Source of the DNA: Eledone cirrhosa
Taxonomy: Eukaryota
NCBI GenBank assembly: GCA_964016885.1
Contig: OZ024754.1
Coordinates: 18,476,001-18,540,000 of the forward strand
Reading direction: 5' to 3'
Length of the DNA stretch: 64,000 bases
Position numbers and translations under genes: made by a program. Position 1 is the stretch's first letter. Each line of letters starts with the position of its first letter. The notes beneath the pieces were generated by a model, which made no database searches, was not told the DNA's origin, and saw nothing but the letters and a program-made list of their open reading frames with translations. This document shows positions 1 to 64,000 of this stretch, one piece after another.

Positions 1-3000
1 GCTCCCAATACACACTCCTGCTCCCAATACACACACTCCTGCTCCCAATACACACTCCTGCTCCCAATACACACTCTCCTGCTCCCAATACACACACTCC
101 TGCTCCCAATACACACTCCTGCTCCCAATACACACACTCCTGCTCCCAATACAGACTCCTGCTCCCAATACACACTCCTGCTCCCAATACACACACTCCT
201 GCTCCCAATACACACTCCTGCTCCCAATACACACTCTCCTGCTCCCAATACACACACTCCTGCTCCCAATACACACTCCTGCTCCCAATACACACTCCTG
301 CTCCCAATACACACTCTCCTACTCCCAATACACACACTCCTGCTCCCAATACACACTCCTGCTCCCAATACACACTCCTGCTCCCAATACACACACTCCT
401 GCTCCCAATACACACTCCTGCTCCCAATACACACTCTCCTGCTCCCAATACACACACTCCTGCTCCCAATACACACTCCTGCTCCCAATACACACTCCTG
501 CTCCCAATACACACTCTCCTACTCCCAATACACACACTCCTGCTCCCAATACACACTCTCCTACTCCCAATACACACACTCCTGCTCCCAATACACACTC
601 CTGCTCCCAATACACACTCTCCTACTCCCAATACACACACTCCTGCTCCCAATACACACTCCTGCTCCCAATACACACTCCTGCTCCCAATACACACTCC
701 TGCTCCCAATACACACACTCCTGCTCCCAATACACACACTCCTGCTCCCAATACACACTCTCCTGCTTCCAATACACACACTCCTGCTCCCAATACACAC
801 TCCTGCTCCCAATACACACACTCCTGCTCCCAATACACACTCCTGCTCCCAATACACACTCTCCTGCTCCCAATACACACACTCCTGCTCCCAATACACA
901 CTCCTGCTCCCAATACACACTCTCCTGCTCCCAATACAGACTCCTGCTCCCAATACACACTCCTGCTCCAATTACACACACTCCTGCTCCCAATACACAC
1001 ACTCCTGCTCCCAATACACACTCCTGCTCCCAATACACACTCTCCTGCTCCCAATACACACACTCCTGCTCCCAATACACACACTCCTGCTCCCAATACA
1101 CACACTACTGCTCCCAATACACACACTCCTGCTCCCAATACACACTCCTGCTCCCAATACACACTCTCCTGCTCCCAATACACACTCCTGCTCCCAATAC
1201 ACACTCCTGCTCCCAATACACACTCCTGCTCCCAATACACACTCCTGCTCCCAATACACACACTCCTGCTCCCAATACACACTCCTGCTCCCAATACACA
1301 CTCTCCTGCTCCCAATACACACTCCTGCTCCCAATACACACTCCTGCTCCCAATACACACTCCTGCTCCCAATACACACTCCTGCTCCCAATACACACAC
1401 TCCTGCTCCCAATACACACTCCTGCTCCCAATACACACTCTCCTACTCCCAATACACACACTCCTGCTCCCAATACACACTCCTGCTCCCAATACACACT
1501 CCTGCTCCCAATACACACTCCTGCTCCCAATACACACACTCCTGCTCCCAATACACACACTCCTGCTCCCAATACACACTCTCCTGCTTCCAATACACAC
1601 ACTCCTGCTCCCAATACACACTCCTGCTCCCAATACACACACTCCTGCTCCCAATACACACTCCTGCTCCCAATACACACACTCCTGCTCCCAATACACA
1701 CTCCTGCTCCCAATACACACTCTCCTGCTCCCAATACAGACTCCTGCTCCCAATACACACTCCTGCTCCAATTACACACACTCCTGCTCCCAATACACAC
1801 ACTCCTGCTCCCAATACACACTCCTGCTCCCAATACACACACTCCTGCTCCCAATACACACACTCCTGCTCCCAATACACACACTACTGCTCCCAATACA
1901 CACACTCCTGCTCCCAATACACACTCCTGCTCCCAATACACACTCTCCTGCTCCCAATACACACTCCTGCTCCCAATACACACTCCTGCTCCCAATACAC
2001 ACTCCTGCTCCCAATACACACTCCTGCTCCCAATACACACACTCCTGCTCCCAATACACACTCCTGCTCCCAATACACACACTCCTGCTCCCAATACACA
2101 CTCCTGCTCCCAATACACACCCCTGCTCCCAATACACTCTCCTGCTCCCAATACACACACTCCTGCTCCCAATACACACACTCCTGCTCCCAATACACAC
2201 TCCTGCTCCCAATACACACACTCCTGCTCCCAATACACACTCCTGCTCCCAATACACACTCCTGCTCCCAATACACACACTCCTGCTCCCAATACACACT
2301 CCTGCTCCCAATACACACACTCCTGCTCCCAATACATACTCCTGCTCCCAATACACACTCCTGCTCCCAATACACACACTCCTGCTCCCAATACATACTC
2401 CTGCTCCCAATACACACTCCTGCTCCCAATACACACTCCTGCTCCCAATACACACACTCCTGCTCCCAATACACACTCCTGCTCCCAATACACACTCCTG
2501 CTCCCAATACATACTCCTGCTCCCAATACACACTCCTGCTCCCAATACACACACTCCTGCTCCCAATACACACACTCCTGCTCCCAATACACACTCATCT
2601 GCTCCCAATACACACACTCCTGCTCCCAATACACTCTCCTGCTCCCAATACACACACTCCTGCTCCCAATACACACTCCTGCTCCCAATACACACTCATC
2701 TGCTCCCAATACACACACTCCTGCTCCCAATACACACTCCTGCTCACAATACACTCTCCTGCTCCCAATACACACTCCTGCTCCCAATACACACACTCCT
2801 GCTCCCAATAAACACTCCTGCTCCCAATACACACACTCCAGCTCCCAATACACACTCCTGCTCCCAATACACACTCCTGCTCCCAATACACACTCATCTT
2901 CTCCCAATACACACACTCCTGCTCCCAATACACACAGTCCTGCTCCCAATACACACTCCTGCTCCCAATACACACACTCCTGCTCCCAATACACACTCCT

Positions 3001-6000
3001 GCTCCCAATACACACTCCTGCTCCCAATACACACACTCCTGCTCCCAAACACACACTCCTGCTCCCAATACACACTCCTGCTCCCAATACACACACTCCT
3101 GCTCCCAATACACACACTCCTGCTCCCAATACACACACTCCTGCTACCAATACACACACTCCTGCTCCCAATACACACACTCCTGCTCCCAATACACACT
3201 CCTGCTCCCAATACACACACTCCTGCTCCCAATACACACACTCCTGCTCCCAATACACACTCCTGCTCCCAATACACACTCCTGCTCCCAATACACACTC
3301 CTGCTCCCAATACACACACTCCTGCTCCCAATACACACACTCCTGCTCCCAATACACACTCCTGCTCACAATACACACTCCTGCTCCCAATACACACACT
3401 CCTGCTCCCAATACACACACTCCTGCTCCCAATACACACACTACTGCTCCCAATACACACTCCTGCTCCCAATACACACACTCCTGCTCCCAATACACAC
3501 ACTCCTGCTCCCAATACACACTCCTGCTCCCAATACACACACTCCTGCTCCCAATACACACTCCTGCTCCCAATACACACACTCCTGCTCCCAATACACA
3601 CTCCTGCTCCCAATACACACACTCCTGCTCCCAATACACACTCCTGCTCCCAATAATCACTCCTGCTCCCAATACACACACTCCTGCTCCCAATACACAC
3701 ACTCCTGCTCCCAATACACACTCCTGCTCCCAATACACACACTCCTGCTCCCAATACACACTCCTGCTCCCAATGCACACTCTCCTGCTCCCAATACACA
3801 AACTCCTGCTCCCAATACACACACTCCTGCTCCCAATACACACTGCTGCTCCCAATACACACACTCCTGCTCCCAATACACACACTCCTGCTCCCAATAC
3901 ACACTCCTGCTCACAATACACACGCCTGCTCCCAATACACACACTCCTGCTCCCAATACACACACTCCTGCTCCCAATACACACACTCCTGCTCCCAATA
4001 CACACTCCTGCTCCCAATACACACACTCCTGCTCCCAATACACACTCCTGCTCCCAATACACACACTCCTGCTCCCAATACACACACTCCTGCTCCCAAT
4101 ACACACTCCTGCTCACAATACACACTCCTGCTCCCAATACACACACTCCTGCTCCCAATACACACACTCCTGCTCCCAATACACACTCCTGCTCCCAATA
4201 CACACTCTCCTGCTCCCAATACACACACTCCTGCTCCCAATACACACACTCCTGCTCCCAATACACACACTCCTGCTCCCAATACACACTCCTGCTCCCA
4301 ATACACACTCCTGCTCCCAATACACACACTCCTGCTCCCAATACACACACTCCTGCTCCCAATACACACTCCTGCTCACAATACACACTCCTGCTCCCAA
4401 TACACACACTCCTGCTCCCAATACACACACTCCTGCTCCCAATACACACTCCTGCTCCCAATACACACACTACTGCTCCCAATACACACTCCTGCTCCCA
4501 ATACACACACTCCTGCTCCCAATACACACTCCTGTTCCCAATACACACACTCCTGCTCCCAATACACACTCCTGCTCCCAATACACACACTCCTGCTCCC
4601 AATACACACTCCTGCTCCCAATACACACACTCCTGCTCCCAATACACACACTCCTGCTCCCAATACACACTCCTGCTCCCAATACACACACTCCTGCTCC
4701 CAATACACACTCCTGCTCCCAATACACACTCCTGCTCCCAATACATACTCCTGCTCCCAATACACACTCCTGCTCCCAATACACACACTCCTGCTCCCAA
4801 TACACACTCTCCTGCTTCCAATACACACACTCCTGCTCCCAATACACACTCCTGCTCCCAATACACACACTCCTGCCCCCAATACACACTCCTGCTCCCA
4901 ATACACACTCTCCTGCTCCCAATACACACACTCCTGCTCCCAATACACACTCCTGCTCCCAATACACACACTCCTGCTCCCAATACACACTCCTGCTCCA
5001 ATTACACACACTCCTGCTCCCAATACACACTCCTGCTCCCAATACACACTCCTGCTCCCAATACACACACTCCTGCTCCCAATACACACTCCTGCTCCCA
5101 ATACACACTCTCCTGCTCCCAATACACACACTCCTGCTCCCAATACACACTCCTGCTCCCAATACACACACTCCTGCTCCCAATACACACTCCTGCTCCC
5201 AATACACACTCTCCTGCTCCCAATACAGACTCCTGCTCCCAATACACACTCCTGCTCCAATTACACACACTCCTGCTCCCAATACACACTCCTGCTCCCA
5301 ATACACACACTCCTGCTCCCAATACACACTCCTGCTCCCAATACACACTCTCCTGCTCCCAATACACACACTCCTGCTCCCAATACACACACTCCTGCTC
5401 CCAATACACACACTACTGCTCCCAATACACACACTCCTGCTCCCAATACACACTCCTGCTCCCAATACACACTCTCCTGCTCCCAATACACACTCCTGCT
5501 CCCAATACACACTCCTGCTCCCAATACACACTCCTGCTCCCAATACACACTCCTGCTCCCAATACACACACTCCTGCTCCCAATACACACTCCTGCTCCC
5601 AATACACACTCTCCTGCTCCCAATACACACTCCTGCTCCCAATACACACTCCTGCTCCCAATACACACTCCTGCTCCCAATACACACTCCTGCTCCCAAT
5701 ACACACACTCCTGCTCCCAATACACACTCCTGCTCCCAATACACACTCTCCTACTCCCAATACACACACTCCTGCTCCCAATACACACTCCTGCTCCCAA
5801 TACACACTCCTGCTCCCAATACACACTCCTGCTCCCAATACACACACTCCTGCTCCCAATACACACACTCCTGCTCCCAATACACACTCTCCTGCTTCCA
5901 ATACACACACTCCTGCTCCCAATACACACTCCTGCTCCCAATACACACACTCCTGCTCCCAATACACACTCCTGCTCCCAATACACACTCTCCTGCTCCC

Positions 6001-9000
6001 AATACACACACTCCTGCTCCCAATACACACTCCTGCTCCCAATACACACACTCCTGCTCCCAATACACACTCCTGCTCCCAATACACACTCCTGCTCCCA
6101 ATACACACTCCTGCTCCCAATACACACACTCCTGCTCCCAATACACACTCCTGCTCCCAATACACACACTCCTGCTCCCAATACACACACTCCTGCTCCC
6201 AATACACACTCTCCTGCTTCCAATACACACACTCCTGCTCCCAATACACACTCCTGCTCCCAATACACACACTCCTGCTCCCAATACACACTCCTGCTCC
6301 CAATACACACTCTCCTGCTCCCAATACACACACTCCTGCTCCCAATACACACTCCTGCTCCCAATACACACACTCCTGCTCCCAATACACACTCCTGCTC
6401 CCAATACACACTCCTGCTCCCAATACACACACTCCTGCTCCCAATACACACTCCTGCTCCCAATACACACTCCTGCTCCCAATACACACACTCCTGCTCC
6501 CAATACACACTCCTGCTCCCAATACACACACTCCTGCTCCCAATACACACTCCTGCTCCCAATACACACTCCTGCTCCCAATACACACTCCTACTCCCAA
6601 TACACACACTCCTGCTCCCAATACACACTCCTGCTCCCAATACACACTCCTGCTCCCAATACACACTCCTGCTCCCAATACACACTCCTGCTCCAATTAC
6701 ACACACTCCTGCTCCCAATACACACTCCTGCTCCCAATACACACACTCCTGCTCCCAATACACACTCCTGCTCCCAATACACACTCTCCTGCTCCCAATA
6801 CACACACTCCTGCTCCCAATACACACACTCCTGCTCCCAATACACACACTACTGCTCCCAATACACACACTCCTGCTCCCAATACACACTCCTGCTCCCA
6901 ATACACACTCTCCTGCTCCCAATACACACTCCTGCTCCCAATACACACTCCTGCTCCCAATACACACTCCTGCTCCCAATACACACTCCTGCTCCCAATA
7001 CACACACTCCTGCTCCCAATACACACTCCTGCTCCCAATACACACACTCCTGCTCCCAATACACACTCCTGCTCCCAATACACACCCCTGCTCCCAATAC
7101 ACTCTCCTGCTCCCAATACACACACTCCTGCTCCCAATACACACACTCCTGCTCCCAATACACACTCCTGCTCCCAATACACACACTCCTGCTCCCAATA
7201 CACACTCCTGCTCCCAATACACACTCCTGCTCCCAATACACACACTCCTGCTCCCAATACACACTCCTGCTCCCAATACACACACTCCTGCTCCCAATAC
7301 ATACTCCTGCTCCCAATACACACTCCTGCTCCCAATACACACACTCCTGCTCCCAATACATACTCCTGCTCCCAATACACACTCCTGCTCCCAATACACA
7401 CTCCTGCTCCCAATACACACACTCCTGCTCCCAATACACACTCCTGCTCCCAATACACACTCCTGCTCCCAATACATACTCCTGCTCCCAATACACACTC
7501 CTGCTCCCAATACACACACTCCTGCTCCCAATACACACACTCCTGCTCCCAATACACACTCATCTGCTCCCAATACACACACTCCTGCTCCCAATACACT
7601 CTCCTGCTCCCAATACACACACTCCTGCTCCCAATACACACTCCTGCTCCCAATACACACTCATCTGCTCCCAATACACACACTCCTGCTCCCAATACAC
7701 ACTCCTGCTCACAATACACTCTCCTGCTCCCAATACACACACTCCTGCTCCCAATACACACTCCTGCTCCCAATACACACACTCCTGCTCCCAATAAACA
7801 CTCCTGCTCCCAATACACACACTCCAGCTCCCAATACACACTCCTGCTCCCAATACACACTCCTGCTCCCAATACACACTCATCTTCTCCCAATACACAC
7901 ACTCCTGCTCCCAATACACACAGTCCTGCTCCCAATACACACTCCTGCTCCCAATACACACACTCCTGCTCCCAATACACACTCCTGCTCCCAATACACA
8001 CTCCTGCTCCCAATACACACTCCTGCTCCCAATACACACACTCCTGCTCCCAAACACACACTCCTGCTCCCAATACACACTCCTGCTCCCAATACACACA
8101 CTCCTGCTCCCAATACACACACTCCTGCTACCAATACACACACTCCTGCTCCCAATACACACACTCCTGCTCCCAATACACACTCCTGCTCCCAATACAC
8201 ACACTCCTGCTCCCAATACACACACTCCTGCTCCCAATACACACTCCTGCTCCCAATACACACTCCTGCTCCCAATACACACTCCTGCTCCCAATACACA
8301 CACTCCTGCTCCCAATACACACACTCCTGCTCCCAATACACACTCCTGCTCACAATACACACTCCTGCTCCCAATACACACACTCCTGCTCCCAATACAC
8401 ACACTCCTGCTCCCAATACACACTCCTGCTCCCAATACACACACTACTGCTCCCAATACACACTCCTGCTCCCAATACACACACTCCTGCTCCCAATACA
8501 CACACTCCTGCTCCCAATACACACTCCTGCTCCCAATACACACACTCCTGCTCCCAATACACACTCCTGCTCCCAATACACACACTCCTGCTCCCAATAC
8601 ACACTCCTGCTCCCAATACACACACTCCTGCTCCCAATACACACTCCTGCTCCCAATAATCACTCCTGCTCCCAATACACACACTCCTGCTCCCAATACA
8701 CACACTCCTGCTCCCAATACACACTCCTGCTCCCAATACACACACTCCTGCTCCCAATACACACTCCTGCTCCCAATGCACACTCTCCTGCTCCCAATAC
8801 ACAAACTCCTGCTCCCAATACACACACTCCTGCTCCCAATACACACTCCTGCTCCCAATACACACACTCCTGCTCCCAATACACACACTCCTGCTCCCAA
8901 TACACACTCCTGCTCACAATACACACGCCTGCTCCCAATACACACACTCCTGCTCCCAATACACACACTCCTGCTCCCAATACACACACTCCTGCTCCCA

Positions 9001-12000
9001 ATACACACTCCTGCTCCCAATACACACACTCCTGCTCCCAATACACACTCCTGCTCCCAATACACACACTCCTGCTCCCAATACACACACTCCTGCTCCC
9101 AATACACACTCCTGCTCACAATACACACTCCTGCTCCCAATACACACACTCCTGCTCCCAATACACACACTCCTGCTCCCAATACACACTCCTGCTCCCA
9201 ATACACACTCTCCTGCTCCCAATACACACACTCCTGCTCCCAATACACACACTCCTGCTCCCAATACACACACTCCTGCTCCCAATACACACTCCTGCTC
9301 CCAATACACACTCCTGCTCCCAATACACACACTCCTGCTCCCAATACACACACTCCTGCTCCCAATACACACTCCTGCTCACAATACACACTCCTGCTCC
9401 CAATACACACACTCCTGCTCCCAATACACACACTCCTGCTCCCAATACACACTCCTGCTCCCAATACACACACTACTGCTCCCAATACACACTCCTGCTC
9501 CCAATACACACACTCCTGCTCCCAATACACACTCCTGTTCCCAATACACACACTCCTGCTCCCAATACACACTCCTGCTCCCAATACACACTCCTGCTCC
9601 CAATACACACACTCCTGCTCCCAATACACACACTCCTGCTCCCAATACACACTCCTGCTCACAATACACACTCCTGCTCCCAATACACACACTCCTGCTC
9701 CCAATACACACACTCCTGCTCCCAATACACACTCCTGCTCCCAATACACACACTACTGCTCCCAATACACACTCCTGCTCCCAATACACACACTCCTGCT
9801 CCCAATACACACTCCTGTTCCCAATACACACACTCCTGCTCCCAATACACACTCCTGCTCCCAATACACACACTCCTGCTCCCAATACACACTCCTGCTC
9901 CCAATACACACACTCCTGCTCCCAATACACACACTCCTGCTCCCAATACACACTCCTGCTCCCAATACACACACTCCTGCTCCCAATACACACTCCTGCT
10001 CCCAATACACACTCCTGCTCCCAATACATACTCCTGCTCCCAATACACACTCCTGCTCCCAATACACACACTCCTGCTCCCAATACACACTCTCCTGCTT
10101 CCAATACACACACTCCTGCTCCCAATACACACTCCTGCTCCCAATACACACACTCCTGCCCCCAATACACACTCCTGCTCCCAATACACACTCTCCTGCT
10201 CCCAATACACACACTCCTGCTCCCAATACACACTCCTGCTCCCAATACACACACTCCTGCTCCCAATACACACTCCTGCTCCAATTACACACACTCCTGC
10301 TCCCAATACACACTCCTGCTCCCAATACACACTCCTGCTCCCAATACACACACTCCTGCTCCCAATACACACTCCTGCTCCCAATACACACTCTCCTGCT
10401 CCCAATACACACACTCCTGCTCCCAATACACACTCCTGCTCCCAATACACACACTCCTGCTCCCAATACACACTCCTGCTCCCAATACACACTCTCCTGC
10501 TCCCAATACAGACTCCTGCTCCCAATACACACTCCTGCTCCAATTACACACACTCCTGCTCCCAATACACACTCCTGCTCCCATGCTCCCAATACACACT
10601 CCTGCTCCCAATACACACACTCCTGCTCCCAATACACACTCCTGCTCCCAATACACACTCTCCTGCTCCCAATACACACACTCCTGCTCCCAATACACAC
10701 TCCTGCTCCCAATACACACTCCTGCTCCCAATACACACTCCTACTCCCAATACACACACTCCTGCTCCCAATACACACTCCTGCTCCCAATACACACTCC
10801 TGCTCCCAATACACACACTCCTGCTCCCAATACACACACTCCTGCTCCCAATACACACTCTCCTGCTTCCAATACACACACTCCTGCTCCCAATACACAC
10901 TCCTGCTCCCAATACACACACTCCTGCTCCCAATACACACTCCTGCTCCCAATACACACACTCCTGCTCCCAATACACACTCCTGCTCCCAATACACACA
11001 CTCCTGCTCCCAATACACACTCCTGCTCCCAATACACACACTCCTGCTCCCAATACACACTCCTGCTCCCAATACACACACTCCTGCTCCCAATACACAC
11101 TCCTGCTCCCAATACACACTCTCCTGCTCCCAATACAGACTCCTGCTCCCAATACACACACTCCTGCTCCCAATACACACACTCCTGCTCCCAATACACA
11201 CTCCTGCTCCCAATACACACACTCCTGCTCCCAATACACACTCCTGCTCCCAATACACACTCCTGCTCCCAATACACACACTCCTGCTCCCAATACACAC
11301 TCCTGCTCCCAATACACACACTCCTGCTCCCAATACATACTCCTGCTCCCAATACACACTCCTGCTCCCAATACACACACTCCTGCTCCCAATACATACT
11401 CCTGCTCCCAATACACACTCCTGCTCCCAATACACACTCCTGCTCCCAATACACACACTCCTGCTCCCAATACACACTCCTGCTCCCAATACACACTCCT
11501 GCTCCCAATACATACTCCTGCTCCCAATACACACTCCTGCTCCCAATACACACACACCTGCTCCCAATACACACACTCATCTGCTCCCAATACACACACT
11601 CCTGCTCCCAATACACACACTCCTGCTCCCAATACACACACTCCTGCTCCCAATACACACTCCTGCTCCCAATACACACTCCTGCTCCCAATACATACTC
11701 CTGCTCCCAATACACACTCCTGCTCCCAATACACACACACCTGCTCCCAATACACACACTCATCTGCTCCCAATACACACACTCCTGCTCCCAATACACA
11801 CACTCCTGCTCCCAATACACACTCCTGCTCCCAATACACACTCCTGCTCCCAATACATACTCCTGCTCCCAATACACACTCCTGCTCCCAATACACACTC
11901 CTGCTCCCAATACACACACTCCTGCTCCCAATACACACTCCTGCTCCCAATACACACTCCTGCTCCCAATACACACTCCTGCTCCCAATACACACTCCTG

Positions 12001-15000
12001 CTCCCAATACATACTCCTGCTCCCAATACACACTCCTGCTCCCAATACACACTCCTGCTCCCAATACACACACTCATCTGCTCCCAATACACACATTCCT
12101 GCTCCCAATACACACACTCCTGCTCCCAATACACACACTCCTGCTCCCAATACACACTCCTGCTCCCAATACACACACTCCTGCTCCCAATACACACTCC
12201 TGCTCCCAATACACACTCCTGCTCCCAATACACACACTCATCTGCTCCCAATACACACACTCCTGCTCCCAATACACACTCCTGCTCCCAATACATACTC
12301 CTGCTCCCAATACACACTCCTGCTCCCAATACACACACTCATCTGCTCCCAATACACACACTCCTGCTCCCAATACACACACTCCTGCTCCCAATACACA
12401 CACTCCTGCTCCCAATACATACTCTTGCTCCCAATACACACTCCTGCTCCCAATACACACACTCCTGCTCCCAATACACACACTCCTGCTCCCAATACAC
12501 ACTCCTGCTCCCAATACACACACTCCTGCTCCCAATACACACACTCCTGCTCCCAATACACACTCCTGCTCCCAATACACACACTCCTGCTCCCAATACA
12601 CACACTCCTGCTCCCAATACACACTCCTGCTCCCAATACACACTCCTGCTCCCAATACACACTCCTGCTCCCAATACACACTCCTGCTCCCAATACATAC
12701 TCCTGCTCCCAATACACACTCCTGCTCCCAATACACACACTCCTGCTCCCAATACACACACTCCTGCTCCCAATACACACTCCTGCTCCCAATACACACT
12801 CCTGCTCCCAATACACACTCCTGCTCCCAATACACACTCCTGCTCCCAATACACACACTCCTGCTCCCAATACACACTCCTGCTCCCAATACACACACTC
12901 CTGCTCCCAATACACACTCCTGCTCCCAATACACACACTCCTGCTCCCAATACACACTCCTGCTCCCAATACACACACTCCTGCTCCCAATACACACTCC
13001 TGCTCCCAATACACACACTCCTGCTCCCAATACACACACTCCTGCTCCCAATAAACACTCCTGCTCCCAATACACACTCCTGCTCCCAATACACACTCCT
13101 GCTCCCAATACACACACTCCTGCTCCCAATACACACACTCCTGCTCCCAATACACACTCCTGCTCCCAATACACACACTCCTGCTCCCAAGACACACACT
13201 CCTGCTCCCAATGAACACTCCTGCTCCCAATACACACTCCTGCTCCCAATACACACTCCTGCTCCCAATACACACACTCCTGCTCCCAATACACACACTC
13301 CTGCTCCCAATACACACTCCTGCTCCCAATACACACACTCCTGCTCCCAATACACACACTCTTGCTACCAATACACACTCCTGCTCCCAATACACACTCA
13401 TCTGCTCCCAATACACACACTCCTGCTCCCAATACACACTCCTGCTCCCAATACACTCTCCTGCTCCCAATACACACACTCCTGCTCCCAATACACACTC
13501 CTGCTCCCAATACACACACTCCTGCTCCAATACACACACTCCTGCTCCCAATAAACACTCCTGCTCCCAATACACACTCCTGCTCCCAATACACACTCCT
13601 GCTCCCAATACACACACTCCTGCTCCCAATACACACACTCCTGCTCCCAATACACACTCCTGCTCCCAATACACACACTCCTGCTCCCAATACACACTCC
13701 TGCTCCCAATACACACTCCTGCTCCCAATACACACTCATCTTCTCCCAATACACACACTCCTGCTCCCAATACACACTCCTGCTCCCAATACACTCTCCT
13801 GCTCCCAATACACACAGTCCTGCTCCCAATACACACTCCTGCTCCCAATACACACACTCCTGCTCCCAATACACACACTCCTGCTCCCAATACACACTCC
13901 TGCTCCCAATACACACTCCTGCTCCCAATACACACTCCTGCTCCCAATACACACACTCCTGCTCCCAATACACACACTCCTGCTCCCAATACACACTCCT
14001 GCTCCCAATACACACACTCCTACTCCCAATACACACACTCCTGCTACCAATACACACACTCCTGCTCCCAATACACACACTCCTGCTCCCAATACACACT
14101 CCTGCTCCCAATACACACACTCCTGCTCCCAATACACACACTCCTGCTCCCAATACACACACTCCTGCTCCCAATACACACTCCTGCTCCCAATACACAC
14201 TCCTGCTCCCAATACACACACTCCTGCTCCCAATACACACACTCCTGCTCCCAATACACACTCCTGCTCCCAATACACACACTCCTGCTCCCAATACACA
14301 CTCCTGCTCCCAATACACACACTCCTGCTCCCAATACACACTCCTGCTCCCAATACACACACTCCTGCTCCCAATACACACTCCTGCTCCCAATACACAC
14401 ACTCCTGCTCCCAATAATCACTCCTGCTCCCAATACACACACTCCTGCTCCCAATACACACACTCCTGCTCCCAATACACACTCCTGCTCCCAATACACA
14501 CACTCCTGCTCCCAATACACACTCTCCTGCTCCCAATACACAAACTCCTGCTCCCAATACACACACTCCTGCTCCCAATACACACTCCTGCTCCCAATAC
14601 ACACACTTCTGCTCCCAATACACACTCCTGCTCCCAATACACACACTCCTGCTCCCAATACACACACTCCTGCTCCCAATACACACTCTCCTGCTCCCAA
14701 TACACACACTCCTGCTCCCAATACACACTCCTGCTCCCAATACACACTCCTGCTCACAATACACACTCCTGCTCCCAATACACACACCCCTGCTCCCAAT
14801 ACACACTCCTGCTCCCAATACACACACTCCTGCTCCCAATACACACTCCTGCTCCCAATACACACACTCCTGCTCCCAATACACACTCCTGCTCCCAATA
14901 CACACACTCCTGCTCCCAATACACACACTCCTGCTCCCAATACACACTCCTGCTCCCAATACACACACTCCTGCTCCCAATACACACTCCTGCTCCCAAT

Positions 15001-18000
15001 ACACACACTCCTGCTCCCAAGACACACACTCCTGCTCCCAATACACACTCCTGCTCCCAATACACACACTCCTGCTCCCAATACACACACTCCTGCTCCC
15101 AATACACACTCCTGCTCCCAATACACACTCCTGCTCCCAATACACACTCTCCTGCTCCCAATACACACACTCCTGCTCCCAATACACACTCCTGCTCCCA
15201 ATACACACTCCTGCTCACAATACACACTCCTGCTCCCAATACACACACCCCTGCTCCCAATACACACTCCTGCTCCCAATACACACACTCCTGCTCCCAA
15301 TACACACTCCTGCTCCCAATACACACACTCCTGCTCCCAATACACACACTCCTGCTCCCAATACACACTCCTGCTCCCAATACACACACTCCTGCTCCCA
15401 ATACACACTCCTGCTCCCAATACACACACTCCTGCTCCCAATACACACACTCCTGCTCCCAATAAACACTCCTGCTCCCAATACACACTCCTGCTCCCAA
15501 TACACACTCCTGCTCCCAATACACACACTCCTGCTCCCAATACACACACTCCTGCTCCCAATACACACTCCTGATCCCAATACACACACTCCTGCTCCCA
15601 ATACACACTCCTGCTCCCAATACACACTCCTGCTCCCAATACACACTCATCTGCACCCAATACACACACTCCTGCTCCCAATACACACTCCTGCTCCCAA
15701 TACACTCTCCTGCTCCCAATACACACACTCCTGCTCCCAATACACACTCCTGCTCCCAATACACACACTCCTGCTCCCAATACACACACTCCTGCTCCCA
15801 ATAAACACTCCTGCTCCCAATACACACTCCTGCTCCCAATACACACTCCTGCTCCCAATACACACTCCTGCTCCCAATACACACACTCCTGCTCCCAATA
15901 CACACACTCCTGCTCCCAATACACACTCCTGCTCCCAATACACACACTCCTGCTCCCAATACACACTCCTGCTCCCAATACACACTCCTGCTCCCAATAC
16001 ACACTCATCTTCTCCCAATACACACACTCCTGCTCCTAATACACACTCCTGCTCCCAATACACCTCTCCTGCTCCCAATACACACAGTCCTGCTCCCAAT
16101 ACACACTCCTGCTCCCAATACACACACTCCTGCTCCCAATACACACACTCCTGCTCCTAATACACACTCCTGCTCCCAATACACACTCCTGCTCCCAATA
16201 CACACTCCTGCTCCCAATACACACACTCCTGCTCCCAATACACACACTCCTGCTCCCAATACACACTCCTGCTCCCAATACACACACTCCTGCTCCCAAT
16301 ACACACACTCCTGCTACCAAATACACACACTCCTGCTCCCAATACACACACTCCTGCTCCCAATACACACTCCTGCTCCCAATACACACACTCCTGCTCC
16401 CAATACACACTCCTGCTCCCAATACACACTCCTGCTCCCAATACACACTCCTGCTCCCAATACACACACTCCTGCTCCCAATACACACACTCCTGCTCCC
16501 AATACACACACTCCTGCTCCCAATACACACTCCTGCTCCCAATACACACACTACTGCTCCCAATACACACTCCTGCTCCCAATACACACACTCCTGCTCC
16601 CAATACACACTCCTGCTCCCAATACACACACTCCTGCTCCCAATACACACTCCTGCTCCCAATACACACACTCCTGCTCCCAATACACACTCCTGCTCCC
16701 AATACACACACTCCTGCTCCCAATACACACTCCTGCTCCCAATACACACACTCCTGCTCCCAATAATCACTCCTGCTCCCAATACACACACTCCTGCTCC
16801 CAATACACACACTCCTGCTCCCAATACACACTCCTGCTCCCAATACACACACTCCTGCTCCCAATACACACTCTCCTGCTCCCAATACACAAACTCCTGC
16901 TCCCAATACACACTCCTGCTCCCAATACACACTCTCCTGCTCCCAATACACACACTCCTGCTCCCAATACACACTCCTGCTCCCAATACACACACTCCTG
17001 CTCCCAATACACACTCTCCTGCTCCCAATACACACACTCCTGCTCCCAATACACACACTCCTGCTCCCAATACACAAACTCCTGCTCCCAATACACACAC
17101 TCCTGCTCCCAATACACACACTCCTGCTCCCAATACACACTCCTGCTCCCAATACACACTCCTGCTCCCAATACACACACTCCTGCTCCCAATACACACA
17201 CTCCTGCTCCCAATACACACTCCTGCTCCCAATACACACTCCTGCTCCCAATACACACACTCCTGCTCCCAATACACACTCCTGCTCCCAATACACACAC
17301 TCCTGCTCCCAATACACACTCTCCTGCTCCCAATACACACACTCCTGCTCCCAATACACACACTCCTGCTCCCAATACACACACTCCTGCTCCCAATACA
17401 CACTCCTGCTCCCAATACACACACTCCTGCTCCCAATACACACTCTCCTGCTCCCAATACACACACTCCTGCTCCCAATACACACTCCTGCTCCCAATAC
17501 ACACACTCCTGCTCCCAATACACACTCTCCTGCTCCCAATACACACACTCCTGCTCCCAATACACACACTCCTGCTCCCAATACACAAACTCCTGCTCCC
17601 AATACACACACTCCTGCTCCCAATACACACTCCTGCTCCCAATACACACACTCCTGCTCCCAATACACACTCTCCTGCTCCCAATACACACACTCCTGCT
17701 CCCAATACACACACTCCTGCTCCCAATACACACACTCCTGCTCCCAATACACACTCCTGCTCCCAATACACACACTCCTGCTCCCAATACACACTCTCCT
17801 GCTCCCAATACACACACTCCTGCTCCCAATACACACACTCCTGCTCCCAATACACACTCCTGCTCCCAATACACACTCTCCTGCTCCCAATACACACACT
17901 CCTGCTCCCAATACACACTCTCCTGCTCCCAATACACACACTCCTGCTCCCAATACACACACTCCTGCTCCCAATACACAAACTCCTGCTCCCAATACAC

Positions 18001-21000
18001 ACACTCCTGCTCCCAATACACACTCCTGCTCCCAATACACACACTCCTGCTCCCAATACACACTCTCCTGCTCCCAATACACACACTCCTGCTCCCAATA
18101 CACACACTCCTGCTCCCAATACACAAACTCCTGCTCCCAATACACACACTCCTGCTCCCAATACACACTCTCCTGCTCCCAATACACACACTCCTGCTCC
18201 CAATACACACTCCTGCTCCCAATACACACACTCCTGCTCCCAATACACACTCCTGCTCCCAATACACACACTTCTGCTCCCAATACACACTCTCCTGCTC
18301 CCAATACACACACTCCTGCTCCTAATACACACTCCTGCTCCCAATACACTCTCCTGCTCCCAATACACACAGTCCTGCTCCCAATACACACTCCTGCTCC
18401 CAATACACACACTCCTGCTCCCAATACACACACTCCTGCTCCTAATACACACTCCTGCTCCCAATACACACTCCTGCTCCCAATACACACTCCTGCTCCC
18501 AATACACACACTCCTGCTCCCAATACACACACTCCTGCTCCCAATACACACTCCTGCTCCCAATACACACACTCCTGCTCCCAATACACACACTCCTGCT
18601 ACCAAATACACACACTCCTGCTCCCAATACACACACTCCTGCTCCCAATACACACTCCTGCTCCCAATACACACACTCCTGCTCCCAATACACACTCCTG
18701 CTCCCAATACACACTCCTGCTCCCAATACACACTCCTGCTCCCAATACACACACTCCTGCTCCCAATACACACACTCCTGCCCCCAATACACACACTCCT
18801 GCTCCCAATACACACTCCTGCTCCCAATACACACACTACTGCTCCCAATACACACTCCTGCTCCCAATACACACACTCCTGCTCCCAATACACACTCCTG
18901 CTCCCAATACACACACTCCTGCTCCCAATACACACTCCTGCTCCCAATACACACACTCCTGCTCCCAATACACACTCCTGCTCCCAATACACACACTCCT
19001 GCTCCCAATACACACTCCTGCTCCCAATACACACACTCCTGCTCCCAATAATCACTCCTGCTCCCAATACACACACTCCTGCTCCCAATACACACACTCC
19101 TGCTCCCAATACACACTCCTGCTCCCAATACACACACTCCTGCTCCCAATACACACTCTCCTGCTCCCAATACACAAACTCCTGCTCCCAATACACACTC
19201 CTGCTCCCAATACACACTCTCCTGCTCCCAATACACACACTCCTGCTCCCAATACACACTCCTGCTCCCAATACACACACTCCTGCTCCCAATACACACT
19301 CTCCTGCTCCCAATACACACACTCCTGCTCCCAATACACACACTCCTGCTCCCAATACACAAACTCCTGCTCCCAATACACACACTCCTGCTCCCAATAC
19401 ACACACTCCTGCTCCCAATACACACTCCTGCTCCCAATACACACTCCTGCTCCCAATACACACACTCCTGCTCCCAATACACACACTCCTGCTCCCAATA
19501 CACACTCCTGCTCCCAATACACACTCCTGCTCCCAATACACACACTCCTGCTCCCAATACACACTCCTGCTCCCAATACACACACTCCTGCTCCCAATAC
19601 ACACTCTCCTGCTCCCAATACACACACTCCTGCTCCCAATACACACACTCCTGCTCCCAATACACACACTCCTGCTCCCAATACACACTCCTGCTCCCAA
19701 TACACACACTCCTGCTCCCAATACACACTCTCCTGCTCCCAATACACACACTCCTGCTCCCAATACACACTCCTGCTCCCAATACACACACTCCTGCTCC
19801 CAATACACACTCTCCTGCTCCCAATACACACACTCCTGCTCCCAATACACACACTCCTGCTCCCAATACACAAACTCCTGCTCCCAATACACACACTCCT
19901 GCTCCCAATACACACTCCTGCTCCCAATACACACACTCCTGCTCCCAATACACACTCTCCTGCTCCCAATACACACACTCCTGCTCCCAATACACACACT
20001 CCTGCTCCCAATACACACACTCCTGCTCCCAATACACACTCCTGCTCCCAATACACACACTCCTGCTCCCAATACACACTCTCCTGCTCCCAATACACAC
20101 ACTCCTGCTCCCAATACACACACTCCTGCTCCCAATACACACTCCTGCTCCCAATACACACCTCCTGCTCCCAATACACACACTCCTGCTCCCAATACAC
20201 ACTCTCCTGCTCCCAATACACACACTCCTGCTCCCAATACACACACTCCTGCTCCCAATACACAAACTCCTGCTCCCAATACACACACTCCTGCTCCCAA
20301 TACACACTCCTGCTCCCAATACACACACTCCTGCTCCCAATACACACTCTCCTGCTCCCAATACACACACTCCTGCTCCCAATACACACACTCCTGCTCC
20401 CAATACACACACTCCTGCTCCCAATACACACACTCCTGCTCCCAATACACACACTCCTGCTCCCAATACACACACTCCTGCTCCCAATACACACTCCTGC
20501 TCCCAATACACACACTCCTGCTCCCAATACACACTCCTGCTCCCAATACACACACTTCTGCTCCCAATACACACTCTCCTGCTCCCAATACACACACTCC
20601 TGCTCCCAATACACACACTCCTGCTCCCAATACACACTCCTGCTCCCAATACACACTCCTGCTCCCAATACACACTCATCTGCACCCAATACACACACTC
20701 CTGCTCCCAATACACACACTCCTGCTCCCAATACACACACTCCTGCTCCCAATACACAAACTCCTGCTCCCAATACACACTCTCCTGCTCCCAATACACA
20801 CACTCCTGCTCCCAATACACACACTCCTGCTCCCAATACACAAACTCCTGCTCCCAATACACACACTCCTGCTCCCAATACACACTCTCCTGCTCCCAAT
20901 ACACACACTCCTGCTCCCAATACACACTCCTGCTCCCAATACACACACTCCTGCTCCCAATACACACTCCTGCTCCCAATACACACTCCTGCTCCCAATA

Positions 21001-24000
21001 CACACTCATCTTCTCCCAATACACACACTCCTGCTCCTAATACACACTCCTGCTCCCAATACACTCTCCTGCTCCCAATACACACAGTCCTGCTCCCAAT
21101 ACACACTCCTGCTCCCAATACACACACTCCTGCTCCCAATACACACACTCCTGCTCCTAATACACACTCCTGCTCCCAATACACACTCCTGCTCCCAATA
21201 CACACTCCTGCTCCCAATACACACACTCCTGCTCCCAATACACACACTCCTGCTCCCAATACACACTCCTGCTCCCAATACACACACTCCTGCTCCCAAT
21301 ACACACACTCCTGCTACCAAATACACACACTCCTGCTCCCAATACACACACTCCTGCTCCCAATACACACTCCTGCTCCCAATACACACACTCCTGCTCC
21401 CAATACACACTCCTGCTCCCAATACACACTCCTGCTCCCAATACACACTCCTGCTCCCAATACACACACTCCTGCTCCCAATACACACACTCCTGCTCCC
21501 AATACACACACTCCTGCTCCCAATACACACTCCTGCTCCCAATACACACACTCCTGCTCCCAATACACACTCCTGCTCCCAATACACACTCCTGCTCCCA
21601 ATACACACACTCCTGCTCCCAATACACACACTCCTGCTCCCAATACACACTCCTGCTCCCAATACACACACTCCTGCTCCCAATACACACTCCTGCTCCC
21701 AATACACACACTCCTGCTCCCAATACACACTCCTGCTCCCAATACACACACTCCTGCTCCCAATACACACTCCTGCTCCCAATACACACACTCCTGCTCC
21801 CAATAATCACTCCTGCTCCCAATACACACACTCCTGCTCCCAATACACACACTCCTGCTCCCAATACACACTCCTGCTCCCAATACACACACTCCTGCTC
21901 CCAATACACACTCTCCTGCTCCCAATACACAAACTCCTGCTCCCAATACACACTCCTGCTCCCAATACACACTCTCCTGCTCCCAATACACACACTCCTG
22001 CTCCCAATACACACTCCTGCTCCCAATACACACACTCCTGCTCCCAATACACACTCTCCTGCTCCCAATACACACACTCCTGCTCCCAATACACACACTC
22101 CTGCTCCCAATACACAAACTCCTGCTCCCAATACACACACTCCTGCTCCCAATACACACACTCCTGCTCCCAATACACACTCCTGCTCCCAATACACACT
22201 CTCCTGCTCCCAATACACACACTCCTGCTCCCAATACACACTCCTGCTCCCAATACACACACTCCTGCTCCCAATACACACTCTCCTGCTCCCAATACAC
22301 ACACTCCTGCTCCCAATACACACACTCCTGCTCCCAATACACACACTCCTGCTCCCAATACACACTCCTGCTCCCAATACACACACTCCTGCTCCCAATA
22401 CACACTCTCCTGCTCCCAATACACACACTCCTGCTCCCAATACACACTCCTGCTCCCAATACACACACTCCTGCTCCCAATACACACTCTCCTGCTCCCA
22501 ATACACACTCCTGCTCCCAATACACACACTCCTGCTCCCAATACACACTCTCCTGCTCCCAATACACACACTCCTGCTCCCAATACACACTCTCCTGCTC
22601 CCAATACACACACTCCTGCTCCCAATACACACACTCCTGCTCCCAATACACACTCTCCTGCTCCCAATACACACACTCCTGCTCCCAATACACACTCTCC
22701 TGCTCCCAATACACACACTCCTGCTCCCAATACACACTCCTGCTCCCAATACACACACTCCTGCTCCCAATACACACTCTCCTGCTCCCAATACACACAC
22801 TCCTGCTCCCAATACACACACTCCTGCTCCCAATACACACACTCCTGCTCCCAATACACACTCCTGCTCCCAATACACACACTCCTGCTCCCAATACACA
22901 CTCTCCTGCTCCCAATACACACACTCCTGCTCCCAATACACACTCCTGCTCCCAATACACACACTCCTGCTCCCAATACACACTCTCCTGCTCCCAATAC
23001 ACACTCCTGCTCCCAATACACACACTCCTGCTCCCAATACACACTCTCCTGCTCCCAATACACACACTCCTGCTCCCAATACACACTCTCCTGCTCCCAA
23101 TACACACACTCCTGCTCCCAATACACACACTCCTGCTCCCAATACACACTCTCCTGCTCCCAATACACACTCCTGCTCCCAATACACACACTCCTGCTCC
23201 CAATACACACTCTCCTGCTCCCAATACACACACTCCTGCTCCCAATACACACTCTCCTGCTCCCAATACACACACTCCTGCTCCCAATACACACACTCCT
23301 GCTCCCAATACACACTCCTGCTCCCAATACACACACTCTTGCTCCCAATACACACTCTCCTGCTCCCAATACACACTCCTGCTCCCAATACACACACTCC
23401 TGCTCCCAATACACAAACTCCTGCTCCCAATACACACACTCCTGCTCCCAATACACACACTCCTGCTCCCAATACACACTCCTGCTCCCAATACACACTC
23501 TCCTGCTCCCAATACACACACTCCTGCTCCCAATACACACTCCTGCTCCCAATACACACACTCCTGCTCCCAATACACACTCTCCTGCTCCCAATACACA
23601 CACTCCTGCTCCCAATACACACACTCCTGCTCCCAATACACAAACTCCTGCTCCCAATACACACACTCCTGCTCCCAATACACACTCCTGCTCCCAATAC
23701 ACACACTCCTGCTCCCAATACACACTCTCCTGCTCCCAATACACACACTCCTGCTCCCAATACACACACTCCTGCTCCCAATACACAAACTCCTGCTCCC
23801 AATACACACACTCCTGCTCCCAATACACACTCTCCTGCTCCCAATACACACACTCCTGCTCCCAATACACACTCCTGCTCCCAATACACACACTCCTGCT
23901 CCCAATACACACTCCTGCTCCCAATACACACACTCCTGCTCCCAATACACACTCTCCTGCTCCCAATACACACACTCCTGCTCCCAATACACACACTCCT

Positions 24001-27000
24001 GCTCCCAATACACAAACTCCTGCTCCCAATACACACACTCCTGCTCCCAATACACACTCCTGCTCCCAATACACACACTCCTGCTCCCAATACACACTCT
24101 CCTGCTCCCAATACACACACTCCTGCTCCCAATACACACTCCTGCTCCCAATACACACACTCCTGCTCCCAATACACACTCCTGCTCCCAATACACACAC
24201 TCCTGCTCCCAATACACACACTCCTGCTCCCAATACACACTCCTGCTCACAATACACACTCCTGCTCCCAATACACACACCCCTGCTCCCAATACACACT
24301 CCTGCTCCCAATACACACACTCCTGCTCCCAATACACACACTCCTGCTCCCAATACACACTCTCCTGCTCCCAATACACACACTCCTGCTCCCAATACAC
24401 ACACTCCTGCTCCCAATACACAAACTCCTGCTCCCAATACACACACTCCTGCTCCCAATACACAATCCTGCTCCCAATACACACACTCCTGCTCCCAATA
24501 CACACTCCTGCTCCCAATACACACACTCCTGCTCCCAATACACACACTCCTGCTCCCAATACACAAACTCCTGCTCCCAATACACACACTCCTGCTCCCA
24601 ATACACACTCTCCTGCTCCCAATACACACACTCCTGCTCCCAATACACACTCCTGCTCACAATACACACTCCTGCTCCCAATACACACACCCCTGCTCCC
24701 AATACACACTCCTGCTCCCAATACACACACTCCTGTTCCCAATACACACTCCTGCTCCCAATACACACACTCCAGCTCCCAATACACACTCCTGCTCCCA
24801 ATACACACACTCCTGCTCCCAATACACACTCCTGCTCCCAATACACACACTCCTGCTCCCAATACACACTCCTGCTCCCAATACACACACTCCTGCTCCC
24901 AATACACACTCCTGCTCCCAATACACACACTCCTGCTCCCAATACACACACTCCTGCTCCCAATACACACTCCTGCTCCCAATACACACACTCCTGCTCC
25001 CAATACACACTCCTGCTCCCAATACACACTCTCCTGCTCCCAATACACACACTCCTGCTCCCAATACACACTCCTGCTCCCAATACACACACTCCTGCTC
25101 CCAATACACACTCCTGCTCCCAATACACACTCCTGCTCCCAATACACACTCCTGCTCCCAATACACACTCCTGCTCCCAATAAACACTCCTGCTCCCAAT
25201 ACACACTCCTGCTCCCAATACACACACTCCTGCTCCCAATACACGCACTCCTGCTCCCAATACACACTCCTGCTCCCAATACACACACTCCTGCTCCCAA
25301 TACACACTCCTGCTTCCAATACACACACTCCTGCTCCCAATACACACTCCTGCTCCCAATACACACACTCCTGCTCCCAATACACACACTCCTGCTCCCA
25401 ATACACACACTCCTGCTCCCAATACACACTCCTGCTCCCAATACACACACTCCTGCTCCCAAAACACACACTCCTGCTCCCAATACACACTCCTGCTCCC
25501 AATACACACACTCCTGCTCCCAATACACACACTCCTGCTCCCAATACACACTCCTGCTCCCAATACACACACTCCTGCTCCCAATACACACTCCTGCTTC
25601 CAATACACACACTCCTGCTCCCAATACACACACTCCTGCTCCCAATACACACTCCTGCTCCCAATACACACACTCCTGCTCCCAATACACACTCCTGCTC
25701 CCAATACACACACTCCTGCTCCCAATACACACACTCCTGCTCCAAATACACACTCCTGCTCCCAATACACACACTCCTGCTCCCAATACACACTCCTGCT
25801 CCCAATAAACACTCCTGCTCCCAATAAACACTCCTGCTCCCAATACACACACTCCTGCTCCCAATACACACTCCTGCTCCCAATACACACTCCTGCTCCC
25901 AATAAACACTCCTGCTCCCAATACACACTCCTGCTCCCAATACACACACTCCTGCTCCCAATACACACCCCTGCTCCCAATACACACTCCTGCTCCCAAT
26001 ACACACACTCCTGCTCCCAATACACACACTCCTGCTCCCAATACACACACTCCTGCTCCCAATACACACTCCTGCTGCCAATACACACTCCTGCTCCCAA
26101 TAAACACACTCCTGCTCCCAATACACACACTCCTGCTCCCAATACACACTCCTGCTCCCAATACACACACTCCTGCTCCTAATACACACTCCTGCTCCCA
26201 ATACACACTCCTGCTCCCAATACACACACTCCTGCTCCCAATACACACTCCTGCTCCCAATACACACACTCCTGCTCCCAATACACACACTCCTGCTCCC
26301 AATACACACTCCTGCTCCCAATACACACACTCCTGCTCCCAATACACACTCCTGCTCCCAATACACACTCCTGCTCCCAATACACACTCCTGCTCCCAAT
26401 ACACACTCCTGCTCCCAATACACACTCCTGCTCCCAATACACACTCCTGCTCCCAATACACACACTCCTGCTCCCAATACACACTCCTGCTCCCAATACA
26501 CACTCCTGCTCCCAATACACACACTCCTGCTCCCAATACACACCCCTGCTCCCAATACACACTCCTGCTCCCAATACACACACTCCTGCTCCCAATACAC
26601 ACACTCCTGCTCCCAATACACACACTCCTGCTCCCAATACACACTCCTGCTGCCAATACACACTCCTGCTCCCAATACACACACTCCTGCTCCCAATACA
26701 CACTCCTGCTCCCAATACACACACTCCTGCTCCCAATACACACTCCTGCTCCTAATACACACTCCTGCTCCCAATACACACTCCTGCTCCCAATACACAC
26801 ACTCCTGCTCCCAATACACACTCCTGCTCCCAATACACACACTCCTGCTCCCAATACACACACTCCTGCTCCCAATACACACTCCTGCTCCCAATACACA
26901 CACTCCTGCTCCCAATACACACTCCTGCTCCCAATACACACTCCTGCTCCCAATACACACTCCTGCTCCCAATACACACTCCTGCTCCCAATACACACTC

Positions 27001-28572
27001 CTGCTCCCAATACACACTCCTGCTCCCAATACACACACTCCTGCTCCCAATACACACTCCTGCTCCCAATACACACTCCTGCTCCCAATACACACACTCC
27101 TGCTCCCAATACACACTCCTGCTCCCAATACACACTCCTGCTCCCAATACACACACTCCTGCTCCCAATACACACACTCCTGCTCCCAATACACACTCCT
27201 GCTCCCAATACACACACTCCTGCTCCCAATACACACTCCTGCTCCCAATACACACTCCCGCTCCCAATACATACTCCTGCTCCCAATACACACTCCCGCT
27301 CCCAATACATACTCCTGCTCCCAATACACACTCCTGCTCCCAATACACACACTCCTGCTCCCAATACACACTCCTGCTCCCAATACACACTCCTGCTCCC
27401 AATACACACACTCCTGCTCCCAATACACTCTCCTGCTCCCAATACACACACTCCTGCTCCCAATACACACACTCCTGCTCCCAATACACACACTCCTGCT
27501 CCCAATACACACACTCCTGCTCCCAATACACACTGCAGCTCCCAATACACACACTCCTGCTCCCAATACACACTCCTGCTCCCAATACACACTCATGTGC
27601 CCCCAATACACACACTCATGTGCCCCCAATACACACACTCCTGCTCCCAATACACACTCATGTGCCCCCAATACACACACTCCTGCTCCCAATACACACT
27701 CCTGCTCCCAATACACACTCATGTGCCCCCAATACACACACTCCTGCTCCCAATACACACTCCAGCTCCCAATACACACACTCCTGCTCCCAATACACAC
27801 ACTCCTGCTCCCAATACACACTCCTGCTCCCAATACACACTCATGTGCCCCCAATACACACACTCCTGCTCCCAATACACACACTCCTGCTCCCAATACA
27901 CACTCATCTGCTCCCAATACACACTCCTGCTCCCAATACACACACTCCTGCTCCCAATACACACACTTCTGCTCCCAATACACACACTCCTGCTCCCAAT
28001 ACACACTCCTGCTCCCAATACACACTCCGGCTCCCAATACACACACTCCTGCTCCCAATACACACACTCCTGCTCCCAATACACACTCCTGCTCCCAATA
28101 CACACTCATGTGCCCCCAATACACACACTCCTGCTCCCAATACACACACTCCTGCTCCCAATACACACTCATCTGCTCCCAATACACACTCATCTGCTCC
28201 CAATACACACACTCCTGCTCCCAATACACACACTTCTGCTCCCAATACACACACTCCTGCTCCCAATACACACTCCTGCTCCCAATACACACTCCAGCTC
28301 CCAATACACACACTCCTGCTCCCAATACACACACTCCTGCTCCCAATACACACTCCTGCTCCCAATACACACTCATGTGCCCCCAATACACACACTCCTG
28401 CTCCCAATACACACTCCTGCTCCCAATACACACTCCTGCTCCCAATACACACACTCCTGCTCCCAATACACACTCCTGCTCCCAATACACACTCCTGCTC
28501 CCAATACACACACTCCTGCTCCCAATACACACACTCCTGCTCCCAATACACACTCCTGCTCCCAATACACAA
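1..28572. repeat. Large tandem satellite/minisatellite, 19-bp (GCTCCCAATACACACTCCT) and 21-bp (one extra CA) units, roughly 1,400 units; runs off the window start
   Basis: Directly visible uninterrupted array with sparse variants (ctact, catac, caaac, cacaat, caataatc, catct, catgtgccc). Ends at ...cccaatacac|aagcag. Confidence 0.99.
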
Positions 28573-29039
28573 GCAGTTTTTTATGATAGTATCTGGGGTT
28601 TTTGGAAAATAACAAAGATTCTTACGTAATATTATGATGGAAGGTTTTAATATAAATATGAAAACTTTAAAACAAGCAGTTTTGTATGATATAACCAGGG
28701 CCAGTATATAATCAGGTCGGTTTGGTATCAAAAGGTCTGAATAACATTTCTAATGAAAACAAGGGAGACAATTATAAAACTGTTTAGATAATTTAGTTCT
28801 TTAAAGAGTAAGTCAATGTGTGAATAAGTAGGAATAGAAAAGAGTGGACTTCCATCGGTTGCAACGATGAGTGTTACAGTTATTCAATCAACGGAATGAC
28901 ATGCTTTTGAAATTAATGAGCTATTGTAGATACACAAGATGACGAGCAGACTAACAAAGAATGTAGACTTTGTATGGAGAAAATAAACAGGAATGGTAAA
29001 CACTGAGATAAAACAAGAAATAGACTCTACCTCAAATAC

Positions 29040-29620
29040 TTTTGGAAGCCGTTGACAGATTCTGTTACCTGGGAGATCTAATCAGCATAATAGCCAGAGT
29101 GAGAACTGGTTGGAAGAAATTCTGAGAGTTGTTACCTCTGCTGACAACAAAGGCTTTCTCTCTCCGAGTAAAGGGCAGAGTTTGTGTTCTTGTCAATGAG
29201 TTCATTGCTGCATGCTTGTTAGAAGGTTTGTAAAGATTAGAAGTAAATGAAATGAGTGCGCTCAGATGGATGTGTAATGTTAGTGTGCATGAATGAAAAA
29301 GTACCAATAAACTAAGAGAGAAACTATGCATAAGAGGAATAAAATGTAGTGTACAAGAAAAAAGATTGCATTGGTTTGAGCATGTGATGTATATAGTGGA
29401 TGACAGCTATATAAAGTGCAGGGCTCTCAAAATAGTTGGAACCTGTAGAAGACTTTCGAAAATCTGGGATGAAGTAGTAAAAACTTTGTAAAGTGGTTGT
29501 CATTAGGAAGGACATTTATCCATAGAAACCATGCCAAATATGGAATGTATCATCTCGGATAACAATGACCAGGTCTAACCCATGCTAGCGTGAAAAAATG
29601 GATGCAAAATGGTGATAATA
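29040..29620 (+). mobile_element. Old, decayed RTE LINE 3' fragment
   Basis: Remnants matching [22 protein letters not shown] and RWMCNV of the other RTE copies. 3' tail motif tctaacccatgctagcgtg at ~29575. Confidence 0.75.
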
Positions 29621-29862
29621 CACACACACATAAACCATACATACACACACATAAACCATACATACATACACATAAACACCCACACCAGACACTGACATAT
29701 ATACAGACAGATGTACACACACATATATACACAGACAGATGTACACACACACACATATACACACATCCAGGCACATAAACTCCCACATACATATAGAAAC
29801 ACCCACATATATATATACACACAGACACACACACACCCACATATATTCATACACACACACAC
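29620..29862. repeat. Compound (CA)/(TACA) microsatellite
   Basis: Directly visible low-complexity CA/TA repeats. Confidence 0.9.
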
Positions 29863-29884
29863 AAGAAAGAAAAGCAACCCTTAC

Positions 29885-30011
29885 CGGAAGTAGCGAAGGA
29901 TTCTGAGATAATCCTCCTGTATTCTATCTTTTGGATTATCAACAAATTTCACAATTTTGTTCTTCAGATGTTCTTTACCATTGACATAATCATATAAATT
30001 ACCATTAAAAT
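29885..30011 (-). CDS. TRNT1: TRNT1-like (class II tRNA nucleotidyltransferase) internal exon, 127 nt: (D)[41 protein letters not shown](R)
   Basis: Minus strand reads ctctag|ATTTT...TTCCG|gtaag, with a CTAAC branch-like site ~30 nt upstream. Phase matches the preceding exon. Contains motif C (DYxxG) and motif D (EDYLR). Not in the ORF track. Confidence 0.92.
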
Positions 30012-30142
30012 CTAGAGAATTAAATATATTAATATATTAGGTTAGTTAACAGAATCAAAAATATTAATATTTTAGGTTGGTGAATAGAATTAAATATATT
30101 AATAGATTAGGATAGTTACCACAATAAAATATATTAATATAT
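30012..30142. repeat. AT-rich ~33-bp degenerate tandem repeat (about 4 copies) abutting the splice acceptor
   Basis: Repeated agaattaaatatattaatatattaggttagttaac-like units. Confidence 0.7.
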
Positions 30143-30197
30143 GTACTTGGGAATAAACAAAGCTTTCTAGTTAAGTTGGTACAACTTGTAAAATAAT

Positions 30198-30385
30198 TGT
30201 TTCTATCTTAGGGTCAAGGCCAGCAATTATCCAGTGCATTACTGGTACTTTATTTTATCGACCCCGTAAGGATGAAAGGCAAAGTTAACCTTGGCGGGAT
30301 TTGAACTCAGAAAGGCAAGGGCCGTAACTCTATACGTCAAAGCATGGCGTCCGACCCTCTACCAATACTGCCAATCCACCGCCCT
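30198..30385 (-). mobile_element. tRNA-derived SINE inserted at the Rab7 retrocopy start codon
   Basis: A-box/B-box head (TGGCAGTATTGG...GTTCAAATCCC) and core gcctttcatccttacggggtcgataaaataaagtaccag. Target-site duplication taaaataat at 30189-30197 and 30386-30394. Confidence 0.9.
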
Positions 30386-30392
30386 TAAAATA

Positions 30393-30968
30393 ATGGCATC
30401 CAGAAAGAAGGTGCTGCTTAAAGTAATTATTCTTGGAGACAGTGGTGTTGGAAAGACTTTTTTGATGAATCAGTATGTGAATAAAAAATTCAGCAACCAA
30501 TACAAAGCTACAATAGGAGCTAATTTCCAAACAAAAGAGGTAATGGTTGTCACAATGCAGATATGGGACACAGCTGGTCAAGAACATTTTCAAAGTCTTG
30601 GGGTTGTTTCTATCGAGGAGCAGACTGCTGTGTGCTGGTATTTGATGTAACAGCACAAGTTACTTTCAAATCTTTGGACAGTTGGAGGGATGAATTCCTA
30701 ATACAAGCTAACTCTCGAGAACCTTTTCTTGTCATAGGAAGCAAAATTGATTTAGAGAACAGAGTGATTTCTGCCAAAAGAACACAAAGAAGAGATACCT
30801 TATTTTGAAACTAGTGCAAAAGAAGCAATAAATGTTGAACAAGCTTTCCAAACAGTGGCAAAGAATGCTTTAGCCCAAGAAACAGAAGTGGAGCTGTATA
30901 ATGAATTTTCAGATCAGATTAAGATTATAAGTGACCAGAACAAACCTCCAGAAGGATGTAGCTGTTAA
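30393..30968 (+). pseudogene. RAB7: Rab7 processed pseudogene (intronless retrocopy), antisense inside a TRNT1-like intron
   Basis: [22 protein letters not shown]...WDTAGQE...FYRGADCC...YFETSAK...EGCSC* with a CXC prenylation end and no introns. 1-nt frameshift at ~30607, a second frameshifting deletion at ~30790, two in-frame ~12-nt deletions (DDRL, PENF), and NKID>SKID. Confidence 0.95.
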
Positions 30969-31181
30969 AGAACCTTATAATAAAAAAGGGCTTGGTTTGA
31001 TGTGCCTTGTGTTTGACCCATTCTGACCATTCTGAGGGACAGCTGCTGTTGCTGACCTCGCACCCACACACACACATACATACATACATACATACATACA
31101 CACACTTTTAGTGTGTAAAAATATGTTATAAATGTCCATCTGTGTGAATGTGTGTATATATTATATATACATACAACCTGC

Positions 31182-31228
<47 letters not shown>

Positions 31229-31374
31229 CTATTAGGTGATCGCCATGTTAAGCAATGCTGAGATGTGAGTTTTAAAAAAAAAACGAGCATTAGTGTTGAA
31301 GGCAGAACGAAGATAAATGTTAAATTTTCAATTTCCTGATTTCTTTGGATGTTCATATATATATATATATATGT

Positions 31375-31651
31375 ATCATCATCATCATCATCATCATCGT
31401 TTAACGTCCATATTCCACGCTTGCATGGGTTTAGACGGGAGTTTTCCCACTTGAAGCAAGAGTGGTTGTCTTGCTCGCATAGGACTGTCTGGCGGGTTTT
31501 CTACGGCTGGATGCCCTTCCTAACACCAACCACATTTACAGTGTGGAACTGGGAGGTTTTTACCGTGTTACCTACACAGCCACATTACAGCATGGACTGT
31601 GTGTTTTTTTTGTCGTGACACCTACACGACCTCATTTGTTTCGGGCTGGAT
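31375..31651 (-). mobile_element. RTE family B 3' UTR-only copy with (ATG)n tail
   Basis: Nearly identical to the 3' end of the adjacent copy at 31662 and those at 56162 and 57560. Embedded in (TA)n. Confidence 0.85.
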
Positions 31652-31661
31652 GTTATATATA

Positions 31662-32712
31662 TCATCATCATCATCATCATCAACGTTTAACGTCCGTGTT
31701 CCACGCTTGCATGGGTTTGGACGGGGGTAGTCCCACTTGAGGCAAGAGTGATTGTCTTGCTCGCATAGGACTGTCTGGCAGGTTTTCTACAGTTGGATGC
31801 CCTTCCTAACACCAACCACATTTACAGTGTGGGTCTGGGAGGTTTTTACCGTGTTGCCTACACGGCCACATTACAGCGTGGACTGTGTGTTTTTTTGTCG
31901 TGACACCTACACGATCTCATTTGTTTCGGCCTGGATGGCGCGGCACCAACATAACTTTACATAGGACGGGGTGGTGTGGATGGGTGGGGGTGGTGGCGGG
32001 ACGGGGTGTATTTTGTTAGAGATGCCTACTGGCAAGGCGGGTTTTCTCTGTTACTGAGTACCGCCAAAGGCCTCGGTCCAGTGACATTGTCTTGGAGAGG
32101 TGTAAGTGTGTGAGGTCGGAGTTTATCAGCTCGTCCCAGGTTTTTCTAGGTCTGCCTATTCCGTGGCTACCGTCTATCTTTATTGCCCTGCACTTTGTTA
32201 TACAGCTATCGACTTTCATGCGCATCACGTGTCCATACCAACGTAGCCTTCTCTCGAGTAAACAACATCTGATCCCTCTTATCTCTAATTTTTTTCTTAG
32301 TTCGTTTATGCTTTGCCGTTCACGTATATTACTGTTACACATCCAGCGGAGCATGCAAGCTTCGTTCCTCTCTAGTCTGCGTATATCCTCTGCACACAAT
32401 GCCCAGGTCTCACTGCCATGCAACATTGCTGTTCGTATGCAGGCATCGTACAACCTGCCTTTCATTTTTAGGGAGAACCCTTTAGCAGCTAATAGTGGTA
32501 TAAGCTCTCTGAACTTTTTCCAACCAGTTCTGACTCTAGCTACAGTACTTTCAGAGCACCCTCCCCCACTGCTGATTTTATCGCCCAGGTAACGGAAGCT
32601 GTCCACTATTTCTATAGAACCCTCTGCGCAATTGAAAGAGCTAGTATTTTGTGGGCACTTGCTGCTACTTATTGCACCAGAACACCGGCCACATGTAAAA
32701 TCTATGTTCTTA
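31662..32712 (-). mobile_element. 5'-truncated RTE LINE family B (RT C-terminus plus 3' UTR)
   Basis: ORF 32016-32768: DSFRYLGD...MLHGSETW...[10 protein letters not shown]...GRPRKTW. (ATG)n tail; truncated at (TA)n. Confidence 0.92.
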
Positions 32713-32739
32713 GATATATATATATATATATATATATAT

Positions 32740-33160
32740 AAATGGAATAGAATGAAACAAAATTTCATTTCTCACTCTTAGTATGGCACTTACTTAAATT
32801 TAAGTATGTATGTATGTATACGTACATACATATATATATATATACAGACGTACAGTAGTATGTATATATATACATACATGCACACATATATATATATGCA
32901 CGTATCGGTTTACCGAACATTTATTATGATGCTCGGTTTGTTTGTTTGTAAATAAACACAGCCCAAATTACGCCGTACAGTGTTTAGGCAACCACGTCAC
33001 CTTTTTTTGTTCAACACTGACACAGGAACGATGTACTAGTTTCAAGATTATTAGCTATCGTCAGCATCGTATACCTTCCTGCCAGATGGTTGAATGATAC
33101 GTGCATATATATATGTGTGCATGTATATATATATATACATACTACTGTACGTCTGTATAC
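32740..33160. mobile_element. Non-autonomous fold-back/MITE-like element, related to 58873-59345
   Basis: Inverted repeats at ~32843-32906 and ~33096-33157. Shares aatgaaac.aaatttcatttc.cactcttagta, ttgttcaacactgaca and ctggcaggaaggtatacg blocks with 58.9-59.3 kb. Confidence 0.6.
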
Positions 33161-33199
33161 ATATATGTATACACACATACATACATTTATATATATATA

Positions 33200-33858
33200 T
33201 ATAATTGAATAAACAAGAGAGATGAATACTAATATAAACATACATGTGTTCAATTATATTGTACGGCTTGGAAAAGTTTTTTTCTTAGAGCTATTTAATT
33301 GTAAGGGACAACCCTGAGTTCTTAACTCAATATATATTTGTCGGCTCCATCATATAGAGCTAATTTTTATTGTCCTGTCAGCCAGGCTGCTATTTTTAAT
33401 GGTAGGGAATTTCGAGACAAGCTGGGTTCAAAATGACACGTGTGATAATTCATATCGTACACAATTCATTCTCTAATATTTTTAGAAGTGAAAGGATCAC
33501 TAATTTCTCAACAACTACTGAGGAGCAGGGAAACGTGAAAACTTCACTTAATAAGTCGTTGCGAAACAGTCTCCAATACTGTCTAGTTGTTATCAGGCTT
33601 TTTTGCCCAATATAGGTCTGTTATTTTTCTTAATTTTTCTTAATTTAATATTTAAAGTTAAGGATAACAAACTATATTGCTGTAGTTAGTATTTTTTCAC
33701 CCTAGCAAATTTTAGTCCTTACGATTCGAACACATGTATGTTTATATTAGTGTTCATCTCTCTTGTTTATTCAATTATATTGTACGGCTCGGAAAAGTTT
33801 TTTTCTTAGAGCTATTTAATTGTAAGGGACTACCCTGAGTTCTTAACTCAATATATAT
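33200..33858 (-). mobile_element. Probable decayed Penelope-like element remnant
   Basis: Direct repeat 33250-33338 / 33770-33858 plus inverted repeat ~33200-33251 / ~33729-33780. Minus-strand remnants SNIV and TYIGQ resemble the GIY-YIG endonuclease. Confidence 0.4.
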
Positions 33859-34249
33859 ATATATTTATGTGTATGATTATATATAGCTGTATATATGAGT
33901 GTTGATGTGTGTCTATATGTATGTATGTGTGTGCATATAAATATACGTAATATCTTATATAGGATGGCGATATTTGTGTATTTGTATATGATAAAAAGCT
34001 GAGTTAGATGATCGCCATTTCCTACCACATACTCACCCCCACCTCCACCACCTCCGGTATACATGCCTGACGCTGTATGCTAAACACTCCCTCGTGCATA
34101 TACCACCTTAAACCCAATTCTGCTCAGAGCAGACACGGGGCGGACGGAGGCTCTGTAAGCTGTAGTGTAGGCAACCTGTCTAGGAGAGCTACCACTCCGA
34201 ATAAATTGGTGCGAGGTAGAGAAGTCCCCTAAGTCCACTAAGATGACTT

Positions 34250-37015
34250 CCCTAGTGCTGGTGGCACGAATAAAAGCACCCGGTCCATGCTGAAAAATGT
34301 AGGTAATGGTAGTAGCATTCAGCTATTAAAAACCATGCCAAACTATGGGGTGGAGGGGGCCGCTGAGTCCAGTAAGACAACCCCTCTAGTGCTGGTGGCA
34401 CGAATAAAAGCACCCAGCCCATGCTGTAAAGTGGTGCTGGTGTTAGGAAGGGCATCCAACCAGTGTATTAATGCCAAAACAATTATGAGCACAACAACAA
34501 ATATATATCGCAATAACTGCGTGAACAGCAATAAAACTAACCATGTTAGGGCTGTGCACGGTAGTGGGGTGGCTAGTACGGCCATGTGTGAGAAACCCTG
34601 GACCGTCATCAAGCAATTGCACAACATGATTATAAACCATTTTTCATTGCAGAAAAAGAAGAAACAATGAAATACTCACATCTCAGGATTGCCACACTTA
34701 ATAATCTACCAATCAGGCGAGCACATAAGCCAAATTGACTTCTTGCTAGTTAGGCAGCAGGACAGATGGATGGTTCCAATACTAAGGCATACCTTGGGGA
34801 AGAATGTACTTTCCAGCATAGGTTAGTCGTTAGTGACATCTCAATAAGCAAGAGATGGAATGAGACATACAGGAAGGTGTGGAAAAGGAAGGTCTGGAAA
34901 GCTCTTCAAGATGTGTATGATGAAAAAGAAGATGAGTTAGAATCATATGACATAGATGATAACTGGAATTTCTTACGTGACAACTTACTGCAGGCTACTG
35001 AAGAAACTTGTGGCTGGAGCAGAGCTCCAACCAGACAGAGAGTGACTTGGTGGTGGAACAGCATGGTAGATAGGGCCATTAGAGACAAAAGACTAGCATG
35101 GAATGCTTGGAAAAATGGTGGGAGTAGAGAAGGATATACAGCTACTAAGAGAGAAGCTAGACGCCAGGTGTACTTAGCACGCAGCGAGGCTGAGAGTAGG
35201 AGGTTTGACAATGTTCTGCGACGGGAAGATCAGAGACATGCGGTTTTCCACATTGTAAGGCAGTGTGTCAATGCAAATCAGGATGTTGTTGGAGATAAGT
35301 GTGTCCGAAATGATACCAGTGTACTTAGTGTCACGAATGATCAGAAAAAGGAAGCCTGGAAATGTCATTATGAGAGACTGATGAATGTGGAGAAAGAATG
35401 GGAGAGAGAGAAATTACCCTCAGTAGATCCAACAGAGAGACCAGCTATTGAGATTGACGAATATAGGGTCCAAGAGGCAATTAAGGAAATGAAAAATGGT
35501 AAGGCCACTGGACCATCGGGGATAGTTGCTGAGATGCTGAAGGCATCAGGAGAAGTAGGAACTAAACTGGTCGCATGCATTGTCAATCAAGCTATATATG
35601 GCAGAGTCATACCCAAAGACTGGTGCAGCAGTATTCTCATAAATTGCTACAAAAGTAAAGGGAGATGCTCTGGAGAGGAGCAATTATAGGGGCATAAAAC
35701 AGATGGACCAGGTTATGAAAGTGCCAGAAAGAATATTAGTGCAACTGATTAGAGAAAGGGTCAAACTAGATAAGATGCAGTTTGGTTTTGTGCCTGGGAA
35801 GAGTACAACAGATGCCCCCTTCTTAGTGAGACAACTACAAGAGAGGTTCTTAGAGAAGAATAAGCCACTATACTTAGCTTTTGTTGACCTAGAGAAGACC
35901 TTTGATAGGGTACCCCGATCTGTCATCTGGTGGTCCCTAAGGAAACTAGGTATAGAGGAATGGCTTGTGAGGACTGTGCAAGCTATGTACAGGGGTGCTG
36001 TCAGTAAAGTGAGAACAGGAATGGAGTTTAGTGAGGAATTCCAGATACATCTAGGAGTACATCAAGGCCCGCTCTTGTTCATTATAGTTCTCTAAGCCAT
36101 AACAGAGGAGTTTAAGACTGGATGCCCATGGGAACTTCTCTATGCTGACGATCTGGTACTGATAGCAGAATCAGTAGAGGAGCTAGAGAATAAATTCTGG
36201 CTATGGAAACAGCAGTTGGAATCAAGAAGACTGAGAGTGAACCTTGCTAAGACTAAAGTGTTGATAAGTAGAAAAGAGGATAAAACTCTGATTCCATCAG
36301 GGAAATGGCCATGTTTGATATGTAGAAAAGGAGTTGACATAAATTCTATAAAATGTACACAATGCCGATCTTGGGTACACAAGAGATGTAGTGGGATAGC
36401 AGGCAAACTAACATGTAGGGAAAACTACATATGCAGTAGATGTACAGGGAAATTTGACAGTAGAAGTCGCATTGATAGACACATTTTTCAAATGCAGGTA
36501 GGATCTATAGAGGTGGTTGATAGCTTCCGATACTTAGGTGATCAGATTAGGGAGGATGCTGCTCCGAGGCCATAGTATCTAGAATAAGGATAGGTTGGAG
36601 GAAGTTTAGGGAACTGCTTCCTCTGCTGACAAAGAAGGGTTTCTCCCTGCGTACGAAAGGCCGGTTATATGATGCCTGTGTGAGATGTGTGATGCTGCAT
36701 GGTAGTGAGACATGGGCAGTAACTTCAGAGGATATGTCAATGTGCATGAATGACCAAGGATAGACGAGTTGAGAGAGAAACTGTGTATAAGAGGGATAGG
36801 CTGCAGTGTGCAGGAGAGAAGACTGTGATGGTATGGACATGTGATGCGCATGGAGGATGACCGCGGGGTAAGAAGTGCCAAGAAATCCCTGTAGAAGGAA
36901 GACACAGTAGAGGAAGACCACAAAAAATGTGGGCAGAGGCGGTGAGAGCGGACCTCACATCGCTGAAGCTCAAGGAGGAGATGACGAAGGACAGTGACGA
37001 ATGGAGAGATGCTGT
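34250..37015 (+). mobile_element. Decayed RTE LINE family A (5' UTR, partial endonuclease, RT, PHD finger; 3' tail missing)
   Basis: Frameshifted ORFs 34766-35689, 35703-36095 and 36216-36575: QFGFVPGKSTTDA, FVDLEKTFD, WELLYADD, C4HC3 finger, SFRYLG. Confidence 0.93.
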
Positions 37016-37336
37016 TTTAACGATAGGGGTCTCAGTGTTTTATGTTACAGCTCACACCTCTGCACGTTCAGCTGGCATCCAATGAGGTTGTATGTTATAG
37101 GAATCTTTTTTGGTGTTTTAATGATAGGGGTCCCAGTCCTATAATAAAAAGCAATGCCAAATGAAGAGTCTTTCTCAAGAATACAACACATCACCCATTC
37201 CAGGAATTGACCCCACAAGCTTATGAACATGAGTCAAACACCCTAACCACAAAGCCAAGCCAATTCACTCTTTCTCTAGTTATTCAAATATACATTAAAA
37301 AAAAAACAAGAAATAATTGTTGTCTTTATACTTTAC

Positions 37337-37466
37337 CAAGAAACATTGCATTAATTGTGAGATCTCTTTTGTTAGCATCTTGTTGCCAATAGAAACTAAA
37401 TTCTTGTGGAGAAGTCTCCTTCACAATTATGGAATCTGTTCGAAGTGTAGAAATTTCAAAGTTTTC
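37337..37466 (-). CDS. TRNT1: TRNT1-like internal exon, 130 nt: ENFEISTLRTDSIIVKETSPQEFSFYWQQDANKRDLTINAMFL
   Basis: ttcttgtag|GAAAAC...CTTG|gtaaag. Phase 0 in and phase 1 out, matching both neighbours. Aligns without gaps to ENFEITTLRID...DAERRDLTINSMFL of animal CCA-adding enzymes. Not in the ORF track. Confidence 0.92.
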
Positions 37467-37894
37467 CTACAAGAAATCAAATATCAATATATAAATGTTA
37501 TTCTTTTTTTGTATTTACTTTGCTTGAATTGTGTTACCTTTTCAGATATTTCCTTCTCATTTTTATCGACTGCTTTGCAGTCTAAGAAGTGGGTGATGTA
37601 AGCGGAACTATTTCATACCTCACAGCAACAATGTTTCATACGTGATTTCATTAAACAAACCAATCGTTTTAGATCGCGTATGAATACATTGTTGCCTCCT
37701 CCTTATAAAATCTTCTGGTTCACCAGAGAGATAACGCTCTTGGACAGCGAGATGAACCTAGGATAACTTCTACTGTAATCCTCCCATAATCCTGCTAATG
37801 AACATCAACAAAGCATATTCCAAATTTCTTGAATTGTTCTTCTACGTTATGTTTTCTATATGAGATAGTCTACTGTGTATAGAAATTTGGCCTT

Positions 37895-39717
37895 CATCAT
37901 CATCATTTTACGTCCGCTTTTCCCTGCTTGCAAGGGTGGGACGGGTCCTATTCCGCACAGCATCTCTCCACTTATCACGGTCCTTCGTCGTCATCACCGT
38001 GAGCTTCAGCGATCTGAGGACTGCTCTCATCACCTCCGCCCATGTTTTTCGTGGTCTACCTCTACTGCATCTTCCTTCAACTGGTATTTCCTGGCACTTC
38101 TTCACCCATCGGTCATCCTCCATGCGCATCACATGTCCATACCATCGCAGTCTTCTCTCCCACACACTACAACTTATCCCTCTTATACTCAGTTTCTTTC
38201 TCAACTCGTCCATGCTCGGTCGTTCATGCACATTGACATTGCAGATCCAACTGAACATGCTTGCCCCACTTCTCTCCAGCCGTCGCATATGCTCTGCAGT
38301 TGCTGCCCGTGTCTCACTATCATGCAGCATCGCGCATCTCACACAGGCATCATATAACCGGCCTTTCGTATGCAGGGAGAAACCCTTCTTTGTCAACAGA
38401 GGAAGCAGCTCCCCAAACTTCTTCCAATCTGTCCTTATTCTAGATACCATGGCCTCGGAACACCCACCTCCCATGCTAATCTGATCACCTAGGTACCGGA
38501 AGCTATCAACCACTTCTATAACACCCACCTGCATTTGAAAAATGTGTCTATCAATGCGACTTCTACTGTCTAATTTCCCTGTACATCTACTGCATACATA
38601 TTTCTCCCTACCTGTTAGTTTGCCTGCTATCCCACTACATATCCCATGCACCCAAGATCCGCACTGTGTACATTTTATAGAATTTGTGCCAGTTCCCCTT
38701 CCGCATATCGAACATGGCCATCTCCCTGACGGAATCAGAGTTTTGTCCTCTCTTCTACTTATCAACACTTTTGTCTTAGTTAGGTTCACTCTCAGTCCCC
38801 TTGCTTCCAACTGCTGTTTCCATAGCCAGAATTTATTCTCTAGCTCCTCTACTGATTCCGCTATAAGAACCAGATTGTCAGCATAGAGAAGTTCCCATGG
38901 ACAGCCAGACTTAAACTCCTCTGTTATGGCTTGGAGGACTATAATGAACAAGAGCGAGCTGAGGACCGAACCTTGATGTACTCCTACTTGTATCTGGAAT
39001 TCCTCACTAAACTCCATTCCCACCCTCACTCCACCGACAGCACCTCCGCACAAAGCCTGCACTGTACTCACAAGCCATTCCTCAACACCCAGTCTTCCCA
39101 GGGACCACCAGATGACAGATCGGGGTACCCTATCAAAGGCCCTCGCCAGGTGAACAGAAGCTAAGTATAGTGGCTTATTCTTCTCTAAGAACCTCTCTTG
39201 TAATTGTCTCACCAAGAAGAGGGCATCTGTTGTACTTTTCCCAGGCACAAAACCAAACTGCATCTCATCTAATTTGACCCTTTCTCTATTTAGTTGCACT
39301 AATATTCTCTCTGGCACTTTTATAACCTGATCCATCTGTTTTATGCCCCTATAATTGCTCCTCTCCAGAGCACCCCCCCACCCTTGTAGCAATTTATGAG
39401 AATACTGCTGCACCAGTCTTTAGGTATGGCACCGCCATATATAGCCTGATTGATGATGTGTGCAACCAATTTAGTGCCTACGTCCCCTGATGCCTTCAGC
39501 ATCCCAGCAACCATCCCCAACGGTCCAGCGGCCTTACCATTTCTCATCTCCCTAATCGCCTCTTGGACCCTATATTCGTCAATCTCAATAGCTGGTCCCT
39601 CTGTCAGATCTACTGAGGGTAATCTCTCTCCCATTCGTTCTCCACATTCATCAGTCTCTCATAATGACATTTCCAGGCCTCCTTTTTCTGATCATTTGTG
39701 ACACTAAGTACACCGGC
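37895..39717 (-). mobile_element. 5'-truncated RTE LINE family A with clustered A>G hypermutation
   Basis: ORFs 39341-39634 and 37908-39413 (RT, PHD, C-terminus) and an (ATG)n tail at 37895. Many K>R/G, R>G, E>G, Y>C changes relative to the 34.7-37.0 kb copy. Confidence 0.95.
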
Positions 39718-39917
39718 TTTCTACAATAAATTTATGTTTATAGTAAATTGAGTGTTAAAAAGGATAATTATTTATAAATGGATGTCAGAAGCCTGTCGCT
39801 GTAAGTAAAACGTATTAAATAATCATTTGACTCCTCTTTTCCCTATATGTTTATTCTCACTGATCATTTATATACACATATTCCTATACACAAAATATAG
39901 TTACAGACACACAAATA

Positions 39918-40235
39918 TAATTAATGAGTTACCTCGTCATTAAATGATGTGTTATCTGGCCAGTAATTAATTAATTAATGAGTTACCTAGTCCTTAATTA
40001 AGGTATGTGTTACCTGGCCATTAATTAATGAGTTACTTGGTCATTAATTACTTAAGGTATGTTTTATGGCCATTATCGATAAAATAAAGTACCAGTAATG
40101 CACTGGGTAATTGCTGGCCTTGTGCCTAAAGTAGAAACAATTAATTAATTAATGAGTTACCTGGTCATTAATTAATTAAGGAATGTGTTACCTGGTCATC
40201 AAGTAATTAAGTAACGTGTTACCTTGTCATTAATC
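39918..40235. repeat. Degenerate tandem repeat derived from the exon end/splice donor, interrupted by a SINE 3' fragment (40075-40140)
   Basis: About 8 copies of gttacct(g)gtcattaatta, the last of which is the real exon junction. Confidence 0.75.
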
Positions 40236-40561
40236 CTTGCAGTAATAGTTCTATGTTTTTCCCCATTTATATTAATCATCCTGATCCCTTCTTCAGTAAA
40301 CATCATCTTCATCTCATCAGGATTTGCTGTTGTAGCAAAATCAATGTCAGTAGGTTGTATCCCTATTAAAAGATCTCGTACAGCCCCACCGGTAATCCTC
40401 AGCATATGTTGGTGTTTATCGAACACTTTGATAAGTACTTCCAACTCTGGAGTAAACAGGGCGTGGAATTCAGGAGTATCTATTTTGGTTGTTACTACAC
40501 CTGTCATCTTCTCTCTTCCTTCTGTCATCTTATTGGGAGGTTGTTCTCCAGTTATGTTTTT
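40223..40561 (-). CDS. TRNT1: TRNT1-like exon with motif A: ...[29 protein letters not shown]...[12 protein letters not shown]...DIDFATT...[14 protein letters not shown]
   Basis: GGAVRD and the catalytic DxD are intact. Donor AAG|gtaac at 40222. Acceptor AG either at 40563-40562 (in frame) or 40571-40570 (then ATG 40528 would be the start). Confidence 0.93.
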
Positions 40562-40759
40562 CTACAAACCTATTAAAAAAATAGAGAAAAATAATTTTGT
40601 TGTTAAAATAAAACATGTTTTACACATATTGCAGCATTATTTGCTAAAACAGATATAACAAAACACTCTAACAATAACACAGACTTTAATTCATACGAAA
40701 TATGCAGAGAAACGCCTACAAGCCTATAATTGAAGCCTTCCCACATTTACTCTGGGTAA

Positions 40760-40900
40760 TTCTTCCCCCTATTAGGGAATTTGTATCGTTATATTTTTAT
40801 TGTTTTACATGTTTTTACTCGATTTTATTGTAACCCCCACTGTCCCTGTTTATTGTATTGTCCCCTATATGTAGGCCCTCATGGCCAATAAAGACACAAT
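40760..40900 (+). mobile_element. 3' UTR fragment of the Tx1/L1-type LINE family
   Basis: Matches the reverse complement of 45970-46130 (ccctatt.gggaattt, ttattgtaa.cccc, tgtattgtcccct, aataaa). Confidence 0.65.
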
Positions 40901-40929
40901 TATTATTATTATTGTTGTTGTTGTTGTTA

Positions 40930-41150
40930 CTGGCAGTGGATTGGCAGAATTGTTAGAGTGTCGAAGAAAATGCTTTGTTGTACTTATTCCAGATCTTTAC
41001 GTCTTGATTTCAAATCCTGCCAAGGTTTACTTTGCTTTTCATCTTTACAAGGTTGAAAAAATAAAGCACCAGTAATGCACTGGGGTCGATTTAATTGACT
41101 TTCACCTCTCCTCAAATTGTTGGCCTTGTACCTAAATCAGAAATCATTAT
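40930..41150 (+). mobile_element. tRNA-derived SINE (older copy)
   Basis: tggcagaattgttagag head, ttcaaatcc B box and degenerate core. Confidence 0.8.
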
Positions 41151-41160
41151 TATTACTCTA

Positions 41161-41345
41161 GGCGGTGAATTGGCAGTATCGGTAGAGGGTCGGACATGCT
41201 TTCCAGCATAGTTACGTCCCTTTACATTCTGAGTTCAAATCCCGCCGAGGTTAACTTTGCCTTTCATCCTTACGGGGTCGATAAAATAAAGTACCAGTAA
41301 TACACTGGGTAATTTGCTGGCCTTGTGCCAATAGTAGAAACAATT
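41161..41345 (+). mobile_element. tRNA-derived SINE
   Basis: GGCGGTGAATTGGCAGTATCGG...GAGTTCAAATCCC head and core; flanked by duplicated ttattattactcta. Confidence 0.9.
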
Positions 41346-41689
41346 ATTATTACTCTATATTTACTATATTTTCATGGTAAAGGCTTTACCTCACATAATA
41401 TTGAACCTATGAGATTTTGATATTATTTATGTTGAGAACAATACCTTAACATCAGTATGAGTGGCTGGTTACAGCCGGTTTGAACAGAAAGAGGTGAGAG
41501 AATTCTGGCCGGATATGGCTGGTTTAAATGCTAGAGTGTCAAACAAAGCTGTCATTTTATTGAGCAACAATGTTGCCAAATATATCCATAATCTTGTGGG
41601 TAGAATGTCCAAGTTGAATAATTAAATTGCAGTAAACAGTGTGTATACACATGTGTGTAGGAATGTACACATGTGTGCGTGTGTGGGTG

Positions 41690-41858
41690 ATTAAATCAAC
41701 CCCAGTATGTTACTGGTATTTTATTTTATCATTGGCCCCAAAAGGATGAAAGGCAAAGAGAAGCTTGGCAGGATTTGAACTCAGATCGTAAAGTGGCATA
41801 ACCCTATGCCATAAAGCATGTTGTCTGACGCTCTACTGATTTTGCCAATCCCCCGCTG
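41690..41858 (-). mobile_element. tRNA-derived SINE
   Basis: Reverse complement of the same family (aggatgaaaggcaaag, ggatttgaactcag, tgccaatc). Confidence 0.8.
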
Positions 41859-42879
41859 TCAGAATATTAAAAGGTGAAAGGAAAGGATAGAGATGCATGA
41901 GATATGTAATTCACATTAATCTATTTTCACTTGCAATTAACATAATCTACATTAGTCTGACGACAGCTATATCTCACAGGACTAATTACCAGAGTTGTTT
42001 TAACTGAACAACTGATGGATATATATACACACATACGTATATTTTCATGTGAATATATATATATATATATATGTTTTTCGAAATACACCATGTTGGACAT
42101 TATGCTGCTCTCTACGAAAGTCATCCCTAACCCAAACCCCTTACCTCTCTTTTTCTCTCTCTCATTCATTCCAGTGGTATGAAGCCAGACAGACAGACTT
42201 CTGATTTCTGAAAGGCTAAATGGATTTCTAAATACTTCCAACCTATCCCAGACATCCATAGATTTTCTCCTACAGGTATTTCTCTTTCCCAATTTCAAAA
42301 TGTCCAGTTCACATTATTATTGTTGTTGTTATCATTTGCTGTTCCCACGACGTATATACTTTGACCTTGTTTTTTTGAAATACACCACGTTGGACATTGT
42401 GCCTCTCTCTACGAACGTCATCCCTAACCCAAACCCATTACCTCCCTTTCTCTCATTCATTCACCTCAATGTTTACAAAGCTAGGTGACCATCTTCGAAA
42501 TCCTCGCATATTTGCCTTGTCTAATATGCCTACTTGTACCAGCTTATTTCCCCTAAATCGCCTGTGAAGATAAACACCATGATGGCTACCTAATTCACAA
42601 TTTCCCTCCTACCCACCCCCACTCACCATTATAGGCTATTTGACCAATCAAACCTCAGCAACATGTCCCCACCCATTATCAGCCCCAACAAACTATGCCA
42701 TTACTACTACTATCCTTCTAGCCCTGCACTAAAGAATTCTTTTACCGTTATCTATGGATGAGATGAGGATAAATGGAACAACCCCGAATTAATAAATGAA
42801 TATGAATCTGTGAGTTACCAAGCACCCATGCGAAGCTTCAATTCAGAGACAGGAAGCATACACACACCCCAGCAAAAAT

Positions 42880-45800
42880 TCACCCTTTCCCACGAGTGAT
42901 GGCAAATGGCCAAAACTCCAAGTTGGAACCATCAATATAAGCACAATGAAAGGAAGAGCAGGAGAAATTGTAGAGATGCTAGAGCGAAAGAAAATTGATG
43001 TATGCTGTGTGCAAGAGACTAGATGGAGAGGAGAGTCAGCTAGAGCCCTTGTAGGCAAAAATCAGTGCTACAAATTTTTCTGGGTGGGAAATGACAACAT
43101 GATAGGTGATGTAGGTATACTATTAGCTGACAATTGGGTAGATAAGGTAATCTCAGTGAACAGGGTGAACACAAGAATCATTAAACTCAGACTAGTCCTG
43201 AATAAAACAATTGCTACAATCATATCAGCTTACGCACACCATTCAGGGTTGCCAGACGAACTTAAGGTTAGGTTTTACGAGTCCCTAATGCACACCACTG
43301 CCCTAACAAACAACTGTGACTTCCTAATCATTGCAGGGGACTTTAACGGACACGTTGGGAAACACCTTAACTGCTTCTTTGGAGTCCATGGAGGCTACGA
43401 GTTTGGCACACGAAATGAAGAAAGCTTCAGGCTTCTAGAATTCTGCGACACCAATGACATGTTGATATGTAACACACACTTCAAAAAACCGACAACCATC
43501 TGATCACCTATAGATCAGGGGAGCACTCTAGTCAGATAGATTTTATCCTCATCAGAGGATGAGATAGATGGACGGTTGTAAACACAAAAGCCTCCCAACA
43601 TAACTTAGTTGTCAGTGACCTCATTGTCAGAACTAGACGAACTTGGAAACAGAAAGCAACCTGGAGAAGAAAGATCTGGAAGCTGAAAGACTCCTCAGCC
43701 AGTAACAGATTTAAAGATATCTTACTCGACGTCTATGACAGTAAAGAAGAACAGATAGAGACATTCAATGTAGAAAAGCATTGGGAGTTCCTAAAAAATA
43801 ACTTACTAAAAGTGATGGACGAAATCTGTGGCTGGAGCACGACCACAGGAAGGAGGAGAGTGACTTGGTGGTGGAACAATAAGTTAGATGAGGCAATTAA
43901 GGCTAAGAGACAGGCATGGAAAGAATGGAAGAACAGGGGAAGTAGGGTACATTACATTTACATAGATACCAGGAGGGAAGCTAGGCAACAAGTATACTTG
44001 GCTAGAAGGGAAGCGGAGGACAGAAAATTCAAACATGTTTTGCAGCGTGAGGACCAGAAACAGGAGGTGTTCAGGATTGCGAGGCAGTGTGTTAGAGAGA
44101 ATTGTGATGTCATTGGAGAGAAGTGTGTCCGGAATGATAAAGGTGAGCTTGCCCTCACAAGTGCTGAGAAGAAAGATGCGTGGAAAAGCCATTATGAAAG
44201 ATTACTAAATGAGGAGAATGCATGGGAGAAAGAGCCCTACCCCACGTAGGCCCTATAGAGGGGCTGGCAGTACAAGTCAGCAGCAGCGAAGTAAGTAAGG
44301 CTATTAAAGATATGAAAACTGGGTAGGCAACTAGTCCATTGGATATAGCTGCCGAGATGCTGAAAGCATCTGGGTCGGTAGGTCACACCATAACCACACG
44401 TATTGTTAATCAGGTAACACTAGAGGGTGTCATACCAAAGGATTGGTGCAGCAGCATCATTGTCAACTGCTACAAAGGTAAAGGTGATGCACTTGATAGA
44501 GGAAACTATAGAGGTATAAAGCTGATGGACCAAGCCATGAAAGTAACAGAAAGATTTATAGCACAGTTGATTAGGGACCAGGTAAAACTAGATGAGATGC
44601 AATTTGGGTTTCTGCTAGGAAAGGGCACCACTGATGCCCTCTTCTTTGTGAGGCAGTTACAGGAAAACTAGGAGTTTGGCTTGTGAAAGCTGTACAAGCC
44701 ATATATAGGGGAGCAGTCAGCAAAGTTAGGGTTAACAATGACTATAGCGAGGAATTTAGCGTACAGGTCGGTGTCTACCAGGGCTCCGTTCTTAGCCTTC
44801 TCCTGTTCATTATAGTATTGCAGGCAATGACGGAGGCGTTTAAGACTGGATACCCATGGGAACTCCTGTATGTGGATGATCTCATGCTTATAGCTGAATC
44901 TATCGTAGAACTAGAGAATAAATTCCAAACTTGGAAGCAGGGACTAGAAAGAAAGGGTCTCAAAGTCAACCTGACAAAGACTAAGGTTCTTGTAAGTAGA
45001 CGAGAAAACAGAGCCTAGATCCCCTCAGGGAAATGGCCTTGTTCAGTATGTAGGAAAGGTGTAGGTAGGAATTCCATCCTCTGCTCCAAATGCAAACAAT
45101 GGGTACACAAGAGATGTAGTAGGATCTCAGGAAGCTTAGCTAAGAATGTAGGCTTTACATGTAGCAGCTGCACCGGGACTGCAAGCAGCAAACGGCCACA
45201 AGAAACAAGCACCACCAAACTCTGGTAGAAACAGTAGGCAGCTTTTGCTACCTAGGTGACCGAATTAGCAGCGGAGGTGGGTGTTCGGAAAGTACAATAA
45301 CTAGGGTAAGAATGGAATGGAAGAAGTTCAGGGAGCTACTGCCACTGTTAGCTGCAAAAAGCTTTCCCCTCAAAATGAAAGGCAGACTGTATGGTGTGTG
45401 CATACGAACAGCATGGCAGTGAGGCCTGGGCGTTGTGTGTAGATTAGAGAGAAACAAAGCTTGAATGCTCCGGTTGATGTGTAAAAGTAATATACGCTAA
45501 CGGCAAAGCATAAACGAATTGAGAGAGGAGAGAGACTGAGCATAAGAGGAATCAAATGCTGTGTGCAGGAGAGGAGGTTGCGTTGGTATGGACATGTGAT
45601 GCGTATGAAGGATGACAGCTGCATAAAAAGGTGCAGAGCACTAGAAGTCGATGGAAACCGCGGAGTGGGGAGACCCAAGAAGACAATAAACCCCCACAAC
45701 CTCCCACTGCAAAGTGGTCGTAGAGGTGCCATGGCAAAAAAGCACCCAGCCCACACTGTAAATGAAGTTGGTGTTAGGAAGGGCATCCAGCTGTAGAAAT

Positions 45801-45923
45801 CAAGCCAGAATCAGTTCCTGTATGAGCAAGGCATGGTCAGCCGACCGGACACTGCCCACAACAGGACAACCCGTCTAACCCATGCTAGCGTGGAAGAATG
45901 GACGTAAAAAAGTGAGGATGATG
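42880..45923 (+). mobile_element. Near full-length decayed RTE LINE (third subfamily): APE endonuclease, RT, PHD finger, 3' tail
   Basis: ORF 42946-43503 (CVQETRW, AGDFNGHVG), QIDF, RT fragments 44339-45018 (LLYVDD), internal deletion at ~44670, tail ccgtctaacccatgctagcgtggaa...gatgat. Confidence 0.92.
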
Positions 45924-45939
45924 ATATATATATAGATAT

Positions 45940-48695
45940 ATAATAATAATAATTGTGTCAATAATGATTTCATTTATTAGCCACAAGGGCCGACATGTAG
46001 GGGACAATACAAAGACAGGGACAATGGGGGTTTACAATAAGGTCAATGGCGAGACTAATTTAACAATGAAGATATAAAAATATAAAATAAACTATGCATA
46101 AATATAACAAAATAAATTCCCCAATAGGGGGTGGACGACTCAGGGGTGACTCAGGTACTCCACCAATCCTGAACCACCCTGCGCTTCTAGGGCACCCAGG
46201 GAGAGCACCCCTCTCCTCAAGTTAGCTAGCCTATAGGTGCATGGTCAGAGTAGGCTCATTCACACGGGCCATTCTCGCCACATTCATCCACCTTTTAGCA
46301 AATGTACTGGGGGGCAGCACTTCTCTCTCCACCCTCACCTTCTTTTCCAGGTGAAGTTGATGAGGGATTGGCCGAAGAGAAAAGTGTCTGTCTTCAGTCC
46401 TTTCAATCTGGTCCACCATATAACCTCTTTTGCAACGGCCACTAGACAGAGGAAAATTGCCTGCTCTTCCTGACCTAAAGAAGGCAGCGGGTCGATCTTC
46501 ACTATGGACTCGGCCGATAGCCGGATCCGTTCCCCACGCGACAGTAGCTTTTCGACATAACTGCACAAGTCAGTAATGCACGGACATTGGACAAGTGCGT
46601 GCAGAACGGTTTCGTCGCTCTGTGCGCATCTTAGGCAGGTCCGTCTGACAGCACTTCTGTGCCTGTAGAGTTTATCCCGAACCAGCAGTGCCCCCCGGTA
46701 GCACTGCCAAGCGAGGGATTTCTGGAAATTGTCCATCGTCCTCGGCTCGAAAGTCCTCCGGTACAGACTGGTCAGTTCGACTTCGTTGAGGCCTAAAGCT
46801 TCTCCGAGTGCATCATCACACTTGCCCACCACTAATCCTCTATAGAACTCGAGAGTGGAAGTTCCACTAATCACATTGCCCGCTTGGTAGAGGGCAGTGA
46901 GTGCCTGGCAACATTCCAGGTGCCAGTCACCCAGTCTCGGTCTCTTCTTGACCCAGGATTGCAGCTCAGTCAAAGAAACGAGCTGTGGAAAGGCCCGCCT
47001 GATAAACGGTGACCACACCTGTTCACCGTTTAGGCAGAATATCTGGAGATGTCGCAGCCTCAGCGCATGTCTGCGCATCATTAGTCACGGCATGCCCAGC
47101 CCTCCATGTAGAGGGTGCTGCCAGCAGATGGACCGCCTCACCAACGGAACTTGTCCCCTCCACAAGAATTTGAAGAGGAGCTGTTCCAACTTGACGAGGC
47201 GCAGACGGGGGCAAGGCATGATGGTCAGGCGGTAGTAGATGACGGACGCGATGTACGCCATCGCCACCTCTGCGCGACTTTTCAGTGATAGCTTCCTCCC
47301 AGCCCATTTTTAGGTGAGACTGGCTTCTCTGCTCGTTACCTCGTCCCAATTCTTTTCCACCTGGAGGTTTGGTCCGAATCAAACCCCGAGCAACTTTACT
47401 GGTCCGTCCGTCCAACGCCCCACGACGCTGTTGGACAGCATAGGCTTGCCTCTCCAGGTTCTGAGCTGCAAGCCCACCGACTTTTCCGGGTTAAGTTTGG
47501 CTCCTGTCAACCTTTCATATTCCTTCAATAAGGTGCCGACCACCCCGATTTCTGAGGTGTTCGACACCATCACGGTGATGTCGTCCGCATAAGCCGACAC
47601 CACCTTTCCACGTCCCGGTTCAAGTGGGATGCCCTGCAACAGCTCCAGCTTCCGCAGTAAAGGCTCGAGAGTCAATACGTACAGAAGGGAAGAGAGAGGG
47701 AACCCTTGACGGACCGATCGGGAGAGCCGAAATGGTTCCGAGAGGTGGCCATTAACCTTGACCACCGAGCATGTGCAGCTGTGCATTGCAGCGATCCAGC
47801 TTCTGAAGACAGGGCCGAAGCCAGCTGCTTTGAGGACAAACTCCAGATACCGATGGTCGACCCTATCGAATGCTTTTGATTGGTCTAAACTAAATTGATC
47901 AGTGCCCCACCGAAACCAGGTTTACACCCTACCCTCTCTATGATGTATCGCATGAGGTGGAGATTGTCGTGTATAGACCTGGCTGGGATTGCACAAGTTT
48001 GCGCCTCCCCAACCATATCCTCGACGACAACCACCAATCTCTTTGCTAACACCTTGGCCAAAATCTAAAACTCTGTGTTGAGCAGAGTTATGGGTCTGAA
48101 GTTGTCTAACGTATCCCTCTTGTTCTCATCTTTCCTTATCAGCGTCACCACTCCCCTGCTGGAATACTCCCATTCTGCTGCCAGTTGCAGTAGAGTGCTT
48201 TGAGGAGATCGGAGAACAAGTCTGGCATATTTACATAAAGCTCATAGGGCAGGCCATCCAAACCGGGTGACTTGCGCCTCATGCAGCCGACAAGGGCATC
48301 CTGAATTTCGGCTGAAGTAATCGGCCTTTCGCAGCACTCAGCATTGACCGACGAGATGTGCGGTAAACCGTCAAGGTAGGCACTGAAATCCGCTACTCTC
48401 TCTGACTTGCCACTCTCCCCGAGCAACCGAGCAAAGTGCTGACGAAAGGCCTCACACATCCGCTTGGAATCGCTTATCTCGTGTCCGTCTCGGTCCGCCA
48501 AAGACCGAATTGTGGTTTTATTACCACGCTGCGCCTCCGCCACGCGGGCCCATCGAACAGCTTTGGTTCCCTCGTTTCTCAGTGCACGCGCCTTAGCTCT
48601 GACAATGCAACCTTCGTGTTTCGCATTGAAGAAATGGTCTAATGCCATTCTCGCCGCTAGCAGGTCAGTTGCAATGCCACTACAAATAGCCTAGA
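45940..48695 (-). mobile_element. 5'-truncated L1/Tx1-clade LINE (RT plus C-terminal CCHC zinc finger), disrupted
   Basis: KSPGLDGLPYE, SVRQGFPLS, AYADD and CLRC...ETVLHALVQC. GC-rich body; 3' UTR with AATAAA and (ATT)n tail. Confidence 0.9.
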
Positions 48696-48737
48696 AAAGT
48701 CAACAGTTGACGTGATTTTGTATCAGTACTGACGGTA

Positions 48738-48771
<34 letters not shown>

Positions 48772-48889
48772 TTGTATGCATGAGTGTTGATGTGTGAGTG
48801 GCGTGTGTGTTTGTATGCATGAGTGTTGGTGTGTGAGTGAGTGTGTGTGTGTGTGTGTCGTGAGTGTCAATAGGTGCTGTTTTTTTTTT

Positions 48890-50500
48890 GTATGACCATG
48901 CTGTAAAATGGAGGGGTAGAGAGGGCCCATGAGTCCAGTAAGACATCCTCTCTAGTGCTGGTGGCACAAATAAAAGCACCCAATCCATGCTGTAAAGTGA
49001 TGCTAGTGTTAGGAAGGGCATCCAACCACTGTATCAATGCCAAAACGATTATAAGCACAGGAACAAGTATATAGGAACAACAAAAATATGAAGACATCGC
49101 ATCTCAGAGATGCAACACTTAATGTTGGCACTCTCACAGGTAGATCTGCTGAAATAGCAGAGATGTTGGAGAGAAGGCAGGTGGATGTGTGCTGCGTGCA
49201 AGAGGTGAGATGGAGAGGCGCCTTTGCGAGACTAGTCGCAGGCAAACATCTTAGCTATAAGCTTTTCTGGGTAGGTAAGGATGATGGGTCAGGGGGAGTA
49301 GGCATTTTTCTGGCTGAGAGATGGATCAATAAGACAATAGAGGTAGTTCGAGTTAGTAATCGAATAATTAAGCTTAGATTAGTTGTAGGCAGGAGACTAC
49401 TGACAATCATCTCTGCCTATGTTCCCCAAGCAGGCCTAGGCAAAGAAGAGAAAGACTGCTTTTACGAGCAACTTTTACAAACAACCGCAATGACAGAGGA
49501 CGGAGACATCATTATGCTAGCAGGGCACTTCAATGGTCAAGTTGGACAGCTCCAGGATGGTTACACTGGAGTACATGGTGGGCACGGTTACGGCTCAGGA
49601 AATGAAGGAGTGAGACTTCTTGAACATTGTGATGCAAGTACACTGACTATTTACAACACTAACTTCTAGAAACCTGCCAACCATCTAATAACCTACAAAT
49701 TAGGCGAGCACATAAGCCAGATTGACTTCTTACTAGTTAGGCAGCAGGACAGGCAGATGGTGTCAAATACCAAGGCATATCCTGGGGAAGAATGTACCCC
49801 ACAGCATAGGTTAGTCGTTAGTGATATCTCAGTAAGCAAGAGATGGAATGAGACATACAGGATGGTGTGGAGAAGAAAGGTCAGGAAGCTAAAAGACCTT
49901 TCACTAAAATACAAATTTAGAAAAGCCCTTCAAGATGTGTATGACGAAAAAGAAGACGATTTAGAGTTGCATGACATAGATAATAACTGGAATTTCTTAC
50001 GTGACAACTTACTGCAGGCTACTGATGAAACTTGTGGCTGGAGAAGAGCTCCAACCAGACAGAGAGTGACCTGGTGGTGGAACAGCACAGTAGATAAGGC
50101 CATTAGAGACAAAAGACTAGCATGGAAGGCTTGGAAAAAGGGTGGGAGTAGAGAAGGATATACAGCTACTAAGAGAGAAGCTAGACGTCAGGTGTACTTA
50201 GCACGCAGGGAGGCTGAGAGTAGGAGGTTTGCCAATGTTCTGTGACGGGGAGATCAGAGGCGTGCGGTGTTCCACATTGCAAGGCAGTGTGTCAATGCAC
50301 ATCAAGATGTTGTTGGAGATAAGTGTGTCCGGAATGATGCCGGTGTACTTAGTGTCACGAATGAACAGAAAAAGGAGGCCTGGAAATGTCATTATGAGAG
50401 ACTGATGAATGTGGAGAACGAATGGGAGAGAGAGAAATTACCCTCAGTAGATCCGACAGAGGGACCAGCTATTGAGATTGACGAATATAGGGTCCAAGAG
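48890..50500 (+). mobile_element. RTE family A 5' half (5' UTR, endonuclease, linker)
   Basis: ORFs 49088-49669 (TLNVGTL, CVQEVRW) and 49757-50245; near-identical to 34.4-35.5 kb. Confidence 0.92.
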
Positions 50501-50860
50501 GCCTGCTTGGGGAGCATAGGCAGAGATGATTGTCAGTAGTCTCCTGCCTACAACTAATCTAAGCTTAATTATTCTATTATTAACTCGAACTACCTCTATT
50601 GTCTTATCGATCCATCTCTCAGCCAGGAAAATGCCTACTCCCCCTAACCCATCATCCTTACCTACCCAGAAAAGCTTATAACTAAGATGTTTGCCTGCAA
50701 TTAGTCTTGCTGAGGCACCTCTCCATCTCACCTCTTGCATGCAGCACACATCCACATGTCTTCTCTCTAGCATCTCCACTATCTCACCAGATCTACCTGT
50801 TAGAGTACCAACATTAAGTGTTGCAACTCTGAGATGCGACGTCTTCATATTTTTGTTCCT
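50497..50860 (-). mobile_element. Inverted RTE family A endonuclease N-terminal fragment fused to the previous copy
   Basis: ORF 50444-50899 MKTSHLRVATLNVGTL...SAYAPQAG. Junction at palindromic aggcct. Confidence 0.9.
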
Positions 50861-50892
50861 ATATATATATAAATATATATATAAATAAATAT

Positions 50893-51758
50893 TGGGCATT
50901 GTGTGCAGAGGATATACGCAGACTAGAGAGGAACGAAGCTTGCATGCTCCGCTGGATATGTAATAGTAATATACGTGAACGGCAAAGCATAAATGAACTA
51001 ATGAAAAAATTAGAAATAAGAGGGATCAGATGTTGTTTACTCGAGAGAAGGCTACGTTGGTATGGTCACGTGATGCGCATGAAAGACGACAGCTGTATAG
51101 CAAAGTGCAGGGCAATAAAGTTAGATGGTAGCCACGGAGTAGGCAGACCCAGAAAAACCTGGGACGAGCTGATAAATTCCGACCTCACACACTTACACCT
51201 CTCCAAGACAATGTCACTGGACCGAGACCTTTGGCGGTACTCAGTAATAGAGAAGACCCGCCTTACCTAAATACAAAGTAAAACCTACTACATCAGCAGG
51301 CATCTCTAACAAAATACCCCACCCCCCTCATCCACACCGCCCCTTTCAATGTAAAGTTATGTTGGTGCCACAACATCCAGGCCGAAACATATGAGATCGT
51401 GTAGGTGTCATGACAAAAAAAGCACACAGTCCACGCTGTAATGTGGCGGCCGTGTAGGTAACACGGTAAAAACCTCCCAGTCCCACACTGTAAATGTGGT
51501 TGGTGTTAGGAAGGGCATCCAGCTGTAGAAAACCCGCCAGACAGTCCACGCTGTAATGTGGCCGTGTAGGCAACACGGTAAAAACCTCCTAGCCCCACAC
51601 TGTAAATGTGGTTGGTGTTAGGAAGGGCATCCAACTGTAGAAAACCCGCCAGACAGTCCTATGCGAGCAAGACAACCACTCTTGCCTCAAGTGGTAAAAC
51701 TCCTGTCCAAACCCATGCAAGCGTGGAACATGGACGTTAAACGATGATGATGATGATG
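50893..51758 (+). mobile_element. RTE family B 3' fragment with ~115-bp tandem duplication in the 3' UTR
   Basis: ORF 50899-51270; duplicated acagtccacgctgtaatgtgg...gtagaaaacccgccag block; (GAT)n tail into (TA)n. Confidence 0.9.
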
Positions 51759-51778
51759 ATATATAAATAAATATATAT

Positions 51779-51815
<37 letters not shown>

Positions 51816-51831
51816 AATATATATATATATA

Positions 51832-51862
<31 letters not shown>

Positions 51863-52109
51863 TGTTATACTTTGGGAGGGTCATGTTGCCAATAAGAAAC
51901 ACACGCACCAGTTGCTTTCACTTCAATTTATTATATATTTATAAATTTATAAATTTACAAATCTACAAACTTATAAATTTCTGGTTGGTTGGTTGGTTGG
52001 TTCCACAACCAGATAGTTGTTTATATATAGTCATAGTCCTTTCATCACACACTCTGTGACCTCTTCAGTGACTGGGGATTCCTTTCTTTGTTTCTGTGCC
52101 TTTCCTTTC

Positions 52110-52220
52110 TTCTATCCTACGCCATTTTGTTTCTGTGTGTGTGTTGTGTGCTCAGTTTGCGCATGCGCCACATCCGGGTGTCTGTTTCAACACACGGATA
52201 TCGGTTTCAACACACGATTT
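52110..52220 (-). promoter_or_regulatory. Candidate housekeeping-type promoter/TSS (NRF1 and YY1 motifs), possibly of the TRNT1-like gene
   Basis: Perfect GCGCATGCGC (52159-52168) ~30 nt upstream, on the minus strand, of CAAAATGGCG (52129-52120), in non-repetitive sequence. tttcaacacacg occurs twice. Confidence 0.5.
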
Positions 52221-52267
52221 CAGATAAAGAATCTTGCTAAACAAATTCAGAAACGAAATATATATAT

Positions 52268-52300
<33 letters not shown>

Positions 52301-52333
52301 AATATATATATATAAATATATATATATAAATAT

Positions 52334-52554
52334 TAATAATATATGCAGTAATAAACACAGTAAATCGTGTGTCTAATATTACGAGGGTTGAAGAACCACA
52401 TTTGTTTGAAACAGATTAATCGTTATTGAGGCGTTCTGTATATTTTTATCATTCTGTCTGTTTCATGGTTAATCTGTTTCAAACAAATGTGGTTCTTCAA
52501 CCCTCGTAATATTAGACACACGATTTACTGTGTTTATTACTGCATATATTATTA
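52334..52554. repeat. Perfect ~86-bp inverted repeat with 49-bp spacer
   Basis: 52334-52419 is the exact reverse complement of 52469-52554. Confidence 0.92.
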
Positions 52555-52556
52555 TT

Positions 52557-52748
52557 ATAATTGTTTCTACTTTTTGGCACAAGGCCAGCAATTACCCAGT
52601 GCAATACTGGTACTTTATTTTATCGATCTCGTAAGGATGAAAGGCAAAGTTAACCTCGGTGGGATTCAAACTCTGAATGGCAAGGGCCATAACTCTGTGC
52701 ATCAAAGCATAGCGTCCGACCCTCTACCGATACTGCCAATCCACCGCT
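52557..52748 (-). mobile_element. tRNA-derived SINE
   Basis: Same family as 30198 and 41161. Confidence 0.88.
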
Positions 52749-52759
52749 CAGTATTTATA

Positions 52760-52968
52760 CTTTGAATATTTATACGTAGGCATCCTGGTAAATGGATGTT
52801 CCTGATGGTGGTGGGGACGACATCGTTTTTTAGGCAGCGTTTTAGGAAAATAATTTGACAGCCAACTTTGGCCCATTTCTCCGACAGTCTAAAAAGTTCC
52901 CTTACGGATGCAAACAATTCCTGGCTCAGGTGTAAGGATAAGAGAGTATTGAAGTTTGCTTGAAGCAT
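52760..52968 (-). mobile_element. Possible Penelope-like ORF N-terminal remnant
   Basis: MLQANFN...QIIFLKRCLKNDVVP resembles the FLxxC...P N-terminal motif of Penelope-like ORFs (from memory, not searched). Confidence 0.45.
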
Positions 52969-53101
52969 TGTGGGATAATAAAATTGGTTGTTTTGGAAGC
53001 CTCAACAATGCAGATGGGTAAGTCTCCGGGTAACAAAATCAGGTGGTAATGAGACAGATGTAACAGGAAATGTAGAATGAGACGTATAGGGTGTAGAGGA
53101 A

Positions 53102-53276
53102 AGAGTGTAAAAATAATTGTTTCTACTTTTGGCACAAGGCCAGCAATTATCCAGTACATTACTGGTACTTTATTTTATCGACCCTGTAAGGATGAAAGGC
53201 AAAGTTAACCTCGACTTTGCCTTTCATCCTTACAGGGTCGATAAAATAAAGTACCAGTAAAGAGTGTAAAAATAAT
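53102..53276 (-). mobile_element. Truncated SINE with self-templated 47-bp hairpin and 16-bp TSD
   Basis: TSD agagtgtaaaaataat at 53102-53117 and 53261-53276; stem 53159-53205 / 53214-53260. Confidence 0.9.
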
Positions 53277-53300
53277 AACATAAAGTTACCTTGGAAGTGA

Positions 53301-53759
53301 TTTAATTGTCCCTATATTTCGGATTTCGCATCCATCAACTGGGGGTTTTCCGAGGGGGAAAGTTTTTAGTCGGAGAGCAACATGTGGCCTCTGTTGTCTA
53401 CCGTGTGTGTACAACTGAACCACCCTGTGGGGCGCACGGAATAGCTGTGGTCAGACAAAGGTCGAGGCAGTTCTTCTATACTAGAGTAGTGGGATCGTGA
53501 TGTGTCAGTGTGTACGCATCTTTGCTGTCAATTTCTTATATTCAGTCTTTGATACTGGCAGGTGTGGTGTTGTATTGGTTGTAAGCCTGATTGTTGTTTG
53601 TTGGTCGGTGGACAGTGGATACACTATACACACAATAACAATTGTTTGATTGCTACTGTGTGTGTGTGTTGTTGTTGTTTCGTTTATTTACACCGGCCAT
53701 CTCGTCTCACTTCTCTCGGATCGGTTATATGCAAAATCCGAAATATAGGGACAATTAAA
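53301..53759. mobile_element. Segment bounded by ~30-bp inverted repeats (MITE or inverted Penelope pseudo-LTR)
   Basis: tttaattgtccctatatttcggatttcgcat versus atgcaaaatccgaaatatagggacaattaaa. Confidence 0.6.
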
Positions 53760-53813
53760 TATTAAATATCTGTCTGTATGTCTGCATTGACTTCGCTTCT
53801 AACCAACTTTTAA

Positions 53814-53874
<61 letters not shown>

Positions 53875-53886
53875 TATATTCGTGTA

Positions 53887-54878
53887 CATATTTTCAACAG
53901 TAATACTGTACTATATATTTTCAACAGTAATACTATACTATATATTTTCAACAGTAATACTATACTATATATTTTCAACAGTAATACTATATATTTTCAA
54001 CAGTAACACTGTACTATATATTTTCAACAGTAATACTATACTATATATTTTCAACAGTAATACTATACCATATATTTTCAACAGTAATACTATACCATAT
54101 ATTTTCAACAGTAATACTATACCATATATTTTCAACAGTAATACTATACTATATATTTTCAACAGTAATACTATACCATATATTTTCAACAGTAATACTA
54201 TACCATATATTTTCAACAGTAATACTATACCATATATTTTCAACAGTAATACTATACCATATATTTTCAACAGTAATACTATACCATATATTTTCAACAG
54301 TAATACTATACTATATATTTTCAACAGTAATACTATACTATATATTTTTAAGAGTAATACTGTACTATATATTTTCAACAGTAATACTGTACTATACTAT
54401 ATATTTTCAACAGTAATACTATACTATATATTTTTAAGAGTAATACTGTACTATATATTTTCAACAGTAATACTGTACTATACTATATATTTTCGACAGT
54501 AATACTATACTATATATTTTCAACAGTAATACTATACTATATATTTTCAACATTAATACTGTACTATATATTTTCAGCAGTAATACTGTACTGTACTATA
54601 TATTTTCAACAGTAATACTATACTATATATTTTCAACAGTAATACTGTACTGTACTATATATTTTCAACAGTAATACTATACTATATATTTTCAACAGTA
54701 ATACTATACTATATGTTTTCAACAGTAATACTATACTGTACTATATATTTTCAACAGTAATACGGTACTATATATTTTCAACAGTAATACTATACTATAT
54801 ATTTTCAACAGTAATACTATACTATATGTTTTCAACAGTAATACTATACTATATATTTTGAACAATAATACTATATTA
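53887..54878. repeat. 27-bp AT-rich minisatellite (TATATATTTTCAACAGTAATACTATAC), about 36 copies
   Basis: Directly visible; some units are extended by an extra TACTR pentamer. Confidence 0.97.
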
Positions 54879-55121
54879 CACAGATGGCTTATCTGTTTAT
54901 CCAAGCGAAGCTATATATATATATGGATGCCATAGAACACGCCAATGGTAGCCGGGCGAGCCAGCTAGTATAAATATAAATAAATATATATCCAAAATTA
55001 AATTAAGGGTGTCATGTCCGAGATATATGCGCCATATCCACTGTAGAATATGCTCAAAGATTCCAATGAATAGATCCGAACATTTTATATCAGCTAGAAA
55101 TTGAGTGACATATATATATAT

Positions 55122-55469
55122 GGAGGCACATGGCTTAGTGGTTAGAGCATTGGCCTTGCAATCGAAAGGTTGTGAGTTCAAATCTCAGACCAGGTGATGT
55201 GTTGTTTCCTTGAGCAAGACACTTTATTTCACATTGCTCCAGTTTACTCAGCTGTAGAAATGAGATGATAGGGACTGGGGTCCATATCATTCCACTGCAA
55301 AGTGGTCGTGGAGGTGCCATGGCAAAAAAGCACCCAGCACTCACTGTAAATGAGGTTGGTATTAGGAAGGGCATCCAGCTGTAGAAATCAAGCCAGAATC
55401 AGTTCCCGTCCCACCCTTGCAAGCAGGGAAAAAGCAGATGTAAAATGAAATGATGATGATGATGATGAT
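55122..55469 (+). mobile_element. Second SINE family: tRNA head, central body, RTE-derived modules and RTE family A 3' tail
   Basis: TGGCTTAGTGG A box and GAGTTCAAATC B box; ttaggaagggcatcc module; tail ccgtcccacccttgcaagcagggaaaa..(gat)n matches the 37895-37945 LINE end. Confidence 0.88.
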
Positions 55470-55785
55470 CTAAAATAAACATATGAAGCAATCACAGGGA
55501 ATAATTTGCAAAGTGTGTAAGCACACACAGCTAGGTAGTTAACTAATTAAAGTTTAACTAGAACTTTAAATATAGATACCTTTTAAAATGATTAATCTTC
55601 CTTGTTTATATTTCATTAAAGAAATATATTTCACCATCAACTACCTCCACATAAGGACATGATACTAACATACTACTAATTCTGAATAAAATTATTATTG
55701 CTTTTGAAAACAGCTGGTGATATGCATGTAAGTAAATATTCTCTTTATCTGATATTTTGTAGCTAACCTTACATAGATCAATAAC

Positions 55786-55970
55786 TTTTTCTACTTTGGC
55801 ACAAGGCCAGCAATTACCCAGTGCATTACTGGTACTTTATTTTATTGACCCCGTAACGATGAAAGGCAAAGTTAACCTCGGTGGGATTTTGAACTCAGAC
55901 CGTAAAGGGACGTAACTATGCTGGAAAGCATGGCGTCCGACCCTCTACCGATACTGCCAATCCACCGCCC
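55786..55970 (-). mobile_element. tRNA-derived SINE with 17-bp TSD
   Basis: ttacatagatcaataac at 55769-55785 and 55971-55987. Confidence 0.92.
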
Positions 55971-56091
55971 TTACATAGATCAATAACGGAGTATATCTAC
56001 AATGTATTATCATCATCTAGAAACGATCTTGAAGCAGTGAAGTATATCTCTAATGACTTGATTTTTTATTTCATTGTTTTAACTTATATAC

Positions 56092-56155
<64 letters not shown>

Positions 56156-56161
56156 TATATA

Positions 56162-57268
56162 TCATCATCAACGTTTAACGTCCGTGTTCCACGCTTGCAT
56201 GGGTTTGGACGGGGGTAGTCCCACTTGAGGCAAGAGTGATTGTCTTGCTCGCATAGGACTGTCTGGCAGGTTTTCTACAGTTGGATGCCCTTCCTAACAC
56301 CAACCACATTTACAGTGTGGGTCTGGGAGGTTTTTACCGTGTTGCCTACACGGCCACATTACAGCGTGGACTGTGTTTTTTTGTCGTGACACCTACACGA
56401 TCTCATTTGTTTCGGCCTGGATGGCGCGGCACCAACATAACTTTACATAGAACGGGGTGGTGTGGATGGGGTGGGGGTGGTGGTGGTGGGACGGGGTGTA
56501 TTTTGTTAGAGATGCCTACTGGCTGTAGTAGGTTTTACTATGTATTTAGGTAAGGCGGGTCTTCTGTATTATTGCGTAGCGCCAAAGATCTCTGTCCAGT
56601 GACATTGTCTTAGAGAGGTGCAAGTGTGTAAGGTCGGAATTTAACAGATCGTCCCAGGTTTTTCTGGGTCTACCTACTCCGTAACTACCATCAATTTTGA
56701 ACACCCAGCACTTTTTTATACAGCTGTCGTCTTTCATGCGCATCACGTGGCCATACCAACGTAGTCTTCTCTCGAGTAAACAGCATCTGATCCCTCTTAT
56801 TCCTAATTTCTCACTTAGTCCATTTATGCTTTGCCGTTCACGTATGTTACTATTACACATCCAACAGAGCATGCATGCTTCGTTCCTTTCCAGTCTGCGC
56901 AGGTCTTCTGCATGCAATGCCCATGTCTCACTGCCATGTAGCATTGCTGTTCGTATACAGGCATCATACAATCTGCCTTTCATTTTTAGAGAGAAACCTT
57001 TTGTGGCCAACAACAGTATAAACTCTCTGAACTTTTTCCATCCCGTTCTGACTCTGGCTACTGTACTTTCAGAACACCCTCCACCACTGCTGATTTCGTC
57101 ACCCAGGTAACGGAAAGTGTCTACTATTTCTATAGAACCATCTGGGCAATAGAAGGGGCTAGTATCCTGTGGACACTTGCTACCTATTGCACCTGAGCAT
57201 CGGCCACATATAAAGTCTACGTTCTTAGATAGTTTACCTGTGATCCCACTACATCTTTTAGGTACCCA
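56162..57268 (-). mobile_element. 5'-truncated RTE family B
   Basis: ORF 56546-57013 plus 3' UTR; both ends in (TA)n. Confidence 0.92.
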
Positions 57269-57273
57269 TATAT

Positions 57274-57312
<39 letters not shown>

Positions 57313-57315
57313 GAT

Positions 57316-57385
<70 letters not shown>

Positions 57386-57506
57386 TATATATAAATAAAT
57401 ATATATATATAACTTTATTTTATCATGAGTTAAGGCTCTATTGATTTTTCCCTGGATTTCACTAAATTCTGTGGATGAATATATATATAAATATAAATAA
57501 ATATAT

Positions 57507-57537
<31 letters not shown>

Positions 57538-57559
57538 AACAAATATATATATATATATA

Positions 57560-58828
57560 TCATCATCATCATCAGCGTTTAACGTCCGTGTTCCACGCTT
57601 GCATGGGTTTGGACGGGGGTTTTCCCACTTGAGGCAAGAGTGATTGTCTTGCTCGCATAGGACTGTCTGGCAGGTTTTCTACAGTTGGATGCCCTTCCTA
57701 ACACCAACCACATTTACAGTGTGGATCTGGGAGGTTTTTACCGTGTTGCCTACACGGCCACATTACAGCGTGGACTGTGTGTTTTTTTGTCGTGACACCT
57801 ACACGATCTCATTTGTTTCGGCCTGGATGTTATGTTGGTGCCACACCATCCAGGCCGAAACAAATGAGATCGTGTGGCACCAACATAACTTTACATAGAA
57901 GGGGGCGGTGTGGATGGGGTGGGAGTGGTGGGACGGGGGTGTATTTTGTTAGAGATGCCTACTGACTGTAGTAGGATTTACTATGTATTTAGGTAAGGCG
58001 GGTCTTCTCTATTACTGAGTACTGCCAAAGGTCTCGGTCCAGTGACATTGTCTTGGAGAGGTGTAAGTGTGTGAGGTCGGAGTTTATCAGCTCGTCCCAG
58101 GTTTTTCTGGGTCTGCCTATTCCGTGGCTACCGTCTATCTTTATTGCCCTGCACTTTGCTATACAGCTATCGTCTTTCATGCGCATCACGTGTCCATACC
58201 AACGTAGCCTTCTCTCGAGTAAACAACATCTGATCCCTCTTATTTCTAATTTTTTCCTTAGTTCGTTTATGCTTTGCCGTTCACGTATATTACTATTACA
58301 CATCCAGCGGAGCATGCAAGCTTCGTTCCTCTCTAGTCTGCGTATATCCTCTGCACACAATGCCCAGGTCTCACTGCCATGCAACATTGCTGTTCATATG
58401 CAGGCATCATACAACCTGCCTTTCAATTTTAGGGAGAACCCTTTAGCGGCTAATAGTGGTATAAGCTCTCTGAACTTTTTCCATCCAGTTCTGACTCTAG
58501 CTACTGTACTTTCAGAGCACCCTACCCCACTGCTGATTTTGTCACCCAGGTAACAGAAGCTGTCCACTATTTCTATAGAGCCCTCTGCGCAGTTGAAAGA
58601 GCTAGTATTTTGTGGGCACTTGCTGCTATTTATTGCACCAGAGCACCGGCCACATGTAAAATCTATGTTCTTAGTTAGCTTACCTGTGATCCCACTACAT
58701 CTTTTATGCACCCATACTTTGCATTTGGGACACAAAATGGAGTTTCTACCTACGCCTTTCCTACACACTGAGCATGGCCACTTCCCGGAAGGGACCGCCG
58801 CCTTATTTTCTTTCCTACAAACTAGATT
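57560..58828 (-). mobile_element. 5'-truncated RTE family B including the full PHD finger
   Basis: ORFs 58394-58906 and 57989-58387; both ends in (TA)n. Confidence 0.92.
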
Positions 58829-58872
58829 TATATAAATATAAATAAATATATATATATAAATAAATATATATA

Positions 58873-58977
58873 AACGGAAAAAATGAAACGAAATTTCATT
58901 TCCCACTCTTAGTACGGCTGTTACTTAAATATAAGTATGTACACGTACATACATATATGTATACAGACGTACAGTAG

Positions 58978-59019
<42 letters not shown>

Positions 59020-59345
59020 CAAGCACACATATATATATGTACGTATGGATGCACCGAACATTTATTATAACGCTCGGTGTGTTTGTAAACAAACATCCCG
59101 TATTAAGCCGTAGAGTCTAGCAACCATCGTTGCTCGTTTGTTCAACACTGACAAATGGGACTGACTGATAGGAAATGAAATTTCGTTTCATTTTCTCCGT
59201 TAATCGTTTTCGGTGCACCCGGCCGATTAACCCACTCGATATGCAAATTGGGCTACTCAGCCGTTAATATGCATATACGTTCAACAATCTGGCAGGAAGG
59301 TATACGTTGCTGACGATAGCTAATAAGCTTGAAACTAGTACAGCT
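58873..59345. mobile_element. Non-autonomous element with 31-bp inverted repeats (58873-58903 / 59171-59201), internal TA microsatellite and adjacent short hairpin
   Basis: aacggaaaaaatgaaacgaaatttcatttcc versus ggaaatgaaatttcgtttcattttctccgtt (1 mismatch); related to 32740-33160. Confidence 0.65.
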
Positions 59346-59359
59346 TTCCTCGATCTTGA

Positions 59360-59837
59360 TCACATTATCTCATTAATTTGGACTGGATGTTGTGGTGCCA
59401 ACTTTACAGAGAAAGGGTGGTGTTGGTGGGAGTGGGAGGATGGAGTAGGGGTAGTGGGTTGGGGTGTATATTTGGTTAAGAGGTGCCTACTGACTAGGTT
59501 TCGCTTTGTACATAGGGAAGGCGGGTCTTCTGCATTACTGTGAGGCGCTAGAGATCTCGGTCCAGTGACATTGTCTTAGAGAGATGTAAGTGTGTAAGGT
59601 CGGAATTTATCAAATCGTCCCAGGTTATTCTGGGTCAACCTACTCCGTAACTTCCATCAATTTTGATCGCCCTGCATTTTTTTATACAGCTGTCGTTTTT
59701 CATGTGCATCACGTGACCATACCAACGTACTCTTCTCTCAAGTAAACAGCATCTGATCCCTCTTATTCCTAATTTCTCACTTAGTTCACTTATGTTTTGC
59801 CGTTCGTGTATATTACTATTACACATCCAACGGAGCA

Positions 59838-59840
<3 letters not shown>
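59360..59840 (-). mobile_element. RTE family B fragment (C-terminus, partial 3' UTR)
   Basis: CMLRWMCNSNI...RWYGHVM. Confidence 0.85.
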
Positions 59841-59874
<34 letters not shown>

Positions 59875-59939
59875 AACATACATACTTGTCATTTACTTGC
59901 TAAGAATGTAGCTTCTAATTTGAATGGAAGGAGTTGGGT

Positions 59940-60010
59940 GATGTGTTGGTGTAATGGTAGCACAGTGGTCTGGATAACCAAAGATGTGGGTTCGACTCCC
60001 ATGTACGTCA
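59940..60010 (+). tRNA. tRNA-like cloverleaf (pseudogene or SINE head), anticodon position GGA, short variable arm
   Basis: Acceptor GATGTGT/GTACGTC (3 G-U pairs), D arm GTGT-AATGGTA-GCAC, anticodon arm GTGGT-CTGGATA-ACCAA, T arm GTGGG-TTCGACT-CCCAT; TTTTT about 10 nt downstream. Confidence 0.55.
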
Positions 60011-60158
60011 ATACTCATCTTTTTCCATTTCTCTGAGGGTTCTAAACCCCACTATCAGGCTAAAAATTTCTTTAGTCAAAAATACGGTGAAAGCTTATAT
60101 TTTTAAATTATATATATATATATTTTTATATATATATATTTTTTTATATATATATTTA

Positions 60159-60224
<66 letters not shown>

Positions 60225-60235
60225 TATATATATAT

Positions 60236-63200
60236 AGCTGAAAAATGGGTAGTTTGGTAATTGACGTAAATAGAGTGAATGACAGAATAATTAAAATAAG
60301 ACTAGTTCTAAATAGAACTACTGTGACAATAATATCCGCTTATGCACCCCAATCTGGTCTACCTGACATTATAAAGGACAGGTTCTATGAGACGCTAATT
60401 CACACTACCTCCCAAATAACCAACAACGACTACTTAATTATTGCTGGCGACCTAAACGGCCACGTTGGACAACATAGTGATGGCTATGATGGCATCCATG
60501 GATGTTATGGGGTTGGAAATAGAAATGAGGAATCTTGGAATTCTGTGACGCTAATAACCTAATTATCTGTAACACAAACTTCAAAAAATGAGAAAACCAC
60601 TTGATCACCTATAGATCAGGGGAACACGCCAGCCAGATAGATTATATCCTTACTAGAAGACATGACAAAGTGTCTGTTGTAAACACTAAATCCCTCCCCC
60701 GTGAAGAATGCACCTCCCAACATAGCCTAGTAGTTAGTGACCTCATAGTCAGGAATAGACGTACTTGACGACAGAGGAGGCCTACCTTGAGGAGAAGAAT
60801 ATGGAAGTTGAAGGACCCCATAGCCATTGACAAATTTAAAAGCTTGTTACTTGATGCCTTTGACAATAAGGAAGATCAATTAGAGACGTGCAATATAGAG
60901 GAACAGTGGGATTCCTTGAAAGTGAACCTGCTGAAAGCAACCGATGAAATCTGTGGCTGGAGCAGACCTATTGGCAGGAGGAGAGTAACTTGGTGGTGGA
61001 ACAGTAAGGTGGAGGAGACAATCAAGGCCAAAAAGCAGGCTTGGAAAGTATGGCAGGATGGGGGAAGTAGAGAGCACTATCAAGTGGCCAGGAGAGAAGC
61101 TAGGAGACAAGTGTACCTTGCAAAAAGGTTTTCCTTGACAATGTGTCAAGGAAAACCGTGATATTGTCAGGGAGAAGTGTGTCCATAATGATAACGGTAT
61201 ACTTGCCCTCACTGATACTGATAAGAAGATAGCCATGGAAGTGTCACTACGAGAATAAATGAGGAGAATAAATGGGAAAAAGATAGTCTGCCCAAAATCG
61301 ATCCAATAAAAGGAACAGCGGTGCAAGTTAAAGGTAGTATAATAAGTAAGGCAATCAAAGATATGAAGACAGGCAAGACAGCTGGGCCTACGGAGATAGT
61401 TGCTGAGATGTTGAAGGCATCTGGAATGGTGGGACATAGTATGGTCACCCCTATAGTTAACCAAGTAATACAGAATGGGGTCATACCAAAAGACTGGCAT
61501 AGCAGCATCATCATTAACTGCTACAAGGGTAAAGGGGATGCTCTAGATAGGGGAAACTATAGAGGCATTAAGTTAGTTGACCAGGTCATGCAGGTCACAG
61601 AAAGAGTTATAGCATAACTAATCAGAGACCGAATTGATCTAGATGAAATGCAGTTTGGGTTTGTGTCAGGTAAAAGTACCACAGACGCTCTTTTCCTTGT
61701 ACGACAACTACAGGAAAAGTACCTAGTTAAAAGAAAGCCCCTCTACTTAGCTTTTGTAGACCTGGAGAAAGCCTTTGACAGAGTTCCCTCGCTCCATTAT
61801 CTGGTGGGCTCTTAGAAAACTAAGTGTAGATGAATGGCTTGTGAGAGCTATACAAGCTATGTATAAAAAAACAGTCAGTAAGGTTAGAATTAACAATGAA
61901 TATTGTGAAGAATTTAGTGTAAAAGTTGGTGTTCATCAAGGCTCTGTCCTTAGCCCCCTCCTATTTATTATTGCCCTTCAGGCTATAACAGAGGAGTTCA
62001 AGACCGGCTGCCCATGGGAACTCCTATATGCAGATGATCTAACTCTCATAGCTGAATCTATGGCTGAACTAGAGAAAAAATTCCAAACATGGAAGCATGG
62101 CCTAGAATCAAAAGGCCTTAAAGTTAACTTGTCTAAGACTAAAGTTCTAGTTTGTAGAAATGAAAATAGGGGACAGGTGCCTTCAGGGAAATGGCCATGT
62201 GTAGTAAAGGAGTAGACAGAAATTCCATTTTATGTCCCAAATGCAAACTATGGGTACATAAAAGATGTAGTGGGATCACAGGTAAACTTTTTAAGAACGT
62301 AGACTTTATATGTGGCCAATGCTCAGGTGCAATAAGTAGCAGCAAGTGCCCAAGGATACTAGCTCCTTCAATTGCCCAGATGGTTCTATAGAAATAATAG
62401 ACACTTTCTGTTACCTGGGTGACGAAATCAGCAGTGGTGGAGGGTGTTCTGAAAGTACAGTAGCCAGAGTCAGAACGGGATGGAAAAAGTTCAGAGAGCT
62501 TATACCGCTGTTGGCCACAAAAGGTTTCTTTCTGAAAATGAAAGGCAGATTGTACGATGCCTGTATACGAACAGCAATGCTACATGGCAGTGAGACATGG
62601 GCATTACATGCAGAGGACCTCTGTAGACTGGAAAGGAACGAAGCATGCATGCTTCGTTGGATGTGTAATAGTAATATACGTGAACGGCAAAGCATAAATG
62701 AACTAAGTGAGAAATTAAGAATAAGAGGGATCAGATGCTGTTTACTTGAGAGAAGACTACGTTGGTATGGCCACGTGATGCGCATGAAAGATGACAGCTG
62801 TATAATCAAATTCAGTGCGATCAAAATTGATGGTAGTTACGGAGTAGGTAGACCCCGAAAAATCTGATAAATTCCGACCTTACACACTTGCACCTCTCTA
62901 AGACAATGTCACTGGACCAAGATCTACGCAGTAATACAGAAGACCCGCCTTGCCTATGTACAAAGCAAAACCTACAGTCAGTAGGCACCTCTTAACCAAA
63001 TATACACCCCGATCCACTACCCCTACCCTATCCTCCCACTCCCACCAACACCACCCTCTCTCTGTAATGTTGGTAACACAACATCCAGTCCAAATAAATG
63101 AGATAATGAGATCGAGATCATGTAGGTGTCACGACAAAAAGAAACACAGTCCACACTGTAATGTGGCCGTGTAGGTAAGTACCCAGTTCCACACTGTAAA

Positions 63201-63364
63201 ATGTGGTTGGTGTTAGGAAGGGCATCCAGCCGTAGAAACCTGCCAGATAGTCCTATATGAACGAGACACGGTCACCCGAACAACCTTGCCTCAAGTGGGA
63301 CAACTCTCGTCTAACCCATGCTAGCATGGAAGATGGATGTTAAACAAAGATGATGATGATGATG

Positions 63365-63365
<1 letters not shown>
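60236..63365 (+). mobile_element. Long decayed RTE family B copy (endonuclease to 3' tail)
   Basis: ORF fragments 60245-62867 ([30 protein letters not shown]); (GAT)n tail; flanked by (TA)n. Confidence 0.93.
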
Positions 63366-63397
<32 letters not shown>

Positions 63398-63713
63398 CAA
63401 ACATATATATATATATATATGGAAAGTTATATTTAAAATTGTTGGGTTACAACTAGTAAATATTTATAACTGATATAAAAGCACTCGACAAATATTTGGA
63501 GTATATTTACAATATTAAATAAATGGAAACTATATTTATAAAACCATATTTATTTCATTATATATATTTCGGGGATATCATATTAACAATATGCTATGCC
63601 TTCCTCAGACAAAATACAATATAAACAGTTTTATAGATAAATAGATTCGACATACCGTAATAACACCGACTTGCATTTGAAGAGGTTAAACTGGCAGTGA
63701 AAAAATTTTACAC

Positions 63714-63905
63714 AGAGAGAAAGAAAGAGAGAAAAAAGAAAGAAAGACAGAAAACGAAGAAAAGGAAGAAAAAGAAGAAATGCATGGAACAAAATAGAGA
63801 GATGGAAAGATAGATAAAGAGAAGAACTTCATGTAAAGAAACAGAAAGAGATATATATATATATAGAGAGAGGAAATAGAGATAGATACATATATATATA
63901 GAAAA
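63714..63905. repeat. GA-rich low-complexity tract
   Basis: Purine-rich aga/gaaa repeats. Confidence 0.7.
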
Positions 63906-64000
63906 TTAGGTAGTGGGAGGTCAGTTGAGTAAATGTATCAATGATACATTTATTTATTTATTTATTTATTTAGCTCTAGTATTAATGTAAGGGAGATATA

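Follow-up and report, generated by a model that had tools for sequence, protein, structure and literature searches.

Does the TRNT1-like gene in the window, the 64,000-nucleotide stretch of Eledone cirrhosa DNA analysed here, encode a working enzyme, and if so, which nucleotides does it add? A single CCA-adding gene is the usual state in eukaryotes (PMC4538823). The first-pass annotation suggested a paralog with changed specificity, on account of a rewritten flexible loop. Our literature search found no paper on a divergent octopod TRNT1 paralog.

The window gene is intact and spliced

The three exons in the window (Table 1), annotated as GT-AG exons in one uninterrupted frame, indeed join in phases 0 and 1 with no stop. 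Exon 1 contains motif A (D77/D79, human numbering) and the beta-turn or wedge GEKHR (G109R). Exon 2 contains the catalytic E121, the retained B/A motif (R126/D128), motif B as KRD (R150K) and a flexible loop that is rewritten at unchanged length (D132V, G133K, R134E). Exon 3 contains motif C, G185D and the motif D template EDYLR. Its donor lies at the position of the human TRNT1 intron after c.608, for which a donor-site mutation, c.608+1G>T, has been reported (PMC7312816). Against human TRNT1 in the PDB, exons 1 and 2 reach E values of 5.7e-29 and 1.2e-7, and exon 1 matches PF01743 at E 4e-14. Contigs of run X1, which is DNA-like, span all three exons with 0 differing letters.

Exon 1 offers two in-frame start codons on the minus strand, at 40528 and 40507. 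Because an in-frame TAG (40564-40562) lies upstream of both, no mitochondrial leader can be read.

The downstream exons were looked for outside the window and found. Exons 4-7 carry motif E (SGERI), the body, the tail and the stop codon. Spliced together, the seven GT-AG exons yield 1266 nt and an unbroken frame of 421 aa with one terminal stop.

All evidence for splicing comes from one run (X4) of one study, the kind of which is not on record. An 869-nt contig of this run skips intron 4 (whose ends read CT..AC on the plus strand), whereas run X1 reads through it. At its loose end, the same contig agrees with the terminal part of exon 3 rather than with the intronless copy described below, so that exons 3 and 4 are linked. 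A different contig connects exons 5 and 6. In one X4 contig exon 6 is left out, with a shifted frame as the consequence.

Could the gene nevertheless be a duplicate in decay or without catalytic activity, or could a real rearrangement have broken it in this genome? Exons 4-7 sit 3.25 Mb from exons 1-3, on the wrong side in the assembly, intron 3 contains at least 99 kb of satellite, and one spliced form lacks exon 6. A simple contig swap would also require a further gap between both parts, and none was located. However, both parts lie on the same strand and end in the same satellite at 200-N gaps, and the X4 contig bridges exons 3 and 4. Full-length orthologs are annotated in four named species, no catalytic residue is changed, and the overall divergence is as large as in the housekeeping copy (see below). 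We consider decay or breakage very unlikely. A pseudogene class for the window gene was rejected: the frame is unbroken, splice sites are present and a spliced contig was found.

Table 1. Locations of the two TRNT1 genes and neighbouring features.
Feature	Location	Strand	Remarks
Coding exon 1	window 40223..40569 (40569-40223)	minus	AG acceptor before 40569, GT donor
Coding exon 2	window 37337..37466	minus	130 nt; AG acceptor, GT donor
Coding exon 3	window 29885..30011	minus	127 nt; AG acceptor, GT donor
Start of intron 3	window 1..29884	minus
CA-rich satellite, 19/21-bp	window 1-28569		in intron 3; continues to 200-N assembly gap G000:C14:18453344-18453543
Processed pseudogene, presumably Rab7-like (named by its translation)	window 30390..30970	plus	intronless, frameshifted, inside intron 2; passenger, no part of the enzyme
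Exon 4	G000:C14:21763997-21763912	minus	outside window
Exon 5	G000:C14:21763291-21763184	minus	outside window
Exon 6	G000:C14:21762318-21762206	minus	outside window
Exon 7	G000:C14:21760022-21759627	minus	outside window
Same CA-rich satellite, adjoining exons 4-7	G000:C14:21798898-21847392		ends at another 200-N gap
Canonical TRNT1 copy	G000:C14:11029711-11031063		intronless, one 450-aa frame

An intronless copy carries the canonical signature

The window gene is not the only TRNT1 of its genome. At least two PF01743 loci are present in this large genome, the window gene and an intronless copy. The intronless copy has the DGRHA loop, RRD, ER in motif E and a basic, acid-free leader of 31 residues, followed by a conserved Met32, whose context is strong in each of the 5 octopod intronless-type proteins compared. 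Leader and Met32 resemble the Met1/Met30 pair of human TRNT1, a single gene that serves both compartments (PMC12718117). Given its loop, RRD, the mitochondrial-type leader and the inner start codon, the intronless copy is likely the housekeeping CCA enzyme.

The coding region of this copy has no introns, whereas the window gene keeps an ancestral one (the human c.608 site). Likely the intronless copy is a retrocopy and the intron-bearing, divergent gene the older locus, an order of descent that lies beyond the view of the window alone. The two copies differ at 40/64 fourfold sites; at such an age a poly(A) remnant and a target-site duplication are unlikely to survive.

A division of labor as in Schizosaccharomyces, with CC addition by the window gene and only A addition by the intronless copy, would have a precedent: in S. 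pombe a duplication was followed by exactly this split between the copies (PMC7014341). The stem branch of the intronless copy is also long (0.52-0.58). However, this copy departs from the animal consensus at 5 near-invariant columns, none of which lies in the loop, the template or motif E. Furthermore, it alone has a mitochondrial-type leader and should therefore need full CCA activity in that compartment. Such a split is highly improbable.

The divergent gene is conserved in octopods

Orthologs of the window gene are annotated at full length in Octopus vulgaris, O. sinensis, O. bimaculoides and Argonauta. The window protein is 79.9-80.2% identical to the three Octopus proteins and 75.6% to Argonauta; for the housekeeping copy the values are 83% (Octopus) and 74% (Argonauta). 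The divergent gene is hence conserved as well as the housekeeping copy. Its stem branch is long (0.83-1.08 changes per site), with conservation thereafter.

The window protein belongs to the class II tRNA nucleotidyltransferases, in the animal (a-type) TRNT1 family. The divergent clade is nested in the mollusc/brachiopod group of the animal TRNT1 tree (support 98), and the orthologs P0123 and P0122 match both PF01743 (PolyA_pol head) and PF12627. An AlphaFold model of the O. vulgaris ortholog (pLDDT 93) superimposes on human TRNT1 8cbm with a TM of 0.86 and an rmsd of 2.3 A. In 5/5 orthologs 82/105 near-invariant columns are unchanged, including D77, D79, H108, E121, D168, G172, R190, E193, D194 and R197; the motif A DxD, the third carboxylate E121, motif C, the template EDxxR and motif E are retained in all of them.

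The changes concentrate in the loop and extend to primer-binding sites

The spliced frame reads GGAVRD, DID, GEKHR, R-T-D, KRD, DYVNG, EHL, FVD and EDYLR. Thus, motif A, R-x-D, DYxxG and EDYLR are as intact as first annotated, and the exchanges to GEKHR, KRD and FVD, together with the same-length loop replacement, are real. EDL has become EHL as described, but this exchange has no diagnostic value, as H is also found at this position in the canonical copy of the same genome.

We compared the protein with 197 other animal TRNT1 proteins longer than 300 aa. RRD (with R150), GxxHG and FVG are retained in 197/197, so R150K, G109R and G185D fall at sites that none of them changes; motif B is KRD in 5/5 divergent octopod proteins. 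The loop, an 18-residue stretch TDSIIVKETSPQEFSFYW, aligns without gaps to human TRNT1 IDVTTDGRHAEVEFTTDW. DGR[HRK]A is present in 195/197 others, and D132, G133 and R134 in 196, 197 and 197, respectively. The consensus DGRbAxV occurs in 0/6 divergent proteins (the window protein and 5 ortholog records), compared to 195/197 others. These motif changes are not due to chance.

Invariant loop columns are changed in 5/5 orthologs more often than others (7/10 versus 8/73 elsewhere, Fisher p 1.4e-4). Loop identity to the O. vulgaris ortholog is 6/14 versus 317/391 elsewhere (p 0.002). The loop thus drifts among orthologs, whereas that of the housekeeping copy does not (13/14 identical). Against Argonauta the contrast between loop and rest is not significant (p 0.11 and 0.10). 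The loop parts S..IV, QE and YW are conserved in all 5 divergent orthologs.

Further fixed changes affect primer-binding sites: G109K/R (next to the wedge His108), R150K, G185D/E, E58M, A62T and T85N/S. The B/A motif is retained in the window gene and the three Octopus proteins and lost in Argonauta (R126Q, D128T). G390 and G401 in the tail, which touch the tRNA elbow in human TRNT1, are retained in the octopod divergent proteins, as is motif E.

The window gene probably encodes a C-adding enzyme

We propose, with a probability of about 0.6, that the window gene encodes a cytosolic or nuclear CC-adding (C-only) tRNA nucleotidyltransferase that is kept under selection, and that the intronless copy likely does CCA addition. 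Activity, localisation and role we infer from the sequence. As the parts needed for the final A are lost, the enzyme likely adds only C's. Alanine at the D, G or R of the human loop (132-134 here) leaves CC addition only, and a mutant of the loop arginine has a 77-fold lower kcat for A addition (PMC2910056). R126 and R150 bind C74 and C75 and come into the cleft only at a late stage (bioRxiv 10.64898/2026.03.02.709036), and absence of the leading R in RRD counts among the features of CC-adders (PMC7947759). The window gene combines an intact core with a full-length loop that lacks the family consensus, the criterion for CC-adders in PMC7014341.

In our scenario, an mRNA-derived copy of the ancestral gene would have taken over full CCA addition, in mitochondria from Met1 and in the cytosol and nucleus from Met32. 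The intron-bearing parent would thereby have been freed, would have changed fast on its stem branch and been conserved since. Its enzyme would bind a tRNA-like end and add C74 and C75 by means of the intact D77/D79/E121 and D194/R197. With the loop lever D132-G133-R134 lost, and with Lys in place of the R150 that holds C75 during the final step, the pocket could then not open for ATP. Predicted products are tRNA-CC or ends with a few additional C's. The most likely role would be priming or repair of tRNA ends, which the full enzyme completes; alternatively, some tRNAs or tRNA-like RNAs may be kept uncharged in the CC state. A CC-only enzyme next to a full enzyme looks redundant.

A rewritten loop could still work, since lineages differ in their loop sequences, which can evolve together with the core (PMC2910056, PMC7014341), and parts of this loop are conserved. 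The window gene could then encode a full CCA enzyme for the cytosol and nucleus, with the intronless copy mainly mitochondrial. Only the latter has a leader, the window gene and Octopus retain the B/A motif, and such a pair exists in Dictyostelium (PMC12718117). Yet Met32 implies that the intronless copy can likely supply the cytosol itself, D132, G133 and R134 are nearly invariant among animals, the Argonauta ortholog also lacks R126 and D128, and human DGR mutants halt at CC (PMC2910056). We regard this partition by compartment as unlikely.

Tsetse flies show parallel changes

Glossina proteins named 'CCA tRNA nucleotidyltransferase 1-like' (XP_037883350.1 and relatives) share with the octopod gene the loss of the loop, R150K (KRD), G185D (FVD), changes at A62 and T85 and the lack of a leader. 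They differ in a loop 4 residues shorter, a lost B/A Asp, a retained G109 and a tail cut short (364 aa), without the tRNA-elbow-binding part whose residues octopods keep. The Glossina proteins fall inside Diptera (support 98), and a single origin of both divergent clades was rejected (AU p 0.005). Of the invariant non-loop sites changed in octopods, 4/8 are also changed in Glossina (p 0.004, in a test designed after the Glossina sequence had been seen).

The enzyme might also act on something other than maturing tRNA, by C- or mixed tailing of tRNA-like RNAs (tRNA-derived SINE RNAs, snRNAs, tRNA fragments). The fixed primer-binding changes, the long stem branch with later conservation, the same sites in a fly protein without the elbow-binding tail and the absence of an A-adding partner among the loci found are consistent with this. 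However, octopods keep G390, G401 and motif E, and the EDYLR template, selector of CTP and ATP, is unchanged. Its C-only chemistry overlaps with that of the CC-adding enzyme we favor; only the substrate differs. This alternative is improbable.

Tentatively, and at less than even odds, the C-only reading could be extended: at least twice, in octopods and tsetse flies, animals may have made a spare CCA enzyme C-only by the same changes (loop loss, R150K, G185D, leader loss), without an A-adding partner and with its own job, be it to mark or park tRNAs or to add C tails to tRNA-like RNAs. The new job in octopods would have gone to the original gene, after a retrocopy took the essential one.

If true, a CC-type paralog that is conserved and expressed in an animal next to the full enzyme would suggest that tRNA ends are controlled at a level not recognised so far. 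The two octopod genes also form a natural experiment on the change from CTP to ATP that the loop brings about, with R150K and G185D as changes outside the loop that the fly lineage parallels. Loop swaps should be compatible, since the two are close a-type enzymes in one genome. The retrocopy appears to hold the essential function while the parent gene diverges.

Comparison with known enzymes

Partial CC-adders have been described in bacteria, fission yeast, a choanoflagellate and an amoeba, where they are accompanied by an A-adding enzyme (PMC7014341, PMC7947759). No such partner is evident in the octopod genome: the only other PF01743 locus found has the full CCA signature by sequence.

A close likeness is the a-type CC-adder of Salpingoeca rosetta, which also has a full-length loop without DGRbAxV and keeps B/A and motifs A-E (PMC7014341). 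Together with the human loop mutants, it backs the first-pass suggestion of CC addition, a predicted specificity. Its sequence P0254, matched to the published enzyme by species and type and not by accession, also has A62 and T85 off the animal consensus. There, however, it is the sole a-type gene, and its partner is an A-adding enzyme of the e-type (PMC7014341), whereas the octopod gene goes back to a duplication in molluscs, has a canonical-looking CCA enzyme as its companion and lacks a leader. P0254 keeps RRD, HG and FVG where the octopod gene has KRD, G109R and FVD. CC-only activity hence does not require these three changes, which may signal something else, for example, another substrate or low activity.

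The Schizosaccharomyces pombe pair resembles the Argonauta ortholog in that loop and B/A motif degenerated in one copy after duplication, but its enzymes are e-type and the sister copy adds only A (PMC7014341), whereas the octopod sister looks like a full CCA enzyme. Ntr3 of Acanthamoeba castellanii is likewise a C-adder that coexists with full CCA enzymes, and its loop and motif B are altered as well. It differs in a deleted loop, an altered template and the presence of the A-adder Ntr4, and has been read as decaying (PMC7947759); the octopod gene is conserved, with EDYLR and a loop of unchanged length.

Dictyostelium discoideum also has two CCA paralogs, of which one carries a mitochondrial leader and the other does not (PMC12718117), but these are not of the animal a-type by the grouping of Amoebozoa in PMC7014341. 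Human TRNT1 (PDB 4x4w, 1ou5, 8cbm) shares with the octopod gene the fold (TM 0.81-0.86), the catalytic carboxylates, His108, the template and the c.608 intron. It differs in DGRHA, G109, R150 and G185, which in octopods sit in the intronless copy.

An expressed, intron-bearing TRNT1 paralog

Contigs from a single sequencing run of unrecorded kind (X4) show that the window gene is transcribed and spliced as a whole. The first-pass annotation had placed three phase-compatible exons on the minus strand, and their AG/GT ends are confirmed at those positions (see table). Exon 1 and exon 2 both have matches in human TRNT1, whose residue numbering is used throughout. Across the 18 residues of the loop region the alignment to the human protein has no gaps, but almost no residue is shared between R126 and W144. 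These changes are not assembly errors, since contigs of the DNA-like run X1 cover all three exons without any other letter, though X1 possibly comes from the same sample as the assembly.

Locating the downstream exons and finding junction reads had been suggested as checks on the gene; the exons were located, and contigs of run X4 supplied exon joins. No downstream exons were found in the 200 kb directly past the window. Instead, a genome search places the C-terminal exons at 21.76 Mb of C14, on the same strand but on the wrong side by 3.25 Mb. Together the seven exons give 1266 nt and 421 residues with a single terminal stop. An 869-nt X4 contig joins exons 4 and 5 across a GT-AG intron and carries, at its loose end, the final 30 bases of exon 3, a sequence absent from the second TRNT1 copy. 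Two more X4 contigs lead on from exon 5 (end at L028:3184): one runs into exon 6, the other directly into exon 7, skipping 113 nt and shifting the frame. All four runs belong to one study whose kind of data is unrecorded, and the run search listed no RNA holder. Aligning the runs to a 13.5-kb stretch of the window gave no joint between exons 1-3 among the matches listed, the signal being swamped by repeats. Hence these two joins rest on the frame, the orthologs and the length of an X4 contig, which extends 674 nt beyond exon 4 (exons 1-3 amount to 604 nt).

Both parts of the gene border the same satellite, which fills at least 99 kb of a single intron (intron 3) of this expressed gene. On the window side it runs to a 200-N gap ending at 18,453,543; the other part adjoins exon 4 on the same strand and terminates at a 200-N gap at 21,847,393. 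Since each satellite part stops at an assembly gap, with 3.39 Mb between the two, the split was likely caused by a local scaffolding swap on C14. Such a swap requires one more gap, and none has been located so far between the two gene parts.

The introns and the upstream region (window 31400-39500 and 42800-62600) are filled by many LINE fragments and SINE copies. Judged by their translations, the LINE fragments look to be RTE-type and Tx1/L1-type.

Positions of the TRNT1 loci and neighbouring features
Feature	Position	Strand	Description
Window gene, exon 1	window 40569-40223	minus	AG/GT ends, compatible phase
Window gene, exon 2	window 37466-37337	minus	AG/GT ends, compatible phase
Window gene, exon 3	window 30011-29885	minus	AG/GT ends, compatible phase
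Rab7-like processed pseudogene	window 30390-30970	plus, opposite to window gene	intronless, frameshifted, inside intron 2
19/21-bp satellite	window 1-28569; G000:C14:18453544-18504569 and 21798898-21847392	same in both parts	
Intronless TRNT1 copy	C14:11,029,711-11,031,063		one unbroken 450-residue frame

A second, intronless copy

Genome searches with exon 1, the C-terminal half and PF01743 yield two TRNT1 loci in all, which is a lower bound. The search for a canonical TRNT1, also proposed in the first pass, thus turned up a second locus with a canonical loop, RRD, HG and FVG. The first 31 residues of this intronless copy contain no D or E, are rich in R, K and L, and are followed by Met32. 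Leader and Met32 are also present in the O. bimaculoides, O. vulgaris/sinensis and Argonauta proteins. For human TRNT1, Met1 and Met30 are described as starts of the mitochondrial and nuclear forms (PMC12718117). The window gene has no leader: an in-frame stop lies just 5' of its ATGs, and the start position is shared by its orthologs.

Intron 3 of the window gene maps to human c.608, listed as a known TRNT1 donor site (PMC7312816). Judged by this shared intron, the intron-bearing gene is the old locus; the intronless copy is likely a retrocopy. Upstream of the latter (L002:1310-1414), a pyrimidine tract and an AG lie some 85 bases ahead of Met1, and there are two ATGs in other frames. These features suggest an intron in the 5' UTR and a tuning of Met1 against Met32 at translation.

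The divergent gene is old and conserved

For the window gene, annotated orthologs exist in O. vulgaris, O. sinensis, O. bimaculoides and Argonauta hians. Its identity to them is 80% (Octopus) and 76% (Argonauta), close to the values of 83% and 74% for the intronless, likely housekeeping copy. The two copies are 47% identical to each other and saturated at silent sites. Support is 100 for the clade of either copy, and stem lengths are about 0.85 (divergent) and 0.55 (intronless). The duplication predates the Octopus-Argonauta split. In quick trees the divergent clade falls outside the intronless clade plus its sister proteins P0005-P0007 (support 93-97), which may come from other cephalopods. 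The trees favour a duplication before the split from these proteins; one confined to octopods is not rejected (AU p 0.062). Outside Octopus and Argonauta, no divergent-gene ortholog was returned by two protein searches and one representative search, an absence only weakly supported.

Conservation equal to that of the housekeeping copy argues that the divergent gene has some function. That the gene is decaying is very improbable.

Which residues have changed

We compared the five divergent proteins with 197 animal TRNT1 proteins of more than 300 residues, the best hits of three protein searches with near-duplicates included. All five keep 82 of the 105 columns that are at least 95% invariant in this set, including the catalytic, wedge, motif C and template residues without exception. 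Most of the loop is altered, including D132, G133 and R134. Outside it the fixed departures are E58M, A62T, T85N/S, G109K/R, T123S, R150K, F170V, D175H/N and G185D/E. The change of EDL to EHL was dropped as a marker of the divergent gene, since the canonical copy in this genome has H there as well; D175H is found in the canonical copy too and carries little weight.

At a 98% cut-off, changes affect 7 of 10 loop columns versus 8 of 73 elsewhere (p 1.4e-4). Measured against O. vulgaris, the new loop drifts faster than the remainder (p 0.002); measured against Argonauta, whose ortholog has also lost R126 and D128, the difference is not significant (p 0.11). Modelling of the O. vulgaris ortholog gives an unchanged fold and is uninformative on specificity.

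A predicted C-only enzyme

In the human enzyme, Ala at the loop D, G or R is reported to leave CC addition only, D and G being cited there as data not shown (PMC2910056). A cryo-EM preprint on human TRNT1 describes R126 and R150 as pointing away at the first addition, and as binding C74 and C75 later, upon the loop closing on D194/R197 (bioRxiv 10.64898/2026.03.02.709036). Since R126, R150 and the loop act late in these states, several of the octopod changes hit late-cycle parts. The parts for CTP binding and catalysis are intact in the octopod protein. We predict C-only addition on tRNA ends, with a probability of about 0.6. A full CCA enzyme whose loop has co-evolved we consider unlikely given the loss of D132, G133 and R134, and a C-tailer of other RNAs equally unlikely. 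A division of CC and A addition between the two copies is hardly credible.

The weak point of C-only addition is its purpose: next to a full enzyme, and with no A-adder, such an enzyme appears redundant.

A parallel in Glossina

We scanned 149 further cluster representatives for the loop and motif B. The loop reads DGR in 115, varies in 16 and is unparsable in 18. KRD occurs in just one, a Glossina protein present in several tsetse species (P0218, P0357-P0361). This TRNT1-like protein of 364 aa shows loop loss, the remnant being shortened, together with KRD and FVD; it carries no leader, and its tail is short. The tree nests it in Diptera with support 98, and an AU test rejects a single origin with the octopod clade (p 0.005). 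Of the eight invariant non-loop sites altered in octopods, Glossina has changes at four (62, 85, 150 and 185; p 0.004 in a post hoc test). The same sites changing in a protein of separate origin suggests a repeatable shift of function. Alternatively, relaxed selection after the loss of A-addition could strike the same sites. The Glossina protein is a second candidate for an animal CC-type enzyme; its Atlas look-up gave ordinary CCA clusters only. Separately, P0233, a Logan record on a 9.3-kb contig, is TRNT1-like; its loop deviates and its template region is altered.

Comparison with known enzymes

CC-adding enzymes are already known as a kind, and databases list the divergent proteins under the ordinary TRNT1 name. 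By its sequence the divergent gene belongs to the TRNT1 family and is not a canonical CCA-adder; we predict it to be an animal CC-adder. We found no paper on octopus or cephalopod CCA-adding enzymes or tRNA nucleotidyltransferase, nor on the four octopus accessions, in a literature search of incomplete coverage. A human TRNT1 splice variant reportedly adds only C's and would be the nearest animal precedent. A similar case in Acanthamoeba, a comparable CC-adder, is presented as decay (PMC7947759), whereas the octopod gene is as conserved as its housekeeping copy.

Follow-up and report, generated by a model that had tools for sequence, protein, structure and literature searches.

The window analysed here is a stretch of 64,000 nucleotides from Eledone cirrhosa (GCA_964016885.1, contig OZ024754.1, positions 18,476,001 to 18,540,000 of the forward strand). 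It contains a retrotransposon copy, hereafter the target, in which G stands at many sites where other copies of its family have A. The question raised by this locus is whether LINE RNA was hyper-edited by ADAR and then reverse-transcribed into the germline genome, as a sequence-only reading of the window had proposed, or whether some other process produced these changes. The target, its parts and the copy that serves as its control are as follows.

37896..39714, minus strand: target LINE copy, 5'-truncated, RTE-type, with 36-38 private sense-strand A>G changes
37908..39419, minus strand: stop-free frame of 503 aa with an RVT_1 domain (E 3e-22; 3.1e-22) and a PHD-like finger
37896..37906, minus strand: (ATG)n 3' tail, typical of the family
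37889..37895, no strand: 3' copy of a candidate 7-bp target-site duplication (TSD), with one mismatch to the 5' copy
39715..39721, no strand: 5' copy of the candidate TSD, overlapping a 3-nt microhomology with the truncation point
34690..37015, plus strand: sibling family copy, inverted relative to the target, used as control

The RTE-type label is consistent with the anatomy read from these sequences, which includes a reverse transcriptase (RT), an endonuclease, a tail, a truncation and a TSD. The 5' half of the target has been truncated and with it the endonuclease region; an AP-endonuclease domain (Exo_endo_phos) lies upstream of the RT in a 93%-identical family piece at 48951-50502. The 7-bp repeats that flank the target are a probable TSD. 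Of 29 young copies, 15 have a candidate TSD of at least 6 nt, many of these TSDs lying within AT repeats and hence weak, and a search for a paralogous empty site matching the target's flank found none. Young copies (loci L091-L180) have often inserted in (AT)n microsatellites. Apart from A>G, the private divergence of the target is about 3.0%, that of a middle-aged copy. Its 503-aa open frame was considered as a special feature and rejected: it ranks 6th longest among 56 copies of the same age, and the non-A>G changes within it (35 nonsynonymous, 10 synonymous) appear consistent with neutral decay. Among the A>G changes 22 of 36 are nonsynonymous (61%, against 72% expected), with no clear selection.

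The target was scored column by column against the 20 nearest of 168 family copies, after self loci, seven duplicates and one member of each of two near-identical pairs had been left out. By this yardstick 38 of 544 A have changed to G, where about 7 changes were expected (binomial p = 6.1e-13), which bears out the dense sense-strand A>G first noticed by eye. The other changes comprise 8 T>C among 394 T, 19 G>A, 14 C>T, 1 A>C, 5 A>T and 1 T>G, and the A>G rate differs from the T>C rate with a Fisher p of 0.00037. With an alternative set of neighbours the counts are 36 A>G and 7 T>C. The A>G changes fall in the following groups.

39504..39548, minus strand: A>G cluster, sites 39548, 39543, 39512, 39504
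39375..39383, minus strand: A>G cluster, sites 39383, 39379-39377
39021..39147, minus strand: densest A>G tract, sites 39147, 39142, 39099, 39090, 39057, 39049, 39047, 39035, 39032, 39031, 39021
38644..38752, minus strand: A>G tract, sites 38752, 38722, 38702, 38698, 38697, 38664, 38660, 38649, 38645, 38644
38266..38448, minus strand: scattered A>G, sites 38448, 38414, 38269, 38266, with few nearer the 3' end

At 39375..39383 a stretch of A and G has become a run of G one base shorter than in other copies, a frameshift upstream of the open frame. The changes are clustered: 18 pairs of neighbouring sites lie no more than 10 nt apart, where 7.0 were expected (none of 5,000 permutations was as high), and the longest run is 7 consecutive A>G. 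They also depend on context. A 5' neighbour of U, A or C had been claimed for most sites, and 5' G is indeed depleted: the proportion of As changed is 11.1% after T, 11.8% after A, 6.1% after C and 2.1% after G (p = 0.0004). A 3' G had been noted at many sites; in the target 10.2% of As are changed before G, 7.6% before A, 4.2% before C and 1.7% before T (p = 0.027). In ordinary copies A>G is flat across 5' neighbours, at 6.6-7.7 per 1,000.

An intact subfamily sharing these Gs was sought and none was found among the copies scored. Over 1 kb the best of 40 copies scored out of 5,918 candidates is 92% identical, and over the densest cluster the best of 40 scored out of 1,020 candidates are 89-90% identical; no scored subfamily therefore has the target's Gs. 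APOBEC-type sense G>A was rejected as a source of the differences, with other copies carrying A where the target has G and the 19 G>A changes of the target being ordinary.

The sibling was the original basis for counting. It is identical to the target at 1,512 of 1,694 aligned sites, and the differences, read from sibling to target, are 69 A>G, 23 G>A, 21 T>C and 23 C>T. When the 69 sites with G in the target and A in the sibling are polarised against other copies, 33 prove to be true A>G, 30 reflect G>A decay of the sibling and 6 fall in polymorphic columns, so that the claim of A>G in the target for every change is borne out for about half of them. The hand count of about 16 A>G in 39020-39150 is reproduced as a number, but it splits into 11 true A>G, 4 sites of sibling decay and 1 polymorphic site. 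The cluster described at 39370-39560 retains 8 true A>G and loses 6 sites to sibling decay and 2 to polymorphism; that at 38640-38730 also retains 8, and loses 2 to sibling decay and 0 to polymorphism. Comparison with the sibling alone thus overstates the signal, which is real though smaller. The sibling's own spectrum is ordinary (9 A>G, 9 T>C, 28 G>A and 27 C>T), with an asymmetry of at most 1.4-fold.

The genome (3.0 Gb, 1,796 contigs) was searched for other such copies. The family is represented by at least 3,500 exact matches to an A-free 19-mer, and the copies compared form a single ladder in the family tree, from old to young copies about 98% identical, with the target among the older ones on a long terminal branch. 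Among the 168 copies only one further A>G outlier was seen (L175, p = 2e-7), which came from a position-ordered sample, as 1 of 87; the best T>C outlier reached p = 0.001 only. The whole genome was then scanned with three motifs, each with G in place of five conserved As and up to 3 mismatches allowed, and with matched motifs that had C in place of five Ts. The A>G motifs gave 2, 4 and 5 matches and the T>C motifs 0, 0 and 0. Ten of the 11 A>G matches lie in five family copies; the other, L257, was rejected as a simple-repeat false positive. The third A>G motif was designed with knowledge of the sites changed in earlier matches and yielded no new copy. As a strand control, five motif-found copies against zero gives p of about 0.03, and outside the windows of the first two motifs the motif-found copies are still extreme (p from 8e-6 to 1e-82). 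The scan for further copies with sense-strand A>G that had been suggested for this locus thus yielded five, and no antisense counterpart. The six copies have these A>G and T>C counts.

L175: 23 A>G, 3 T>C (25 and 4 by the 168-copy yardstick)
Target: 36 A>G, 7 T>C
L181: 33 A>G, 2 T>C
L184, contig C3 (299,028,353-299,031,374): 124 A>G, 7 T>C
L186, contig C22 (12,774,527-12,776,012): 78 A>G, 0 T>C
L185, contig C5 (28,815,458-28,816,327): 117 A>G, 2 T>C

The target is missed by all three A>G motifs and is the weakest but one of the six examples; L186, L185 and L184, all beyond the window, provide the strongest evidence. The six are independent copies, on five contigs, two of them on the plus and four on the minus strand, and the A>G changes are always on the sense strand of the element. 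In the most edited copy, L185, 117 of 269 As (43%) have changed, and the longest A>G runs are 7-35 in the edited copies against at most 4 in ordinary ones. When the six are pooled, 411 of 3,203 A have become G, compared with 21 T>C among 2,283 T, 6 A>C and 11 A>T. The pooled rates by 5' neighbour are 20.9% for T, 18.2% for A, 11.6% for C and 5.2% for G; by 3' neighbour they are 15.3% for G, 12.6% for A, 11.8% for C and 9.9% for T. The copies share 159 edited sites, against 142.5±6.2 with context and block controlled (p = 0.007), but this excess is inflated by motif ascertainment and is therefore not used as evidence.

All-against-all scans with the yardstick, covering 421,963 positions (mostly the target's family), 122,510 and 33,789 positions, returned only the known edited copies and false positives, which were microsatellites and one subfamily variant; no second repeat family with the pattern appeared in these small samples. 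The hyper-mutated class is rare, at least 6 of at least 3,500 copies, and a rough guess at its size is ten to a few dozen.

The age of the copies bears on when the changes arose. A>G aside, L186 differs from the youngest copies by 0.1-0.3%; besides its 78 A>G it shows 2 other changes, and both a tail and a 7-bp TSD are present. A copy of near-zero age with the full load must have acquired that load at or before insertion. In L184 an 11-nt segment is duplicated at a deletion junction, and the Gs in the two copies of the segment are identical, which makes them older than the junction. Across the six copies the non-A>G divergence spans 0.14% to 3.0%, which implies that the process was repeated during the history of the family.

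The strand points to the molecule that was changed. In target-primed reverse transcription the first DNA strand to be made is antisense. Damaged adenines in the cDNA would then read as T>C on the sense strand; by this established mechanism, and some inference from it, sense A>G points to the RNA template. The 3' end is little affected. In the last 75 nt of the six copies 1 of 121 As has changed, and A>G is sparse over the 3' 500 nt in most of them, so the depletion is better described as a gradient than as a proven protected site.

Several of the edited copies have unusual junctions: deletion or chimeric junctions occur in 3 of the 6, compared with 3 of 53 young and 20 of 113 older ordinary copies. 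L186 has an internal deletion of about 130 nt (C22:12,775,225-12,775,290) and L184 one of about 200 nt (C3:299,029,425-299,029,490), each with a short templated duplication at the junction; L186 has an additional short duplication at its 5' end. These junctions are possibly template jumps on edited or duplexed RNA. The 3' end of L185 (C5:28,815,230-28,816,327) is fused to a short, apparently unedited element with the family's 3' tail, a possible template-switch chimera, and a 43-nt G/GT-rich insertion lies within an edited tract.

The explanation that best fits these results is that LINE RNA hyper-edited by ADAR was reverse-transcribed into germline DNA, and we give it a probability of roughly 0.85. 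It is the explanation first proposed for the target, and it is supported by the A>G excess, by the unshared Gs and by the five further copies. Family RNA would become double-stranded, ADAR would deaminate many of its adenosines in patches, and the RT of the element would read inosine as G in target-primed reverse transcription, which would give rise to a new germline insertion. RNA edited at 43% of its As, as L185 implies, would be unable to encode its own working protein. Either editing would follow translation, or the unedited 3' end would allow the RNA to be mobilised in trans, with protein translated from a message that was unedited or had yet to be edited.

An antisense transcript may have supplied the duplex partner, as may an inverted family copy within the donor transcript. 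The latter is the likelier, since cis-antisense duplexes are reportedly rarely edited (PMC13445718). Internal RNA structure was rejected as the cause of the sites: no helix longer than 10 bp was found in the family RNA, and within it pairing is no more frequent for changed than for unchanged As (0.37 against 0.40, p = 0.23). The pooled 5' preference matches the depletion of upstream G described for hyper-edited RNA across metazoans. The 3' neighbour of hyper-edited sites is described as G in mammals and A in invertebrates, and the pooled lean to G (15.3%, against 12.6% for A) departs from the reported invertebrate pattern, a point against the ADAR reading (excerpts of PMC5625713).

ADAR had also been cast as a dead-on-arrival mutator of retrotransposons. 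This was overstated and holds weakly, because the target is 5'-truncated and without its endonuclease anyway, its catalytic YADD>YADN change is no A>G but a G>A at a CpG, and edited copies make up only a small minority. Judged from its sequence, a long copy such as L184, extending 3.2 kb or more in the 5' direction and with 64 nonsynonymous A>G in the part first scored, can be wrecked by editing, but such copies are rare.

Error-prone synthesis at insertion is the alternative that survives best, although we regard it as very unlikely. The RT would misincorporate under dNTP imbalance, or the second strand would be made by an enzyme resembling polymerase eta. Such synthesis would likewise be strand-specific and dated to insertion, the 5' A/T preference resembles the WA motif of polymerase eta, and the frequency of deletion and chimeric junctions among the edited copies would fit. 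The mutations that polymerase eta makes at the A of WA include many A>T and A>C transversions, and reverse transcriptases are not known to favour placing C opposite A. The spectrum is instead almost purely A>G (411 against 6 A>C and 11 A>T; in L186, 78 against 2 others), and it is this purity that makes polymerase error unlikely; clustered mutagenesis by polymerase eta was rejected on the same counts. The change of up to 43% of As in L185 and a 5' preference graded T>A>C>G also argue against it.

The target lies in an intron of a host gene resembling TRNT1, the CCA-adding enzyme, and is sense to its transcript. Three TRNT1-like exons were recognised.

37338..37466, minus strand: TRNT1-like exon between the inverted copies
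40226-40510, minus strand: further TRNT1-like exon
29884-30015, minus strand: further TRNT1-like exon

These exons are in frame and have GT donors, as in a spliced gene. An intronless paralogue of 464 aa (L258, G000:C14:11,028,883-11,032,038) lies 7.5 Mb away on the same contig, and the exons are 56-70% identical to it in protein; it is likely a retrogene. Neither the window nor the 200 kb below it yielded an exon for residues 227-464, and the spliced copy may be incomplete or in the course of being replaced. Directly below the third exon is a minisatellite array of 19/21-bp units that extends for about 51 kb, from positions 1-28571 of the window on to about G000:C14:18,453,589. The sibling (34690-37015, plus) and the target (37896-39714, minus) flank the exon at 37338-37466. 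In pre-mRNA this inverted pair could form a long hairpin, with RNA editing, circular RNA or exon skipping as candidate outcomes.

Such a hairpin suggests another explanation, in which the target was rewritten in place: the host pre-mRNA would be edited by ADAR and serve as template for repair, or ADAR would act on the DNA of an R-loop. The pair is well placed for this. The two copies form a 1.7-kb inverted pair, are about 86% identical, 0.9 kb apart and in adjoining introns, and ADAR is reported to act on the DNA strand of model hybrids (excerpts of PMC12925331). Rewriting in place should touch both arms, however, and the sibling shows only 9 T>C among 484 T, with no ADAR-like context. Near-identical inverted neighbours are absent from four of the six insertion sites: L184 has no family copy within the 40 kb examined, and the nearby inverted relatives of L175, L181 and L185 are only 65-72% identical. 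The inverted neighbours of L186 span only its 3' part and not its 5' tracts. Editing driven by host transcripts should also yield copies with sense T>C equally often, and the three T>C motifs found none. With an unedited sibling arm and four copies that lack a suitable neighbour, in-place rewriting merits even less credence than error-prone synthesis.

The changes might also be absent from the DNA, as an artefact of polishing with RNA-derived reads or of systematic base-calling error; systematic A/G sequencing errors have entered reference sequences before (excerpts of PMC2873906). Eighteen sequencing runs match part of 38600-39600, the best with a share of 0.31 and none with half or more, but about 40% of the 31-mers also occur in other copies, so this share is uninformative about the Gs. 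None of the listed runs is recorded as RNA, and the best-matching one may come from the sample used for the assembly itself. Four runs (X1, X2, X4 and X19) were assembled at 97%. The contigs span both junction regions and the flanks (100%, depth 7-9), those from X1 and X2 matching the flanks and the 3' junction exactly; others are high-depth short pieces from other copies, and of the 24 pieces listed out of 12,440 none runs across a private cluster. Contigs lacking such a cluster are expected, as the target's private runs of 31-mers do not exceed 180 nt and rare variants are lost from contigs of this kind. An artefact should be indifferent to the element's strand and should also affect the sibling within that hairpin, and what is seen is six sense and zero antisense. 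The duplicated junction of L184 repeats the same Gs, which again argues against error. On the grounds of strand above all, an artefact seems as improbable as rewriting in place.

Least credible of all is ordinary evolution, whether through a G-rich subfamily, gene conversion, GC-biased conversion or a transcription-linked A>G asymmetry: the target is intronic and sense to its host gene, and 36 of the 69 apparent A>G sites are indeed subfamily polymorphism or sibling decay, but no scored copy has the target's Gs, neither T>C (8), A>C (1) nor T>G (1) is raised in the target, the sibling in the next intron has an asymmetry of at most 1.4-fold, and L186 had no time to gather 78 changes.

If LINE RNA was hyper-edited by ADAR before insertion, then edited RNA serves as template for germline retrotransposition, and RNA edits become heritable changes in DNA. 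ADAR would be a mutator of non-LTR retrotransposon RNA in transit in the germline, the RNA-level counterpart of DNA editing by APOBEC. The motif and activity of ADAR would be readable over evolutionary time from DNA alone, here in copies of 0.1% to 3% divergence. The genomes of animals probably hold an overlooked, datable fossil record of this kind, a fraction of LINE insertions copied from ADAR-hyper-edited RNA. The comparison of sense A>G with sense T>C in each copy offers a simple, genome-only assay across families, ages and species. Since the class is rare, it carries more weight as a record and as a mechanism than as a strong brake on transposition.

The comparisons with known systems draw on portions of the papers cited. 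RTE-2_OV and other RTE LINEs of octopus are recently active families (PMC9115989; PMC13282606); the target's family is likened to them by description, as RTE-type with an endonuclease, an RT and a zinc-binding region. The portions of PMC9115989, PMC13282606 and PMC7827607 at hand describe no such A>G copies, and in that of PMC13282606 the terms "editing", "ADAR" and "hypermut" do not occur. A search of the full-text literature, short on subscription papers and supplements, returned no report of ADAR-type A>G LINE copies in a germline genome. A 2016 review considered the mutation of retrotransposons by ADAR logical but not determined (PMC4982230), and a cephalopod genome paper named transposon defence as an unexplored role of editing (PMC9068888).

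Octopus is known for very high levels of RNA hyper-editing (PMC5625713), and cephalopod editing beyond the nervous system targets repeats (PMC9068888). ADAR hyper-editing of repeat RNA shares with the copies described here the clusters, the pure A>G, the depletion of upstream G and the repeat substrate. It is normally seen in RNA against an unedited genome, whereas here the changes are in the genome sequence and the 3' lean is to G rather than A. In human cells ADAR also meets the LINE ribonucleoprotein, but restriction of L1 by ADAR1 is independent of editing, and editing of L1 RNA was not detected (PMC5224506).

APOBEC "DNA editing" of LTR retrotransposons and LINEs has been reported in vertebrate genomes (PMC4866542; PMC3880073), and the G>A footprints that APOBEC leaves in copies of retroelements are well documented (also PMC2873906). 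These are likewise strand-biased, clustered and context-dependent deaminase footprints that arose before integration and are fixed in single copies. They consist of sense G>A produced by cytidine deamination of cDNA, and they are vertebrate-specific, with invertebrates as the negative control; the sense A>G seen here points to the RNA template.

A further parallel is found in avian retroviruses. A-to-G hypermutation was described in Rous-associated virus as well as in avian leukosis virus (Hajjar and Linial, 1995; Felder et al., 1994; both through excerpts of PMC12925331), so that A>G fixed in DNA is already known from proviruses. As proposed for the LINE copies, the changes are of ADAR type, affect up to about half of the As and entered DNA by reverse transcription. 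The avian cases concern retroviruses in which the U3 region and an inverted repeat were edited, whereas the elements described here are inherited non-LTR retrotransposons, in several independent copies of varied ages and with no internal hairpin.
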